Assembly: GCA_036630325.1 (NCBI GenBank)
Contig: CP142731.1
Coordinates: forward strand, 558,001-622,000
DNA length: 64,000 nt
Reading direction: 5' to 3'
DNA from: Vairimorpha necatrix
Lineage: Eukaryota
How positions within the stretch are numbered: position 1 is the stretch's first letter; the number at the start of each line of letters is the position of its first letter. Under the pieces are notes generated by a model. That model saw nothing but the letters and a program-made list of their open reading frames with translations. It did not search any database and was not told where the DNA came from. Shown here piece after piece: positions 1-64,000 of the stretch. The translations under genes and the position numbers were made by a program.

Positions 1-62
1 ACAACATTGATGATCTTAATAATAAGATCAATAGAATTTCAAAGTGGGCAGTTAATAACAGA

Positions 63-1199
63 ATGAAGATTAACTGCACAAAAAGCGGAGTATTAGAATG
101 GAATGCTCATTCTAACATACAAGAATTCCGAAGTTTATATTCTCTCAGTACAGACTTTGGTGTGATTGAAGAAGTCACTGAATACAGATATCTAGGTGTC
201 TTAATTAAAAGAAACACGCTAGAAGAACACTTGGTTAAAGACGCAGCAATGCGTGGCAAGAAAGCCTTGGACGCCTTGATGCCCAAGTTGATGAATAGCA
301 GCATCAATCTCTACTTCAAGGCGATCTTAATAAAATGTGTACTAGTACCCACACTAATGTATGGCAGTGAATTGTGGGGAATGTCAAGTACAAGAGCAGG
401 TAAGATTAACAGGATCTTAAGAAAATCTATCAGAATGATATTCAAAAGAGTATTAGTTCCACTAGATAGAGTAATGGACGAGTTCAGTATCGAACGAATT
501 CATATACAAGCAGCTTTGAGTAGATTCAGAGCATACAACAAGTGGAAACACAATAAGACAATCATATCGGATATAATCTCAATTAATCCGAAAGAAAGAA
601 AAACTACCTGGTGTTCAAGAACACAAAGATGGTTAAAACGATTTGTTGGCAACGAATACGAATCAAGTGATAGTAGATTTATCACTACAAAAATAATTGA
701 TGTACTAAGAAGTCGAAGAACTCTAAATACTTCTTTAGCTGCATCAATAGCAAACCAATATGACATAAGAAATTCACAAATAAAATATGTCATGAACAAA
801 ATAAACAATAGAAAAATTAGAACATATACTAGATTGAGATGTAATCTAGTAAAGTGGTCCTCAGCAATAGCATATTCAAAAAGAATACCAATGAGTTATA
901 GAAACAAATGCTTTTTGTGTGATGGACCACAAGAAAATTTAGAACACTTTCTGTTGGAGTGCGTCTGTTTTACTGACATTAGAACATCTTTTGAAAATAA
1001 ACTGCCTCTACTGACTTGTTCAAAAACAAATATCCGAGAAAAAACCAAACAACTCCTTGGTAATAAAATCGGACTAAAAAATAACCCAGATAAGATAAAA
1101 GAACTTTGTTGGACTATAGAGTTCTTAGATAGAATGGTTGTCTCTAGAAGAATTATATTTGAAAAGAAACTTAAAGAGATAACAAAACAGGATAATTAA
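63..1199 (+). CDS. LINE ORF2 C-terminal part (RT thumb + zinc knuckle), 5'-partial
   Basis: ORF track; YRYLG and CFLCDGPQENLEHFLLEC motifs. Confidence 0.9.
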   Translation: MKINCTKSGVLEWNAHSNIQEFRSLYSLSTDFGVIEEVTEYRYLGVLIKRNTLEEHLVKDAAMRGKKALDALMPKLMNSSINLYFKAILIKCVLVPTLMYGSELWGMSSTRAGKINRILRKSIRMIFKRVLVPLDRVMDEFSIERIHIQAALSRFRAYNKWKHNKTIISDIISINPKERKTTWCSRTQRWLKRFVGNEYESSDSRFITTKIIDVLRSRRTLNTSLAASIANQYDIRNSQIKYVMNKINNRKIRTYTRLRCNLVKWSSAIAYSKRIPMSYRNKCFLCDGPQENLEHFLLECVCFTDIRTSFENKLPLLTCSKTNIREKTKQLLGNKIGLKNNPDKIKELCWTIEFLDRMVVSRRIIFEKKLKEITKQDN

Positions 1200-1285
1200 T
1201 ATGAATAATTAAAAACAATAAAATCTAGAAATGGAAGAAAGAGATGTTATTTTACTAACAAGAAAACTTATATTTAATTATATTT

Positions 1286-1495
1286 GACCTGGGAGAGGTC
1301 GGGCATGATACTGATGCTGTATTGTTCCGCTGAACTGAGTCGTGTTCTTAAATGGTGTATTGAGCCAGGCGTTTTCGTTTTTCATCAGACTCATGAAAGT
1401 GGGTCTCTAGTCATATTATGACTAAGGATGTATCCTATGGGAACAAACTTTTCTCCTACAAGCGAGGCCGTTAAGGTATGCTGGCGTGTAAACGC
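1286..1495 (+). ncRNA. Conserved structured RNA in LINE 3' UTR (copy 1 of 4)
   Basis: Hairpins GACCT-GGGAG-AGGTC, GACTCAT-GAAA-GTGGGTC, TAGTCAT-ATT-ATGACTA, GCGT-GTAA-ACGC; pairing-preserving changes in other copies. Confidence 0.7.
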
Positions 1496-1615
1496 ACTTA
1501 TTGATGATTTTTTCTTTATTAGTGGAGTTTTTGGTGGCTTGGAGGCTTTTCTTCGTTTTGCTGATTCTGTCTTTTTTTTACAATAAACAATTTTATTTTA
1601 TTTTTTTTTTTTGAG

Positions 1616-2868
1616 ATGATGATAGAGAATCACTCAAAAGAATATGTAGAACTAAAGGATAAACCCTCCGATGTTCCAAATGATACCAGTAGCGAAACCC
1701 TTCAGTTAGCTACTGGAAACAATGATATTTCTAAATTAGAAATCATCAATGAAGATGTTTTAATTAATGTCAAAAATCTCCCATCTGCTGTCATAAATCT
1801 CGACACTGCTGTCAAAGTAGAAGAACAAGATAAATTGTCAGAAGATGGCAAAAGAAAATGTATAGATGTTTCAAAGGCATCTACAGATATTATAATTAAT
1901 AAAAATATTAAACCAAAAGATGGTAAGCTAGATATAGCTTCCATTAACAAAAAAGCAGTAGTTAGACATCTGTCAACTATCTCTGCTATTATAGCTGGTA
2001 AAAGAAAAGCTCCTAAGAATGGAGTCAAGCTTTTCCATATAAACGAAGACGGATGGACATCTGTCAAACACACATTCAAGCCTAAAGTCCAGATAGACTT
2101 GAAGAAAAACAGAAGTGGTAAAACCACAGATAAAACCAACTTTAATAGATTTAAATCACTTAAAGTAGAAACTGGTGGCAATGTAAAAGTGCCTAAAAAG
2201 ATTAATCATGAAGCTGTAAAGAGAAAAGATATCATTCCTAAAAAAAATCATGAAAAAAGAAGATTACTAAATCAGAAAATAAATTTTACAAAAAAACGAA
2301 GGACAGAAAAAATGAGAAATGTCAACAAAAAAGAAGGCCAGTTTTACCAAAGAAAAACTGGGCCAAAGAGCTAACTGAAGAAGCTCTTATGAAAATTATA
2401 AAGGATGGTAGAATTATTTCCAAATGTAAGTTTAGGCTAGCTCTTGCTTCTGGACTCGGATTAAAAGGGAAACCTCAATCTAGAGACGCTTGGGCAGCCT
2501 TAGCTGATGTGGAAAATAAAGAGATACCACTTATAAAACAATTTAAAGACTCGGAAGTAGTACTTCTGATGATTAGAGAACACGTGTGCCAAAAGGTACT
2601 AAGCAAGATTAAAGAAAAGTTCGGAGGTTCTAATATCTGCGATGAAGTTAATTTCTTCATCGACTTTTTGTCTTTAACAAAAACAACTGTTCTAGGAGAG
2701 CTGCAAAGACTCTCTGGAACGCATAAAAATTTTGTACCGCTTGTAAAAGCATGTTGGTACATAACTAAAGAATTAAATAAAGAAAAGCCAAACCATGGTT
2801 CTTTCATTTATTTAGAAAATATGATGGGTGAGCCTGCCCGAGAATCTAAGGACTTTAACAATGAATAA
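1616..2868 (+). pseudogene. LINE ORF1, partial and frameshifted
   Basis: ORFs 1616-2374 and 2389-2868 homologous to 11219-12170 and 12968-14180; stop overlaps ORF2 ATG at 2861. Confidence 0.75.
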
Positions 2869-5800
2869 AGTATCTTTGTTAAAGTCCTGTTATTATAGGA
2901 AATTATTTTCCTATAACAAGAGTGATATTTTCAAATCTCTAAATAAAAAAACTCATAATCCAATTGGATATAATAAAATAAAAAATACTTTCCAAACGAC
3001 AACGAGATTGAATAGTCTCAAGTATTTTTTCATTAGAAAGAATATGTGGTGGAAGAAAGTACAAGAACAATATTGTATTGTCAAGATACAAAGAATTCCT
3101 TATGGAGTGAAAGATCTCCTCAAAGACTTATGTAAGAAGAACTCTCTTTTGGAGAATTCCATTATTACAGCAAGAAAGTATAGACGAAGAGACACGTCTT
3201 TTACAAAAATAATAGTTGAAAAACTATACGCAAATTTATTGATTAAGACAGTTAAAGCTAAAGGCTTTAAAGTTTTAAATGATAATAGAAAAAAACTAGA
3301 GAAATCTAGTAAAGTAAATAAAAAGACCAAAGAGAACATAAAACTCTTAAGTCTAAACATTAATCATCTCTCTAATAAGAGAGAAGAACTTGAGTTTCTT
3401 CTTAAGAAGGAGAAACCAGAAATTATGTGTTTACAAGAAACTTGGAGACAATCTACAAGACCTTTGAAACTTGAAAAATACACTGCAGTTGAAACACCTA
3501 GTGGTGGAAAAAATAAACCAGGATTAATAACTCTGGTTAGAAATAATGGAGCGATCAGATGTTCCAAAAAAGGAACCGACTCAAACATTCTGCAAACTGT
3601 AGTTGAGTTTAGTTCCGCAGGCAAATGGATTAAGTATTTAGTCTTAAATGTCTACATACCACAAGACAAGGATCTCAAGAGGGAGACCTTGGCCAGATTA
3701 CTTTCTCTTTTAGAAAAAGAGAATTTCAGAAATAACTATAGTGAGATCATAGTGATGGGAGATATGAATATGCAGAGTTCTAGTCTCAAGAAAAAATTAA
3801 ATGTAGTTGGTTTGCCAGTTACAATAAAATATAACAGCAACGACGGTACAAGGATCCTCAAAGATGGTAAAAGATCTAAGAGGAGAATTGATACCATCTT
3901 TCGACTAAAAAGTAATGATAATGAGAAGATCATTATATCCAAGTCTTGGGTATTAAGTGATCACTTAGTGCTCAAAAGAAAAATTAAACTTGCCGTTGAT
4001 AAGATCTCAGATCAACTAGTTTATGATAAGAAAATGCTGGAAAATCCAAAAGTGATTAAAAAGCTTAAAAAGAAGTTGTGTAATCAACAATTAAACATGA
4101 ATAATCTTCCTGAGATTATTCAAAAAGTTTGTACATCTTTGAAGATTTACAAAAAGAGAAGAGTCCATACTGGACTTACAATGAGATGGAGATATTTAAA
4201 AGTCTTCACAGAAAGACGTCTAGCAGCAAGAGCTGTTATGAAAAATTATAATGAAATCAACTCAATTAGATTCGAATATCTCAAAAAGAGAGTAGACGAA
4301 ACTAAAAAGTTGATTCGCAAAGATAGATCGAAACTTTGGGCTTTGAGAGGAATAAAGCTCTTTAAAAGTAACAGATCCCGAGAATTCTGGCAATGGCTGA
4401 AAAATAGAAGTGTCTCCATTCGTTTGGATCAAGTGGCTCTAATTGACCACAATAAGATTCTTCAGACTTGCCGAGCAAAGAAGCTAGAAATAGCGAATAA
4501 ATTTTACGCTGATTTGGCGTCAGAGAATGATATAGATGTCAATGTCTATGATAAAGTAGATCTTGTTGATCTTCCCCCAGAGATAACAGATGAAGAATTT
4601 CTATCCGCACTGAAGAAATGTGGAAATAACAAAGCAGCCGGTCCTGATGAGATTCCAACCGAGCTATACAAACACTTACTGACTAGAGCAGTAGAAGATA
4701 AATTCTTTAAATTCATGCTACATGAATTTAATAAATATATTTGTGGAAATAGTCCTCCTGAATACTGGAGCATGGCAAACATGATTTGCCTCCACAAAAA
4801 AGGAGATGAGACAGATCTAAATAACTATAGGGGAATATCCTTAATTAACACAATTAGTAAGATCTATCTCAAGATAATAAATGACAGGTTAACTCAATTT
4901 GTCGAAGAACAAGATATACTCTCTAGATACCAAGCAGGATTCCGAGCAGGTGAAGAGTGTATGAATCAGATTACATCTCTATTAGAAATAGTGAAAAGAA
5001 GAGAATTCAGAGGCCTGAACACAATAATGTGTTTCATTGACTTTGAAAAAGCTTATGATAATGTAAGTCATGACTTATTATTTGAGAAGCTTACAAAACT
5101 TAATATCCCATTGTATTTAATCAATACAATAAAGGATATTTATAAATATACCACCATGCGTGTGAAAATTGGTGGTGACACGTCAAGTGGTTATAGCTAC
5201 AGAAAAGGAGTGAGACAAGGGTGCCCTTGTTCTCCAATGCTATTCAATATATTCATCAATGATATTTTTGACGGCATAGAAGGAGTTTTGATCCCAAGGT
5301 CAAATACGAGAGTTCCGGGACTGATGTTCGCAGATGATATTGTTGTCTTCGGAAACAACATTGATGATCTTAATAATAAGATCAATAGAATTTCTAATTG
5401 GGCAGTTAATAACAGAATGAAGATTAACTGCTCAAAAAGCGGAGTATTAGAATGGGCTGCTCATTCTAACATACAAGAATTCCGAAGTTTGTATTCTCTC
5501 AGTACAGACTTTGGTGTGATTGAGGAAGTCACTGAATACAGATATCTAGGTGTCTTAATTAAAAGAAACACGCTAGAAGAACACTTGGTCAAAGACGCAG
5601 CAATGCGTGGCAAGAAAGCCTTGGACGCCTTGATGCCCAAGTTGATGAAAAGCAGCATCAATCTCTACTTCAAGGCGATCTTAATAAAATGTGTACTAGT
5701 ACCCACACTAATGTATGGCAGTGAATTGTGGGGAATGTCAAGTACAAGAGCAGGTAAGATTAACAGGATCTTAAGAAAATCTATCAGAATGATATTCAAA

Positions 5801-5953
5801 AGAGTATTAGTTCCACTAGATAGAGTAATGGACGAGTTCAGTATCGAACGAATTCATATACAAGCAGCTTTAAGTAGATTTAGAGCATACAACAAGTGGA
5901 AACACAATAAGACAATCATATCGGATATAATTGCAATAAATCCGAAAGAAAGA
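2861..5953 (+). CDS. LINE ORF2 (APE endonuclease + reverse transcriptase), interrupted; continues 10148-10747
   Basis: APE motifs SLNIN, CLQET, GDMN, RID, SDH; RT motifs QAGFR, DFEKAYD, GVRQG, FADD, YLG. Confidence 0.95.
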
Positions 5954-8900
5954 TGTGGTATCTTTGTGCAGCACAGATCCACAAGAAGAATTGTTTGTTT
6001 GTTTACACAACAAACATATAAAACTATAAATATAATTTCAGCCCTTACCCATATATAAACAACAACAACGATGAACACCAGACGAACTAAACAGAAAACA
6101 ATCACAGGGAAGAACCCTATATCTAACAACATAAATAAAAAAATTGTAAATAAAAATATTTTAGAGACATACTTCGAATTAGGATATGTCAATTTGAGCT
6201 CAAAAGATGAGAACCTAAACGAAATAAAGATGAAACAAAAAACTGACCAAGAAACGAAATTAAAAGGATTAACCTTCTCAATGAAGATAGAAGGATTAGA
6301 ACATAATTTAACACAAGAAGTGAAAATTATAGAACAGATAGAAGTAATCGACATCATAAAATGGTGCGATGAATTTGAAAATTTGATAAATATGAACAAA
6401 TGGAACAAACAAATACAATTTGCAATACTAAAACAACTAATAAAAGATTCGAGATTAGTAGATTTTGAAAAGAATCAGTCTTGGAAAGAAATCAAGCGAT
6501 ATTTGATAGCTTTTAAGTTTCCGCCAGAGGAGCGTAGATATTATAGGAGAAAATTATTAAACATACATCAGACTCACTATGAAAAGATGCAAGACTATTA
6601 CGACGCAATCAAGGAGATTTTAGTAATTATAAAAACCATGGAACAGTTAACTGAAGCTGAAGTAGAAAAGTTATTCGACGAAGCCTTCCACGCAGGACTA
6701 GGAAAGTTTACATACGGTCGAGTAATAGAATATGGTCTAGGAACTTATCGGGACTCTTTTGAATTTTTGAAAAGTCTTGAGAACAAGATCAGAATCAGAG
6801 CTAAAGAGATGAAAGAAACACGCAACTCAGACAGTTACGAGAGCAAAAGCGTTTTCAAAAAAGACGACAATAATACGAATAAATTTACTGACAAATATTG
6901 CAAGTTTCACAAGCACTGTAATCACACAACAGAACAATGCACAAAATACGATAAGGATTTTTATAACAAACAGAAAGAAAAAAATCAGAAAAATAATTTC
7001 TATTACATCAAGGAAAAGGTGAATAACTTTGAGAAGACACAAATCAAGGGAAAGATAAACAATACAGTAATTGAAATAATGATAGACAATGGAGCTAATA
7101 GAAGTTTTTTGAGTGAAGAAGCAGCTAAGGAATTAAAACTTGACATGTATGAAACCGAAGAAGTAACACTCCAATTCGGAAACGGATCGACAGGACGCAC
7201 TCATAAGAAAGCCAGAGTAGCGATAAAATTAGAAGGAGTAAAGAAAAAAATTGAAGAAGACGTATACATATACAACGAACTACCTGTAAAAATGATTCTA
7301 GGCAACGATTTTTTGCTTAACAATGGCTGGCTACTGGATTACAAAAATAAGTGTGTAATGGTTCATAAAAATATGATACCTATGATAGGAGCTGATAAGA
7401 TCAATGAGGACGAAATGGATGCAATATTGTATGAACGAGTCTTATTGATCGAAGATGCTAAAATTGTGGAGAACTCGGAAATACCATACAAATTAAAAGA
7501 ATATGTGAAAAAGAATGATGATTATAAAAAAATCAACATAAAACCTATAAAACTATACATTGAGGATAAAATTAAAGACCATAAGTTAGACCTGAGATAT
7601 TATACGGTCCCATTAAAATACGAACAAGAAGCAAAGAAAGAAATATTACGACTTCTAAATAACGACATAATTGAAAGAAGCAGAAACTACTATGCGAGTC
7701 CTTCTTTCTTTATTGAAAAGAAAACAAAGGAACTAAGATTAGTAGTTGATTATAGAATAGTCAATAGATTCATCAAGGATGAGATATGCTTAATACCAAA
7801 AATTTTCGAAAACTTACTTAAACTCGGAGGAAACACGTTCTTTAGCAAGATTGATTTAAAGAACGGCTTTAACCAGCTGGAACTGGACGAATATAGTAGA
7901 GATATTACAAGTTTTACCATATTTGGAGAACAATACAGGTACAAAAGAATACCTTTCGGCATCAAATCTGGCCCTAAGTTGTTTCAGAAAACAATAAATC
8001 TAATACTAGATGGGATTGAAAAAATAATAATATATATAGATGATATTGTGATATATGGAGAGACACCTAGCGAACATAACCAGACCTTGTCTCAAGTATT
8101 AGATCGACTCTCTCTATATAACGTGAAAATAAACTTTGAAAAGAGTACGTTTGCAACAAGACGACTAGAAATATTAGGTAATATAATAGAAGGTAATCAA
8201 ATACGAATTGATACGAAAAATATAGATAAACTGATAAATGAGAATGCAACCCCAACATCTAAGAAAGAAATCCAAAAAATAATGGGAATAATAACATGGT
8301 ATCGTAATTTTATACCAGATGTTAGCAGAAGAATTGCTTGCATATCAATGCTGCTACAAGCAAATACTAAAGAAAAGTGGGGAGAACCTCAAACTAAAGC
8401 CTTAAAGGAGATTAAGCACGAAATAAAAACGTCAGCACAACTAAATTTACCAGATTTTAAAAGAGTATTTATTATACAATGTGACGCCTCAAATGAAGGC
8501 ATGGGAGCAGTTATTTTTCAGGCCCATGGAGTCATAGGGTATTACAGCAGGAAATTCAACAACACGGAGAAAAATTATACGATTGTCGAAAAGGAAATGT
8601 TTGCAATCATTAAAACATTAGAATTTTACAGAGTGCTTATTCTGGGATACAGAATAGAGATACAGACAGACAGTAGAAACTGCATTTTTGAAAATAAAAC
8701 GATATCTAAAAGAACGGAACGTTGGAAACTTTTATTGAACGAATACGACGTAACGGTACGCAACATTGAAGGTGCGACTAACCATATAGCAGATAAACTA
8801 TCAAGATGCTTTACGATTAAGCTTTCACACGACGAATTAGAGTATTACATAAAACGATATTTAAAAGAAAAAGATGGAAAATATCTATTAGACAAACACG

Positions 8901-10142
8901 GTAGATACATTGTGCATGAAGAAAAGGCCGATAAATTTATCGAAGAAATACACAAATTTACTGTACACCCAGGAGTGACAGTTATGTATCAGAATATTAA
9001 AAGAAAGTACAATATAAAAAACATAAAAAAGAGAATTTTGCAAGTTGTCAGCAAATGCATTGTTTGCATTAAATGCAAGAAAATCAAAACAAAGAAGAAG
9101 AAAAGCTTAAAAATAGAATCAGACCAATTAATGAAGAAGATAAGTACGGACATTTTTGGCCCGTTTGAAATAGTAGAGTACGAACACTCGTTACCTAATG
9201 AAAAAGCATTTTTTTTGACGATAACTGATATTTACAGTAGGTATACAAGAGTAATTTTAATGGAAAAAACAACTACTACAAAATTAATAAAGGAATTTAA
9301 AAAATGGATCGAAGATTTCGGTTGCCCACAAACAGTAATCTGCGACAATGGAAAGCAATACACCAGCAAAGAGTTTGATATATTTTTAGAAAAACAAAAC
9401 ATTAATAAGATTGCAACACCTATGTATCATCCTTCGTCAAATGGCATCAGTGAACGCCTAAATCAGACAATAGCAGAAGTGATGCGAATGTACAGAGGAG
9501 AAAATATAGCGAAAGTAACGAAAATGATTATGAGAAGATTGAATATCAACTTCCATAGAGGGATCCATGAACAACCCATAGCAATAGTAACCGGATATTC
9601 CCCGTTTGACTTAAACAAGCAGGTTGGAAAGCATGAACCGCACACTATAAAAAATATTGATAATAAAACAAGCAACTGGGAAATGACGAACAACGAAGAC
9701 ATTAATAGATTCAAAATTGGAGATAAGATCTTCTTGAAAAATTTTACAGGATCAAAAATTGATGATTGTTATTTAGGACCATACAAGGTCACAGTAGTTA
9801 GTAAGAAGGGAAGATGGCTAAAGATAAGTGGAAAAAATGAATGGATACACATTGACAATGTAAAAAGGATGACCAGCTATTGATTTTTGGTGGAAAGGGC
9901 AGATTGTGGTATCTTTGTGCAGCACAGATCCACAAGAAGAATTGTTTGTTTGTTTACACAACAAACATATAAAACTATAAATATAATTTCAGCCCTTACC
10001 CATATATAAACAACAACAACGATGAACACCAGACGAACTAAACAGAAAACAATCACAGGGAAGAACCCTATATCTAACAACATAAATAAAAAAATTGTAA
10101 ATAAAAATATTTTAGAGACATACTTCGAATTAGGATATGTCA
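5954..10142 (+). mobile_element. Ty3/Gypsy LTR retrotransposon, apparently intact, palindrome-PBS type
   Basis: 238-bp TG..CA LTRs 5954-6191 and 9905-10142, identical by eye; TSD AAAGA; PPT GGAAAGGGCAGAT; PR-RT-RH-IN order. Confidence 0.97.
6071..9883 (+). CDS. Gag-Pol polyprotein, single 1270-aa ORF starting inside the 5' LTR
   Basis: CKFH-x4-H-x4-C knuckle, IDNGA protease, YIDD RT, CDAS RNase H, HHCC + DDE integrase, GPY. Confidence 0.96.
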   Translation: MNTRRTKQKTITGKNPISNNINKKIVNKNILETYFELGYVNLSSKDENLNEIKMKQKTDQETKLKGLTFSMKIEGLEHNLTQEVKIIEQIEVIDIIKWCDEFENLINMNKWNKQIQFAILKQLIKDSRLVDFEKNQSWKEIKRYLIAFKFPPEERRYYRRKLLNIHQTHYEKMQDYYDAIKEILVIIKTMEQLTEAEVEKLFDEAFHAGLGKFTYGRVIEYGLGTYRDSFEFLKSLENKIRIRAKEMKETRNSDSYESKSVFKKDDNNTNKFTDKYCKFHKHCNHTTEQCTKYDKDFYNKQKEKNQKNNFYYIKEKVNNFEKTQIKGKINNTVIEIMIDNGANRSFLSEEAAKELKLDMYETEEVTLQFGNGSTGRTHKKARVAIKLEGVKKKIEEDVYIYNELPVKMILGNDFLLNNGWLLDYKNKCVMVHKNMIPMIGADKINEDEMDAILYERVLLIEDAKIVENSEIPYKLKEYVKKNDDYKKINIKPIKLYIEDKIKDHKLDLRYYTVPLKYEQEAKKEILRLLNNDIIERSRNYYASPSFFIEKKTKELRLVVDYRIVNRFIKDEICLIPKIFENLLKLGGNTFFSKIDLKNGFNQLELDEYSRDITSFTIFGEQYRYKRIPFGIKSGPKLFQKTINLILDGIEKIIIYIDDIVIYGETPSEHNQTLSQVLDRLSLYNVKINFEKSTFATRRLEILGNIIEGNQIRIDTKNIDKLINENATPTSKKEIQKIMGIITWYRNFIPDVSRRIACISMLLQANTKEKWGEPQTKALKEIKHEIKTSAQLNLPDFKRVFIIQCDASNEGMGAVIFQAHGVIGYYSRKFNNTEKNYTIVEKEMFAIIKTLEFYRVLILGYRIEIQTDSRNCIFENKTISKRTERWKLLLNEYDVTVRNIEGATNHIADKLSRCFTIKLSHDELEYYIKRYLKEKDGKYLLDKHGRYIVHEEKADKFIEEIHKFTVHPGVTVMYQNIKRKYNIKNIKKRILQVVSKCIVCIKCKKIKTKKKKSLKIESDQLMKKISTDIFGPFEIVEYEHSLPNEKAFFLTITDIYSRYTRVILMEKTTTTKLIKEFKKWIEDFGCPQTVICDNGKQYTSKEFDIFLEKQNINKIATPMYHPSSNGISERLNQTIAEVMRMYRGENIAKVTKMIMRRLNINFHRGIHEQPIAIVTGYSPFDLNKQVGKHEPHTIKNIDNKTSNWEMTNNEDINRFKIGDKIFLKNFTGSKIDDCYLGPYKVTVVSKKGRWLKISGKNEWIHIDNVKRMTSY

Positions 10143-10835
10143 AAAGAAAAACTACCTGGTGTTCAAGAACACAAAGATGGTTAAAACGATTTGTCGGCAA
10201 CGAATACGAATCAAGTGATAGTAAATTTATCACTTCAAAAATAATTGATGTACTAAGAAGTCGAAGAACTCTAAATACTTCTTTAGCTGCATCAATAGCA
10301 AACCAATATGACATAAGAAATTCACAAATAAAATATGTCATGAACAAAATAAACAATAGAAAAATTAGAACATATACTAGATTGAGATGTAATCTAGTAA
10401 AGTGGTCCTCAGCAATAGCACATTCAAAAAGAATTCCAATGAGTTATAGAAACAAATGCTTTTTGTGTGATGGACCACAAGAAAATTTAGAACACTTTCT
10501 GCTGGAGTGCGTCTGTTTAACTGACATTAGATCATCTTTTGAAAATAAACTGCCTCTACTGACTTGTTCAAAAACAAATATCCGAGAAAAAACCAAGCAA
10601 CTCCTTGGTAATAAAATCGGATTAAGAAACAACCCAGATAAGATTAAAGAACTCTGTTTTATTATAGATTACTTAGACAAGATGGTTGTCTCTAGAAGAA
10701 TTATGATTAATAACAAACTGAAGGAGATAACGAAACAAAATAATTAATATAGCTTAATTAAAAAAAATGAAAATCTAGAATTAGAAGAAAGAAGTGTTAT
10801 ATTATTAACAAAAAGACTTATATTTAATTATATTT

Positions 10836-11045
10836 GACCTGGGAGAGGTCGGGCATGATACTGATGCTGTATTGTTCCGCTGAACTGAGTCGTGTTCTTA
10901 AATGGTGTATTGAGCCAGGCGTTTTCGTTTTTCATTAGACCCGTGAAAGTGGGTCTCTAGTCATATTATGACTAAGGATGTGTCCTATGGGAACAAACTT
11001 TTCTCCTACAAGCGAGGCCGTTAAGGTATGCTGGCGTGTAAACGC
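10836..11045 (+). ncRNA. LINE 3' UTR structured RNA (copy 2)
   Basis: Homologous to 1286-1495; GACCCGT-GAAA-GTGGGTC variant keeps pairing. Confidence 0.7.
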
Positions 11046-11157
11046 AATTATTGATGATTTTTTCTTTATTAGTGGAGTTTTTGGTGGCTTGGAGGCTTTT
11101 CTTCGTTTTGCTGATTCTGTCTTTTTTACAATAAACAATTTTATTTTATTTTTTTAT

Positions 11158-12170
11158 TCCTAAAAAAGATCATGAAAAAAGAAGATCGCAAAATCGTAAA
11201 AAAAATTCTACCCCCAAAATGGAGAACAAAAAAGGTAAGAAATCTCAGAAAAAGGGAAGCTCAGTTTTACCAAAGAAAAACTGGTCTGAAGGGCTATCAG
11301 ACGAAGCTCTCATGAAAATTATTAAGGGCGGTAGATACATATCTAAATGCAAGTTCAAGTTAGCTCTTGTGTCTGGACTCGGGTTGGACGGGAAACCCCA
11401 ATCTAGAGATGCCTGGGCAGCGATGATGGAAGTGCAAAGCAAAGATATCACCCTTATAAAACAATTTAAAGACTCGGAAGTAGTACTTCTGATGATTAGA
11501 GAACACGTGTGCCAAAAGGTACTTAAAAAAATTAAAGAAAGATTTGTAATGAAGGGTAGAGAGAAACCAAACAGGAGCGAGCTCAGTAGAGCAAAAAGTG
11601 ACCACTTTGGTGGTCCAAACAACAATTTAGATACAGAAATGTATTTAAAACAACATACTAAGCATGTATATGCTAATAAAAGTTTCCCAAGTGTTACTTT
11701 CAAAAATGATGGAGAAATGAAATATTTTCTCAAGAAAATCAAAATTCTTTCAGAAAGAATTAATAAAAATGATATTTTTGACATATCAAAAAAAGATAAC
11801 AATAAAGATCTTATTGATCTTAAAAGATACATATCTAGCACTACTGAATTAGTATTTATTCAGCAGACATATTTGGAGCTCTTCCATGACAAGCTAGAAA
11901 AACAAAATATCAAATTAAAAAATTTGATTAAAAATAATCTGATCGATGACAGTGATCAAATTACTGAATCAACAAAAAATAAAATTGAGATAATGATAGA
12001 GAATCACTCAAAAGAATGTGTAGAACAAAAGGATAATAACTCCGGCGTTCCAATTGATACCAGTAGCGAAACCCTTCAGTTAGCTACTGGAAACAATGAT
12101 GTTTCTAGATTAGAAATCACCAATGAAGATGTTTTAATTAATGTCAAAAATATCGTGTCTGCTGTCAAAA
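11158..12170 (+). pseudogene. Two joined LINE ORF1 fragments (internal piece 11158-11545; N-terminus from ATG 11549)
   Basis: Homology to 2236-2620 and to 27903-28063 / 12684-13145 / 1613-1795. Confidence 0.8.
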
Positions 12171-12669
12171 CCCTCCACAAGAGAGCGTCCACGTCGCGGA
12201 GGGTGGGACCGATGTTTTTTAACTAGGTGCAGATCTCTAAGTCTTACCAACCTTCGGCTGCTGGTTGGTAAGTAGGGTCAGCTATACTCTAGGGGTGGGA
12301 GACCCATTGCTGGTGAGAAGGACAACGTTAACTTTCGAGTAATTCTTCATATTTTTAACCTGGGAGAGGTTGGGCATGATACTGAAGCTGTATTGTTCCG
12401 CTGAACTGTGTCGTGTTCTTAAATGGTGTATTGAACCAGGCGTTGTGTTTTCGTCAGGTCCGCGAAATATGTAGTCAGAGATGACTAAGGATCTGTTACC
12501 TACGGGAACAAATTTTTCTCCTACAAGCGAGGCCGTTAAGGTATGCTGGCGTGTAAGCGCACTTATTGATGATTTTTTCTTTATTAGTGGAGTTTTTGGT
12601 GGCTTGGAGGCTTTTCTTCGTTTTGCTGATTCTGTCTTTTTTTTACAATAAACAATTTTAATTTTTTTT
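12171..12669 (+). mobile_element. Putative non-autonomous SINE-like unit: structured head + LINE 3' UTR/tail
   Basis: Head 12171-12350 homologous to 28080-28260; 12357-12669 is a diverged LINE 3' UTR with T tail; no ORF2. Confidence 0.6.
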
Positions 12670-14176
12670 ATGATGGTAACTCTAGCGTTACTTTCAAAAA
12701 AGATGGAGAGATGAAATATTTTCTTAAAAAAATTAAAATTCTTTCAGAAAGAATTTGTAAAAATGATTTTTTGGACATGTCAAAAAATAAAAGTAGAAAA
12801 GATCTTAATGATCTTAAAAAGTTTATATCTAGTACTACTGAATTAGTAACGATTCAGCAGACATATCTGGAGCTCTTCCACGATAAGCTAGAAAAACAAA
12901 AAATGAAATTTAAAAATTTGATTAAAAATAATTTGATGGATGACAGTGATCAAAGAACAAAATTGAGATGATGATAGAGAATCACTCAAAAGAACATGTA
13001 GAACAAAAGGATATTAACTCCAATGTTCCAAATGTCACCAGTAGCGAAACCCTTCAGTTAGCTACTGGAAAGAATGATGTTTCTAATTTAGAAATCATAA
13101 ATGAAGATATTTTAATTAATGTCAAAAATCTCGAATCTGCCTCTAAAGTAGAAGAAGAAGATAGATTGTCAGAAGATGGCAAAAGAATGTGTTTAGAAAC
13201 AATTGAAGTCTCTAAAGAAAGTAAAAATATAACTAATGAAGTTGTAAATACCAATAATGTTAAGCTCGATGTAGCTGACATAAATAAGAAAGCAGTAGAT
13301 AATCATCTTAAAATTATCTCAGCAATAATATCTGGTAGAAGCAAAGCTCCAAAGAATGGAGTTAAGCTATACCAAATCAATAAAGATGGATGGAAGTTTG
13401 TCAGACATACCTTTAAGCCAAAGATGCAATTTGGTCTTAATAAAAACTCTAGTATTAAACATACTAAATTAAAAGAACTTAATAGATTTACTAATATTAA
13501 GTAGAAAACCTAGGGAAGTGTATTAAATTTCCCAAAAAGGAAAGCCTGACAATGTCACTAGGCGAGAAAAAAAATTCCATCAAAGAAAAGAAAAATTCAA
13601 GCCCCAAAATGGCTAAGAAGGAATCCCAAGAGAAATCTGGCAAGAAAATAAACCCAGTTCAACCTCAGAAGAACTGGGCAAAAGGGCTTTCTAAAGAAGC
13701 TCTCATTAAAATTATTAAGAGGTGGATGTCCTATATCCAAATGCAAATTTAAATTTGTATTGGTAGGAGGTCTGGGAGTATGGAAGGAGCACCAAGCTAG
13801 AGACGCTTGGGCTGCTCTACTCACTATTGAGAGAAAAGGCATCCCACTCTTAAAGCAGTTTAGAGATGAAGAGTCTATTCTCTTGATGCTCAGAGAAGGT
13901 ACCTGCGAAAGAGCAGTAAAAAATCTCTTGGACGAAATCCCAGAGGCATATGTCTGTAATGACGAGACATTTATGGTGGACTTTCTAAAATCAAAGAAGG
14001 ATTTAATTCTGGAGGAGCTTCTGAGGGTTTCTAGATGAATAAAAATTTTATACCACTTACGGAAGCTTGTAAGTACATAAAGAAGAATTTAGGTAGTGAG
14101 AATTTAGCATATAAAAATTTTATCTACCTACATAGTATGATGGGTGAACCTGCCCGGAAAATGAAGGACTCTAAAA

Positions 14177-16423
14177 ATGAATAAAGTTGATATTCTTTTA
14201 AAGTCTAAGTTTTACAAGAGATATTTCTCTTTCAAAATTCAATATTTATTATCTTTATTAAATAAAAAAATCACTAATCCTACAGGATTAAATAAACCTT
14301 TTGGAGCTTTCAGAAGCCGTAGAAGGATGAAGTGCATAACTTCATTTTATCAGCGGAAAAATCTATGGACTAGAAAACTACAAGAAAATTTCTGTATAGT
14401 TAATATGCAAAGAATTCCCGTCGATTGTAAAGACCTAAGAAAATGTCTTGTAAAAAGAGAGTCTGAATTAGATTCTGCCATTTTTACAATACGAAAGTTT
14501 AGACGTAGAAATGCGCCATTAACAAAGATAGTAGTTGAAAATTCACATAAAAATTTATTGATTAAGATTATTAAAGCTGAAGGCTTCAAAGTTTTAAATG
14601 ATAACAAAAAAGGATTAGAAAAAACTAATAAAACAGTAAAAGAGAACAAAAAGAAGATAAAACTCTTAAGTCTCAACATCAACCATCTCTCCCACAAGAG
14701 AGAAGAACTTGAGTTTCTTCTTAAGAAGGAGAAACCAGAAATTATGTGTCTACAGGAAACCTGGAGACAATCTATGAGACCCCTTAGACTAGAAAAATAT
14801 ACTGCGGTTGAAACACCAAAAAGTGGGAAAAATAAACCAGGGTTAATAACTCTGGTGAGAAACACTGGAGCTATTAGATGTAGCAAAAGGAGAACTGACT
14901 CAAACATTCTGCGAACAGTGGTTGAGTTCAGATCGGAAGGGAAATGGATTAAGTACTTAATCTTAAATGTCTACATACCACAAGACAGGGATCTCAAAAA
15001 AGAGGTGCTTGCCAGACTTTTGTCTCTTCTAGATAAAGAGAAGTTCAGAAACTACTATAGTGAGATTATAGTACTGGGAGTTATGAATATTCAGAGTTCT
15101 TTCAAGAAAAAACTAGTAGTAATTGGTTTACAAGTTACGATGAAGTATAACAGCAAAGATGGTACAAGGATTCTCAAAGATGGAAAAAGATCTAAGAGAA
15201 AAATTGATACCATCTTTAGGCTGAAAGAATATGAAAATGAGAAGATCATTATATCAAAGTCTTGGGTACTAAGTGATCACTTAGTGCTCAAAAGATATAT
15301 CTCACTAACTGTTGATAAGATCTCTGATCAACTAGTCTATGATAAAAAGATGCTGGAAAATCCGAAAGTGATTAAAAGGCTTAAAATGAAGTTGAGTAAT
15401 CAACAATTAAGTATGAATAATCTTCCCGAGATTATTAAAAAAGCTTGTACATCTTTAAAGATCTACAAAAAGAAAAGGGTCCACATTGGACTTACAATGA
15501 GATGGAGATACTTAAAAGTCTTCAAAGAAAAGCGTTTAGCAGCAAAGGCGGTTATGAAAAATCACAATGAAATCAATTTAGCCCGGCTTGTAGATATCAA
15601 AAAGAGAGTAGAAGATACGAAGAAATTGATTCGCAAAGATAGATCGAAACTTTGGCCTTTGAGAGGCATAAAGCTCTTTAAAAGTAATAGATCAAGAGAA
15701 TTCTGGCAATGGCTGAAAAATAGAAGTGTGTCTATTAAATTGGATCAAGTGGCTCTCTCTGACCACAATAAACTTCTCCAGTCTTGCCAAAAAGAGAAGC
15801 TAGAAATAGCAAACAAATTTTATGCTGAATTAGCATCAGACAATTTAGATATTAGTATCTATAAGAAAACAGATCTTGCTGACCTCCCACCAGAGATTAC
15901 AGAAGAAGAATTTATATCTGCATTAAAGAAATGTGGAAACAACAAAGCAGCCGGTCCTGATGAGATTCCAACCGAGCTATACAAACATCTACTCATCAAT
16001 AGAGTAGAGAACAATTTTTTTAGATTCATGTTAACTGAATTTAATAAATACATTAGTGGAGAACCCCCACCAAAATACTGGAGTATGGCAAACATGATTT
16101 GTCTCCACAAAAAAGGAGATGAGACAGATCTGAATAATTATAGGGAAATCTCCTTAATTAACACAATTAGTAAGATCTATCTCAAGATAATTAACGACAG
16201 ATTGACCCAATTTGTTGAAGAAAATAACATCATCTCTAAATACCAAGCAGGATTTAGAGATGGTGAAGAATGTATGAACCAAATTATTTCCCTACTTGAA
16301 GTAGTAAGAAGAAGAGAATTTAGAAGCATGAACACAGATATGTGTTTCAAAGACTTTGAGAAAGCTTATGATAATGTAAGTCATGACTTATTATTAAGTA
16401 AGCTAGAAAATCTAGATTTATAA
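14177..16423 (+). pseudogene. LINE ORF2 N-terminal part (APE + start of RT), disrupted
   Basis: Homologous to 2861-5110; GDMN motif altered to GVMN; stop before Tc1 insertion. Confidence 0.9.
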
Positions 16424-16442
16424 GTATTTGATCAATACAATA

Positions 16443-18030
16443 CAGTTCATTTCATTTTTATAGATACCTTGTTTCATTTTTATAGACATCTTGTTCCATT
16501 TTTATAGACACCTTGTTCCATTTTTATAGACACCCTATTTCATTTTTATAGACACCCTATTTCATTTTTATAGAACCCTCATTTCATTATTATAGAACCC
16601 TTGTTCTAAAATTTATTTTACTTTCCTTTAAAATTTTTAAACCTTAAAATATGAGAAACCTAAATGTCAGAGATGAACTTAAGGAATATCGTAAAAAAGA
16701 TCATTTGCTGAGATAGAAGATGAAACGCAGTTTTATACTCCAAGAAAAACCAGGAAGATGATTACCAGGTCGATAATCGAAAATTTTCTTTTGTTACTCG
16801 ACCTGGTATGAAACTTATTGATATGGAAGTTGCTTTAAATCTCAGTATGTCTAGCGTCAAACGCCTATATAAAAGATATCCTACGGAGAATTTACCAACC
16901 TTTAACTTTAAAACGGCAGGACAAAAAAAGAGTGAATCTTTAAAAGATATTTCTATGGTGTGTTAAATATTATTGCAACGGAAATGGCCCGTAATCCTTG
17001 CCTAGGTCTATATAATTTATCCGATAAATTGCAAAATTTAAATTCCACGGGACATTACTCTAAGTCAACTGTTTGCAGACTTGTTAAAAAAATAGGGTAT
17101 AGTTCTAAACCCTGACTTCGATTCCACTAAGTAGAAACAGTCCTTAGAACAAGCTGTTAAGGTGTCAATATGCGAGGGTAATAGATATCATATCGAATGA
17201 TAATTTAATATTTCTCGATAAAACTGGTTTAAATCTGAACCTTAACAATACTTTTGGTTATTCTTTAAGAAATACTAAGTGTTGTGTAACGGCCCTGAAT
17301 TCGAAAGAGACTAATGTTTCTTTAATGTGTGCTATAAGCGTTATTGGATTATAAGCGACTAAAATAAAGTCGGAATTTTAAATCTACAGATTTTGTCAAT
17401 TCATTAACAACTATTTACCTATTTGTGAGCAAGAGGAAAACAGATTTATAATATTGGATAACTCATCTATACACAGAACATCCGAAGTAGCTGCTGCATT
17501 TAGAAACAAAGGATACAGTCTAAAACTTCTCCCTCCTTATTCTCCACAACTAAACCCCATCGAGGAGTTTTTAAACAGTTTCAAGTCCCGAGTAAAACAG
17601 AGAGCTCTATGTAACAACCACTCCTTTGTTAATTGATTGTATTGAGGACGTGTTGAACACAGAAGTATTTGTCATAAATGGTTACTTTTCTCATATGAGA
17701 GAATTTATCGAGAAAGCTCTTGTCAATGAGAATTTTTTTCTGAATTAATATTAAAAATTTTAATTAAAAACTTCTAAGATGTTTTCATTGTTTGCCATGT
17801 AAATATTGATGTTTATATCTATATCGTTATCTCTTCTTTACGATTTAACTATATAAACTAAATATGAAAAAAAAAAAAATAAATTTTATAACAAGGTGTC
17901 TATAATAATGAAATGAGGGTTCTATAAAAATGAAACAAGGTGTCTATAATAATGAAATGAGGGTTCTATAAAAATGAAACAAGGTGTCTATAATTATAAA
18001 ACAAGGTGTCTATAAAAATGAAATGGACTG
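16443..18030 (+). mobile_element. Tc1/mariner (IS630-like) DNA transposon, degenerate
   Basis: TA duplication; TIR CAGT(T/C)CATTTCATTTTTATAGA; DNSSIH...LPPYSPQLNPIEEF at 17454-17636. Confidence 0.92.
16450..16606. repeat. Subterminal ~22-bp tandem repeats of Tc1 left end (mirrored at ~17890-18025)
   Basis: Repeated TTCATTTTTATAGACACCTTGT-like unit with inverted copies at the right end. Confidence 0.85.
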
Positions 18031-18767
18031 TAAAGGATATCTAAAAAACACCACCATGAGAATCAAAATTGCTGGAGAATTATCAAGTGGCTATAGCTAC
18101 AGAAAAGGGGTGAGACGGGGGTGCCCCTGTTTTTTAATTCTTTCAATATATTCATAAACGATATATTTGACGGCATATATGGTGTCTTGATCCCAAGATC
18201 AAATACAAGAGTTCCAAGACTGATCTTCGCCGATGATATCGTTGTCTTTGGAAACAACATTGATGATCTAGATCGGGGGTCGGCAACCTTTTTGAAAAAA
18301 ATTCAAAATGGGTAATTTCAAAATCTTAAAACAAAAAACGGGCGCAAGCTCAAAAAAATATCTAAGAAAAATAAAATAAATGCTCTGGAAAATTTTTTTA
18401 AAAAAACATTTCGTAGCGAATAATACAATTATGATTTTTTCCAGTATTTTTAAGATAGGCACTTTTAACAAGTTTTAATTTTTTATATTAAAACGAAAAT
18501 TATAATTAAATATATTTACAAGAGTTTTCTTAAGTGTTTAAAAGAATCGAAAAAAAATAAATTTAATGGTTTTATATAGATTATATAGACATTGTTTTGA
18601 CAAGAATGCGAAGAAAATTTCTTCACAATTACTTTAAAGAGGTTTAAATTTTGTTTTCGATTAAATCTCGAAGAAGTAATAAAAATTAACTACGTGTAGA
18701 GAAATACTTAGAAACAATACTTTTTAATGAGATACTTGATTTAGCATGTCATCTGCAATTTGGTCAT

Positions 18768-21700
18768 TGTTGAGTGAAATAATAATTATTTATAGCCCCT
18801 ATTCTAGAATAAATGTTTATGGTGGAGAATATGAAAACAGAGATTAGTAGTGAAAATATCTTGCAGGAGCTACAAAGAGCTTCTTTACTTTCCAGTTTTA
18901 ATAAATTATCAAATGAGGAAAAAATTGATTATTTTATTCATAAAGCCAACATTGAGATACTAGATTGGCATAGTAAGTTAATGAAGGAGAAACGGAAATG
19001 TTCATTAACATTTGAAATGTGGAAAGAGTTGGCAGAAACGGAATTTGACTGCGGTACTGGATTGTACGAATTATATACTTTAAAACAAAAAGAAAACCAA
19101 AGTATTGTGGAATTTATCAAAGATGTAGAAAAGAAATGTCTAAAGGAAAATATCAGAAATACGGATAAAAGGAAGATAATAAGAAATGGAATCCTATCAA
19201 GATATAAGGCTATAAAAATGGTATTAACGGGGCAATATGAAATTAATAAAGAATTCCTTGAAATAATTGATGAAATGGAAAAGGAAAATAACGATATAAC
19301 AAAAATAAGACAACCTGCCTCCAATAACATCAACAAAAGATATTCATGTTATTTTTGCCACAAGGATGGGCATATCGCTAAAGACTGTTTTGCGAAGAAG
19401 AAAAGAACTGATGGTAAACAACTACAGTATAAAAGGATAAATGAGATCCACCAAGAAGGCGGAATGTTGGATGCAAACTTTATTAACAATAAAGAAGATT
19501 TAATATATGTTTATAATGAAAAAATTAATGTAACTTTTGACTCGGGTTCTTACTATAATTTTATGAGTAAAAAGGCTGCTTCTAAACTAACTTTAAAAAT
19601 TTATAGAAGTACAGAGGAAATATATTTTTTAACATGTTTAGAAGAAAGATTCGGGATTACAGAATATGTGATATTAGATTTCTCTTATGGTGGTAAAAGT
19701 TATCGTTCTAAATTTTTTATATTCCCTAAGGTGGAAAAATTTAAAATACTTGTAGGAAAAAAGACATTACAAGAAATATTGAAAAGGGTGTCTAGCAATA
19801 GAATTTGTGAAATAAATACGATAAAAGGAGAAAAAATTGTTGAAAAGGTCTATACACTACCAAAAAAGTTAGAAGAAGGAGTGGAAAAATCTATCAAAGA
19901 ACTACTAAGGAAAAATTACATAAGAAAATCAAAATCAACGTGGTTGAATATTTTAAGACCAGTAATTAAACCAGATGGTTCTATAAGAGTTACTACAAAT
20001 TTAGTTTCGTTAAACAAATTGGTAGAGCTAGATAATTACTCCTTACCACACATTGATAAGCTTTTATACGGGCTTCGTGGAAAAAAATATTTTAGTGAAT
20101 TGGATTTAAAAGATGCATTTTTTGTATAGAATTAGCGGAAAAAGATAGATATAAGACCGCTTTCAGATTTAAGCACCTATTATATGAATGGAACGTTATG
20201 CCAATGGGGTTTAAAAATGCTCCGGCAATTTTTCAAAGATTTATAGTTGATGTTTTACAAGAAGAAATAGGGAAAAGTTGCTTCGTGTATGTGGATGACA
20301 TACTGGTTTTTGGAGAAAACGAGGAAGAACATGATTTTAATTATGAGAAGATCATAACAAAGCTTAAAAGCTATAACTTAGGTATTAATGAGAATAAAAC
20401 AATATATAAGGTTAAAGAACTTACCTTTTTGGGACATTTAATAGCATATAATGAAATAAGCCAAAAATTACACGGGACCAAGCAATTAACGATATGAAAA
20501 GACCAATCAATAAAAAATCACTGCAAGAATTTCTGGGACTTATTAATTATTATAGAAAATTTATTCCTAATTGTTCAAAAATCGGAGGATGTTTATATGA
20601 TCTTACAAAAAATGATATTCAATTTAATTGGGGGAAGGAACAGGATTCTGCTTTTAATACATTAAAGAAAATTGTATTGTCGAGCAGTGTGCTTAAACAG
20701 CCAGATTTTAGTAAACCTTACATATTAGAAACGGATGCATGTGACTCTGGTCTGGGAGCGATCTTGTCACAAGAAAATGAAGGGCATGTGTACCCAATCG
20801 CGTACGCTTCTAGAAGATTGGTTCCAGCGGAAAGAAATTACAGTATCAGCGAGAAAGAATGCTTGGGTGTCCTATGGGGAATGGAAAATTTTAGATATTT
20901 TTTATATGGAAATGAGTTTAAAGTAATAACTGATCACAAAGCTCTAGAGGTCCTAAATAAAGGCGAAATAAAATCGTTACGTATACAAAGGTGGCTTGAT
21001 AAATTGAGTGAGTATAATTACACGATCGAGTACAAAAGGGGGACAGATATTCCTCACGTCGATTGTTTGTCAAGATCTTATCTTAATGAGTTAAATACGG
21101 ATGAAATAAATATGATTGAATTTAGCGAAGAAGAAAAAAGGTCTATCATAAGGAATAAACATATAGAATTAGTTCACAGAGGATCAAAAGTTATTGAAAA
21201 TGAATTAAGGAAAAAATATCATTGGAAAGATATGTCGCATATGGTAAAAACGGAAATTAATAAATGTCTAAGATGTAAGATGTACAATCCACAAAGAGGA
21301 AAAAAATTTATATTTGTGACAGCATACGAACCTGGCGAAAAGGTAGCTGCCGATATTATAGGACCAATCAATGGAAGCTATATAATTACAGCGATCGACT
21401 ATTTTACAAGGAAAGCATGGGCTAAAGTCATTACTACTAGAGAGAGTAATAAGCTAGTGAAATTTTTTGATGAAGTTTATAATGACATAAAGATTAAAAT
21501 ACTAATTCTTGATCAGTCAAAAGAAAATTTGAGTATTGAGGTAAAACAATGGGCAACGAGAAATAATGTTCAAATTCATTATATTTCCCCTTTTCATCAC
21601 CAATCAAACGGAAGAATAGAAAGATTTAATAGGACAATACAGGAAGGTATATATAAAGATAATAGTTTTGGAAATTTGAAGACAAAAACTAAGCGTGTAC

Positions 21701-22099
21701 TAGATGTATACAATAATGTTAGACACTCCGCTCTTGGCATGTCGCCAGACGAAGCATGTAATCCTAAGAGAGCTCAGGAGATTAAACTAAAACAATTCGA
21801 AGAAATCGTAAAATTCAACCAACGACAGAAGAAAAGAGGAGCTGAATTTATTTTTAAAGAGGGAGATAGAGTTATAATTAGAAGAGAAACCGATTTAACA
21901 AAGGGAAAACCTAGATTTGAATCGCAAGGTATAATTATTAATATTTTAGGAAATAATTCTTATAACGTTAAGGTCCATAATAAAACTATAAAGCGACATG
22001 GCTCGCAACTTAAACTAATAGTAGAGGATTATTTTGAATGAGGGGGATGTTGAGTGAAATAATAATTATTTATAGCCCCTATTCTAGAATAAATGTTTA
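18768..22099 (+). mobile_element. Ty3/Gypsy element with 52-bp LTRs and tRNA-Ala-type PBS
   Basis: Identical repeats 18768-18819 and 22048-22099; TSD GTCAT; PBS TGGTGGAGAAT; PPT GAGGGGGA. Confidence 0.93.
18813..22041 (+). pseudogene. Gag-Pol with two frameshifts
   Basis: CCHC knuckle, FDSGS protease, YVDD, TDAC RNase H, integrase over ORFs 18813-20129, 20198-20497, 20494-22041. Confidence 0.9.
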
Positions 22100-22580
22100 G
22101 TCATAATTAATGAGGTAAGATGAATTGACAGCTCTTAAACAGCTTTCTAAATGTTTGTCCGTAAGTTGTGTTCGATAAACGAATTTAAATACGTCATATT
22201 CGAAAAAAGAGCTTCACAATTATATGTGGTTCCACAATATGAAAATATTTTGAGTGCACATTTTCTTAAAATGGGGAAACTATTATCTGAAACCAATTTC
22301 CAAAGTCCTTGTCTAAATAATGAGATTTTAAAACTATATCATTCTTCAAATTAATAATTTCAATTTCTAAGTCGTCCATGTAACTATATGAAAAAAATTA
22401 GAAATTTTTACTGGTAAATCAGAATAAAAACATCAAAAGGATTAACAAAAAATAGATTTATTTCTCTAATGATCGAAAATCATGAAATCTTTTAGAAAAC
22501 TCAATCAGTAATAAATCATTTGCGCCTATGTACAATGTAGGATCGAATTCATGAATACTTAAATTTCTTTTTTTAATTAT

Positions 22581-24398
22581 TGTCGCGCGCGCGAGGCGCA
22601 CGTGCGCCCAGCCCGCACACGGCCCAATTCCCGCTTTTTGAGCCATTTTTCATTTTTTTAAGGGTGCTTATGAAAAATGGCTCGCGCGGGGATCGAATTC
22701 TTCCTCTTAAATTTGACCAGTTCGATTCAGAATTTCTGACCGCTGAGCTAAACTCAGTTATAAAAAAACCTTAAAAATATAAATAAGTTAAAAACAACAC
22801 CATTTTAAAAAATATTTCATAACATCCCTCAAATGGTCTTACCTGTGAAAAACTCGGAAGAATATAAAAATATTCTAGATATTATTGTAGAAAACAAAGT
22901 CGTAAAAGATATTTCGAGGTTTTCTTTAACGAGATTAAGGAAAAAGGCTGAACACTTTACAATTGTAGATAATCATCTTTACTTAAGAGGTATCGACAAT
23001 CTACATTTAAAGGTTTTTGCACAAACGGATATTTGTGCGATGAAGTTAGAAATGCAAAAACTTCACGTAGATGGGCATTTAGGTCAGAATGCCCTATACC
23101 TAAAAAGTAAATGTTTATATTTTTCAATCCCAAGGGAATTGATACGTGATGTTGTACGTGAATGTAAAATTTGCGCTCAATGTCAGCCTTTGAAGACAAA
23201 GGAAAAAATGAAACATATTACAGCAGAATTTCCATGGGAACGCCTAATGATAGATCTTATTGATATGAGATCATACAAGGAGTTTAACGATGGGTATTGC
23301 TGGATATTATCTATTTTGGATGTATATTCAAAATTTGCCAGAACATATCCATTAAAAGGTAAGACAGCTGAGTGTGTTATAGAGTGTTTGGAGGATTTAT
23401 TTGAACATTATGGTGTACCTGGGATCATTCAAAGTGATAATGGTAAGGAGTTTAGGAACAAATTGATGTATGATCTTGCATCAAAATATAAAATCCTTCT
23501 AATAAACGGGAGACCTAGACATCCACAGACACAGGGTCAGGTGGAACGGTTTAACCAAACAATCACAAGGTTATTATCAAAAAAATTAATGGACGAAGAA
23601 ACATCAGAACGAAGTGAAAGGTGGATTGATTGTCTAAAAAAGGTTACTAGTGTTTATAATCAAGCAGTTCATTCTGCGACTTCTTTTACTCCATTTGAGA
23701 AAATGTTTAACAGAGCTGGTTACAACACAGTAGTTCGTAAAAATTTAGAACCTGAGAATAAAGTGTCTTTAGAGTTAGATAGAGAAATATGTCCTGTGTC
23801 TGTTGATAATGAAATCGATTGTGTTAAAAAGGAAGAAAAATCTAAAGAAGACTGTGTATTTTCGAGTTACCAAAAAAAATACTTTGCACGAATGGATAGA
23901 CGCGCGGTACACAATTCTATTTATGATTTTGAAGTAGGTGATACTATTTTATTGAAAAAAGATTTTGATAATAATAAAAAAACTAAGAAAAAAAAACTTG
24001 AATCTTTCTATCATAAAGAGTCTATAGTAATAGAAATTTTATCTAACAATCGAGTAAAGTTAAATTTAGAAGGAAATGAAGTTATAGTAGATTTAAATTT
24101 GATTAAAAAAATAAAAAATTAGTTTATATATTTTGTCAGTACTTTTACTTATAAGGATTCCCGAACCCAACATATTATCTTGAGTTTAAAAAGATTCCAA
24201 TATCAAAAATATTCCCATGCAATAAAAAACTTCTTTAAATCTAAACAATTTAATTATCTTTTTAAAGTAAAACAAATCTATTATTTTTTATTCCTTAATT
24301 TTCCTTCGGAAAAAAAAAATTGTTCTCACTGCGCTCGAACCCGGCAAAAACTTCGTTTTTGTGCGGGCTGGGCGCACGTGCGCCCTGGGCGCTTGACA
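22581..24398 (+). mobile_element. Ginger2/TDD-like integrase DNA transposon
   Basis: TGT...ACA ends, ~40-bp imperfect GC-rich TIR, 5-bp TSD ATTAT. Confidence 0.9.
22833..24122 (+). CDS. Integrase-like transposase, 429 aa, open
   Basis: HHCC zinc domain, IDLID, SDNGKEF, HPQTQGQVERFN; no RT. Confidence 0.92.
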   Translation: MVLPVKNSEEYKNILDIIVENKVVKDISRFSLTRLRKKAEHFTIVDNHLYLRGIDNLHLKVFAQTDICAMKLEMQKLHVDGHLGQNALYLKSKCLYFSIPRELIRDVVRECKICAQCQPLKTKEKMKHITAEFPWERLMIDLIDMRSYKEFNDGYCWILSILDVYSKFARTYPLKGKTAECVIECLEDLFEHYGVPGIIQSDNGKEFRNKLMYDLASKYKILLINGRPRHPQTQGQVERFNQTITRLLSKKLMDEETSERSERWIDCLKKVTSVYNQAVHSATSFTPFEKMFNRAGYNTVVRKNLEPENKVSLELDREICPVSVDNEIDCVKKEEKSKEDCVFSSYQKKYFARMDRRAVHNSIYDFEVGDTILLKKDFDNNKKTKKKKLESFYHKESIVIEILSNNRVKLNLEGNEVIVDLNLIKKIKN

Positions 24399-25718
24399 AT
24401 TATTAACTTAGTATTTTGAAAATGAGATAAGGATTTCTTCATTAGATGTATTTTAAAAAGTTCTAACTTATTTGCAAAAGAATTAATTAAGCTCATCATA
24501 TCTGCAATATGTGAATTCTTTTGTTGTAATTTTAAATTTTGTTCGTTAAATTTCATTGTGATATCCGCTAAAAATCCAAGATCTAATAGCCAACTTTTGT
24601 TTTCTAATTCTATATAAGTTTCATTTCTCATTGCAATAAATTCCTTTAGTTGAGGTAAAAGCTTAATAAAGCGTTCAAGAACTTTGCCTCGGCTAAGCCA
24701 TCTCACTTCTGTATGAAGAACTAAATCTTTAAAATCTGCTTTTTCTTCCTTCATAAGCAGCTTAAACAGCCTATTTTTAGTGGCTTTGGCTCTTATCGAA
24801 TTTATAATATTAGTAACAATTAATAAAATATGATTAAAATTAACACTTTTTAAAAATAAAACTTGTTGATGAATTATACAGTGATATGAAATATACTTTG
24901 AAAACAAAGAATCTTTTCTACATAAACCTATAAATCCGTTTTCTTTTCCGACCATTGCTCGTGCACCATCAGTAGTAATAGAAGAAAGTTTTCGAAGTGG
25001 TATATTTTTATCGACAATAAATTTTTTAAATAAAGAAAAAATATCTTTTCCCGTTGTACGAGCAGTTAAAGGTAGAATTTTTAAAAATTCCTCTTTAGTT
25101 GAAAAGTCATTAAATACCATTTTTATAGAAACAATTAGTTGAGCTGTGTCAACTACATCGGTAGATTCATCAAGCTGAAAAGAGAAATACATACAATTTC
25201 TTAAGTCTTTATCTAATTATGATTCTAAATTATTAGAAATAAATTCTATTCTTCTATATGCAGTTCTAGCTGATAACTGCAACATATTAATAGCTTTTAC
25301 TATTTCTGTCTTGTTTTCAAAATCTTCAAAAAGAGAATCCGCCGCTGTTATCATAACCTCTTTTATAATTTCTGCATCAGTAAAGGGGGTTTTTCTTAGC
25401 TAACAGATGTGCAACTTTTATTGAAGCTACAGTGGCCGCATTCGAAAGCTCTTTTGGCTTTGAAAATATCTCTACTGTTTTACAATTGCTGATTTTGAAG
25501 ATATCAACTTCTTTTTTTGCAGTTTATGAATTCAGTAGGTATTCAATATTTATATTTTCATGCAAACTATTGAAGTGCCGTTCTAAAATACTTTTTTGCA
25601 TATTGCAATGCTTTTGTTGCACAATAAACAAATACACCCACCTTGAAATTCTATAAAGAAAAAATTTTCTTCCTATAAATTATTGAATTGATAATTTCTT
25701 CTTTTTTTGAAGGTTCCA
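24399..25718 (-). pseudogene. hAT transposase, N-terminal and catalytic part (fragmented)
   Basis: LDESTD, TTDGA, YHCIIH, EVRWLS motifs in ORF 24326-25192. Confidence 0.9.
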
Positions 25719-27357
25719 TAAGGGTAAAAAAATTTGTAATAATTTTTTAAATCTATTGAATATTGAATTAGCATGTTATATGGCATAATTATTGTCAAAA
25801 TAAATATTAAAGAACTTTAAAATTGAAACATATAAGTTTATTGTTATAATCATCATATGTAAGAAAATTTTTGTTGAAAGGTCTTTTTGCTTAACGAAAA
25901 GTAGATTAACTCCTTATAATATACTCCCAATATTTAGCATTAAAAATGTAATTGATCAAATTTTTTTCAAAAAATTGAAATTATAAATTTTTAAATTTCT
26001 TCTCAATATGAAAAATGAAAACGGGCGCACCAAATTATTTAAACGGGCGCACCTGCGCTTGCGGGCGCTTCGTTGCCGACCCCTGATCTAGATAATAAGA
26101 TCAAAAGAATTTCGAAATAGGCAGTTGACAACAGAATAAAAATTAACAACAAGAAGAGTGGAGTATTAGAATGGAATTTTAACTCTAATATCCAAGAAAT
26201 TAGAAGTTTGTAATCCATAAATACAGACTTTGGCGTGTTTGAGAAGTCATAGAATATAGATATTTAGGTGTTTTAATTAAAAGAAACACACTTGAAGAAC
26301 ATTTGGTCAGAGACACGGCAATGCGTGGCAAGAAACCCATGACTACCTGATGCCCAAGCTATGAAATAGTGGCATCGACATTATACTTAAGGCGATCTAT
26401 ATAAAACGTGTACTAGTTCCCACACTAATGTATGGCAGTGAACTTTGGGGAAAGTCTAGTACAAGAGCAGGTAAGATCAATAGGATCTTAATTAAATCAT
26501 TGAATAAGTATTTTAAGAGTATTGGTTCTTCTAGTAGATTAATGGATGAGTTCAGTATAGAACGAATTCATATACAGGCAGCATTAAGTAGATTTAGAGC
26601 ATATAATATGTGGAAATACAATAAAACCATAATCTCAGATATAATTTCAATCAATCCGAGAGAAAGAAAAATTCCTGGTCTACAAGAACGCAAAGGTGGT
26701 TAAAAAGATTCGTCGGTAACGACTATGAAACAAATAACAATGTATCTGTTACTACAAAAATAACTGATGTACTAAGATGAAGGTTAACGCTAAATACTTC
26801 TGTAGCTGCATCAATAGCAGATTTTTATGACATTAGAAGCTCACAGCTGAAATATGTCATAAACAAAGTCAACAATAGAAAGATAAAAACATACACTAGA
26901 TTAAGATGTAATCTAGTAAGGTGGTCCACCACGATAGCCAATGCAAAGAGAATTCCAGTGAGTTATCGAATGATGTGCTTTTTGTGTGATGGGGCACAAG
27001 AAAATTTAGAACATTTCCTGTTAGAGTGCTTGTCATTAAACGAAATAAGATCATCGTGGAAAAAAAACTGCCAATACTAACATGTTCAAAAACAAATAAC
27101 CAAGAAAAAACAAAGCAACTTCTTGGTAATAAGATTAGGTTGAAAAATAATCCGGAACATATAAAAGAACTCTGCTTGATCATTGAGTTCCTAGACAAGA
27201 TGGTTGTCTCCAGAGCGATACTATTCAATAACAAACTCAAGGAGCTCAACAATAACATGAATAATTAATAAAAGATTAATTAAAAAAGTAAATACCCAGA
27301 AATGGAAGAAAAATACAGTTAACTTGTTAACAACAAAATTTATAAATTTATATAATT

Positions 27358-27568
27358 GACCTGGGAGAGGTCGGGCATGATACTGATGCCGTATTTGTTC
27401 CGCTGAACTGAGTTGTGTTCTTAAATGATGTATTGAGCCAGGCAATGTCGTTTTTCATCAGACCCATGAAAGTGGGTCTCTAGCCATATTATGACTAAGG
27501 ATGTATCCTATGAGAACAACCTTTTCTCCTACAAGCGAGGCCGTAAATGTATGCTGGCGTGAAAGCGC
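27358..27568 (+). ncRNA. LINE 3' UTR structured RNA (copy 4)
   Basis: Homologous to 1286-1495; GACCCAT-GAAA-GTGGGTC, GCGT-GAAA-GCGC. Confidence 0.65.
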
Positions 27569-27902
27569 GATTATTGATGATCCTTCTTTTGCAGTATAGC
27601 TTTTGGTGGCTTTGTAGCTTTACTTCGTTTTTGCTGATTTTTCTTATCATTCTGTATTGCTTCTATCTGTTTTCTTTATTTAAATGTATTTTTCTTTAGG
27701 CGGACTTGATTTACTTTTATATGGAACTTATTATGATTATTTAGGAACGTTTGTTTTAATGCTGAATGTCTTTTTTACAATAAACATTTTATTAATTTTC
27801 ATTATTATTTATTCTTTAGTGGTGGCTTCTTCGTTTTGCTGATTCTGTCTTTTTACAATAAACATTTTTATTTTTTATTTTTTTAGTGGAATTTTTGATT
27901 AT

Positions 27903-28063
27903 ATGAAGGGTAAAACAAACCAGAACAGGAGCGCGCTCAGTAGAGCAAAAAGTGACCATTTGGGAGGTTCAAACAACAATTTAGATGCAGAAATGTACTT
28001 AAAACAACAAACTAAGCATGTATATGTTAATTAAAGTTTCCCAAGTGTTACTTTCAAAAATGA
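27903..28063 (+). pseudogene. LINE ORF1 N-terminal fragment
   Basis: MKGKTNQNRSALSRAKSDHLGG matches 11549 onward. Confidence 0.8.
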
Positions 28064-28079
28064 TATACAAAAATGAAGG

Positions 28080-29400
28080 ATTCCATAGGGGAGCGGACGC
28101 GTCGCGGAGGGTGCGACCGATGTTTTATAACTAGGTGCAAATCCCTAAGTCTTACCAACCTTCGGCTGCTGGTCGGTAAGTAGGGCCGGCGATACTCTAG
28201 GGGTGGGAGACCCATTGCTGGCGAGGATACACCATGACCCTTCGGGGATATTTCCAGGGAATTCGAGTGGCGGTAGCCGAAAGTCCTATTAGCATAGCCA
28301 AGGTGGGCATCGCGCTGCCCTTGGAGTTTTAAATTCTTTTATCCGGCGCCGGTCGAAGCCATCGTGAGTTTTTCTAGGTGAAAACATTCCAATCATAAGG
28401 GAGAGGATGGCCAACCTTATGTAGACGGCCTGCAGTCTTGGGGATTTTTATTTCTTTTTCTGCCGCGCAGCGGTCCCTGGGCCGTTAGCCTCTTCTAGGC
28501 AGACCGTTGGGGTGTAATACAACCTTGCTAAAAATACCCGTATGGGTATGTCGGGTTGAGAAAGTCGTTAGAGCGAGTCTTAAGCTCATTTCTTCAATAT
28601 AGACTTACCGTTAGGGTGCAAGGCTCTTGCCCAAGTGACGTTTTTCGGGACAAAGAGAACGACCAGTGAATTGTCTTAGCTGGACCTGAGCGACGATCCA
28701 AGAATAATTAAAGGAAGGACAGCCTAGTCAAGGAGAATCGGGGGAAGAAGAAGGAATCGGCCTTCTTCCAAGATAGGGTTGCTGATGACTATAGACAAGT
28801 CTGTGTACGACGAACCAAGCTTTACGTTCGTTATAGTGGTAATAACCCGGACTGCTGCTGAGCCGATGCAGTCTGCCACAACTCTACAGGTTCCCTATAA
28901 ACCTGTAGATCTAAATGGTGTTCTTAGAACACGGTCTTTGAACCCGATGGCTGGACCTTAAATTCCCAGGGAGACGGAGTGTGATGGACTCCTGTCTAAG
29001 TGTTTTAACGTCGTGGACTGTCAGCTTAGCTTTCTACTATCCACTATATTCGTGCTACGAACAAAAAATATATTAGCGAAACAACCAAAAACACATCAGC
29101 TGGGGGTACACTCAGACGAAGCGCGTGAAACGTAGTAAACAAAGTATGTCTGAAGACATATACCGTAGCCATAGTACTTATGCGAAAGCCTTGTCTGGGG
29201 TAATGAGTGAGACAACCACGCAATTTGCGAATTGCGAACATATAGAATCCGATAATCGTGCAAACGATGAGGACGCACAGAAGCTCGAAAAAAATCTAGA
29301 AATTTAGTGCCTGCTGATTGTTCGCCGTGTGCCGCCAAGGAACCACATACGGGATTTCAAGATTTAGGAAAGGGCTGCAGCCTACAGGCTATAATTAAGA
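28080..29400 (+). other. Relatively GC-rich, hairpin-dense non-coding segment starting with the same head as 12171
   Basis: No ORF >80 aa; many inverted repeats; first ~150 bp about 85% like 12175-12325. Confidence 0.55.
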
Positions 29401-29649
29401 ACAAACCAGGTGTTAGTAAAATTGGCGTGCTGCATATTGATACGGCTTGTTCTAAAGTAATACTCTAAAATACTATATGTCTGCCCGTCTGTCCCTGGCA
29501 GGCTTTTATAATGTTTGTTGTAATTATTTTTATTTGATACCTTTTCCTTTTGGTTCATCTCCTTTTTTATGGGGTTTAACATAAAATATTTTAAAAATAA
29601 GAAGGAGGGAAAATAATGAAAAATTGTAATTTCATCCTATAGGAAATAG

Positions 29650-30886
29650 GGTTAAGTTCTCGACTTACCCCCCCCCCCCACCCCTAAAAAAAATAAAAAA
29701 AGGGGGAAAAATAAAAAAAAGGGGAAAAAGGGGAAAAAATAAAAAAAAATAAAAAAAGGGGGAAAAATAAAAAAAAGGGGAAAAAAGGGGAAAAAATAAA
29801 AAAACGTTTAATTCTCGACTTAACCCCTCCCCTTACCCCTGAAAAAAAACAAAAAAAAATATTCCGCAATTGTAAAGTCTATTTCAGGAATAATATCAAA
29901 TGCTACAATACTAAAATTACCTATTTCAAAAAATTCTAACATTTTATCTAATAGATTTTCACGATATATTAATTTGAATCTGTTAATGTAAATCTTTCTT
30001 ACAAGATTCATAATAGTACCATGATTAGTTCCGCTTTTTCTTAGTTCTCTTTTAATAACCGACCACATTCCCTCTATAGTCTGAGTATGCGCACCAGTTA
30101 TATTATCAACAAAATTTTGGCTGTGATTCACAGTCAAATATAGATACTCATATTCTACACAGATTGTTTGAATATCACTATAGCCGCGCCAACAATCTGT
30201 CACAATTGTGGTCCCCGATGCAATTTTTCTTGTGATTAATTCAACAAGAGTAGCTCTTGTTCTATTTTCTACGATTTCAAAGAAAAAAGAATTCGCATCT
30301 CCTCTCACAACGCCTCCAACTGCCCATACTTGATATTAAAGAACCCTTCCCGCATGGTTTTTACTTTTTACAAGTAAAGTTTCATCAATTTCAACAATAC
30401 AACCGACGCCGCCAATCGTTTGATTGTTTATATATGTTGAATAGGAGACGTACACGGCGTTATTAAAACGCGTAAACCATCTTGATACCGTACATTTACC
30501 TATATCAAGTTCTAACGTGACGGCCAAATTACTTGAACCCTTTACCCATTCGCAAAGCAATATTAAAAGATCCTCAATAGGCAATTTTGAGATCTTAAAA
30601 ACGCTTTGTTTCATTATGGTTCCTTTGTTAGAACATTTTTTACCATCACGTCTTGAATAACAACGATAGTTTTCAGTGTTTGGCCGATTTTGAGTCATTG
30701 GTATATGCATTTATTGCACATAGGAACCCTCAAAATGTTTTTTTGCAATTAAAAATTGCATTAACTTATTTTTTTTATAGATGAGTTTTCTAAATTCTTT
30801 AATTCTCATTATGGGTCAAATTTTTTTTTTTTTCCCCTTTTTTTATTTTTTTTAGGGGGAGGGGGAGGTAAGTCGAGAACTTAATC
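29650..30886 (-). mobile_element. Merlin (IS1595/ISXO2-like) DNA transposon inside an LTR
   Basis: 20-bp TIR GGTTAAGTTCTCGACTTACC; 8-bp TSD GGAAATAG; VEIDET, TDCWRGY, HTQTIEG. Confidence 0.95.
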
Positions 30887-31076
30887 GGAAATAGAGATGT
30901 TATGTGGTCATAATACCACATTCTGCCTTCCTACAACTTTAAATCCCGCACATGTCTAAATTGCTGTTCTCCTTCAAGCTTCGCCCATTGCCCTTTATTG
31001 CCTATATAAGCAATTCGTTTCCTTCCCGAATACTTTTTCTCTAACTTCTTAGCACCGTAATTTTTATAATAGACCT

Positions 31077-32896
31077 TGTCACCGTTCAGACCTGACGCCC
31101 GTTCGGACTGGACGCCGGGGGTAAAAAATTAAAAAAAAATCTCTTCAGTCAGGGGCGAACCAGAAAATAAGAACAAATAAATGTTCGTCTTTAAGACAGC
31201 TCAAATTTCTTCTGATTTTTTGAGGGGGGAATTTTTGTTTTTTTTTTATAATAATGGGAGGGAATAATGAAAAAAGGAGAAAAATAAAATAAACAAAATT
31301 TTTAGTACTTTATTCATTACCAAGCAATCTTAGATCTCTAGTACTTATTTCTTCTATTATAATGCCATTATCATCTTCTTTGCATAATTTTACTTTATTA
31401 AATTGAATTATGTCTGTTTCAATATAGACTTCAGCATCTAAATGTTCATAAAGAGAATGTCTTCGGGTATTTACGTTGTTGTCCAAGTAAGGTCTTATAA
31501 GGACTCTATCTCCTATTTTAAATTCTAAGAAATCATTTCTCCACATACTTCTTTGTACCATTCTATCAGCAGCAGTTTGTGTATGAATTCTAGCTGCATC
31601 ATGATAAATTTCATTTAAAAAAAGGTTTGTGTTATTAAGAGCATAGAGTTGCTGTATTTCTTCATTTTTATTGCCATCTAGAACATCTGATAAACTTTCC
31701 TCAGCTATTTCTTCTTCCTCTAACTCTTGTTCATGATTTTCGCTATTGATCGAATCTAGAATGCCCGTGATTCTAGACTCGTCCATTATGTCCCTAATGG
31801 GTCTACCAAACATTAAAGAGAATGGTGTTTGTCTCGTAGTAGAGTGTCTTAAATTATTATATGACCAGGTAACTTCTTCTCTTACCTTGGTCCATTGCCC
31901 CAAAATATTTTTTGTCCTGAGAGTGATTGCAATCCTCCACTTTATTGTTTGATTGCATCGTTCTATCTGTCCTTGTATCCATGGACATCTAGCTCTCCCC
32001 CTTACGTGTCTTATTTCATATTTCTGACATAAATCGACGAGTGTTTGATTTGCAAATTCTCTGCCGTTATCAGTATGAAGTATATAACAAGAACCAAATG
32101 TTCTAAACAATGTTTCAAAGGCATTCCCTTACTAATACCCGTTTTGTCAAACAGTGGTACCGTCCAACAAAATTTGGTAAATGAATCTACAATATTCAAT
32201 AACCATTTATATCCTTCATTGAGTTCGTGATATAGCCGGAGATCAATCAAGTCTGCAACATATCTTTCCCTTGGATACTTTGCTACAATTGGTCTAATAA
32301 CTGGTCTAGTTACTAGATTTCTCTTTGATTGACATATATCACAGCTATTCAAGACCTTCTGGATATCTTTTTGTGAAGCATCGTAGACTTTTGTTTGCAA
32401 TAATGGAAACAATCTGTCCCGTCCCGCATGCCCATTTGAGACGTGGATCAATTTTATATAATCGATTTTGAATCGTTGCTCGTTGGTGGTAAAGAATCTT
32501 AATGATCTATATAGACCTACTTTAAATCTCACCGTGAGCTCTGTGATGCCGTCAATTACATCCTCAAAAAGGATAAATTTTTGTGCTTTTTTTTTTTGAA
32601 AGCATCTCTTTCTTGTTTTGTTACCAACCTTGTTAGAACAACACCAGTCTGAAAAAAGACAAAAACTTCTTGTCTTTCATTGTTATTCAATTTTGTTTTA
32701 TGCCCTTATTTTTAAAATAATTTTAAAAACAAATAAAAAATAAACACCAATTTTTTTTAATTTTTTACCCTTCTTAAGTAAGCATTTTTCCCGGCGTCCA
32801 GTCCGAACGGATATTTTTTTTTAATTTTTTACCCTTCTCAAGTAAGCATTTTCCCCGGCGTCCAGTCCGAACGGGCGTCCAATCCGAACGGTGACA
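31077..32896 (-). mobile_element. Ginger2/TDD-like integrase DNA transposon (frameshifted)
   Basis: ~44-bp TIR TGTCACCGTTC...; TSD GACCT/AACCT; ADLID, TDNGREF, QGQIER. Confidence 0.9.
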
Positions 32897-32960
32897 AACC
32901 TTATCATTCAATTTAAATTTACTGGCCTTTGGTGACATAATTTTTCTGTTAATACATAAT

Positions 32961-34710
32961 GGTTGGTGGAAAAGTCCGCCACCGTATTTAAAAATTTGAA
33001 AAAAATAGCCCTTAAAATTGAATTTCGAAACGAACAAACAGCATCAGGAAGAAACACCATAAACTAAAACTACAAATTTTATAATAATATAACACAAAAT
33101 AAATCATTTAAATACAAAATATTTAACATTTATACTCTTATTATACAATTCTATGATATTAGAAGACAATATGTTTTTTTTTTTCAAAAATTTATTTTTC
33201 GTCGAATGTTAAGGAACCCTCTTAATATGGAAAATGAAAGAAGATTACAAGAACAGAAAGAAAGACCTGTCGAAATAAAAGGCATAAAAAATAAACATAT
33301 GAAAATATACAAAGGACATAAATACTATAAGAAATACACCGGGGCTTCAATTATAAGATGGTCTTTCTATTTAAAAAATTGTAAAGGAAGTATACGCATG
33401 AATACTACAACAAATGAAATATGTGATTATCAAGAACATAATCATGAAGAATTAAGTAATTCACAAATTAAAATACTATTTGTAAATGAAGATATAAAAA
33501 GAGATAGCCTTACGAGTAGAAAAACTAAAAACGAAATTGTATGTGCAACAACATCAATGCTCGATGATTCAGAAAGACAGTTACTTCCAAGTATACGTAA
33601 CATAAAGAGAATAATTAGAAATATACAAGATTTAGCTCAAAATTTTAGCTATTCTAATAATTATGATATTCCAAATGAGCTACTAATGACACGTTCTGGG
33701 ATCAAATTTATACAGTATGATAATTATTTTAGTGCGAAAGAAAGAATAATAGCATGCTGGTCTGATAAAAATGTGAACAACGCCAAGAATAAGAAGGTCT
33801 TTGCAGTTGATGGGACATTTTGCTCGTCACCTCTAGCCTTTTTTCAACTTTTCGTAGTATTTTTTGTAGATGAATATACTTACATTCCTTTTGCTTATTT
33901 TCTGCTGCCAAATAACAAATATGAATCATATGTGGAAGCTTTTAAAATGCTATTTAATTTAGCAAATGTTAAAAAAATGGAAAATATGATAATATATGGT
34001 GAGTTGAGTATACATAAGGCACTGAATAGTGTATATCCAGACACCAGAATAAGATTTTGTGTATTTCATTATTCACAGGCGGTTTTCAAAAAATTTAAAT
34101 CATTGGGATTTTTTAAATTATACAAGGATGATACAATTTTTAGATTTTATATCAAATGTTTGCTTTGTTCAATATTCATTACTGAAGAAAACAAATATAT
34201 TACGTTTAAATATTTAGTTAGATTAATATGTCGAGATTATAATGGACATGCAATTAAAGAATTCCTCAACTATTATATAACAAATTGGTTAAATAAAGAC
34301 CTTTTCCGTTATAACGATATGAAAGAAAGAATAGAACATGATATACCATTTACAAATAATGGAGCGGAAGGTTTCAATTCTTCATTGAAAAGAGAATTGA
34401 AATCACCACATCCAAGTCTAACTGAGCTTTTAATGTGTTTAAGAAATCGTGATTTTCTAAATGAAATATACAAACATAATAATAAAAGCCAGAAAAACAA
34501 TATCATAACAAAGACAAGAAATTCAAAAATATTACTTAAAATAGAAGATTTAAAAGACAATGACTGTTTGGAAGTTCTTAAAGAAATAACATTCTTATAT
34601 AACTTTAAAGATGATATTTTACAATAAATTTATTCATTTCGAAATTCAATTTTAAGGGCTATTTTTTTTTCAAATTTTCTTAAATACGGTGGCGGACTTT
34701 TCCCCATACG
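32961..34710 (+). mobile_element. Mutator-like (MULE) DNA transposon
   Basis: ~65-bp TIR GGAAAAGTCCGCCACCGTATTTA...GAATTTCGAAA; flanked by a 79-bp direct duplication. Confidence 0.9.
33206..34627 (+). CDS. MULE transposase, 473 aa; second catalytic Asp appears replaced (IIYGE)
   Basis: FLYWCH-like N-terminus, VDGTF, CVFH, TNNGAEGFN. Confidence 0.85.
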   Translation: MLRNPLNMENERRLQEQKERPVEIKGIKNKHMKIYKGHKYYKKYTGASIIRWSFYLKNCKGSIRMNTTTNEICDYQEHNHEELSNSQIKILFVNEDIKRDSLTSRKTKNEIVCATTSMLDDSERQLLPSIRNIKRIIRNIQDLAQNFSYSNNYDIPNELLMTRSGIKFIQYDNYFSAKERIIACWSDKNVNNAKNKKVFAVDGTFCSSPLAFFQLFVVFFVDEYTYIPFAYFLLPNNKYESYVEAFKMLFNLANVKKMENMIIYGELSIHKALNSVYPDTRIRFCVFHYSQAVFKKFKSLGFFKLYKDDTIFRFYIKCLLCSIFITEENKYITFKYLVRLICRDYNGHAIKEFLNYYITNWLNKDLFRYNDMKERIEHDIPFTNNGAEGFNSSLKRELKSPHPSLTELLMCLRNRDFLNEIYKHNNKSQKNNIITKTRNSKILLKIEDLKDNDCLEVLKEITFLYNFKDDILQ

Positions 34711-37700
34711 GTAATTTTTATAATAGACCTTATCATTCAATTTAAATTTACTGGCCTTTGGTGACATAATTTTTCTGTTAATACATAATTTTCTTTTAAT
34801 GGATCATAAGGCGAATATCTGTTGACTATTCCTAACGGTGATGATCTTATGTTACGATTATAATTTATAATTATCGCAGTTTCTGCTAGTTGCAAAATGT
34901 CCTTACATTTCTTCCTTTATTATTTGATAAGATGAATGAGATTGTTTTGTTTATTGATTCAGATATTCCGTTAGATCTCGGACTATACATTGGAATCAAT
35001 GTATGTCTAATTTTTCAGTATCTAAATAGTCTCTTAAATGTTTGCTCACGTATTGACGTCCATTGTCTGAAATAATATATTTAGGTTTTCCATTAATGCT
35101 AACCCATTCTTCTATTGAATCTATTACAAATTTAGAATCAATCTTATATCCGAAATACAAATGAGTATATCTTGAAAATATATCGGTGATAGTCAAGATG
35201 TATCCTGACTCTTTTTTCTCACCATGTACAAAATCATCCAATTTAAATGGACCATAAATGTCCGTACTTTTTTTTTTCAAATGGCTCTTTAGACTCCATT
35301 ATAATATATTTATCATTTTTACTATAATCTAATTTATATTGCTTGCAAATACTACATTTATTTGCTACTGCATATATTTCTCGTATCATTTTCTTCATTG
35401 AAATCATATTTTTTAAATTGTTATATGTAGTTGTGATTCCTATGTGTCCTGAAATTTCATGAATCATTTTTAATAATTTAAACTTCTATCTTTTATTATT
35501 ATTTTATTTTTATTATCTAGTTTGTATTTTCCATCTTGAAAATAACTTGATGCTCTTAACACTTCAATATATTTTAAATATCCTTCTTCTTGAAAATTTG
35601 TATAACATCTTGATAAATTATCAGCTATCACATTACTTTTTCCATCAACATGTAAAATTTGATAGTCGTATTCATTCATATTTAATTTCCATCGACTAAT
35701 TCTTGATGTTTCTTTTTTACATCCTAATACGCAATTTTTACTATCGGTCCTAATTTCCACATATGATCCTAGGACAATTTTTCTAAAATAAGTCATAGAA
35801 GATACTATGCACAGGTATTCTTTTTCTACGATTGTATTATAAATTTCTGATCCGCTAAATTTCTTACTGCAATATCCTATTATCCCATCTTCTTGGGTTA
35901 AGACACTTCCCATTCCACTTTCACTTGCATCGCAGTTTAAAGAAAATTTTTTAGTGTAATAAAACTTAATTTATGATTTTCTTTGATGAATTTCCTTTTT
36001 TCAACAATTTCTTTTTTCATTTGTTCATTGAGTCTTTTATCTTTATTCTCGTTTTTAAGTAAGTCACTTATTTGGGAGATCTTTCTAGATAGATTAGGTA
36101 TAGATTTTCTATACCAATTTAATACACCTATTAATTTCTGGACATCTTTTAATGTCTTTATTTCTTTATAAAAAATTTTGTTTTCTAAATAGTTAAGTCT
36201 CGGAAATATACCTTCTTCGCTAATTCTGTAGCCTAATATTTCTATCTCGGTTTGAAATAATTTTGTTTTTTCAAATTTAATTTTTACATTTCGTTCATGA
36301 AGTCTTTTCAACACTTGAACTAATAATTTCTCATGTTCCTCTTTAGTTTTGGAATACAACACAATGTCGTCTATATAAATAAAACAATTGTTAATTCCTT
36401 CTAAGATTTCACTAATACATCTTTGAAAAATCTTGGGTCCCGGCGTCATTCCAATTTGAATTCTCTTATACTGCCATTGTTTCCCCAATAAGAAAAATGA
36501 GGTATTTTTCTTACTATCCTCTTCTAATAATATTTGATTGAAACCATTAAGTAAATCTATTTGGGTAAAATACTTGTTTTGTCCCATAGTAATCAACGAA
36601 TCTTCAATGTGTGGAATTTTCCATACATCATCTTTTATATGTTTGTTGATTTCTTTGTAATTTATTCCCAATCTAAGTTCTGACTTGTTCTTTTTTTCTA
36701 TAAAAAATGCTGGGCTGATTATATTAGAATTGCTTTTTTCAATTATTCCTTCATCCACGAGTCTTTTTAATTCTGTCTTAGATTTGTCTATATATTTAAA
36801 TGATACATTATATACCTTAAACCCAAACCTTTTAGGTGTACCTTCTAACTCAAATTTAACTTTTAGATCATTTATAAATTTAAAACCTTCATTTTCCTTG
36901 ATATAAAACTTTAGATGATTTATTAGATTTTCATGCAGACTAACTCCGCATATATTCTCAATCAATCTTTCTTCTAACTCATCTGCTACACTATGTGCTT
37001 GTCCTTTTAGCGAGATTAGATTATTTATAAGCTTTAATGATCTTTGTTTATAATCAATAACTGCATCATTTTCTCTTAAAAATTCATTGCCCAATAAAAA
37101 CTCTATAGGCGATTTTTCTAATACAAAAAATCATATCTCATAATCTATTGACTTTCCTAAGTTTACTTTCGTTCTTACTCGTTTCTCACTGACTTGTTTT
37201 GAACCATCTCCGAATATTGTCACTATTGGTTTACAGTCTTCAAAAGGTAAATTAAACCTTTCTACAATTCGAGTGTTTAAAAAGTTTCTCAGTGACCCAG
37301 AATCTATTATCAAATCAATATTTTGATTCTCGAGCTTCCCTTCTACATCTAAATTTATTGGATTATTATCCTTGTTTCCTGTAATTGCCATATTACTATT
37401 CACTGATTTATATTTATGGTTTTTATTATTAATTTCCTTGTTCTGTTTTTCTCTAAAAAACAATCCTTCGTAACGTGAGAACGCGATCGGTGATGTTTAC
37501 ACCATCTTGAATTTTGATCGCTAGGGTTAACTAAATTTAGAGGCGTCGTCTTCTCTACAGTAAAGTCCTTTTCACACTGTGCGTTTAAACCCGTCTCTAT
37601 TCTTTCTAAATACTTATAAACTTCTTTTGCAGGTTTCTCATGCAAATTCATTTTAATGAGTTCCATCTCTGTGTATTTTCCTAATCCTCTGAAAAAACAT

Positions 37701-40700
37701 TCTTCAATTCGTCTCTTTGATTCTTCTTTGCTCAAATCGAATATATAGCTGTAAATATCTAGTTAGCTAACACTTCAGAAAAATACTCTTTAATAGAAGC
37801 AAAGTCTTTCTGTTTAATTGATTCTAATAAGCTTAGATAAAATTTTCCATTCTCTTTAGGAAATTTAATATTTAGCAATTCCTTTTTAATTTTAATAAAT
37901 GAATTCTCTGTTAATCCATTCTTATAGTATTCATCCTTAATAATACTATACACTATTAATCCCATTTGGGAATCATTCCAACCATTACACTCTCCGAGGT
38001 GTTCAAATCTTTTGAACCACTGCAAACTAATATCTTTTTGTATATCATTTATGATTAATATTTTTTCTTTCATAGTTATATCTGTACCTTGTATTTTCTT
38101 TTCAAAGGTAATGTATTTATCAGTAGAAAATTCCTCCTGATGGTTTACTTTAATCGTTGCAGTTGATATCAACTTGGCGTGCTGCACAGGGATGCGGCTT
38201 GTTCTAAAGTAATACTCTAAAGAACTATATGTCTGCCCGTCTGTCTCTGGCAGGCTTTTATAATGTTTGTTGTAATTATTTTTATTTGATACCTTTTCCT
38301 TTGGGTTCATCTCCTTTTTTTATGGGTTTAAAATCAAATATTTTAAAAATAAGAAGGAGGGAAAATAATGAAAAATTGTAATTTCATCCTATAGGAAATA
38401 GAGATGTTATGTGGTCATAATACCACACTTCCATAACTCATAAAATTTCACGTCTAATAATACGGAGACCTTTTACAACAAAAGAATGATTATATAAGTA
38501 TTTAAGCCAAGAAAAAAAAATAATGATGATTAAGATAATTTTTATTTTAAAATAAGCTAAACGAAGTTTTCGTGTAGATTAGTATTATTATGTTTGTTCG
38601 AATAAATATCAATTAGAAATAAACTCTATTAATAATGATTTTCATAAAAAATAAATAATGCATATTTCACGCTTGTAAACGACATGAGTTCTTTACAAAG
38701 ACCCATTATTATAAGATTCAGATTCAAACTTTTAAGTCATTACTTTAATAGTAATATATTAGAAAAAAAAAAAGAAGTGTTAAAGAAAAGTGTTTTTTTG
38801 TGTATTGAGAAAATATGTGACGTTATTACTGGGGACTTTGCCCAGTTTTTCATACAATTCTAAATAATTTTTTATTAGAGGCTCTTCTAGCCTGTATTGG
38901 TCTTTGTTAAGTTTTGACCTGTCATAGCTTTGCTTATGACTTCTCTTCTCGTAGCTCATGCCCTTCTTTTCAAAAATAAATATTTATAAAAAATAAAATT
39001 CTAGAAAATTCATTTTTTCTAGAAAAAGTTTTTATCAGAAAAAATGATTTTCTTGACATGTGGCTAATACCACAGTCTGCCTCTCCTAGAACTTTAGATT
39101 TTTGATGTGGCTCCAACCTATATTCCCCTTTAACCTGTCCCAATATCCTTTCTTACTAACCGCTTCGATTCTTCGTAATTTTGTAAATTTATATCCAAGC
39201 TTATTAGGATTAAATAAGCGTTCTCGGCAGAAATCTCCCACTTTAGCTAACTGTAAAGTGGTTGCACTATAAGGATATTTATATGATATTGGTCTTCGCA
39301 TAGGATCGTATTCATCATATTCGTTTATAATGGAGAATGGTGATTTGCCTATATTCCCAATATAATTTCGGTTTATCGCATTTTCTGCGTTTGCAAGAGC
39401 GAGTCTAATTTCTTTACCTTTATTTATACTCAACACAAATGTAATTGTCTTTTTGATAGCTTCTGATATACCATTAGAACTAAGGGTATATGTAGGTATT
39501 AAGGTATGAATAATCTGTTGTTCAGCTAAGAATTCTCTAGTTTGCTTGCTTATGTATTGGCGCCCATTGTCCGATATTAAAGTTTTGGCTTGCCGTACGT
39601 TTCTATCCAATTTTCTAGAGCTTGAATTACTGACTCTGATTTTACTGTGTATAAAAAATATAATCGTGTAAACCTCGAATATATATCCGTAATTGTTAGA
39701 ATATATCCTACCTCTTTTCTACCAGAAGTTATGAAATTATCTAAATTAAACGGTCCATATATATCCGTACTAATCTTCTCAAATTTTTCCGTCGCTATCA
39801 TTTTACTTTTTCTATATCTTAAATAGTTATTACCTTTGAACACACCACATGTGTTACATTTCTTTGTTATATTTATTATTCTTTTAAACAGCCCACTTAT
39901 ATAATAATAATTCTTTAGGTTGTAATATAGCGTGCTACTTCCTCTATGTTCACTATACTTGTGCATAAATTCTAAAAACCTCTCTACCTTTTCTTTTTTA
40001 TAATGATCCTGTTGTTTTGATCTGTTAAAAATGATCCATTTTTTTTATAGAGACAACATTCTTTTATAATGTTTGTTATGTTGACTGCGTTTTCTCCATT
40101 TTGATGTAAAAGGGGCGCTTGATTTCTAGATAGTTGATCTGCCAAACAGTTCTCCTTTCCATTTACATGTTTGATTGTATGACAGAATTCGTTTAACAGC
40201 AACTTCCACCTGCTAATCCTTGAACTTGAGGCTTTATTTTCATAGATACAATTTTTACTGTCCGTTAATACTTCCACATGAGAACCTTGTATGATATTTA
40301 TAAATTCAAGTAACGATAGTATGATTGCTAAGAACTCCTTCTCTACGATTGTGTAATTTAATTCTGAACCTGAAAATTTCTTACTAAAGTATCTGATTAC
40401 CTTTCATTCTTGTGTAAGTACACTTCCCATTCCTATATCGCTAGCATCGCTTTCTAGCATAAACCTTTTTGAGTAGTCTGAAAAACTTAGATGATGTTTT
40501 TCTTTAATCCATATTTTAATCTTATCTATTTCATTCTGCATATTTGAATTAATTTTTATCGCTTTATTTTTATTTGACAACATGTTTGTAATGCTGCTAA
40601 TTTTTCTAGACATGTCTGGTATAAATCTTCTGTACCAATTTAATACTCCAAGTAATTTCTGCAAATCTCGCTTTGTTTTTATTTCTTTATTAAAAATCGA

Positions 40701-40916
40701 GTTTTCTAAATAACTCGTCTTAGGGAAAATCCCCTTATTGTTAACTCTATATCCTAATAGTTCTATTTCTTTCTGGAAAAATTTTGATTTGTCAAAGTTG
40801 ATTTGTATTCCTTTATCATATAATCTCTTTAACACCATATGTACGGTTTTAATATGATCAGACTTCGTCAAATTATATATGATTATGTCATCGATAAAAA
40901 CAAATACATTATCTAT

Positions 40917-43900
40917 TGTGGACGGCGGATAGTCCGGACCAATCAGATTGTCTTCTTGACATCTGAAACATGATAATTCTGAAACAACGTTTCAGAATTA
41001 AATATAAATACATCCTCGAATTTATGAGGATGGGCAATAATAAAAAGAATACTCTAAAACCTCATATTTCGGCTAACGTCAACACTGGCGACAACGCAAA
41101 CCAATCTGTTGAGAAGGACAGATTAAGTACTTTACTAGAAGCAGTGGGCTTCAGGAAGGATGGCATAAGACCATTCAGTGGTAAAGGAGGCATGGAAGTT
41201 GAGCTATGGCTGGAACAATTCTCGTATTTAGAAGGGGAATGGAAAGGCGAAAAACTTCTATCCTATATGAAACCCTATGTCGTGGGAAGAGCGAAAAAAT
41301 GGATGATAGCGATGGAAGACATCGAATATACTGACTTCATCAGTTTTAAACAAGCTCTTATTACTAAATTTGGTGTAAATAAACAAACGACAAGAAATGA
41401 AATCAAAGAGTTATACAGAATATTAATATCTGGTCCTAACGAAAGTGGCCTGGAAGATTTCATAATGGAGGTTATAACCCAGAATAGGAAAGCTAAATTA
41501 GAGTTTAATACAGTCAAAATGGAACTGATCGAGTTTTTCCCAACTGTTCTTCACGACAAAGTAAAAGAGTCGATGGACTGGAAGAGCATCATCAAAATCT
41601 TAAATGATAACGAAGATTTTATTAAAAGATTAGGTAAATATAATAAAATTACACCAGAAATAAAGTCTAAAAACTCATCTTTAATAACAAAACAGAGAAA
41701 AGATACTAAAGCAGAAATTTCATGTTTTAACTGCGGAGGGCAACATTATGCGAGTAGATGTCCGAGCAAAAACCAAAATCTGAAGAAAGAAAAAGCGGCT
41801 TATTCAAGTTCTAGAAGGGCTCAAATTATTTCTAAAGACACTAAAAAACTCAACGAAGTCAATGAAAATAAAACTGATTTAGTTTATTTAACAGTCAAAA
41901 TTTATAATAAAACTGTTAATGCCTTACTAGATACAGGAGCATCGCATTCGTTTATAGATAAAAGTCTCATACAAGAATGTAAGTTAGAAAACATGAGAAG
42001 AGAACGCATAACAACTGCCACTGGTATAGTTTCTAGTTATGGTAGCATTAATGGAGTCCTGGAGATTGAAGGAAAGAGGTACAAAATCCCCCTCCAGGTG
42101 ATGTGTCCATTAAGCGAAGATGTAATATTAGGAAGAGATTTCTTGGAAATAAACAAAGGAGCGATTGATTTCCATAACAAAAGAATTACTCTTGGGAAAA
42201 ATATATTAAAAACCGGAAATATAAAAAAAAATATGGATTGTCTGGAGTTAAGACATATATCTAAAGAGACATCACGACAGCCAAGTGTTCACAGCACATG
42301 TAACACAACGTTGGAATTAGTCAAAGACTACTTTGAAAGGCTGAAAGGACGTGAAGAAGGTCTCAGCAATACGTTGGGAATAGCCCATAAAATTGATTTA
42401 CGCCCCAACGTGACAATAGCTAATATGAGAAGTTATACTATGGACGGTAAAAAGAAGGAGTTCATAATTAACGAATGCCTAGAGTTGGCTAAAAATGGAA
42501 TCATAACAGAAAGCGTGAGTAGGTGGAATGCACCTATAGTAGTGGTTAAAAAACGCACGGGAGGACACAGGATGTGTATAGATTATCGAGAATTAAATAA
42601 TCGAACGGTAAAAGAAGTTTGCCAGCCTCCAACTATTGAGGAGTGCCTTAATTCATTGAGTGGAGCAAGATATTTCACACAATTAGATCTAGAAAAGGGG
42701 TATCATCAAGTGCCCATGGATCCAGAGTCACAAGAGTTGACAGCCTTTATGTCACCAGTAGGTAAGTTTCAATATAGAATGATGCCTTTCGGCTTAACTA
42801 ATGCCCCGGCAACATTCCAGAGACTAATGTATGGAGTTTTCAGAAATTTAACAAATTCCAAAGTCGTAGTTTATATGGACGACATTACCATATATAGTAA
42901 AACGCATGAAGAACACCACAGAGATGTAAGAGAGGTCCTTCGAGTCTTGTTAGCAAACGGACTTAAAATAAGTACTGAGAAAAGCGTTTTCTGCACAAAG
43001 AGGGTGGATTTATTAGGTCATTCAGTAATGGATGGAAAGGTATTCCCAGATGAAAAGAGACTAGGTCCTTTTAAAGATAAGCTAAAGATAGAAACTATTA
43101 AACAGTTACACTCATTTGTTGGCGGAATAGGCTACTTCAGAAACTATTTTAAGAATTTTTCTAGTAAAACATTTATATTAAACGAAATAATCAATAGGAA
43201 AAGAGAATTTTCAAAAATTGAAGTCGAGAAAACTGTAAATGACTTACGACTAGAATTAATAAATTCGGCGTTTTTAGAACTCCCAAATATGGAAGAGATG
43301 TTCATAATAGAAGCAGATGCATCAGATTATTGTATAGGCGGTGTTCTCAAACAGAAAAAGAATCAGAAGGATGTGGTCATCAGATTCTGTAGCAGAAATC
43401 TAATGCCTGCTGAGAGGAACTATCCTACACTTGAAAAGGAAACTCTTGCAATAATTTATGCGGTGAAGACTTTTAAAAACTATTTACATAAAAAATTTGT
43501 CATAAGAACAGATCACAAATCTCTTGTATGGCTTTATAAAGTCAAGAATCCACAAGGAAGGATTGCTAGATGGTTGATGTTCCTGGCAGACATGGAATTT
43601 GTGATTGAATATAAGAAAGGGAAAGATAATGTAGTAGCAGACTGCCTTTCAAGAGTCCAATTAAAATCAATAACCAAGGAAGATGGCGATGGGGCGTCTA
43701 CGAAATTAATCTTAGAAGCTCATTCCTTAACTGGACATAGTTGTGCCAATAACACGTACAATTTTTTGAAGATACATCATGCGGGATCAGGAATATCTCG
43801 AGATAGAGTGAAAGATATATTGAGAACATGTGGAACATGTTTAAATTTAAAAGGAATAGACCGTTCAAACAATATCCAACAAATGTAGAAGGAACATTCA

Positions 43901-44938
43901 TGGAAATTGGGATCGACTGCATCGGTCCACTGCCAAAGTCGAAATCAGGACACAAATTCATTGTTCTCGCAACCGACTACTTTACTAAATGGGTTGAGGG
44001 TAAAGTTCTAAAAAAGAAATCGGCAGAAGAGATAGCAAGATTTCTAGTGGAAGACGTATTCTCAAGACATGGGACGGTCAAAACGATCAGGAGTGATCAG
44101 GGATTAGAGTTCACAAATAAACTAGTGAACTCAGTAGCATCGTTATGGGGAAGTAGATTTAAACATTCATCTCCATACCACCCACAAGCTAATGGTCTTG
44201 CAGAGAGAACAAACAAGACCATGATAGAAAAAATATCAAAAGCCATGGTAGATCATGAACAGAACTGGGATAGAGTATTCCCGTATGTGTTAATGCAATA
44301 TAGGATTGGTATAGTGGAACGCTTTAATGCGTCACCCTTTATGTTACTATACGGCAGAGAGCCTTTAGTTCCAAGCAATTTAATTGAGATACCATCAGAC
44401 TTTGATTTATATTTTGTTGATCCAATTGAATATGTAAGACAGAAAAGAGAGAAAATAAATATTATTAAAGAAAGAATAATGGAAGTAGAAGATAAGAAAA
44501 AGGCTAAGTCTAACGAACGAAACTTATATAAAGCAGACCCCAATGACTTAGACATAGGAGATACAGTTCTTTTAAAGAAACACGCACTATTGAAGAGAAA
44601 ATTCGAATCACCATACGAAGATGAAGAGTTCGAAATTATCACTAAGAAAGGCAAAGGTGCTTATCAAATAAGAAGTTGTAATGGAGGGAAAACATTTGAT
44701 ATTAATCGAAAAGATTTAGTTGCTGTAACCGAAACTGAAAAGACGATATCTTATTTGATGAAGGGGAGAGTGTGGACGGCGGATAGTCCGGACCAATCAG
44801 ATTGTCTTCTTGACATCTGAAACATGATAATTCTGAAACAACGTTTCAGAATTAAATATAAATACATCCTCGAATTTATGAGGATGGGCAATAATAAAAA
44901 GAATACTCTAAAACCTCATATTTCGGCTAACGTCAACA
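40917..44938 (+). mobile_element. Ty3/Gypsy element, recent, tRNA-type PBS TGGCGACAAC (probably tRNA-Ser)
   Basis: Identical 168-bp LTRs 40917-41084 and 44771-44938; 6-bp TSD ATCTAT; PPT GAAGGGGAGAG. Confidence 0.96.
40970..44820 (+). CDS. Gag-Pol with one frameshift near 43860 in integrase
   Basis: CCHC knuckle, LDTGA, YMDD, ADAS; integrase core in ORF 43828-44820. Confidence 0.88.
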
Positions 44939-46204
44939 ATCTATATTACCTAAAATGTTTTATATATACCTTTGAAATAGTTTGGGACCGGGCTTGATTC
45001 CAAATGAAATTCTGTTATACTGCCACTGCTGTCCTAATAGGAAAAACGATGTAATCTCTTTGCTTTTTTCATCAATTCTTATTTGATTAAACCCATTACT
45101 AAGGTCTAATTGTGAGAAATATTCATTTCCCCATGTTAAGCAAGCAATTATCGATATTTGGTAGTATCCAAGGGTCATCTTCTATAACTTTATTAACTTC
45201 TCTGTAATCTACCACCAGCCTAAGATCTTTATTCTTCTTTTCTATGAAGAATGCAGGACTAACTGTATTTGAAAAACTTTTCTCTATAATATCTTCTTTT
45301 ACAAGTCTTTTTATTTCTTCCTTTGCCTTATTTATATATTGAAAAGGAACAGTGTATGCCTTTCTTTTAATTACAGGGATGTTTTCTTTTATATTAATAG
45401 ATGCAAATTCTCCTTCCAAGTATTTAAAACTTTTGTTATTTTGTTTGTAAAGACCAACATATATTTAACTTTTCATCTTCGCTAACAATGCATGACTTAT
45501 TTTCTAAATATTAATCTAGTCGTTCTCCAGCTTCTTCCTCCATTCCTTGAATTTCTAATAATATCTTATCGATTTCTACTACTCCTGCGTGTGAGTCGCT
45601 TTCGCGTTAACATTGTATAAGAAATCGTTGCCCAGGATGAAGTTAACAGGAGCCTGACCTAATACGTAAAAGCTAGTGTTAAAGGCCCTATCCTTTAAGA
45701 ATAATTCTACATTAACCATTTATCGCAATCTAAGGTTGTAGTATTTCCAAAAATTGTTTTTAGTCCTTTGCCTTATACGACTTGTAATTTCAGTCAGATT
45801 CAATTCTTCTTTATTAATGTAATTATTTTTTGATCCGCTGTCTACTAGAATCTCACCCTTTTGGTTATTTATAGTACATTCCACTATAACATCTTCAATT
45901 ATTTTTTTTCTTAATTTAATAATCATATTTTTGTCAGGTTTATGATTACTTTCTTGTCTTTGATTATTTTTATTTTTTTGCAAGTAGCAATGTTTCGTAT
46001 CGTAAGATAGTTACTCTTATGAAAACTACACCACTTCTTCATCAAGTTACCAGCTATTGAGTTATAGTTCCGAATCATTTGATTTGGCTTTTGACTCATG
46101 TTTATTATTAATTCGTTTTCAACTTGAATTAGATATTCAATATTTCATTTATGGATCTATTAATCATATTCAAACGCGTTAATTCCAAATGCGTGAAATT
46201 GCTC

Positions 46205-49200
46205 TGTCGTAGCCCATCAAGTCCAGCCAATCATCTTTCGACAAATGGACGTATTTGATTGGCTACTTAAACTATTTAAATTTATTTCCAAAAGAGGGGA
46301 TGGAAAATTCGAATAAAGCATTTGACATGGCGACAACCTCGAATAATGCAAACTATTTCTCCGGGGAGCCAGGTGAAGATGTAAACACCTGAATACGAGA
46401 TATAATGATGTTGGGAGAAGTCTCTGAGTGGACAGAACAACAAATGAAAAAGCGCTTATTTTTAAAATGAAAGGGAATGCTTTATCCTGGGCATCTCAAG
46501 TCCTAGCAGGAAAGATGAACTATATAAGCCTAGCAGACTTTATAAAAATGTTGAAAGCCAGATTTGGAACGAATAAAGATAGTGACATAACATTGAGCCG
46601 ATTTCTCTCTCTTCCCATACCAGAAACAAGGGAAGACTTTTCTAAAATGTTAACACAAGCCACGATCATCTCTGAAAGAAAACAAATTTACTTGAATGCA
46701 TTATTTCAAATGATTATTAACAAATCCCCACCCGAAATAAAATTATTATTATTCCAAGCTTCTAAATCGGCCGAGACTTGGGGAGTCTTTGTCCAAATGG
46801 CGGAAGAAATAGCATGGATTCCATATCCAGATAAGATGTTGTCTATAGTAGAAGAATACGGACGTAAACCATCATTTAATTACAATTATGGCAGAGGGCC
46901 AATTAACTACAAAAAACATGGTAGAGAGACACCATATAACAGAAAACATGACAAGGAATCATTTTCAGAGAGAGACAGTCAGGAAATTCTCACTTAAACA
47001 AGAAACATTGCATCGTGCATGGAGAAGGATTGCACGCAACAAGAGAATGCAAAAAATTATCTAAATTTATTAAAGAAGAAAAGAGGAAGTCATCTGGTAA
47101 CATCAACATAGTCGAAGAAGAAGAAAGGAAACATGGCCACGAAATAAACGACGATGTTTTTTGTATATTATGTAGAGTTATAAATAGCGATAATCCTTTT
47201 GTCGTAGAAGGTTATGTCTTTAATAACAAGGTTAGTGTTTTATTGGATACTGGAGCAGATGTGTCACTCATCGGACAATCAGATTTACCAATTGATCTGC
47301 ATAAACATATTAATACATACTCAGGATTTGTTAAAGGAGCAGGTAATAATACATTAAAATTTATCGGACAGTTAAAGAACGTTACTATAAAATTAAAAAA
47401 CAAAACTATAACATTTTTATCACTAATTATGCAAGATACAAGATACATAATTCTAGGATCTGAAGTAATAAAAAGAAATTAAGCTTAGTCACTGAGATAT
47501 TTACAGAAATATCACCAGATATCAACAAAAAAGTTAGATACTGCAACGATCTAAATAAAACAAAAATCGAGGAACAATATTGTGATGTTAGTTTAAGCAT
47601 CACAATTATAAGGGCTATAAAATATAGACCCATCAAATATTTCATTCATGACATGTCGAATCGTGAATAAATTAACAAACAAAAGAATATTGTAAAAACA
47701 TGCTTACAAATGGAAAAGCACTAATCTTTATCCAAATTGTTGAACATAATTTTAAATTAAAAATAAAATATAAAAGGAAGTTTGTTTTGGAAGGGGACGA
47801 ATGATTGAAGAGAAAGATACAATTCAAGGCAGAGAAAAAGCCATTAATAAAAACAGTTATAAAAATAAACAAATATTCACTAAAAACATTTTAGAAAGCT
47901 ATTACAGAAATAGCACAGTTCCTTTTATACAGGACAAATTTGAATTCAAAGATAAAACTGTATTCAATAATGAAACTAAAAAAAAATCCAAGGAAGGATT
48001 AAAATTTAAATATACGATCGAGGAGATCGATTTAGAAGTTGAAAAAAATTTAAGTATTATAGCAGACATTGAGGAGTATGATGCTGCCGAATTAGAGCAC
48101 TGGTTTGAAGATTTCAACCAGATAAGCAGACATAAAAAATGGGACTTTAAAAAACAAAGAATAGCCTTAGGAGAGCTAGTTAGAGACCCAAAATTACAAC
48201 AAATATTTTCCCTATCAGAAATGGAAAAAATTAAAATATTTATAGAAAAAAAGATGATTATAAGGGTGAGTTCTGAAATGCTGCAACTGAAACTAATGGA
48301 ATGCAAGCAGACAAAGTATAGATACATTAAAGAATACTTAATAGAGTTAAAAGAGTTGATTGACCAGTACACTAGAATTGAAGGTCTTACTAGAAAAGAA
48401 TATGAAAGAAAATTAAGAGAGAGAGTTTCTCCTTGGGTTTAGGATTTGCAACTAGATTAAAAATTATGGAATTAAAAATGGAAAAAATTGAGGACATCGT
48501 TTTATATCTGGAATCAGTGGAGCAAAGTTTAATACTGGAGGTAAAAGACGTGAAATAAAATATAAATGCGTCAACGGAGATCGAACGAAATGCAGAAATG
48601 AAAACACCAACTACATGAATAGCAAATGGTGTAGCTTTCATAAGAACAATACTTACAGTTTAAAGGATTGCTTCGTATTAAAGAATAATACTTCTGAACA
48701 TTCAAAGGAAAGATCTAAACATAACAGAAATGATAAAAATAATCAAGACAGAGTATTTATGATGAAGGAAGTTGAACCGAGCAGACTAGATTTAGAAATA
48801 GAAGGTGAAATATTAGAATGTAAAAAGAACGTTCTGCTCGACACAGGAGCCTGCCGCAATTTCATAAACGCAGAACTGGCAGAAAAACAGAATCTATTAA
48901 TTAGAGAAGAGAAACCAATTCAAATGGTTACGGCCACTAATCAGAGCGTCGAATTGAAATCAGTAGTAGACGTAGCTTTGAAATTAAAAGGAATAAAAAG
49001 GGAATTTAATGTCATGCTGTACGTACTAGATAAGTGTATGGTCGACGTTATTTTAGGTAATACATTCATTTTTTCAAACGAAATGATTCTAAATTTCAAA
49101 GAAAATACAATTAAGATTGACAATGAGAAAATCAATGTGTTAGAAGAAAATGAGAAACTCAAAGAAGAGAATGAGTTAGATAGCATATTTTATGATAAGC

Positions 49201-52200
49201 TGGGAATGGTAAAGGAAGTTAACAAAGAAAACAGCGAATTAAATAATTTAATATATTTTTATAAAAAAATTAATGAAGAATTTAGGGTAACTAAAATAAA
49301 TCCCGTTAAAATAAAAACAACCAGTAATCTAGATGTACCTTTAAGGAGTCTTTCATATAATGTCCCACATAAGTATGTTGAAACAGCTAGGATAGAAATT
49401 AAAAGACTTCCGAATGAAGACATCATAGTAGAAGTAGATGCAGATGTTTATAGTCCAGGATTCTTTATAGAAAAGAAAATAAGGTTTTGAGAATGGTCAT
49501 CGATTATAGAAGATTGAACGAGATCATAATGGATGAACAATTTGATATACCAAAAATATTTGAGAATTTGCAACTCATAGGCAACATGGCGTATTATTCA
49601 AAGATTGACTTAAAAAATGGGTTCAATCAAATCCCTTTAGATAGAGATGGCCAGAAAATTACAGCCTTTAAGATCATGAATAAAACATATATGGATAAAC
49701 GAATTCCATTCAGAATAAGATCAGGACCTAAGATTTTCCAAAGGGTCATAACCGAAATGCTTGAAGGAATAAGAAATTGTTTTGTGTATATAGATGATAT
49801 AATTATATACGGAAAGGACAAAGAAGAACACGACGAGATAGTAGTGGAAGTGCTACGAAGTTTAAAGAAATATGAAGTGAAAATAAATTTTGAAAAAAAC
49901 AAGTTTTTATAATACAGAAATTAAGATATTAGGATTTTTTATTAATAAAGAAGGAATATTTGCGGATCCAAAATATTTAGAAAATAAAGTTATGGATAAT
50001 ACACCAAAAAATAAAAGACAACTCCAGAAGATAATAGGGGTGTTTAACTGGTATAGAAGATTCATAAAAAACATGAGTACCAAGTTACACAAAGTAACGA
50101 ATCTATTAAAAGAAGAAAAGTTTATATGGAATGAAGAACATCAAAACATCATAAAAAATCTTAAAGAAGAGATCAATAATAATACACAGTTAGTGTACCC
50201 AAATTTTCGGGAAAAATTCATTTTAGAATGCGATGCTTCTGACGTAGGCATAGGCGCAGTGCTATATCAAAAAAGCGGTGTAATTGGATACTTTAGCAAA
50301 AAATTGAACAGTACAGAACAAAATTATTCGATAGTAGAAAAAGAGCTTTATGCAATAGTAAAAGCATTAACATTTTTTAGAGAGATAACTCAAGGATATT
50401 ACGTTGAGATTTATACGGATAATGAAAATTGTGTCTACGAAACAAATGTTTCACAACTAGAATGGAACGATGGAAATTCTATTGAACGACTATAATTTTA
50501 CATTAAAGAAAATAAAGGAAATCGAAAATAATTTTGTCGATAATTTATCGGCAATTAAAGGTAAGGAAACGCGGAGAGTACTATACAAGAGCGAAGTTAA
50601 AAAGTATCTAGAAGACAACATGGATGAAGTAGGAAAGAAGAAAGTAAAAGATGGTAAAAAATAAGAAGAGTTTCTAAAGTTTATACACGAAGAAAGTGAA
50701 CACGCGGGAGTAGTAAAATGCTACTACAACATAAAAAATTATGTAAAAATAAAAAATCTAGGAATGAAATTAAGGGGAATCATAAGAAATTGTTTGAACT
50801 GCAAAGAATATAAAAATAATAACAAAACTAGTAGTGAAATTGTCCCAATAGTAGCAAAAGAGCCATTTGAAAGAGTTAGTTTCGATATCTACGAGCCATT
50901 TGATTTAGAAAATTATAAATGCACTACACAAAAGACAAAAGGATACTTTATAACCATGACAGATATCAAAACAAGAATTACACATATCAAGTTCACTACA
51001 AAGATAACGGCCGGGAATGTAATCAAAACTTATCAGAGATGGATAGAAAAATATAAAACCCCCAAAGTAATCATCACAGACAATGGTAAACAATATAGGA
51101 ATAAACGATTAATAAAATATCTAGATCAACAAGGAATAAAAGCTAGATTTGTCCCGGCATATACGCCGAGCTCAAACGGAATTTCAGAAAGAATAAATCA
51201 AGTAATATCTGAAACTTTGCGAATTGTTAAGGATTAGCGATTGAAACAATCAAAAGAAAAATCCTGCATAGATTAAATGAAAACTATAATACCAGCGTAG
51301 GTTGTTCGCCGATGTCAACGATTACAAAACAAAATTATTTCAATTTTGAAGAAAAATGCGAGGAATTCAAAATCAGAGAAGTTAAGAACCAAGGAATTAA
51401 AATTAATGAGAGAATTAATGTAGGGAACGAGGTTTATAAAAAAAAATTTAGTAGTAACAAGTTAGACAAAAGATTTATTGGACCCTATAAAATAATCGAA
51501 ATCGGCAATAAAGGAAGATGGATCAAGCTAGATAACAATGAATGGGTACATTCAAGAAATTTAAAGCTTTAGGAGAGGGCAGAATGTGATGTTAGTTCAA
51601 GCATCACAATTATAAGGGCTATTAAATATAGACCCATTCAAATATTTCATTCATGACATGTCGAATCGTGATTAAATTAACAAACAAAAGAATATTGTAA
51701 AAACATGCTTACAAATGGAAAAGCACTAATCTTTATCCAAATTGTTGAACATAATTTATAATTAAAAATAAAATATAAAAGGAAGTTTGTTTTGGAAGGG
51801 GACGAATGATTGAAGAGAAGAACGTAGCTCAGCAGAGAAAATGCCAATAATAAAACAACTTATAAAAATAAAACAACATTTACTTATAACATTCTAGAAA
51901 GCTATTACAAGAATAGCAAAGTTCCTATTATACAGGACAAATATAAAGATTTATTTAAGACCGAAATAGGAGAATTTAATTTATGTGCAGCAGGAAAGCA
52001 TAGCATACAAGTTAATAGCGGTAAAATAATCTGCCAAGGAAATGGTAGAATACCAATTATGCAAGAGGAAACAATTGAAAAGGAAATCCAAAAATTACTA
52101 GAGCTGGGCATAATTAGAGATAGTAAAAGCCCTCGGTGCAGTAGGATAGTCATGGTTCCGAAACCAGATAAAACGTGAAAAATGTATATAGACCATAGAG

Positions 52201-53781
52201 GTTTGAACTATATTACAATAAAAGATTTCTATATGTCGCCCAGAAACGACGAAATTTTAGATAGTTGTTCCAAAGCTTCATTCTTTTCAATCCTAGACGC
52301 CACAAGTGGATTTCAACAACTCCCCATGGAGGAAAAAGACAAAGAGAAAACAGCTTTCTCATTTAAAGGTTGCAGATATAAGTACAAAAGAATGCCGTTT
52401 GGGCTGTGCAATGCTCCGTCAACGTTTCAACGTGCGATGGATAATATTTTCAGATGCGAAAATAGAAAATTTATCGTACATATCTAGATGACATAACGAT
52501 TTATTCTAAAACAAAAGACGAGCATGATAAACATCTACAAATAGCATTAAGTAAAATTAGGGCTGCCGCATTATCATTAAACCTAAAAAAATGTAGATTT
52601 TATAAAAATGAAATTAAAATACTCAGAAATATCATATGAATTGGATACATAAAAGTTGATCCAGAACGAATCAGTCAAATAAAGTCCTATCCAATACCTA
52701 ATACTATAAAAGAGCTTAGAGGCTTTCTGAGGACTATTAATTGTTGCAGAGATTTTATAAAAAATATAGCAACCCTCACTGGACCACTATATGATTTTCT
52801 TTAGGGAGAAAAACAAAGCTCAAATAAAAAGATATATCTTAACAGTGAGCAAATAGAAGGTTTTAACAATACAAAAATGGAAATGGGGAAAGTACTATCA
52901 GGACTCGGCCCAATGTTCGGAAGGAATTTATATTCAGTACGGATGCGTCAGATTCAGGAATAGGAGCCTTTCTATTATAGGATAACGGACAAGGTGAAGA
53001 AAAAATGATTGCGGCTTAAAATAAAAGACTAGACAAATGTCAGAAAACTACTCAGTAACAGATAAAGAATTACTTGGATATATAAAAGGAATAGGTCACT
53101 TTAGACATTATCTACTAGGGAAAAATTTACCCTTAGAACAGACCATAAAGCACTCGTCTACCTAATGCAAACAAAAGACCTGTCAAGCCGACAGTTAAGA
53201 TGGTCATTAAAACTTTCCGATTATGATTTTAAAATAGAACATGTAAAAGGAGATCATAATATAGCGGATGGATTCAGCAGATTTTTTATAACAAGAACAA
53301 ATAAACAACTTAAATACACAAGAACTTAGTGTAGAAGATAAGAAACTTGGAACAATTCTTAAAAGATATTCTAAACAACACTTGCTAGAGAAAAGAAATA
53401 AAAATTTTATTAAATAAAAAAAAGACATAATTAAGGGTAAAAGAGATATCAAGAAAAAGCTAGAAGTCGGGAAACCAGTAATGATCTATAGAAGCATGCC
53501 CGGAAAAGACATATTAAGCTCAAAATAGGTTGTTGGGTATAAAATATCGGAAATCTTATCTGAAGATGCTTATCTAGTGAAGCCAATAAATAACAAAGGA
53601 GAATTTAGAGTTAACAAAAGTCACGTAAAAAGAGATACGTCAAAAACTAAGTGAGGGGGTGTCGTAGCCCATCAAGTCCAGCCAATCATCTTTCGACAAA
53701 TGGACGTATTTGATTGGCGCCTTAAACTAATTAAAACCATTTCCAAAAGAGGGATGGAAAATTCGAATAAAGCAATTGACA
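46205..53781 (+). mobile_element. Ty3/Gypsy element (degenerate; integrase core apparently deleted), tRNA-type PBS
   Basis: ~122-bp LTRs 46205-46327 and 53660-53781; TSD TGCTC; PBS TGGCGACAAC; LDTGA, RT/RH remnants 51945-53300. Confidence 0.9.
47581..51939 (+). mobile_element. Ty3/Gypsy element (frameshifted), palindrome-PBS type
   Basis: ~355-bp LTRs 47581-47936 and 51585-51939; TSD AATAT; PPT GGAGAGGGCAGAA; gag-pol fragments 47801-51572. Confidence 0.94.
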
Positions 53782-54603
53782 TGCTCAATCCCTTTATAAA
53801 TAATGTCGCGCGCCCGGCGCGCGACCGGAAGATTTCGTGAAGAAATTCTACATAAACATATTGTATGTTCAATCTAACTTCAGATTGGAGAATTAAAAGT
53901 GTATTATTAACAAGGTTATATACAAAAAGATCTTATTTTTGTAGTAACACTTTACTAACGCCCACTTACATCATGAACATAAACAAAATACAAGATTTTT
54001 TAAATTAAAGGTAGATTTTTGTCAAATTGGGTTAAGCTTTTTTTAATTTTATAAGCGCATTAAGATTATAACAAAGAGCTCTAACGGAGAACTCATTAAG
54101 CTATTTATTTATATGCATATACATAAAAAAAATTATAAATTTAAGGGTACATTGTATTCCATTATTTCTTTTCATAATGCTTAATTAGCTCTATTTTTAT
54201 GGTTTGATTTTTATAGATCAGCTTAGAAGATTCTTAGAATTTAATTAAACTTCAATTTATAAGAATTTTTATAAACAATAAAAATAAATTAAAAGGGACA
54301 TTTATATAGAAACTAGAGTAATTTTTTATTACATTAAAAACTCTTAACTCAAGTATTGATTATCTTGGAAAAATAAAATAAAAATAAAAATATGATGCTG
54401 TGCTCAAATATAAAGTTTTAGAAAAAATACCTAAATTTGAGTTCACAAAAATTCATTTTAGTTAATTAGGTACACATAGCTGTGTAAAGATTACATTTTA
54501 GACGCCCGTTCAATAAATAGTCTACGAAGGTCATTTGAATATTATATTTCTAGTACGTTGGTATTTGCATTTTTACACTTTATTCTTTAAAATATCGCAC
54601 ATC

Positions 54604-54606
<3 letters not shown>

Positions 54607-54638
<32 letters not shown>
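54607..54638. repeat. (AT)n microsatellite
   Basis: About 16 AT units. Confidence 0.9.
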
Positions 54639-54643
<5 letters not shown>

Positions 54644-56109
54644 AATAATTATATTAAAAAACGGGCTTAGTGACATCATTTAAACAGATAACTTTCTTAA
54701 TTCAAAAACATACAATTTTCATGAATAAAACATTAAATGCAGTTTTCAATATATAAATTATATAAAAAGATCGTAAACAACTAAAATTTATAAAAACAAA
54801 TAGTAAAATTTATCTAAAGGCTCATTTATTTAATTTTTTAACCAGATTCATTGATATAATTTCCTCCTTACCTTCGTATTTTAACCTTAATCGGATATTC
54901 GATAAAATTTCTATTACTTCCCGTGGTTCACTATAAAAAGAACTCAATTTTAGTTTTTTTGTTTTCGTATTAGTGTCGAAATCTTTTTTTACAACCACTA
55001 AATCTCCAATAGAAAAATCATTGATGAAATTATGAACACATTTTCTGTCCATTCGAGCCAAATATTTTTCATTACTCACTGCATCACTTCCTGGAATCGT
55101 ATTTACAGTTGTTTCATCCTCATCAGTGCAATCATCATCATTCTCCCTTAGACATGTATTGTATCCAAGGCTTCCGTACCATAACTTATAGGGAGACTTC
55201 TTTGTAGCAGAATGTACAGCGGTATTATAGTCATAAACAACTTTATTAATGACCGCTAGCCAGTTCTTATTGTTAAAACCTTTTTTCGCAAAGATGTTTT
55301 TGCAGGTAGCGAGTAAGGGTTTGATTAAACCTCTCGACTTGTCCTTGACTCTGGGGATGACGAGGTCTGCCATGAATAAGCTTTATTTTATTTTGTTTAC
55401 GAAATTCAACTAATGTTTCATTTTTAAACTCTTTGCCGTTGTCGCATTGAAGTATAGCAGTAAAGCCTAACGTTTGAAATTTGTATTCTAACCGTGATAC
55501 GACTTCAGCGGCGGTTTTAGTTTTCAAAGCAGAGATAAAAGCATATTTAGAAAATACATCTATTGCTGTGAGTATTAAACTAAAACCATCATTTTCATCA
55601 CTATAAGTCCTCATATCAACAAGATCAATAATAAATCTTTCGCCGGGTCTTTTAGCGACGATGTGCTTGAACTTTTCTTTTGTTTTAAGAGGTTGTGCTG
55701 TCATGCATAAATTGCATTCACTGCAAACATCCCTTACAATACACCTAGGTATACTGAAGTATTGTTCCTCACACTTATCATAGAGACGGTTCGCGCCATA
55801 ATGATGCTGCCGATGAAGTCCTTGGACCTCTATTTTCATAGCTTGGACCATAGTCTTACAAGTACTCTTTTGTGCCAGCCCCCCACATCCTTCAAGAAAA
55901 GAATGTTATCCACAAGAATAAAACTTTTGGATTTCTTCTTTAGACTATATTTTAAATTTTTGTCACATTCTAGGCTAACCACGTTCCCTTTGAGTATTTG
56001 GACAAGCCGATCATACTCAACTTGGTCTTTTACTTCTTTCATAGAGAGTAAAAAAAAATTTTTTTTAAAATGATGAATCTTTACTATAATTTTTTGCAAA
56101 ATATTTTAT

Positions 56110-56185
56110 TCAACCAGCTTGGCACAGTGGTTGTTATGGTCATCCGTCACTTTGAAGGTCGTATGTTCGAATCCCAACATGTTGA
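56110..56185 (+). promoter_or_regulatory. tRNA-like sequence with Pol III A and B boxes (not a credible tRNA gene)
   Basis: A box TGGCACAGTGG 56120-56130, B box GTTCGAATCC 56165-56174, TCAAC/GTTGA ends; other stems poor. Confidence 0.55.
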
Positions 56186-57091
56186 AAATTTATTTAGGGG
56201 TCATAAAAAAGATAGTTGAATAATCATAAACAGTTAACATACAGAAATACATAGCTTGTATAATTACAAATTTCAAATGTTAAAAATTCTGTTAGGTTTA
56301 AAAAATTAGGAAAAAATCTGGTCGCGCACTGGGCGCGGTCGCTCGTTGGGCGCGCGACAAATAATTCTTCGTTTTTATTTGGGTCTCCTTCTTAGTGAGA
56401 CTATTGTAATAGCTATATGCTAAAAGTCTTTCTCTTATAATCTCTTCATACTGTTTAATTGTATTATAATTGGCTTGATTAATAGCATCTAAATCCCTGA
56501 TGCTTTGTCTCTTTCGCTCGGGCGGATAAATTGTTATCTAATACCCTTTTTCTAAGAACTAAATACGAGTTACAGGTATAGCTTCTTTTCTTTCATCGTA
56601 AATACATGATAAGTATATTATGGCCATTTGTTCATCTGTTCATTTGTTTGATATTCCTAATTCTTCAAACTTATCAAGTTGTTTAATTGTGAGCTGAGTT
56701 TTGATATCGTATATTTTTAATATTTTTTCTTTACACTTTATAGTGTTATCTATTATGTTCTTTTCGAATTCAATATACCCATCTTCTTTAATGTTTCCTG
56801 GGTTACTGTTAACGTTTAACCTCGTTGAATTCAACTTGACGTTATCATTGGGGACTTTACCCAGTTTAAACTACATTTCTAAATAATTGTTTATTAAAGG
56901 CTCTTTTGGCCTGTATTGGTCTTTGTTTGTTTGCACCTGTCATTTCTTTGCTGATGACTTTTCTTTCTGTAGCACATGCCCTTCTTTTGAAAAATAAATA
57001 TTTATAAAAAATAAAATTCTAAAAAATTCATTTTTTTAGAAAAAGTTTTTATCAAAAAAAATGATTTTCTTGACATGTGAATAATACCACA

Positions 57092-57259
57092 GGTACCCTT
57101 AATATCTTTTTTTAAGAAATATATAATCCCTCTTTTTTATATATTAGTTTTCTAAAATTTCAGATGTTCATTTTAGGGGTATAATTTTATTCCTTTTTTA
57201 TTTTTTCACCTTTTTTTTATTTTTTTAGGGTGGGGTGGTGGTAACATCGCAACTTGACC
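57092..57259 (-). mobile_element. Merlin-like terminal remnant
   Basis: Layout resembles 30720-30886; ends GGTAACATCGCAACTTGACC. Confidence 0.55.
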
Positions 57260-57365
57260 GAATAAAGTATCTTTGTTAAAGTCCTATTATTATAGGAAAT
57301 TATTTTTCTATAACAAAAGTGATTTTTGTAAAATCTCTAAATAAAAAAAATAGATAATTAATTGG
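57260..57365 (+). pseudogene. LINE ORF2 start fragment
   Basis: Matches 2863-2968. Confidence 0.75.
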
Positions 57366-57739
57366 AGCTTTTTCACTTTATGTCCCCTACATATATAAAT
57401 AGAAATTTTTAAAAAATATCCCTTTTTTAGAAAATCAAAATGGAAAAAAAAGGAGGAGAAAAAAAAAATTAAAAAAAGTACTTAAAAAAAATCTAATATA
57501 CAAAAATAAATATATGAATCATGTCAATTTTAAAATACAAATATAAATTTAACTCTATATGTCATCATACGGTCCAAATTTTTTTCTTAATATTTTAATT
57601 ATCATAAATAATAATAAGTAATGAAACCATACAATAAATTCATTTATTTGAACTTATTACAACTATATATAAATTAAAATGACGATGTAGTTTTCTTTGT
57701 AGCAAATTTAAAAAAATTTAATTGTAGTGCCCCATTTTT

Positions 57740-58505
57740 ATGCTCACTAACGAAGAAATAAATAAAACATACGAAGAAATTATTTATAAACTTCTTCAAG
57801 TAAAATGTTTCAAATGCAAGAAAGAAGTTAGGAAGAGACAGCAAAGGAGTTACAATGTCAGATGCATTGGTAAAAAGTGCAAAAAAAAGAGGAACCTTTT
57901 TGCAAAAACCCATTTGGATCATATACTTATGTTAAAGATCCTGAACCTCTGGCTCACAAAAATCCCACCTCTACTAATCGCCAAGTTGTTATATATTCCC
58001 CCATGTGTTGTATCGAGGTGCCTTCAACAGTTTTGTTTGGACGAGGCTTACCATAAATACATGGAAAGTGCAAGAGAGACACTGGGCGGTAAGGATACAA
58101 TCGTAGAAGTGGACGAAAGCAAATTTGGAAAACGTAAATACAACTTTGGACACAAAGTAGACGGCGTGGGTGGGGGTTTGGGATGGTCGAACGGACTAAA
58201 GAAAGAAAAATTTTATTAATTCCGGTACCTAATAGAACTAAAAATATCCTATTAAATCTTATTGCCACATATATTAATAATCAATCCACTGTTTATTCTG
58301 ATATGTGGAAAGGATATTCAAAAATGAACCAGATAATGGCAAGCCACATAACTGTTAACCATAGCAAATGGTTTAAAGATCCCATTACAGGTATGCACAC
58401 TAACACAATAGAAGGGAATTGGTCAGCTATAAAACGCCAAACGCCGATAAGATGTAGAACAACTTGTTTAATATATCCCTATTTGTTAAGATTTATGTTG
58501 CTTAG
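57740..58505 (+). pseudogene. Merlin (ISXO2-like) transposase, frameshifted and cut by an LTR
   Basis: VEVDESKFGKRKYN, SDMWKGY, HTNTIEGNW. Confidence 0.9.
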
Positions 58506-61500
58506 TGTCAAACATATCCAAGTTAAGGGGTATTTAATAATAAAAATATAAAGTAAACAATGACATGAAAATGTCACAACATCCCCCCCTCTATAAGAAA
58601 TAATCGTCTTCGTCGATTTTTCTAAGCTGCGTAGCGTGTCTTTTACTTATTTCCCATTACTATTGATTTCATATGTATCGTTAGTCAAAATACCTATAAC
58701 TTCTCTGTTTCTACAAACTTTGGTTGTCCTTTGTATTTGTGTATATGGTCTTGTATAATGACTAAATCCCTAGGTTCTAACTTTTTATATTCAGGTTTCT
58801 TGAATAAACTCTCGTATCTATTTATTCGGTTTTCAAAATGTTTTCTTTTTACTTCTGAGAGGTTTTCTAGATCTAATGCTTCTATTGGGGACATCCCCGT
58901 TGCTCTAGACTTATACAATTATAAGCCCCAATCATCTTATCGACTCTTTTAGACAGTCTGATGTTCTTATCCTGCTTATTAATTCCTTCGCCCACAGTTC
59001 TATTAAATCTCTCTATTTTACCGTTTGAACAATGATGGTAGAACGAGATAATCCGTTGTCTTATTTTCTTCTCCAATAACAAACTTTGTATCTTTTCACT
59101 TATATTTTCTTTTGCGCCGTCTGATATCAGTGTGTGTATATTCATCTTTTTGTGTACAATTTCCAGAAACATCAATATGTTATCACTTTTTTTGTTTTGA
59201 ATACTTTTGCAAATGCGAATCTTGAGAAATAGTCTATAGCTGTTGTTGTATTATTTAAAAATTTATATATTCGCCCCTTAATTTTATCATGAATAAAGAA
59301 CTTAAAAATAAAATGGTGGAGAATAACAAATTTGTGCCCATGACAAGGGAAATAACGGTGGGAAATGCCGCTCTAGAGCTAAAAAGACTGGAAAATTTGT
59401 CTTTTTTTTGAAAGCATGAGCGAAGAGGAAAAGATAGAATTCATTATTAGCAGAGCATGCCATGAAATCATTGAATGGTTTTGCAGTGTAACGTCAAGGA
59501 AAACTGCAATGAACTGGATTCGTTTTAAAGAAGAGTTGGAGAGTTTTTGCAGCCCAAGTAAGTTGGAGATAGGCGACGTGTTTCGTTTAAAGCAGGAACA
59601 TAATCAAACAATTTGTGATTACATAAAATTGGTGGAGGAATCAGCAAAGTCCCACAAATTAAAAAATGAAGAAAAGATAAAAATAATTTTTGCTGGACTG
59701 AAAGAGGATGTTCCAGATGTGAAAAGACTTATGATTAGGAGTAAAGTTTTAGATGAGAATTTAATTAATGATATTTATTTGTTAGAAGAGATTAACCAGG
59801 CTGAAAAAATAAAAAAGGAAGAGAAGAAAAAGGAAAAAAAAGGAACAAGAAAAAAGAGAAACTTAAATCTAAAAAAGAAAGAATCAATAAATTGGAAGGT
59901 ATATTGTCGCAGCTACAAAGTTTAAAGGTTCAGGAACCAAAACAGTTCTCTTGTTACAACTGTGGAAGGTCAGGCCATACTTCTAAATTCTGTAGGGCCC
60001 CGCGAGACAATAACGGATCATACAAAAGAATCAATGAAGTAGTAGGAGACGCCGAGAACAAAGTACAGGACTTAATTAATAAAAATAATTCAGTTTATAT
60101 CAATGGAATATTATTTGAGGCTACACTGGACACCAGGTCCCATTATAATTTCATATCAGATGCTGTTAGGAAAGTATCGAAAGTTAAAACAAAGAGTAAC
60201 CATCAAAAAATGACCTTTTATACTTGTTTAGATGAGCCTTTTTGTATTAAAGAACATGTTTTTCTGGAAATTGAATACAAAGGAAAAAGATTAAGACAGA
60301 AATTCTATATTTTACCAAAAGTCAGAGCAGAGAAGATTCTTGTTGGAAGGGAAACAATCAAAATGTTAATGGAAGGTGAGAAAACAGTGAATCAGGCAGA
60401 AATTAAAACAGCCGAAGGTGCTAAAGTCGTTGAGAGAGTTTTTGATTTGCCCATGAAAATTGAATCAGGAATTGATGAGGCGGTAACTGAGTTGCTACAG
60501 AAAGGCTACATTTCAGAATCTAAGTCCACGTGGTTAAACAATATAAGACCTGTAATTAAACCGAATGGAAGCATCAGAGTCACAACCAACCTCGTAGCAG
60601 TAAATAAATTAGTAGAACAAGGCCGATACTCCTTACCTAATATAAATACTATCTTAGTTAATTTAATAGATATGAAATATTTCAGTAAGATTGATTTAAA
60701 GGATGGTTTCTTTCAATCCCGTTGGCCAAAGAAGACCGACATAAAACAGCTTTTAGGGTCCGACATAGATTGTACGAGTGGAATGTGATGCCTATGGGCT
60801 TTAGAAATGCCCCAGCGATTTTTCAAAGGCATATGGATAGAGTTTTGACTGAAGAAATAGGTAAATCATGTTTTGTTTACATAGATGACATATTAATTTT
60901 TAGTAAAAGCGAAGAAGAGCATGAGGCTGTATTTAGAAATATTGTTGACATTTTGAACAGGAATAATTTGGAGATAAATACTGAAAAAACAATTTATAAA
61001 CAAGAAAAAGTAGAATTTTTGGGCCATATAATCACTCATAATAAGGTATATCCAAAGAACTCAGTTACACAAGGGATTGATGATATGAAGATGCCCCAAG
61101 ATCGAAAACAATTACAAGAATTTTTGGGGTTCATTAATTATTATAGGAAATTTGTTAAAGGATGTGCAATTCTTGGAGCACCTTTGTATGATTTATTACA
61201 GGAAAAGAAAAAATATATATGGGATGAGGCAGCAATGAATGCATTTGAAGCATTAAAGGAGGAACTTAAGAAGAAAATTGAATTAAACCAGACGGATTTT
61301 AATAAGCCTTTCCAATTAGAAACAGACGCTTCAAATCATGGTATAAGAGCGATTTTATCTCAAACGAATGAAAAGGAAAGATACCCAATAGAATTTGCTT
61401 CTAGAAGATTAAAAGAACACGAGAAAAAGTACAGTATTTCAGAAAAAGAATTTCTAGCAATCCTATGGGGACTTGAACATTTTAAATATTTTGTGTATGG

Positions 61501-64000
61501 GACACCGGTAGATGTTATTACAGATCATAAAGCTTTAGAGGTTATTAATAAAGGAGACATAGCATGTCCTAGAATTCAGCGATGGTTAGATAGATTGAGT
61601 ATGTTTGACTTTAATATTAAATATAGAAAAGGAAATGAGATGGTTCAAGTAGATTGTCTTAGTAGAAACACTACGAATACAGAGTTGGAGAAACCGGAGA
61701 ATAATGTCTCAATGAAAATAAATTACATAGAATGTGACGAAAGTGAAAAAGGAAGATTTATAAGAAAAGTTCATGAAGAGTGTTTACACAGAGGTGAAAA
61801 GACAATAAAACATAAATGCTTTCACAAGGTACTTGGTTTAATAATATGGACAGAATAATAAAAGAGGAAATTTCAAAATGTATAATATGCAAACAATACA
61901 ATCCAAAAAGAAATAAACAATTTGTATTTGTGACAGCTCAAGAAGTAGGAGAAAAGGTGGCCGTGGATATAATAGGACCAATAGAAAATTGTTACATAAT
62001 ATCTGGGATTGATTATTTTTCGAGAAAGGGATTTGCAAAGATAATCAAGTCAAGACAAGATAGGAATGTCCTTAAGTTTGTGAAGGAACTTTATAAAGAA
62101 TTAAAAATTCAGATGTTAATTTTAGATCAATCTAAGTAAAATTTGAGTAAGAAAATCCAAGATTTTGCAAGAGAAGAAAATTTTGAACTGCATTACACCT
62201 CTCCGTTCCATCATCAATCATATGGACGGGTTGAGAGATTCAACAGAACTCTACAAGACCTAATATATAAGAATAAACAGGATAAACTTCTTACAAATAA
62301 GCTAGCAAGAGCAATAAAAAAATATAATGAGTCATATCACACTGGCATAGAGATGACGCCTGAAGAGGCCTTAAAAGAAGAAAATCATCAACGTTTAAGG
62401 GAAATACAATTTAAGAAAAGAATTAAGTTCAGTAAAGAAAACTACAACAAAGAGAGGGAGGAAATATTAAAAAAGGATGATATAGTTTTAATTAAGGAGG
62501 AAGTAGGTCGGACTAAGGGACAACCCAGATTCAAAGCCAGAGGAATAATTCTTAACAAGGTTGGAGAGAATTCATATAACATTAAAGTAAAAAATAAAAT
62601 AATCAAAAGGCATGCGTCACAACTTAAAGTAATTGTAGACGAGCTTTCCTCTTGACCGGTGGGATGTTGTATTATTTAAAAATTTATATATTCACCCCTT
62701 AATTTTATCATGAATAAAGAACTTAAAAATAAAAGCTGCAATTAAATATCTATCTTCTATCGGTCCTATGATGTCAAAAGCGACTTTTCTCCTGGCCCAA
62801 ATGCTTCTACATGCCTGAATCCCTTAATTCTAACCGGATATTACTCCTTACATTTATAACATCTTTTTAAAACATCTTCTACTCTCTTTAGTGTTATACT
62901 TTTCATGCTTTGTTCCTTCTTTAGTTGTTCATATGTAGCTTTTGCGCCTCTATGAACTAAATTTTCGTGTATCTTCATGATCAAGTCATCAACTTCTTGT
63001 TCTTCAATCACATTTATTGTCCCATAGTGTCTCGAGAGAGCATCCACATGCTCCAAATCTGTGGGTGTTTTGTATCGTATATTGAAATCGTACATCTGTA
63101 ATCGTTCTATCCATCTCATTATCCTAGGAGAATTTATCTCTCCTTTGCAGTTTAAGGCTTCCAGTGCCTTGTGATCCGTGTATATTGTAAATTTCCTTCC
63201 GAGGAGGAAATATTTAAAGTGTTCCATTGCCCAAAGTGTAGCTAACATTTCGTTTTCTGTAATCGTATAATTCCCTTCGGCCTGTCGTAACTGCCTCGAG
63301 GCAAACGCAATTGGTCGTTCTTGCCCGTCTATTTCCTGGCTAAGTACGGCACCTAATCCTGTGTTCGATGCGTCTGTTGTTAAAACAAAGTCTCGTGTAA
63401 AGTCAGGTTGATACAGGCATAAATCCGATATTAATGCATTTTTCAACGTTTGAAATGCTGTTTCTTGTTCCTTTTCCCAAATGAAAGATTGTTTCTTTTT
63501 TAATTGTATTACGAGTGGGTAGCACATCTCTGCACAATCCTTTATGAACTTTCTGTAATAATTCACAATGCCTAAAAATTTTCGCACCTCCTCTACATTC
63601 CTCAGGAATGTATATTTTTTTATTCCTTCAGTATTATCTGTCAACGGAGTTATCTTATTATATGTTATGTTGTGGCCTAAAAAGTTTATCTCTTCTTTTA
63701 ATATTTCAATTTTTTCCATGTTTGCTGAGAATCCTGCGTTGTTAAGTAATCTACATACTCTTCCCACTGCCTTTTCATGCTCTTCAATTGTTTCAGTATA
63801 TATTAGAATATCATCCACATACGCAAAACAACATCTCCCAATTTCCTGTTTAAGAACTTTATCAACTATTCTTTGAAATATTGCTGGTGAGTTCTTAAAC
63901 CCCATAGGCATCCTGATGTATTCGTATGTTCTGTTTTTATCCTAAAAGCTGTTTTCATCATGTCTTCCTTTTTCAGCTTTACCTGAAAAAATGCTTCCTT
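58506..64000 (-). mobile_element. Ty3/Gypsy element, 3' part, with putative 76-bp 3' LTR
   Basis: TG..CA segment 58506-58581 preceded on minus strand by PPT AGAGGGGGGGA; RT/RH 62841-63911; integrase split by nested element. Confidence 0.85.
59244..62734 (+). mobile_element. Ty3/Gypsy element with 70-bp LTRs and tRNA-Ala-type PBS
   Basis: Repeats 59244-59313 and 62665-62734 (1 difference); TSD GCTGT/GCTGC; PBS TGGTGGAGAAT; fragmented gag-pol 59313-62655. Confidence 0.92.

Follow-up and report, generated by a model that had tools for sequence, protein, structure and literature searches.

The window, by which we mean the whole 64-kb stretch of DNA analyzed here, is AT-rich (26–41% GC across 2-kb steps) and dense in retroelements. 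An open reading frame of 1077 codons at positions 2825–6058 is the ORF2 of a LINE, with an Exo_endo_phos endonuclease domain and an RVT_1 reverse transcriptase domain. The solved structures nearest to this protein are L1 ORF2p (E = 4e-33) and, after it, R2 proteins (E = 3e-23), and the best named protein matches are reverse transcriptases of Vairimorpha necatrix, at 81% and 92% identity; two further relatives of ORF2 (P0001 and P0002) stand at 55% identity. Judged from its sequence, the parent element is an APE+RT LINE of the Nosema/Vairimorpha type of microsporidia.

The ORF2 with which the window opens ends at 1199 and is followed, on the + strand, by a 3′ UTR that falls into distinct parts. 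An AT-rich spacer (1200–1285) leads from the stop codon to a conserved core block (1286–1495), which begins 87 nt 3′ of the stop and ends ~120 nt short of the element end. A G/T-rich extension (1496–1580) is near-identical in three copies, and the terminal tail (1581–1620), against which a 5′-truncated next unit abuts, is made up of a T run, AATAAA, and T-rich, ATTTT-like repeats. This places the block at the very 3′ end of a LINE that is autonomous, encoding both endonuclease and reverse transcriptase. The element closes on short repeats rather than on poly(A): AATAAAC and T-rich, ATTTT-like ends are found in three full copies and in a tail-only fragment at 27827–27884, whereas the fourth full copy, at 27358, cannot be aligned across these terminal repeats.

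Results

Copies of the block and the LINE array

Copies of the block are labeled here by their start positions as c1 (1286), c2 (10836), c3 (12357), and c4 (27358). A 33-mer taken from the block start matches the 64-kb window at 1285, 10835, 12356, and 27357, all on the + strand, where zero matches are expected, and BLAST together with an nhmmer profile of the four copies retrieved nothing else from the window except one tail fragment of ~60 nt. The whole 3′ UTR recurs at 10755–11158 (core 10836–11045; 95.6% identity over 406 nt), where it ends unit U1. The third copy (12350–12669, core 12357–12560; 89.3% over 328 nt) belongs to the chimeric unit U2, and the fourth (27274–27639, core 27358–27568; 85.9% over 370 nt) closes the diverged unit U3 at its 3′ end. 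The tail-only fragment, at about 27820–27884 on the + strand (90.2% over 61 nt), is what is left of a heavily 5′-truncated copy. Outside the LINE array, the 64 kb contain no copy of the block.

The array occupies 1–27.9 kb and consists of U0–U3 and small fragments, arranged head-to-tail on the same strand (+), with each next unit abutting the T-rich tail of the previous one. U0 ends at 1620, U1 (1621–11158) has a Ty3/gypsy element inserted in it, U2 spans 11159–12669, and U3 (12684–27639), which is 76–80% identical to U1, carries nested insertions. The points of 5′ truncation differ, position 1621 corresponding to about 11995 and position 12684 to about 11690, and the unit that starts at 11159 extends furthest 5′. 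Because the units start at differing points of the element, they are separate insertions and not duplicates of one unit. The layout of the array suggests a preference of the LINE for insertion at its own tail. At the 5′ end of U2 (11190–11225), a C run and AAA immediately precede the first ATG of ORF1; the LINE may have its true 5′ end here.

Several other elements share the window. The Ty3/gypsy element (5954–10142) lies within the ORF2 of U1, has 239-bp terminal repeats (5954–6192 and 9905–10143) that are 100% identical, is bordered by a duplication of 5 LINE bases at its junctions, and keeps an open gag-pol frame of 1274 codons with protease, reverse transcriptase, RNase H, and integrase; it looks young. 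An insertion of ~1.6 kb in U3 (16446–18030) is flanked by two arrays of a 22-bp repeat (16450–16605 and 17890–18023), one the reverse complement of the other, and could be a transposon with inverted ends built of repeats. An open frame of 519 codons at 33068–34627 contains a MULE transposase domain (E = 5e-10).

The block and tail might act as a signal at the level of DNA for the next unit, either as a landing site for further LINE insertions (self-targeting) or as a promoter driving the unit downstream. Consistent with such a role, all four copies sit in one same-strand array, next units abut previous tails at differing truncation points, and in one contig from the public sequencing run X1 (see below) a tail is likewise succeeded by a copy whose truncation point is 1425. 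However, repeated insertion could be explained by the T-rich tail alone, through what we infer would be microhomology with the U-rich end of the RNA, and the 5′-truncated units come without a start of their own. TAACC telomere repeats are also absent from the 64-kb window, which speaks against a telomeric array. Taken as a whole, a DNA-level signal seems to us quite unlikely.

A chimeric unit with a GC-rich head

U2 lacks ORF2. Its ~1 kb of LINE leader and ORF1 is followed by a GC-rich head of 174 nt, which a short linker joins to the 3′ UTR block. The head (12177–12350, + strand), which replaces ORF2 before the third copy, is unrelated to the LINE, and LINE homology resumes just before the block. 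The folding energy of the head region (12170–12360) corresponds to a z-score of −0.65. A unit of the U2 type may be a non-autonomous rider; putative non-autonomous use of the tail is represented by this one chimeric unit in the window and by one contig of run X2 with a junction closely similar to the head–linker–block arrangement of U2. In contigs of X1, X2, and X3, a variant of the block is joined after GTGGAG (~1527) directly to the start of the GC-rich head, which amounts to a second type of block–head junction.

The first ~135 nt of the head recur at 28091–28225 (91.1% identity), where they open a non-coding stretch of ~1.4 kb (28091–29500, with 29686–29804) whose GC content is 41–57% per 150-nt step, compared with 26–37% in the other 2-kb steps. 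A/G-rich tandem repeats come after this GC-rich stretch, which may be a retroposon. Viewed as a structured RNA, 28091–29500 has a mean z-score of ~0 on both strands, no credible match in Rfam, and no ORF of more than 94 codons.

Conservation of the block between subfamilies

An earlier note on this DNA had described the four copies and had called the block better conserved than the preceding AT-rich spacer. The copies at 1286, 10836, 12357, and 27358 are all present on the + strand, and the difference from the spacer proved stronger than claimed. In the pairings among c1, c2, and c4, identity is 98.1, 93.3, and 92.4% over the block (1286–1495), 86.0, 70.9, and 65.9% over the spacer (1200–1285), and 94.6, 77.6, and 78.7% over the ORF2 C-terminus, the middle value being in each case that of c1 against c4. 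These two copies, which represent diverged subfamilies, differ at 14 of 210 positions in the block and at 25 of 86 in the spacer, and their differences at the ORF2 end are distributed over codon positions 1, 2, and 3 as 36/198, 23/199, and 74/198. The block is therefore conserved above the neutral level between the subfamilies. Beyond it, identity between c1 and c4 is 76.2% in 1496–1580 and 47.5% in the tail; among c1, c2, and c3, conservation extends to ~1580 (98.8% for c1 against c2 in 1496–1580).

We regard the 3′ UTR module as real, conserved, and probably functional. Strong conservation between subfamilies could also reflect recombination or template switching instead of selection.

Conservation of this kind might also come from a small coding frame. 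The frame at 1428–1583 on the + strand, which begins MYPMGTNFSPTSEAV, is open for 54–63 codons in three copies. From c1 to c4, however, six of its changes alter an amino acid and two are silent (as read by eye from the variable columns), and in c4 the frame stops prematurely, for which two reasons it was rejected. Minus-strand frames across the block, when translated, likewise had no protein match in a 5.8-billion collection, and a coding explanation retains hardly any probability.

Predicted fold of the block

The same note had presented the block as a covarying RNA with a likely pseudoknot and an unusually complex fold. The motifs that it quoted are all where it had placed them: GACCT/AGGTC has changed to AACCT/AGGTT in c3, GACTCAT, GACCCGT, and GACCCAT face GTGGGTC, the loops change from ATT to GAGA and from GTAA to GAAA, and CTGATG (1311)/CATCAG (1383) crosses TTGTTCC (1322)/GGAACAA (1440). 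Four local hairpins on the + strand are of particular concern here. Hairpin H1 (1286–1300), in which GACCT and AGGTC enclose a 5-nt loop, contains the sole compensatory change, from G-C to A-U at 1286/1300 in c3. Hairpin H4 (1388–1405) has 7 bp and a GAAA loop, carries wobble changes on one side in both c1 and c2, and has lost 5 nt of its 3′ strand in c3. Hairpin H5 (1408–1424), formed by TAGTCAT, the loop ATT, and ATGACTA, has the loop GAGA in c3 and a C·A mismatch in c4 (at 1411/1421), and hairpin H6 (1484–1495) consists of GCGT, a GTAA loop that is GAAA in c4, and ACGC.

The structure of the earlier note was scored as 35 pairs in six helices, with one pair dropped (G1388 had been used in two helices). 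Changes on both sides that keep a pair occur at one of the 35 pairs, a result equaled in 121 of 500 shuffles, and when substitutions were placed at random, at least one compensatory pair arose in 15% of the trials (c3). Covariation among the four copies is thus at chance level. The pseudoknot fares no better: its pair 1315/1384 has changed on both sides in c3, to A and G, and is left unpaired, c4 has a C·A mismatch at 1328/1440, and crossing combinations of 6- and 7-mers are present in 29% of shuffles. This pseudoknot is not kept across the copies.

Minimum free energies (MFE) are likewise similar to those of shuffled sequences (z = −1.19 for 1286–1495, −0.45 for 1286–1580, and −0.23 for 1280–1580), which does not agree with an unusually complex fold. 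The segment 1380–1430, which comprises two adjacent hairpins, alone stands out (z = −3.16; opposite strand, z = −2.11). Perfect 6-mer stems number 8 compared with 3.9 ± 2.5 in shuffles (p = 0.095) and 7-mer stems 2 compared with 0.9 (p = 0.24). In the MFE fold, two of the four 4-nt hairpin loops are GNRA, where the composition of the block gives P(GNRA) = 0.032 per loop. RNAalifold, run on the four copies, proposed an alternative nested fold of 81 pairs, which was rejected for clashing with H1 and for being no better supported (one compensatory pair in 81). When three lineages are pooled, eight pair-preserving changes stand against five pair-breaking ones, with 33.5% expected to be preserving (p = 0.036), or p = 0.059 with the H4 deletion counted as a break; since the structure was picked after the variation had been seen, the former value is a hint only.

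Several of these results would be expected if there were no RNA fold at all and the block were alike through recent copying, recombination, or conversion, or were read by a protein as plain sequence, with the helices arising by chance complementarity. The shuffle-like energy, the equally shuffle-like counts of crossing stems and of short stems (6- and 7-mers), the single compensatory pair, the five broken pairs, and the half-deleted hairpin all agree with this explanation, and a short exchanged tract would look much like c4, whose flanks (spacer 71%, 1496–1580 76%) are far more diverged than its block (93%). It is harder to reconcile with the nominal excess of pair-preserving changes (p = 0.036–0.059), the z-score of the adjacent hairpins, the GNRA sequence of two out of four loops, the recurrence of the block behind foreign sequence, and a depth that greatly surpasses the ORF2 end (see below). 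We consider an explanation without any fold somewhat unlikely. Local stem-loops are plausible, given the weak pair-preserving excess and the two GNRA hairpins; a covarying pseudoknotted RNA is not demonstrated.

Searches for known families and related sequences

A scan against Rfam identified no known family for the block. The whole 64-kb window returned zero matches at the gathering score, and with E values of up to 10 the region 1150–1650 returned only a partial mir-44 hairpin and an sR17 snoRNA, both weak and sub-threshold, and the region 12100–12720 returned none. The option of a ribozyme, which the earlier note had also raised, thus finds no family match in either region even at E = 10. 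A tRNA-like element was considered and rejected, as the window contains zero tRNA genes. In JGI metagenome contigs, an invariant 20-mer of the block occurs at two loci, both of them chance matches within GC-rich, prokaryote-like coding DNA. Two DNA-pattern scans of a genome contig collection gave zero block matches, and viral contigs gave zero by DNA pattern and zero confirmed by the ORF2 protein.

Depth and junctions in public sequencing runs

Seven public sequencing runs match part of the stretch, none of which is recorded as RNA, and four of the seven were aligned to positions 800–1700 at a likeness of at least 80%. In X1 (518 contigs), the summed contig depth, which is not a copy number, is 216–961 over the ORF2 end, 25–174 over the spacer, and 17,897–764,384 over 1265–1605. 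In most bins of the block, the depth in X1 is more than 100 times that of 800–1264, and the step coincides with the block start. Because copy numbers do not follow from summed contig depth and X1 is of a guessed library type (DNA), this is read only as far more block than ORF2 end in that run. In X2 and X3, most covered bins of the block also have a higher depth than the ORF2 end, though the excess stays under 10-fold.

By depth, the c3-type variant of the block is in the majority in X1 and X2. The A at 1315, which is the letter of c3 and breaks the pseudoknot pair, accounts for 106,518 of a depth of 109,750 in X1 (97%) and for 117 of 180 in X2 (65%), and both X2 and X3 contain the c3-type middle part. 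Joints from 1148 to 1325 in X1 and from 1256 to 1329 in X2 indicate relatives in which the first 40 nt of the block are missing or replaced.

If X1 were RNA, the abrupt step in depth at the block start would mean that a 3′ fragment accumulates, as expected of a processing or self-cleaving RNA or of a structured RNA that resists nucleases and persists as a stable transcript of its own; local hairpins with GNRA loops would fit such a molecule. However, X1 is guessed to be DNA, the variant with most of the depth breaks the pseudoknot pair, and Rfam contributes nothing in the 64 kb beyond the two weak sub-threshold matches mentioned above; a processed RNA appears very improbable to us.

Discussion

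Proposed role of the 3′ UTR block

The reading that we prefer, and hold with middling confidence, takes the block for the conserved core of the ~415-nt 3′ UTR of an APE+RT LINE and for a cis-acting tail of the stringent type that serves the element's own ORF2. A reverse transcriptase-recognition element in the 3′ UTR had been suggested in the earlier note, and this part of the suggestion is supported indirectly: the block lies at the 3′ end, is conserved above the coding sequence, is reused behind foreign sequence, and exceeds the ORF2 end in depth. The complex fold attached to it is not supported.

According to the mechanism that we propose, the block would act in cis, within the RNA transcript, and the ORF2 protein would recognize it on its own transcript. 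Target-primed reverse transcription would then begin at the T-rich terminal repeats, and tail-bearing units without ORF2 could be carried along. The local hairpins at 1286–1300, 1388–1405, 1408–1424, and 1484–1495, two of which have GNRA loops, would be part of the recognized shape. Binding by the reverse transcriptase and a role of the hairpins in recognition are proposed by analogy with UnaL2 and ZfL2, and the long-range helices and the pseudoknot are left out of the proposal.

A bolder reading, which we judge unlikely, takes the block to be a portable folded module with several GNRA hairpins that would serve as a reverse-transcription ticket for the LINE and for far commoner non-autonomous or tail-only copies, and whose tail would also steer insertions behind old copies and in this way build arrays. 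Bolder still, and offered as speculation, is a variant in which the >100-fold depth jump in X1 may come from a stable 3′ UTR-derived RNA protected by its fold.

Comparison with known non-LTR elements

At ~210–300 nt, the conserved part of the present tail is longer than the tail of UnaL2, which we take to be short and hairpin-bearing. The 3′ tail that UnaL2 has in common with its partner SINE is described as critical for retrotransposition (PMC1636434), and the ORF2 proteins of stringent-type LINEs are described as recognizing their 3′ tails (PMC4176376). As in eel UnaL2/UnaSINE1 and zebrafish ZfL2 (PMC1636434, PMC4176376), a conserved non-coding element forms the very 3′ terminus of a LINE of the APE+RT type. 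Features shared with UnaL2 and ZfL2 are short terminal repeats in place of poly(A), reuse of the tail by a unit without ORF2, and one or more small hairpins, here predicted. Unlike the tRNA-headed SINE of the UnaL2/UnaSINE1 pair, the candidate partner here is a chimera of LINE ORF1, GC-rich head, and tail, and unlike UnaL2 and ZfL2, the present element belongs to a microsporidian host.

The R2 3′ UTR RNA is reported to be folded, pseudoknotted, and bound by the R2 protein (PMC12222951, PMC2346776), and here, as in R2, a 3′ UTR RNA of a few hundred nt is proposed as a scaffold for reverse transcriptase binding. Since the R2 pseudoknot is already known from that work (PMC12222951), the idea of a pseudoknotted scaffold is not new in kind. 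Unlike R2, the element has an endonuclease of the APE type and is closer to L1 ORF2p, shows neither rRNA in the window nor insertion into rDNA, and has a pseudoknot that is unsupported; it does not fall into the R2 clade.

Non-LTR elements that form head-to-tail arrays include Drosophila HeT-A/TART, Chlorella Zepp, and Giardia GilM/GilT; in HeT-A, a promoter for the downstream unit is carried by the 3′ end. The array described here, with U0–U3 and fragments all on the + strand, is HeT-A-like in its head-to-tail order, and it resembles the HeT-A/TART, Zepp, and GilM/GilT arrays in that same-strand units with variable 5′ truncation are joined to the preceding 3′ end. Double insertions have been described as seeds of tandem arrays (PMC5932611). 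Unlike arrays of the HeT-A type, the present one has no telomere repeats beside it in the window, and a promoter in its 3′ end or self-targeting is a candidate idea.

Significance for microsporidian retrotransposons

To our knowledge, the LINEs of microsporidia have been counted and hardly dissected. The main text of a survey of microsporidian transposable elements (PMC4202319) uses neither "UTR" nor "SINE" (0 occurrences of each), and we found no description of this tail in the microsporidian LINE literature as far as it is represented by passages of PMC4202319 and PMC10759460, whose supplements may list these elements. The kind of mechanism is not new, as conserved and even pseudoknotted 3′ tails are known in other LINEs. 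A 3′ module that stays at 93% identity while the coding sequence drifts to 78% would, however, be the first candidate for a cis-acting retrotransposition signal in microsporidia, and its significance as such would be greater if non-coding riders share the module. About half of a 15-Mb genome consists of repeats (PMC10759460), and the module would help to explain how repeats came to make up this share.

Follow-up and report, generated by a model that had tools for sequence, protein, structure and literature searches.

A palindrome at the primer-binding position in a clade of microsporidian Ty3/Gypsy retrotransposons

Four Ty3/Gypsy elements and their palindromic sites

The stretch of DNA analysed here, which is 64 kb in length, comes from a Nosema/Vairimorpha-like microsporidian and is referred to as the window, harbors four related Ty3/Gypsy elements (E1 to E4) in which a perfect palindrome of 12-14 nt with the core TTGA-NN-TCAA is located 1-2 nt past the terminal CA of the 5' LTR (4/4). 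The LTR ends were set by alignment of the LTR pairs together with the target-site duplications (TSDs). The intact element E1 (5954-10142, plus strand; 4189 bp) is flanked by the TSD AAAGA (5949-5953 and 10143-10147), and its 238-nt 5' LTR of the form TG...CA (5954-6191) is 100% identical to the 3' LTR (9905-10142). A single open reading frame of 1270 amino acids (6071-9883), which begins within the 5' LTR, encodes gag, protease, reverse transcriptase (RT), RNase H and integrase; Pfam places the protease at residues 325-415, RVT_1 at 548-704, RT_RNaseH at 770-892 and the integrase at 949-1121 (rve, Integrase_H2C2), while the match to Retrotrans_gag is weak. The LTR pairs, the 5-bp TSDs and the domain order PR-RT-RNaseH-IN are those of Ty3/Gypsy elements. 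A joint from 5948 to 10143 with five shared letters occurs in contigs of two sequencing runs and confirms the boundaries of E1; it is best read as stemming from other copies of the host LINE rather than from a polymorphic empty site. On the minus strand, the 5' LTR of E2 (38175-38401, its 5' start being provisional) ends in GCCA at 38175 and pairs with 29419-29649 at 94% identity. E3 (47581-51939, plus strand; TSD AATAT) has a 5' LTR of 356 nt (47581-47936), established from its LTR pair and TSD. The 5' LTR of E4 (56837-57092, minus strand) is 89% identical to its partner 3' LTR at 39075-38818. According to LTR matches and pol pieces, E4 spans 38818-57092 and is split by the nested insertions E5 and E7, and E3 in turn sits within E7.

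In E1, the palindrome TTTGAGCTCAAA (6193-6204, plus strand) is separated from the terminal GTCA of the LTR by a single A at 6192, is followed by AG and encodes N-L-S-S-K. The E2 palindrome AGTTGATATCAACT (38161-38174, minus strand) directly follows GCCA and precedes a G; it comprises 14 nt, with the 12-nt core after a 1-nt spacer, and encodes K-L-I-S-T. In E3, TTTGAATTCAAA (47939-47950, plus strand) starts 2 nt (AA) past the terminal GACA, is followed by G and is read as K-F-E-F-K in another reading frame. The E4 palindrome GTTGAATTCAAC (56824-56835, minus strand) lies 1 nt (A) past the terminal GTCA, is followed by G and encodes K-L-N-S-T. E1, E2 and E4 thus use one frame at the site and E3 a second one; the third would give a TGA stop. 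An earlier note on this sequence had located all four palindromes at these positions inside gag and had given these peptides in two frames, and the LTR pairs, the TSDs and our reading of the frames bear it out on both points. Centres (GC, TA, AT) and outer pairs (T:A, G:C) of different kinds coexist in one host. At 6193-6204, no variant row was present in the contigs of the two sequencing runs, the cover of which is thin (0.53 and 18.6 in the bin 6171-6327).

The window contains four matches to TTGANNTCAA, all of which are the sites of E1 to E4, where 4.1 are expected by chance anywhere in the window; thus, the position of the matches is non-random while their count is not. About 46 distinct perfect palindromes of at least 12 nt are present in the whole window. 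When synonymous codons were resampled with the codon usage of the clade, the probability of a palindrome of at least 12 nt in a 30-nt window was 0.0084, 0.0083, 0.22 and 0.0073 for E1 to E4. The product of the four values is 1.1e-7.

Four further Gypsy elements in the window, all on the plus strand, had been put forward as an internal control with ordinary PBSs, and they proved to be real. E5 (40917-44938) carries the TGG PBS TGGCGACAACGC at 41086-41097 (also given as TGGCGACAACG from 41086) and E7 (46205-53783) carries TGGCGACAACCT at 46328-46339 (also given as TGGCGACAACC from 46328). In Ea (18768-22099, 52-nt LTRs) and E8 (59244-62734, 70-nt LTRs) the PBS TGGTGGAGAATA is located at 18820-18831 and 59314-59325, respectively. 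The PBS starts are identical in pairs, E5 with E7 and Ea with E8. TGG, with which the PBS of a tRNA-primed element starts 0-5 nt after the LTR, follows the LTR in all of these elements and in none of E1 to E4. The site of E1 to E4 occupies the exact primer-binding position, as proposed earlier, and is not of the TGG/tRNA-3'-end type. E1 to E4 form a single RT clade with eight Nosema granulosis and Vairimorpha necatrix proteins (support 0.988), and the TGG-PBS elements fall outside this clade. The identical LTRs, the intact 1270-residue frame and the TSD of E1 indicate that the palindromic design works.

Conservation and covariation of the site

A gag profile built from E1, E2 and E3 recovered 244 relatives at E≤1e-3. 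Such a profile may slightly favor matches that keep the motif; the covariation described below could not be produced by this bias. The site was covered in 65 sequences, in which palindromes were deduced from the peptides, DNA being read only within the window. On this peptide level, 60 of the 65 are able to encode a 12-nt palindrome at the site, either with the consensus core or with one compensated pair. At control offsets the same ability was found in 0.25%, or 17% per 25-residue window. The site is absent in four of the 65 sequences, and one more has only a 10-nt palindrome. A test for any feasible 12-nt palindrome per window proved too permissive (2.15% of centres) and was replaced by the core-specific and covariation tests. 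For each peptide exactly one 12-nt palindrome is possible, and in E1, E2 and E4 it is identical to the real DNA. Over the 25 profile columns that follow the site, palindrome-compatible peptides formed no second peak that stood out. At column 88, about 40 residues downstream, such peptides rise to 15/65.

The residues at the site covary as expected for base pairing. All 48 sites with the pattern [L/M/V]-[N/S/I]-S conform to pairs 5 and 6, compared to 22.5 on average and never more than 34 in 20,000 shuffles. Where the first residue is L (T..), the codon start that follows is A; with M (A..) it is T (8/8), and with V it is C. The middle residue is restricted to N, S or I (AAT, AGC, ATA), and among background [LMV]xS tripeptides x is N, S, I or T in 326 of 884. 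The half-site occurs as TTGA, ATGA, TTAA, TTGC, GTGA and TCGA, the other half always being altered to match. Of the 16 sister pairs evaluated, 11 call for sites that differ in one base pair or more, indicating independent changes; the sister pairs were taken from a gag tree of about 190 columns, parts of which have low support (0.54-0.59 in the case of two pairs). Scans of viral, metagenome and genome contigs yielded 99 loci, all with at most 34% identity to E1, and a six-frame search in which the gag profile was run against all of these loci produced a single weak match (E 0.002); thus, the scans added neither members of the clade nor relatives at the DNA level. A set of 80 metagenome loci considered as LTR background contained 15 repeat pairs, mostly assembly-end repeats, and was dropped.

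The complete fit of the 48 sites and the different base pairs in the 11 sister pairs strongly indicate that self-complementarity, including that of the centre, is selected at the nucleic-acid level, as the earlier note had suspected. Such selection is more readily explained by two RNA copies pairing with each other than by a hairpin, by a motif in the protein or by a host primer of fixed sequence, and the self-pairing of two like strands, likewise anticipated, is the best reading of the family-wide covariation.

A possible role in priming and its alternatives

In the established replication scheme of LTR elements, the LTR boundary marks the start of minus-strand synthesis. Packaging normally brings two genomic RNAs together. 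As the LTR ends at the 5' edge of the palindrome, synthesis must begin there; the spacing of 1-2 nt after CA is that of a usual PBS. The site is complementary only to itself, so its partner must be a second molecule. It might thus be hypothesized that the palindrome is the PBS, at which two genomic RNAs pair and one of them, once cleaved, primes on its partner, a reading to which, from sequence, we give an even chance. We infer the RNA-RNA pairing between two genomes, the cutting of one of them and the identity of the cutting enzyme from the observed position, conservation and compensatory evolution of the palindrome. The two RNAs would form a 12-bp duplex, one strand of which would be cleaved at the 3' edge of the duplex by the RT/RNase H of the element. 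The new 3'-OH would then be extended across the spacer of 1-2 nt and through U5 and R of the partner RNA, yielding minus-strand strong-stop DNA without a host tRNA. On this reading, the palindrome would be the PBS of a microsporidia-wide clade of single-frame Ty3/Gypsy elements. The scheme has costs that it does not account for, since cutting one genome loses a template and since two plus-strand strong-stop DNAs can likewise anneal through a palindromic PBS.

Alternatively, the palindrome might serve solely in dimerization or packaging, in the manner of the retroviral DIS or of the palindromes at the PBS in HIV-2 and MMTV, with something else priming from the same position. In HIV-2 (PMC5874298) and MMTV (PMC8096270), RNA dimerization is described as being promoted by palindromes that lie within the PBS or adjoin it, and covariation as such proves self-pairing and not priming. 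However, only 1-2 nt separate the LTR end from the palindrome, leaving no other candidate PBS there; the retroviral palindromes reside inside a normal 18-nt tRNA site, whereas E1 to E4 are devoid of TGG; and the LTR boundary places the start of synthesis at the very edge of the palindrome. We therefore consider a role restricted to dimerization unlikely. A retroviral DIS kissing loop does not describe the site, as the palindrome comprises 12-14 nt, there is no separate PBS, and only the central 4 nt reside in a weak predicted loop.

It is less likely still that the site works within one RNA, as a small hairpin or as part of a larger local structure like that of GalEa, which RT would recognize or which would prime itself after a cut. 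Folding does predict a hairpin of 4 bp with a 4-nt loop at the sites of E2, E3 and E4, and a hairpin is what the publication on GalEa stresses (PMC5445492). In such a structure, however, the central four bases would be a free loop, yet the centre is self-complementary in all 48 sites, and the predicted energies are 0 to -1.1 kcal/mol for the hairpin as opposed to -10.6 to -15.3 kcal/mol for the homoduplexes (-15.3 for E1). A partner resembling the CHSeq2 box of GalEa is also missing within 80 nt downstream, where the best matches to the sites of E1 to E4 reach 7, 7, 9 and 9 of 12 (shuffle means 7.0-7.6, maxima 9-11).

The default primer of an LTR element would be a host RNA, whether a tRNA, a half or fragment of one, or a different small RNA, that is complementary to the site in full or in part, and half-tRNA primers are described in Copia lineages (PMC6317226). 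The missing TGG argues against it, and so does the variation of the site: E1 to E4 differ at the centre and the outer pair and are nevertheless all palindromic, and a single host RNA cannot match four families with different palindromes in one genome, while the tRNA-type elements of the window share their PBS starts. In general, a tRNA would not be expected to contain a perfect palindrome of 12 nt. A host primer appears highly improbable. The window itself gave no match in scans for tRNAs and against Rfam. We attach next to no weight to the idea that the conservation stems from a peptide motif of Gag or from recognition by a DNA-binding protein that acts as a dimer. L-x-S does recur in most members in one frame, but the site peptides are chemically unrelated (NLSSK, KFEFK, IDIN, MNSF, LHA, LSL) and use two frames, the rare codons TTG and TCA (14% and 20% of their synonymous sets) are chosen where pairing needs them, and the half-sites vary with compensating change where a protein site would keep its sequence.

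Relation to other priming systems and significance

In Tf1, the first 11 nt of the transcript pair with the PBS within one molecule. The PBS of about 11 nt is similar in length to the 12-nt palindrome, and the RT/RNase H of Tf1 cuts an 11-bp RNA duplex, the same chemistry as that proposed here. The Tf1/sushi lineages (S. pombe Tf1, Tcn1, TAR) are described as tRNA-independent, with a PBS of about 11-12 nt pairing with the element's own RNA (PMC6317226, PMC5006619), as would be the case in our proposal. In contrast to the intramolecular pairing of Tf1, the site of E1 to E4 complements itself and has no convincing complement in the LTR, which sets these elements apart from Tf1-type self-priming. 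This agrees with the distinction drawn in the earlier note: exact LTR complements of at least 7 nt are absent in E1 and E2 and limited to one 7-mer in E3 (the search covered these three elements). The best ungapped matches of the 12-mer to the own LTR are 8, 8, 10 and 7 of 12 for E1 to E4, and the 10/12 match of E3 was judged to be an AT-rich stretch upstream of the transcription start.

The closest precedent is GalEa, a Ty1/Copia group of Pezizomycotina with a palindromic 'Conserved Hairpin Site', ACTGATCAGT or ACTAATTAGT, at the 5' LTR end (Donnart 2017, PMC5445492). Variants are reported to alter position 3 and/or 6, the two sides of one pair, and the authors proposed the palindrome in the role of a PBS while stating that no known model fits (PMC5445492). 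Like E1 to E4, GalEa is described as lacking a tRNA-type PBS and a Tf1-like complement. It differs in being a Copia element (integrase before RT) of ascomycetes and not a microsporidian element of Gypsy order; its palindrome comprises 10 nt including the last LTR base, as opposed to 12-14 nt after a spacer of 1-2 nt, and lies in a non-coding leader, whereas the site of E1 to E4 is inside gag. A second complementary box, CHSeq2, 12-41 bp downstream leads to the hairpin in GalEa and was not found in E1 to E4. Its section and discussion passages on this site offer neither a dimer-priming model nor a family-wide covariation test (PMC5445492). The palindrome in place of the PBS is, accordingly, not wholly unprecedented, and the statement of the earlier note that no description was known has to be corrected, as GalEa had been published with a palindrome at this position, without a mechanism. 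For microsporidian elements, the literature searched, which did not include the original papers on Nosema bombycis LTR elements (Xu 2006, Xiang 2010) that might describe the sites, held no description of a palindromic PBS; in the main text of Parisot 2014 (PMC4202319) 'PBS', 'primer' and 'palindrom' are all absent.

Similarly, the Gypsy element Skipper of Dictyostelium is described with a conserved motif replacing the TGG PBS after the LTR and without a Tf1-like complement; this motif is a polypyrimidine stretch and not a palindrome, and its authors, too, found no known priming model to fit (PMC5006619). The palindromes of HIV-1 (DIS), HIV-2 and MMTV share with those of E1 to E4 that they are self-complementary, occur within the 5' leader at the PBS or close to it, and pair two genomic RNAs (PMC5874298, PMC8096270). 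They differ in their length of about 6 nt, their location in a hairpin loop or inside the 18-nt tRNA site, and in that the primer is still a tRNA.

Tentatively, and with somewhat less confidence than in the reading of the palindrome as PBS, it might be speculated that a palindromic PBS represents a third general route of reverse transcription initiation in LTR elements besides tRNA and Tf1-type priming. Co-packaged genomes would pair, one would be cut, and its leader would prime on the other; this route would have had at least two origins, one among the Gypsy elements of microsporidia and one among the GalEa Copia elements of fungi, and in microsporidia it would be written into the gag frame. 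The findings bear on the initiation of reverse transcription in LTR elements that lack a tRNA site, the question left without a fitting model in the GalEa and Skipper papers. The clade provides the cleanest sequence evidence so far that a motif replacing the PBS acts by self-pairing, as the compensatory changes are many, independent and legible even in protein sequences. Annotation is affected as well, since these elements make up a large share of expanded microsporidian genomes and will be scored wrongly by tools that expect a PBS of the tRNA type. In these elements, the reading frame of a protein evolves together with an RNA pairing element of 12 nt.

LTR boundaries of the palindrome and control elements

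Self-comparison and pairwise LTR alignment delimited the LTRs of E1 to E4, the four Ty3/Gypsy elements with a palindrome (core TTGA-NN-TCAA) where a tRNA primer-binding site (PBS) is expected, and confirmed the claim of the earlier note that the palindrome stands directly at the 5' LTR end in all four, with CA as the terminus of each LTR. At this point E1 (5954-10142, plus strand; identical LTRs of 238 nt, TSD AAAGA) reads GTCA, A and TTTGAGCTCAAA, E2 (29419-38401, minus strand; LTRs 94% identical) GCCA and AGTTGATATCAACT, E3 (47581-51939, plus strand; LTRs of 356 nt, 92%; TSD AATAT) GACA, AA and TTTGAATTCAAA, and E4 (38818-57092, minus strand; LTRs 89%) GTCA, A and GTTGAATTCAAC. E4, to which the fourth site of the earlier note belongs (5' LTR 57092-56837, 3' LTR 39075-38818), is interrupted by E5 (40917-44938) and E7 (46205-53783), and E3 lies inside E7, resulting in three-deep nesting; a further integrase fragment (55285-55803, minus strand) is located within the E4 span. 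E2 is about 9 kb long because a MULE transposase-domain ORF (473 aa, 33206-34627) has been inserted within it. The window is a nest of retroelements with 31.8% G+C, and neither a tRNA gene nor an Rfam match was found across its 64 kb.

E1 has a single intact ORF of 1270 aa (gag-PR-RT-RNaseH-IN) that starts inside the LTR, and the proteins closest to its product are from Vairimorpha necatrix (67%) and Nosema granulosis (54%), which places the host in the Nosema/Vairimorpha group of microsporidia. The identical LTRs, the TSD and the intact ORF show recent movement of an element of the palindrome design. E1-like sequence is present in contigs of two runs, which confirm the ends of E1. Its insertion site is one copy of a LINE-like non-LTR element (endonuclease and RT, ORF 2861-6058), of which several copies occur in 1-5953 and 10143-16442; the uninterrupted form (joint 5948 to 10143) is present in contigs of two runs and most likely derives from other LINE-like copies. 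U5, the last ~40 nt of the LTR, codes in E1-E4 and most relatives for a conserved Gag N-terminal motif, I/L-L-E-x-Y-F...V/I-P (6150-6191, 38175-38230, 47900-47936 and 56837-56880), and is therefore constrained by its coding role and presumably also by replication. Immediately upstream of the palindrome, folding predicts small hairpins.

The four Gypsy elements with an ordinary TGG PBS, which the earlier note had taken as an internal control, were verified as E5 (TGGCGACAACG, starting at 41086), E7 (TGGCGACAACC, 46328), Ea and E8 (both TGGTGGAGAATA, 18820 and 59314). Among the 30 sequences of an RT-RNase H tree, E1-E4 group exclusively with eight proteins of N. granulosis and V. necatrix (support 0.988), and the TGG-PBS elements fall outside this clade. 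Ea (18768-22099) and E8 (59244-62734) have very short LTRs of 52 nt (pair 100% identical) and 70 nt (98.6%), into which promoter, R and U5 would all need to fit; the ATG of the Ea ORF at 18813 lies 7 nt upstream of the LTR end, so that the PBS is inside the ORF. Inverted copies of a G+C-rich sequence (GGCGCACGTGCGCCCAGCCCGCAC and its reverse complement; 22583-22625 and 24355-24395), conspicuous against the 32% G+C of the window, lie on either side of an integrase-core (rve) ORF of 429 aa (22833-24122). This unit may be a rearranged fragment of a retroelement or a DNA transposon whose transposase is of the rve type.

Conservation and covariation of the palindrome

The window contains about 46 distinct perfect palindromes of at least 12 nt, and TTGANNTCAA occurs four times, exactly at the E1-E4 sites, with ~4.1 matches expected by chance anywhere; the signal is therefore position, four of four at the LTR edge. 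In the codon-preserving shuffle suggested in the earlier note, with peptides fixed and synonymous codons resampled from the clade's own usage, the probability of a palindrome of at least 12 nt per 30-nt window was 0.0084, 0.0083, 0.22 and 0.0073 for E1 to E4 (product 1.1e-7). The site is indeed read as different peptides in two frames, N-L-S-S-K, K-L-I-S-T and K-L-N-S-T in one and K-F-E-F-K in the other, while the third frame is impossible because TGA would be read.

Scans of viral, metagenome and genome contigs yielded no DNA of relatives, but as the gag-containing ORF spans the palindrome, predicted proteins of relatives carry the site. A profile built from the open gag N-termini of three elements (E1-E3), searched against 1.84 billion representative proteins, matched 244 at E<=1e-3; the best 150 of these, together with E1-E4 and the proteins closest to E1, gave 158 local profile matches, and the N-terminus was covered in 65 of the matches listed. 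Among 20 relatives examined, all ten with a named organism were Microsporidia (N. granulosis, V. necatrix, V. apis, Dictyocoela muelleri and Pseudoloma neurophilia), in agreement with the single-ORF Gypsy groups that Parisot et al. 2014 (PMC4202319) describe as specific to microsporidia; the words 'PBS', 'primer' and 'palindrome' are absent from the text of that paper. The V. necatrix protein P0031 carries an S-L-N-S-S site and fits the gag profile over residues 112-301, although its annotation is ERO1 oxidoreductin; the gene model has probably been fused with a retroelement or confused with one.

Inferred from the peptides, the core is TTGA..TCAA in 39 of the 65 sequences (L-[N/S/I]-S) and in three with the frame-0 version (FEFK, IDIN), ATGA..TCAT in eight (M-[N/S/I]-S), GTGA..TCAC in one (V-S-S), TTAA..TTAA in six (L-x-L), TTGC..GCAA in two (L-H-A) and TCGA..TCGA in one (S-N-S); one sequence allows a 10-nt palindrome only and four have no compatible site. 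A perfect 12-nt palindrome (consensus core or one compensated pair) is thus encodable in 60/65, compared with 202/79,529 control offsets in the same proteins (0.25%; 17% per 25-residue window, 2.9% for the full core). Compatible peptides peak at profile columns 42-43 and 48 (33/64 at column 48), with smaller rises at columns 29 (13/58) and 88 (15/65) and about 4/65 at most others.

For the 48 [L/M/V]-[N/S/I]-S sites, base 1 of the L/M/V codon must pair with base 1 of the codon after S, and base 3 of the preceding codon with base 2 of the post-S codon. All 48 satisfy these rules; shuffling the post-S residue among them gave 22.5 fits on average and never more than 34 (20,000 trials). L is followed only by residues that can use an A-start codon, V by R (C-start) and M only by L, F or W (T-start; 8/8). 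Only N (25), S (15) and I (8) occur in the middle position, and each of these has a codon consisting of A plus a self-complementary dinucleotide; at [LMV]xS elsewhere, x is N, S, I or T in 326/884. Each five-residue peptide permits only one 12-nt palindrome, which equals the actual DNA in E1, E2 and E4. In a gag tree built on ~190 columns after masking those of the site, 7 of 23 sister pairs were not of the five-residue type and were set aside; the peptide differs in 12 of the other 16, and 11 require at least one different base pair, which we interpret as phylogenetically independent compensated changes. The covariation and the sister pairs bear out the nucleic-acid-level constraint suspected in the earlier note, whose observation proved far stronger than its reader could know, and a self-complementary nucleic-acid element at the PBS position is very probably under selection.

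Alternative readings and a two-RNA priming model

A hairpin within one RNA is disfavoured, as the central bases, which would form its loop, are constrained, and the homoduplex, at -10.6 to -15.3 kcal/mol, is predicted to be more stable than the hairpin (0 to -1.1). Recognition by a dimeric DNA-binding protein is unlikely, since the half-site itself varies among relatives, the mirror half always changing too. A fixed host RNA as primer also appears unlikely from the sequences: diverged tRNA-type elements in the window share a PBS in pairs, which is what fixed host primers would predict, whereas palindrome families within one genome differ, with centres GC, TA or AT and outer pairs T:A or G:C among E1-E4. 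Tf1-type priming is excluded by a search of E1, E2 and E3, where the 25 nt after the LTR had no exact LTR complement of at least 7 nt in E1 and E2 and only a 7-mer in E3; allowing no gaps, the 12-mer matches the LTR of its own element at 8, 8, 10 and 7 of 12 positions at best (E1-E4). The peptides are unrelated, two frames are used and rarer codons are chosen (TTG 14%, TCA 20% of their codon sets), which excludes a protein motif.

The tRNA-independent priming proposed in the earlier note is plausible and seems well motivated. In the standard scheme of LTR-element replication, the LTR end marks where copying from the primer begins. Since only 1-2 nt separate the LTR from the palindrome, it is the 5' edge of the palindrome that the 3' end of the primer must pair with. 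No RNA is known to be complementary to a family-specific palindrome except another copy of the element's own RNA, and two-RNA priming is therefore the most economical model. Two genomic RNAs would pair across 12 bp of the palindrome, one would be cut at the 3' edge of the duplex, and its leader would prime on the partner. We regard the chances that palindrome elements use this mechanism as even. It would be a between-molecule version of Tf1 self-priming, in which an 11-nt duplex is formed and cut by RNase H.

Precedents

A small palindrome inside the tRNA-type PBS reportedly aids dimerisation in MMTV. The same is described for HIV-2 (PMC5874298), and Dictyostelium Skipper has a polypyrimidine tract in place of the PBS (PMC5006619). 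The nearest precedent comes from fungal GalEa Copia elements, whose 'unusual PBS' (Donnart et al. 2017; PMC5445492) consists of a conserved 9-bp box, extended to a 10-nt palindrome by the final base of the LTR, and of a complementary box downstream; a PBS role was proposed for it, without a model that fits. In contrast, E1-E4 have no such second box downstream, the best matches (7, 7, 9 and 9 of 12) being within shuffles. The earlier note knew no description of such a site; this holds for microsporidian elements, for which no palindromic or self-complementary PBS was found in the literature searched, a scope short of the first Nosema bombycis LTR-element papers, but not for the PBS position as such, given the published GalEa palindrome.

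Follow-up and report, generated by a model that had tools for sequence, protein, structure and literature searches.

In Ty1 of yeast, the gag start codon lies within the 5′ LTR, and Tf1 uses no tRNA primer. Mosaic LTR pairs have been described in plants, and examples of LTR mosaicism also exist among primate ERVs. In the plant data drawn on here from Jedlicka et al. (2020, PMC7251063), 25% of LTR pairs had predicted converted regions, and 1042 of the 4126 nested elements were more diverged than the hosts into which they had inserted. The hazard that an exchanged block poses for dating by end-repeats is already known. In canonical reverse transcription, as outlined in the relevant sections of PMC6894440 and PMC5668417, a single minus-strand strong-stop DNA supplies the R-U5 of both LTRs.

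Here we analysed a 64-kb window (the whole stretch of DNA under study) from Vairimorpha necatrix, in which positions 47581–51939 are a genuine nested copy of a Ty3/gypsy-type LTR retrotransposon, inserted in pol of an older element. Its LTRs, at 47581–47936 (356 nt) and 51585–51939 (355 nt), have TG..CA ends, and all of its features lie on the plus strand. The 5′ LTR opens with the inverted repeat TGTGATG..CATCACA and carries a TATA-like box at about 47771–47779 and a gag ATG at 47801. From this ATG, within the LTR, runs a gag-like open reading frame of 213 codons in the ORF list (47801–48442); no Pfam family matched it, and it shares 52% identity with the N-terminal part of two V. necatrix polyproteins, P0001 and P0002. 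At the position expected for the primer-binding site (PBS), the sequence reads as a perfect 12-nt palindrome (47939–47950) instead of a TGG... site. Pfam, tblastn and the ORF table together place pol (protease, reverse transcriptase, RNase H and integrase) at 48492–51572 in six frame segments, with the domains Asp_protease_2/RVP_2, RVT_1, RT_RNaseH_2, Integrase_H2C2 and rve in the gypsy order PR-RT-RNase H-IN. A purine-rich tract, the polypurine tract, can be read at 51572–51584, adjoining the 3′ LTR.

The insertion is real, because three lines of evidence coincide. First, a 5-bp target duplication, AATAT, can be read on both sides (47576–47580 and 51940–51944, plus strand), the left copy forming the last codon and two-thirds of the host pol frame. 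Second, that frame is open and continuous across the insertion site once the flanks are joined. Third, the empty site exists: at least one contig in each of two sequencing runs (X1 and X2), from a paralogue of the host element, skips from 47575 to 51940, and 5 letters at the joint fit on either side. The host itself spans 46205–53781 (plus strand), has LTRs at 46205–46327 and 53660–53781 and a TGCTC duplication, and carries a tRNA-type PBS (TGGCGAC...) after its 5′ LTR.

The LTR pair of the nested copy is heterogeneous. The best change point between the two LTRs falls at alignment column 235, with 6 differences in the 235 columns before it and 24 in the 121 columns after it (permutation p ≤ 0.0005; Fisher 9e-8). 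A preliminary description of this DNA had reported a near-identical U3 and a divergent gag-coding half, with about 6 and about 24 differing sites and AATAT intact, and these counts confirm it. Splitting the alignment at the gag ATG gives 6/220 versus 24/136 (p = 1.6e-6). The conserved, U3-like part occupies 47581–47814 in the 5′ LTR and 51585–51819 in the 3′ LTR (97.4% identity), and the divergent block, presumed to be R-U5, occupies 47815–47936 and 51820–51939. The first difference past the break is at 47815/51820, 14 nt after the ATG, and the transcribed part differs about six times more than the promoter part, with 2.7% divergence in U3, 17.6% in the block and 8.4% over the whole LTR. In the 5′ LTR, the block codes for gag residues 5–45 in a frame that runs on, open, into the interior. 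Alignment and translation identify its 3′ counterpart as homologous to the gag N-terminus, and there the frame that opens with the ATG at 51806 is disrupted by a 2-nt length difference. The differences mix transitions, transversions and this 2-nt length change, with no single editing signature. The two peptides that the preliminary description quoted from these LTRs were read correctly, but its view that many of the differences are protein-conservative did not hold: pN/pS is 0.66 (0.164/0.248) here and 0.95 (0.154/0.162) for the pair 38818/56837. Ratios this near 1 give no positive sign of divergence in replicating lineages.

Among the four diverged LTR pairs in the window, a split at the ATG is seen only in 47581–51939 and in 38818/56837, and it is accompanied by a verified target duplication only in the former. 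For 38818/56837 (minus strand), the earlier counts of about 6/112 versus 24/143 stand with slight adjustment, at 6/117 upstream of the ATG and 24/140 downstream (p = 0.003; break 2 nt after the ATG), but a slightly wider cut searched with a free change point gave no significant result (p = 0.35). No target duplication was found for this outer pair, and 38818 and 56837 need not be sister LTRs. A third pair, 29419/38171, had been described as 29423/38175 with the same polarity. The start of its U3 is indeed identical, but over 66 aligned bases and not 92 (the 3′ copy is without its first 26 nt or so), and the ATG contrast is absent (5/91 versus 8/137; p = 1.0), the differences gathering at the TATA-like box and near the end. 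In the host pair 46205/53660 (123 nt), which the preliminary description had missed, all 8 differences fall in the second half (0/59 versus 8/64; p = 0.006), 6 of them at the TATA-like box. In this loose sense, the second LTR half is the more diverged in 4 of the 4 diverged pairs. The whole LTR, coding part included, is nonetheless normally duplicated faithfully, as two identical pairs show, one of each PBS type: 5954/9905, identical across 239 nt and already recognized as a member with identical LTRs, and 40917/44771, identical across 168 nt and new to this analysis. As a control, eight unrelated gypsy LTR pairs from metagenome loci included none with a half-versus-half contrast at p < 0.05; this control is crude, its pairs having been picked from 16 candidate repeat rows at 80 loci, with relatives that are too distant, at 34% identity or less, and with pairs that were 100% identical or shorter than 125 nt left out.

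The divergent block is too diverged for the age of the copy and is not a sign of that age. The interior of 47581–51939 contains only about 1–2 in-frame stops and about 5 frame shifts, whereas substitutions simulated on an intact 1273-codon relative lead to about 3 expected stops (0–6) at 1.35% per lineage and to 18–20 (10–28) at 9–10% per lineage. Divergence also rises with the order of nesting, from 2.7% in the U3 of the inner copy to 6.5% in the host pair (8/123) and 11.7% in the outer pair 38818/56837 (30/257), and the 17.6% of the block exceeds the 6.5% of its own host (p = 0.008). Because interior decay and nesting order fit the U3 figure and not that of the block, the block cannot be read as age. 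It could be supposed that the copy is old, with LTRs about 18% diverged, and that conversion between these LTRs afterwards made its U3 parts alike. Long, perfectly identical U3 runs would agree with this, and intra-element conversion tracts of 100–1000 bp are reported for plants in the part of PMC7251063 considered here. However, at 9% decay per lineage the interior should contain many more stops than it does, the surrounding host LTRs differ by 6.5% only, and the host flanks rejoin into an open frame; we consider such a history very unlikely.

Transcription-associated mutagenesis yields 2-nt deletions, and locally faster mutation in the transcribed, promoter-proximal stretch of the LTR would match both the 2-nt deletion in the block and the greater divergence of the second LTR half in all of the diverged pairs in the loose sense given above. 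Yet the 213-codon gag frame directly behind the 5′ block is intact, and two of the four pairs have differences at the TATA-like box, upstream of any transcript. Nor did local hypermutation spill from the 3′ LTR into its flank: compared with the same X1 contig, a paralogue, the sequence that follows the 3′ block has 18/261 differences and that to the left of the site 13/276, with no excess (p = 0.36). Raised local mutation is thus a highly improbable source of the block. The earlier suggestion that the block is a different family variant and not the product of even decay draws support from the decay of the interior, the order of nesting and the lack of spill-over in the flank.

Such a variant could also have entered the assembly and not the genome, if the block had been overwritten during polishing by reads of a commoner paralogous variant or if the repeat had been mis-joined. 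The region is a stack of nested repeats, and contig depth in X2 is much higher across the LTR and gag start than across pol, so that foreign reads would be in ample supply. Moreover, the interior breaks are mostly single frame shifts and the X1 and X2 contigs show single-letter length differences at several places, of a kind that resembles residual long-read indel errors. Against a chimera, the depth table shows that X1 and X2 contigs cover both blocks, the second family (38818/56837) shows the same partition, and the block retains a coherent homologous reading frame except for the one 2-nt change. We therefore regard an assembly or polishing artefact as unlikely.

Another reading is that the LTRs were non-identical at birth. 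The preliminary description proposed that a heterodimer had formed with an RNA of another subfamily and that this partner templated, through strong-stop DNA, the R/U5 of the 3′ LTR. In this form the mechanism does not hold, because an intermolecular first transfer gives LTRs that are mosaic yet still identical to each other, as far as the canonical scheme is laid out in PMC6894440 and PMC5668417. The only version that we found workable would have both packaged RNAs give minus-strand DNA, with the plus-strand strong-stop DNA from one moving to the other, or might have the plus-strand strong-stop DNA switch onto a second, free minus strong-stop DNA; in either case the foreign R-U5 would land in the 5′ LTR. 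Several features suit birth with unequal LTRs. In two families the break follows shortly after the TATA-like box and ATG, where R is expected to start, and the divergent block spans what a strong-stop DNA would cover. Two molecules could pair through the 12-nt palindrome that four families have at the PBS position, and ONSEN members often exchange U3 and R/U5, according to the portion of PMC5668417 used here. However, the two young elements in the window carry perfectly identical LTRs, and the separation of palindrome-type from tRNA-PBS-type elements that the preliminary description looked to holds only in part within the window: the tRNA-PBS host also has differences in the second LTR half, and one of the three diverged palindrome-type pairs (29419/38171) lacks the ATG contrast. 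The workable version further requires two complete minus strands per particle, which is rare in retroviruses. Unequal LTRs at birth, by whichever of these routes, strike us as improbable.

Palindromes equivalent to that at 47939–47950 follow the 5′ LTRs at 5954, 38427 (minus strand) and 57091 (minus strand), and no tRNA gene was found in the 64-kb window. In this palindrome-type clade, the palindrome would take the place of the tRNA primer site, which is the premise of readings that invoke two strong-stop DNAs. When Tf1-like pairing between leader and PBS was sought in the four palindrome-type elements, the best duplexes were no better than those of shuffled sequences (fraction 0.29–0.98); a 6–7-nt match of the block to half of the palindrome, noticed in two families, was dropped after this result. 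The fold of the leader RNA is likewise unremarkable (z = −1.45). More speculatively, and with only a slim chance in our estimate, in particles that contain two different RNAs each LTR may at times be built from a different strong-stop DNA, or abundant strong-stop DNA may convert resident LTRs. If so, copies would be born with, or would quickly acquire, a foreign R-U5 in one LTR, and that step would have left its footprint in two families as the break at the transcript start.

The best explanation, to which we give about an even chance, is that one LTR acquired its transcribed block from a diverged member of the family, through gene conversion or recombination involving cDNA. Common descent from a single insertion would then hold for the two LTRs of 47581–51939 in the promoter part (U3) only; the transcribed part, which starts 14 nt past the gag ATG and reaches to the end of the LTR, would in one of them be a diverged variant of the same family. 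The likeliest route would be a homologous exchange with another member of the family that spared the flanks, either as ectopic gene conversion or as cDNA recombining with the resident copy or a resident solo LTR. We infer not only the exchange itself but also its direction and a modular family structure, in which the variants would be mosaics of U3 and R-U5 or would share a homogenised U3. The boundary at the promoter/transcript border would be sharp because, with such variants, an exchange becomes visible only from the transcribed part onwards. This part would encode a poorly constrained stretch of gag: upstream of a conserved ILE.Y-type motif, the N-terminus is unalignable in length and sequence among six relatives compared, and varies freely between lineages. 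Other copies of the family are present: among the best-supported contig matches, X1 and X2 include contigs that are 90–99% like the interior of 47581–51939. Searches of the window for a donor, by blastn and blastn-short with both blocks and U3, matched only the pair itself, and an exact 26-nt LTR pattern had 0 matches in metagenome contigs and 0 in prokaryote genome contigs. A break that coincides with the ATG in two families is unlike random conversion tracts, so that exchange with a family member needs the assumption of a shared U3; a near-unchanged 220-nt U3 beside an 18% diverged block is unusual for LTR families. If the 3′ LTR was the recipient, the tract must stop no more than 11 nt from where the LTR ends, an awkward requirement for gene conversion.

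Whichever route was taken, LTR-based dating of this copy is biased, as the preliminary description had anticipated: the whole LTR gives 8.4% against 2.7% for U3, and of these only the latter agrees with the order of nesting and with the decay of the interior. Age spectra of transposable elements in such genomes should first be screened for LTR pairs that contain blocks. That the break in two families sits where the transcribed part begins also raises the questions of whether U3 and R-U5 are separately inherited modules and whether copies can be born with unequal LTRs.

A protein search with gag matched 0 of 182 candidates of near length and 2 of 1018 longer ones, both from V. necatrix; with P0002 as query, only P0002 itself was recovered among 8000 scored, and a search of representative proteins gave 15 matches that were useful for motifs, not for the LTR question. 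Literature searches on microsporidian LTR structure gave no relevant title or abstract. P0001 and P0002 have the same domain order as 47581–51939 but belong to a different family, compared here at the protein level (the gag identity given above). The P0001 polyprotein model extends into the 3′ LTR, and its opening peptide recurs at its end, which implies that the LTR encodes the gag N-terminus in that element too. In this placement of the gag ATG inside the LTR, 47581–51939 resembles Ty1. It resembles Tf1 in having an apparently non-tRNA sequence at the PBS position, but no significant complementarity between its leader and PBS region was found that would point to self-priming of the Tf1 type. 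As in ONSEN (Sanchez et al. 2017, PMC5668417; reviewed in PMC6894440), U3 and R/U5 appear to behave as separate modules with a break at the U3/R border; the recombinants covered in those accounts, however, carry two identical LTRs, whereas in 47581–51939 the R/U5-like block sets the two LTRs apart. This copy is a single instance of a class of LTR mosaics that is already known. It shares with the plant mosaics, as presented in the data drawn on from PMC7251063, blocks of very different divergence within one LTR pair and a nested element that looks older than its host, with LTR dating biased as a result; unlike them, its block boundary, and that of a second family, falls where the transcribed, gag-coding portion of the LTR begins.

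Nested transposable elements are stacked throughout the window, whose G+C content is ~32%. Among them, E5 (47581–51939) carries LTRs of 356 and 355 nt (47581–47936 and 51585–51939) that start with TG and end with CA, a purine-rich tract preceding the 3′ LTR, and pol domains in the Ty3/gypsy order of protease, reverse transcriptase, RNase H and integrase. Its gag-like ORF begins at an ATG inside the LTR (47801), and in a protein search the closest matches to this gag were a pair of polyproteins from Vairimorpha necatrix, a microsporidian (52% identity). E5 lies in a host element, E6 (46205–53781), which has LTRs of 123 nt and a primer site of the tRNA type, is bounded by a separate 5-bp duplication and is itself contained in a still older minus-strand element, E3 (38818–57091). 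Five identical bases border E5 on the left and right, the host frame is uninterrupted once E5 and one copy of this duplication are taken out, and in each of two sequencing runs (X1 and X2) at least one contig from a host-element paralogue runs directly from 47575 into 51940, five letters being assignable to either side. The insertion and both of its LTRs are therefore genuine.

Between the two E5 LTRs, the alignment shows 6 differences in 235 columns as far as 47814 and 24 in 121 from 47815, with the best change point at column 235 (permutation P ≤ 0.0005), in agreement with a preliminary description of LTRs that are alike in U3 and divergent in the gag-coding half. Cutting at the ATG gives 6/220 versus 24/136 differences (P = 1.6 × 10−6), and the first differing site beyond it lies 14 nt past the A. 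Many of the differences had also been described as protein-conservative, which the pN/pS values of 0.66 (E5) and 0.95 (E3) do not bear out. As a small and heterogeneous control, eight LTR pairs of unrelated gypsy elements were taken from metagenome contigs; the half-versus-half contrast was significant in none. The mosaic structure of the E5 LTR pair is real and statistically clear, in a single copy that has been verified.

We considered whether the divergent block (47815–47936 and 51820–51939, presumed R–U5) is old, hypermutated or foreign. The E5 interior falls into seven frame segments, interrupted about five times by frame shifts and once or twice by in-frame stops. Simulated random substitution of the intact element E1 produced ~3 stops (0–6) at 1.35% per lineage and 18–20 (10–28) at 9–10%, so the few stops observed indicate interior decay that matches the U3 divergence. 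Divergence rises outward through the nest, from 2.7% in the E5 U3 to 6.5% in E6 and 11.7% in E3; the E5 block, at 17.6%, is more diverged than the LTRs of the element that contains it (P = 0.008). Because a nested copy is necessarily younger than its host, the U3 figure fits the nesting order and the block figure does not; interior decay and nesting order thus argue against great age. A raised mutation rate downstream of LTR promoters should spread to adjoining DNA, but there was no spill-over: the host flank differs from the bridging paralogous contig at 18/261 positions behind the 3′ block and 13/276 in the left flank (P = 0.36). This lack of excess divergence in the right flank, together with a gag ORF behind the 5′ block that stays open for 213 codons, argues against local hypermutation. 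The block changes are of mixed types, including a 2-nt length change, and therefore carry no single editing signature. The block is more probably foreign, and the earlier proposal that it derives from a different variant, not from even decay, is supported by the interior decay, the nesting order and the absence of flank spill-over.

An assembly or polishing chimera could also create such a mosaic. In its favour, the interior breaks are mostly frame shifts, and at several places the X1 and X2 contigs are one letter longer or shorter than the window; we nevertheless regard it as unlikely. At 48442–51237, about five of roughly six or seven frame breaks are frame shifts, not stops, and the single-letter changes there could stem from indel errors left in the assembly or from further copies of the family. 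Summed contig depth in X2 over 47628–48611 and 51400–51727 is 100–900 times that of pol (thousands to 45,000 versus about 50). These parts comprise U3, the beginning of gag and the sequence preceding the 3′ LTR, and both divergent blocks have depth far below that of U3. The excess reflects either a very abundant LTR–gag derivative or parts common to many copies.

The preliminary description attributed the block to R–U5 templating of one LTR by a partner RNA in a heterodimer. As passages of a review (PMC6894440) and an ONSEN study (PMC5668417) set out the canonical scheme, R–U5 of both LTRs comes from minus-strand strong-stop DNA, and plus-strand strong-stop DNA is copied off the same minus strand; strong-stop DNA that is synthesized on a partner RNA, or moves to one, yields a new mosaic LTR type in two identical copies. 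ONSEN-type recombinants have the same mosaic in both LTRs, whereas the two LTRs of E5 differ. The fresh copies in this genome have LTRs that are identical through the coding part: E1 (LTRs at 5954 and 9905; palindrome type; intact 1,273-codon ORF) over 239 nt, its LTR identity having been noted before, and E4 (40917 and 44771; tRNA type) over 168 nt. Given the canonical scheme and these identical pairs, the proposed templating does not follow as stated. A workable version would need a particle with two minus-strand DNAs and a second transfer between molecules, or else switching to another free strong-stop DNA, and seems improbable. E1 (5954–10143) has a 5-bp duplication and a single uninterrupted gag–pol frame (6059–9880) beginning inside the LTR, and looks recently active. 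It sits within a LINE-like element (2825–6055; RVT_1 and endonuclease/exonuclease/phosphatase domains) with more copies at 10143–16445 and 26084–27639.

Besides E5, the window holds five LTR pairs (E1, E2, E3, E4 and E6). The E3 pair (38818/56837), without a target duplication, splits at the ATG as E5 does (6/117 versus 24/140; P = 0.003), consistent with the polarity previously assigned to it. The same polarity was claimed for E2 (29419/38171), which also lacks a duplication and has a truncated 3′ LTR copy; it shows no ATG contrast (5/91 versus 8/137), and its differences are concentrated at a TATA-like box. In E6, all eight differences fall in the second LTR half, six of them at its TATA-like box. 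In a loose sense, then, the second half is more diverged in all four diverged pairs, but an alike U3 with a diverged gag part occurs in two of the four, with the duplication verified for only one of those, and the generalization is weaker than claimed.

A perfect 12-nt palindrome occupies the expected tRNA primer site in four LTR families (47939–47950, 6193–6204 and, on the minus strand, 38161–38172 and 56825–56836). It has the form (T/G)TTGA-NN-TCAA(A/C), and its outer and central positions vary between families in compensating fashion. All those gag relatives from a representative search whose listed or retrieved sequence was read through this part have tripeptides LNS, LIS or LSS (or IDIN in another frame) across this region, which, judged from protein only, are what such a palindrome would encode. 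A short inverted repeat opens the LTR in all six families (47581, 5954, 40917, 46205 and, on the minus strand, 38427 and 57091), palindrome-type and tRNA-type alike; its first arm is the LTR terminus (TGTGG..CCACA type), immediately behind the purine tract. DNA-transposon genes are interspersed with the retroelements. An ORF of 519 codons that encodes a MULE transposase domain (33068–34624, plus strand) and an IS1595/ISXO2-like DDE-domain ORF (29823–30335, minus strand) lie between the integrase and 3′ LTR of the minus-strand element at 29419–38427; a second DDE-domain ORF lies at 58138–58548 (plus strand). Inverted repeats about 90% alike and ~1.3 kb apart (16450–16619 and 17876–18023) may mark the termini of a small DNA transposon.

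We give an even chance to the transcribed block of one E5 LTR having been acquired from a divergent member of its own family, through gene conversion or cDNA recombination. Within the window, searches with both blocks and with U3 recovered the E5 pair alone. Homologous recombination would have imported the block and left the flanks intact. Ectopic gene conversion would most simply have covered the 5′ LTR block plus adjoining gag, the simplest tract because homology is available on both sides; alternatively, a cDNA could have recombined with the resident copy or with a resident solo LTR. Family variants would have a common U3 but different R–U5, as reverse-transcription recombination would generate, so that exchange would be detectable only from the transcript start on. 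The 5′ block is in an open frame with gag and the 3′ block has a frame-breaking length change; the 3′ version looks more ancestral at three sites comparable with a V. necatrix peptide. Recombination with a family member is loosely fitted by the like partition of E3 (perhaps not sister LTRs), by a gag N terminus that, ahead of a conserved motif, cannot be aligned across the six relatives retrieved, and by a third block version joined to the conserved LTR end in a loose end of X2 (a single contig among those listed). Only the coincidence of the break with the ATG in both E5 and E3 is not predicted by simple conversion, and it merits a genome-wide test. In plants, LTR divergence in blocks is documented on a large scale, as are nested copies seemingly older than their hosts (PMC7251063); the LTR mosaicism of E5 belongs to a known class of phenomena, with one regularity that this leaves unexplained.
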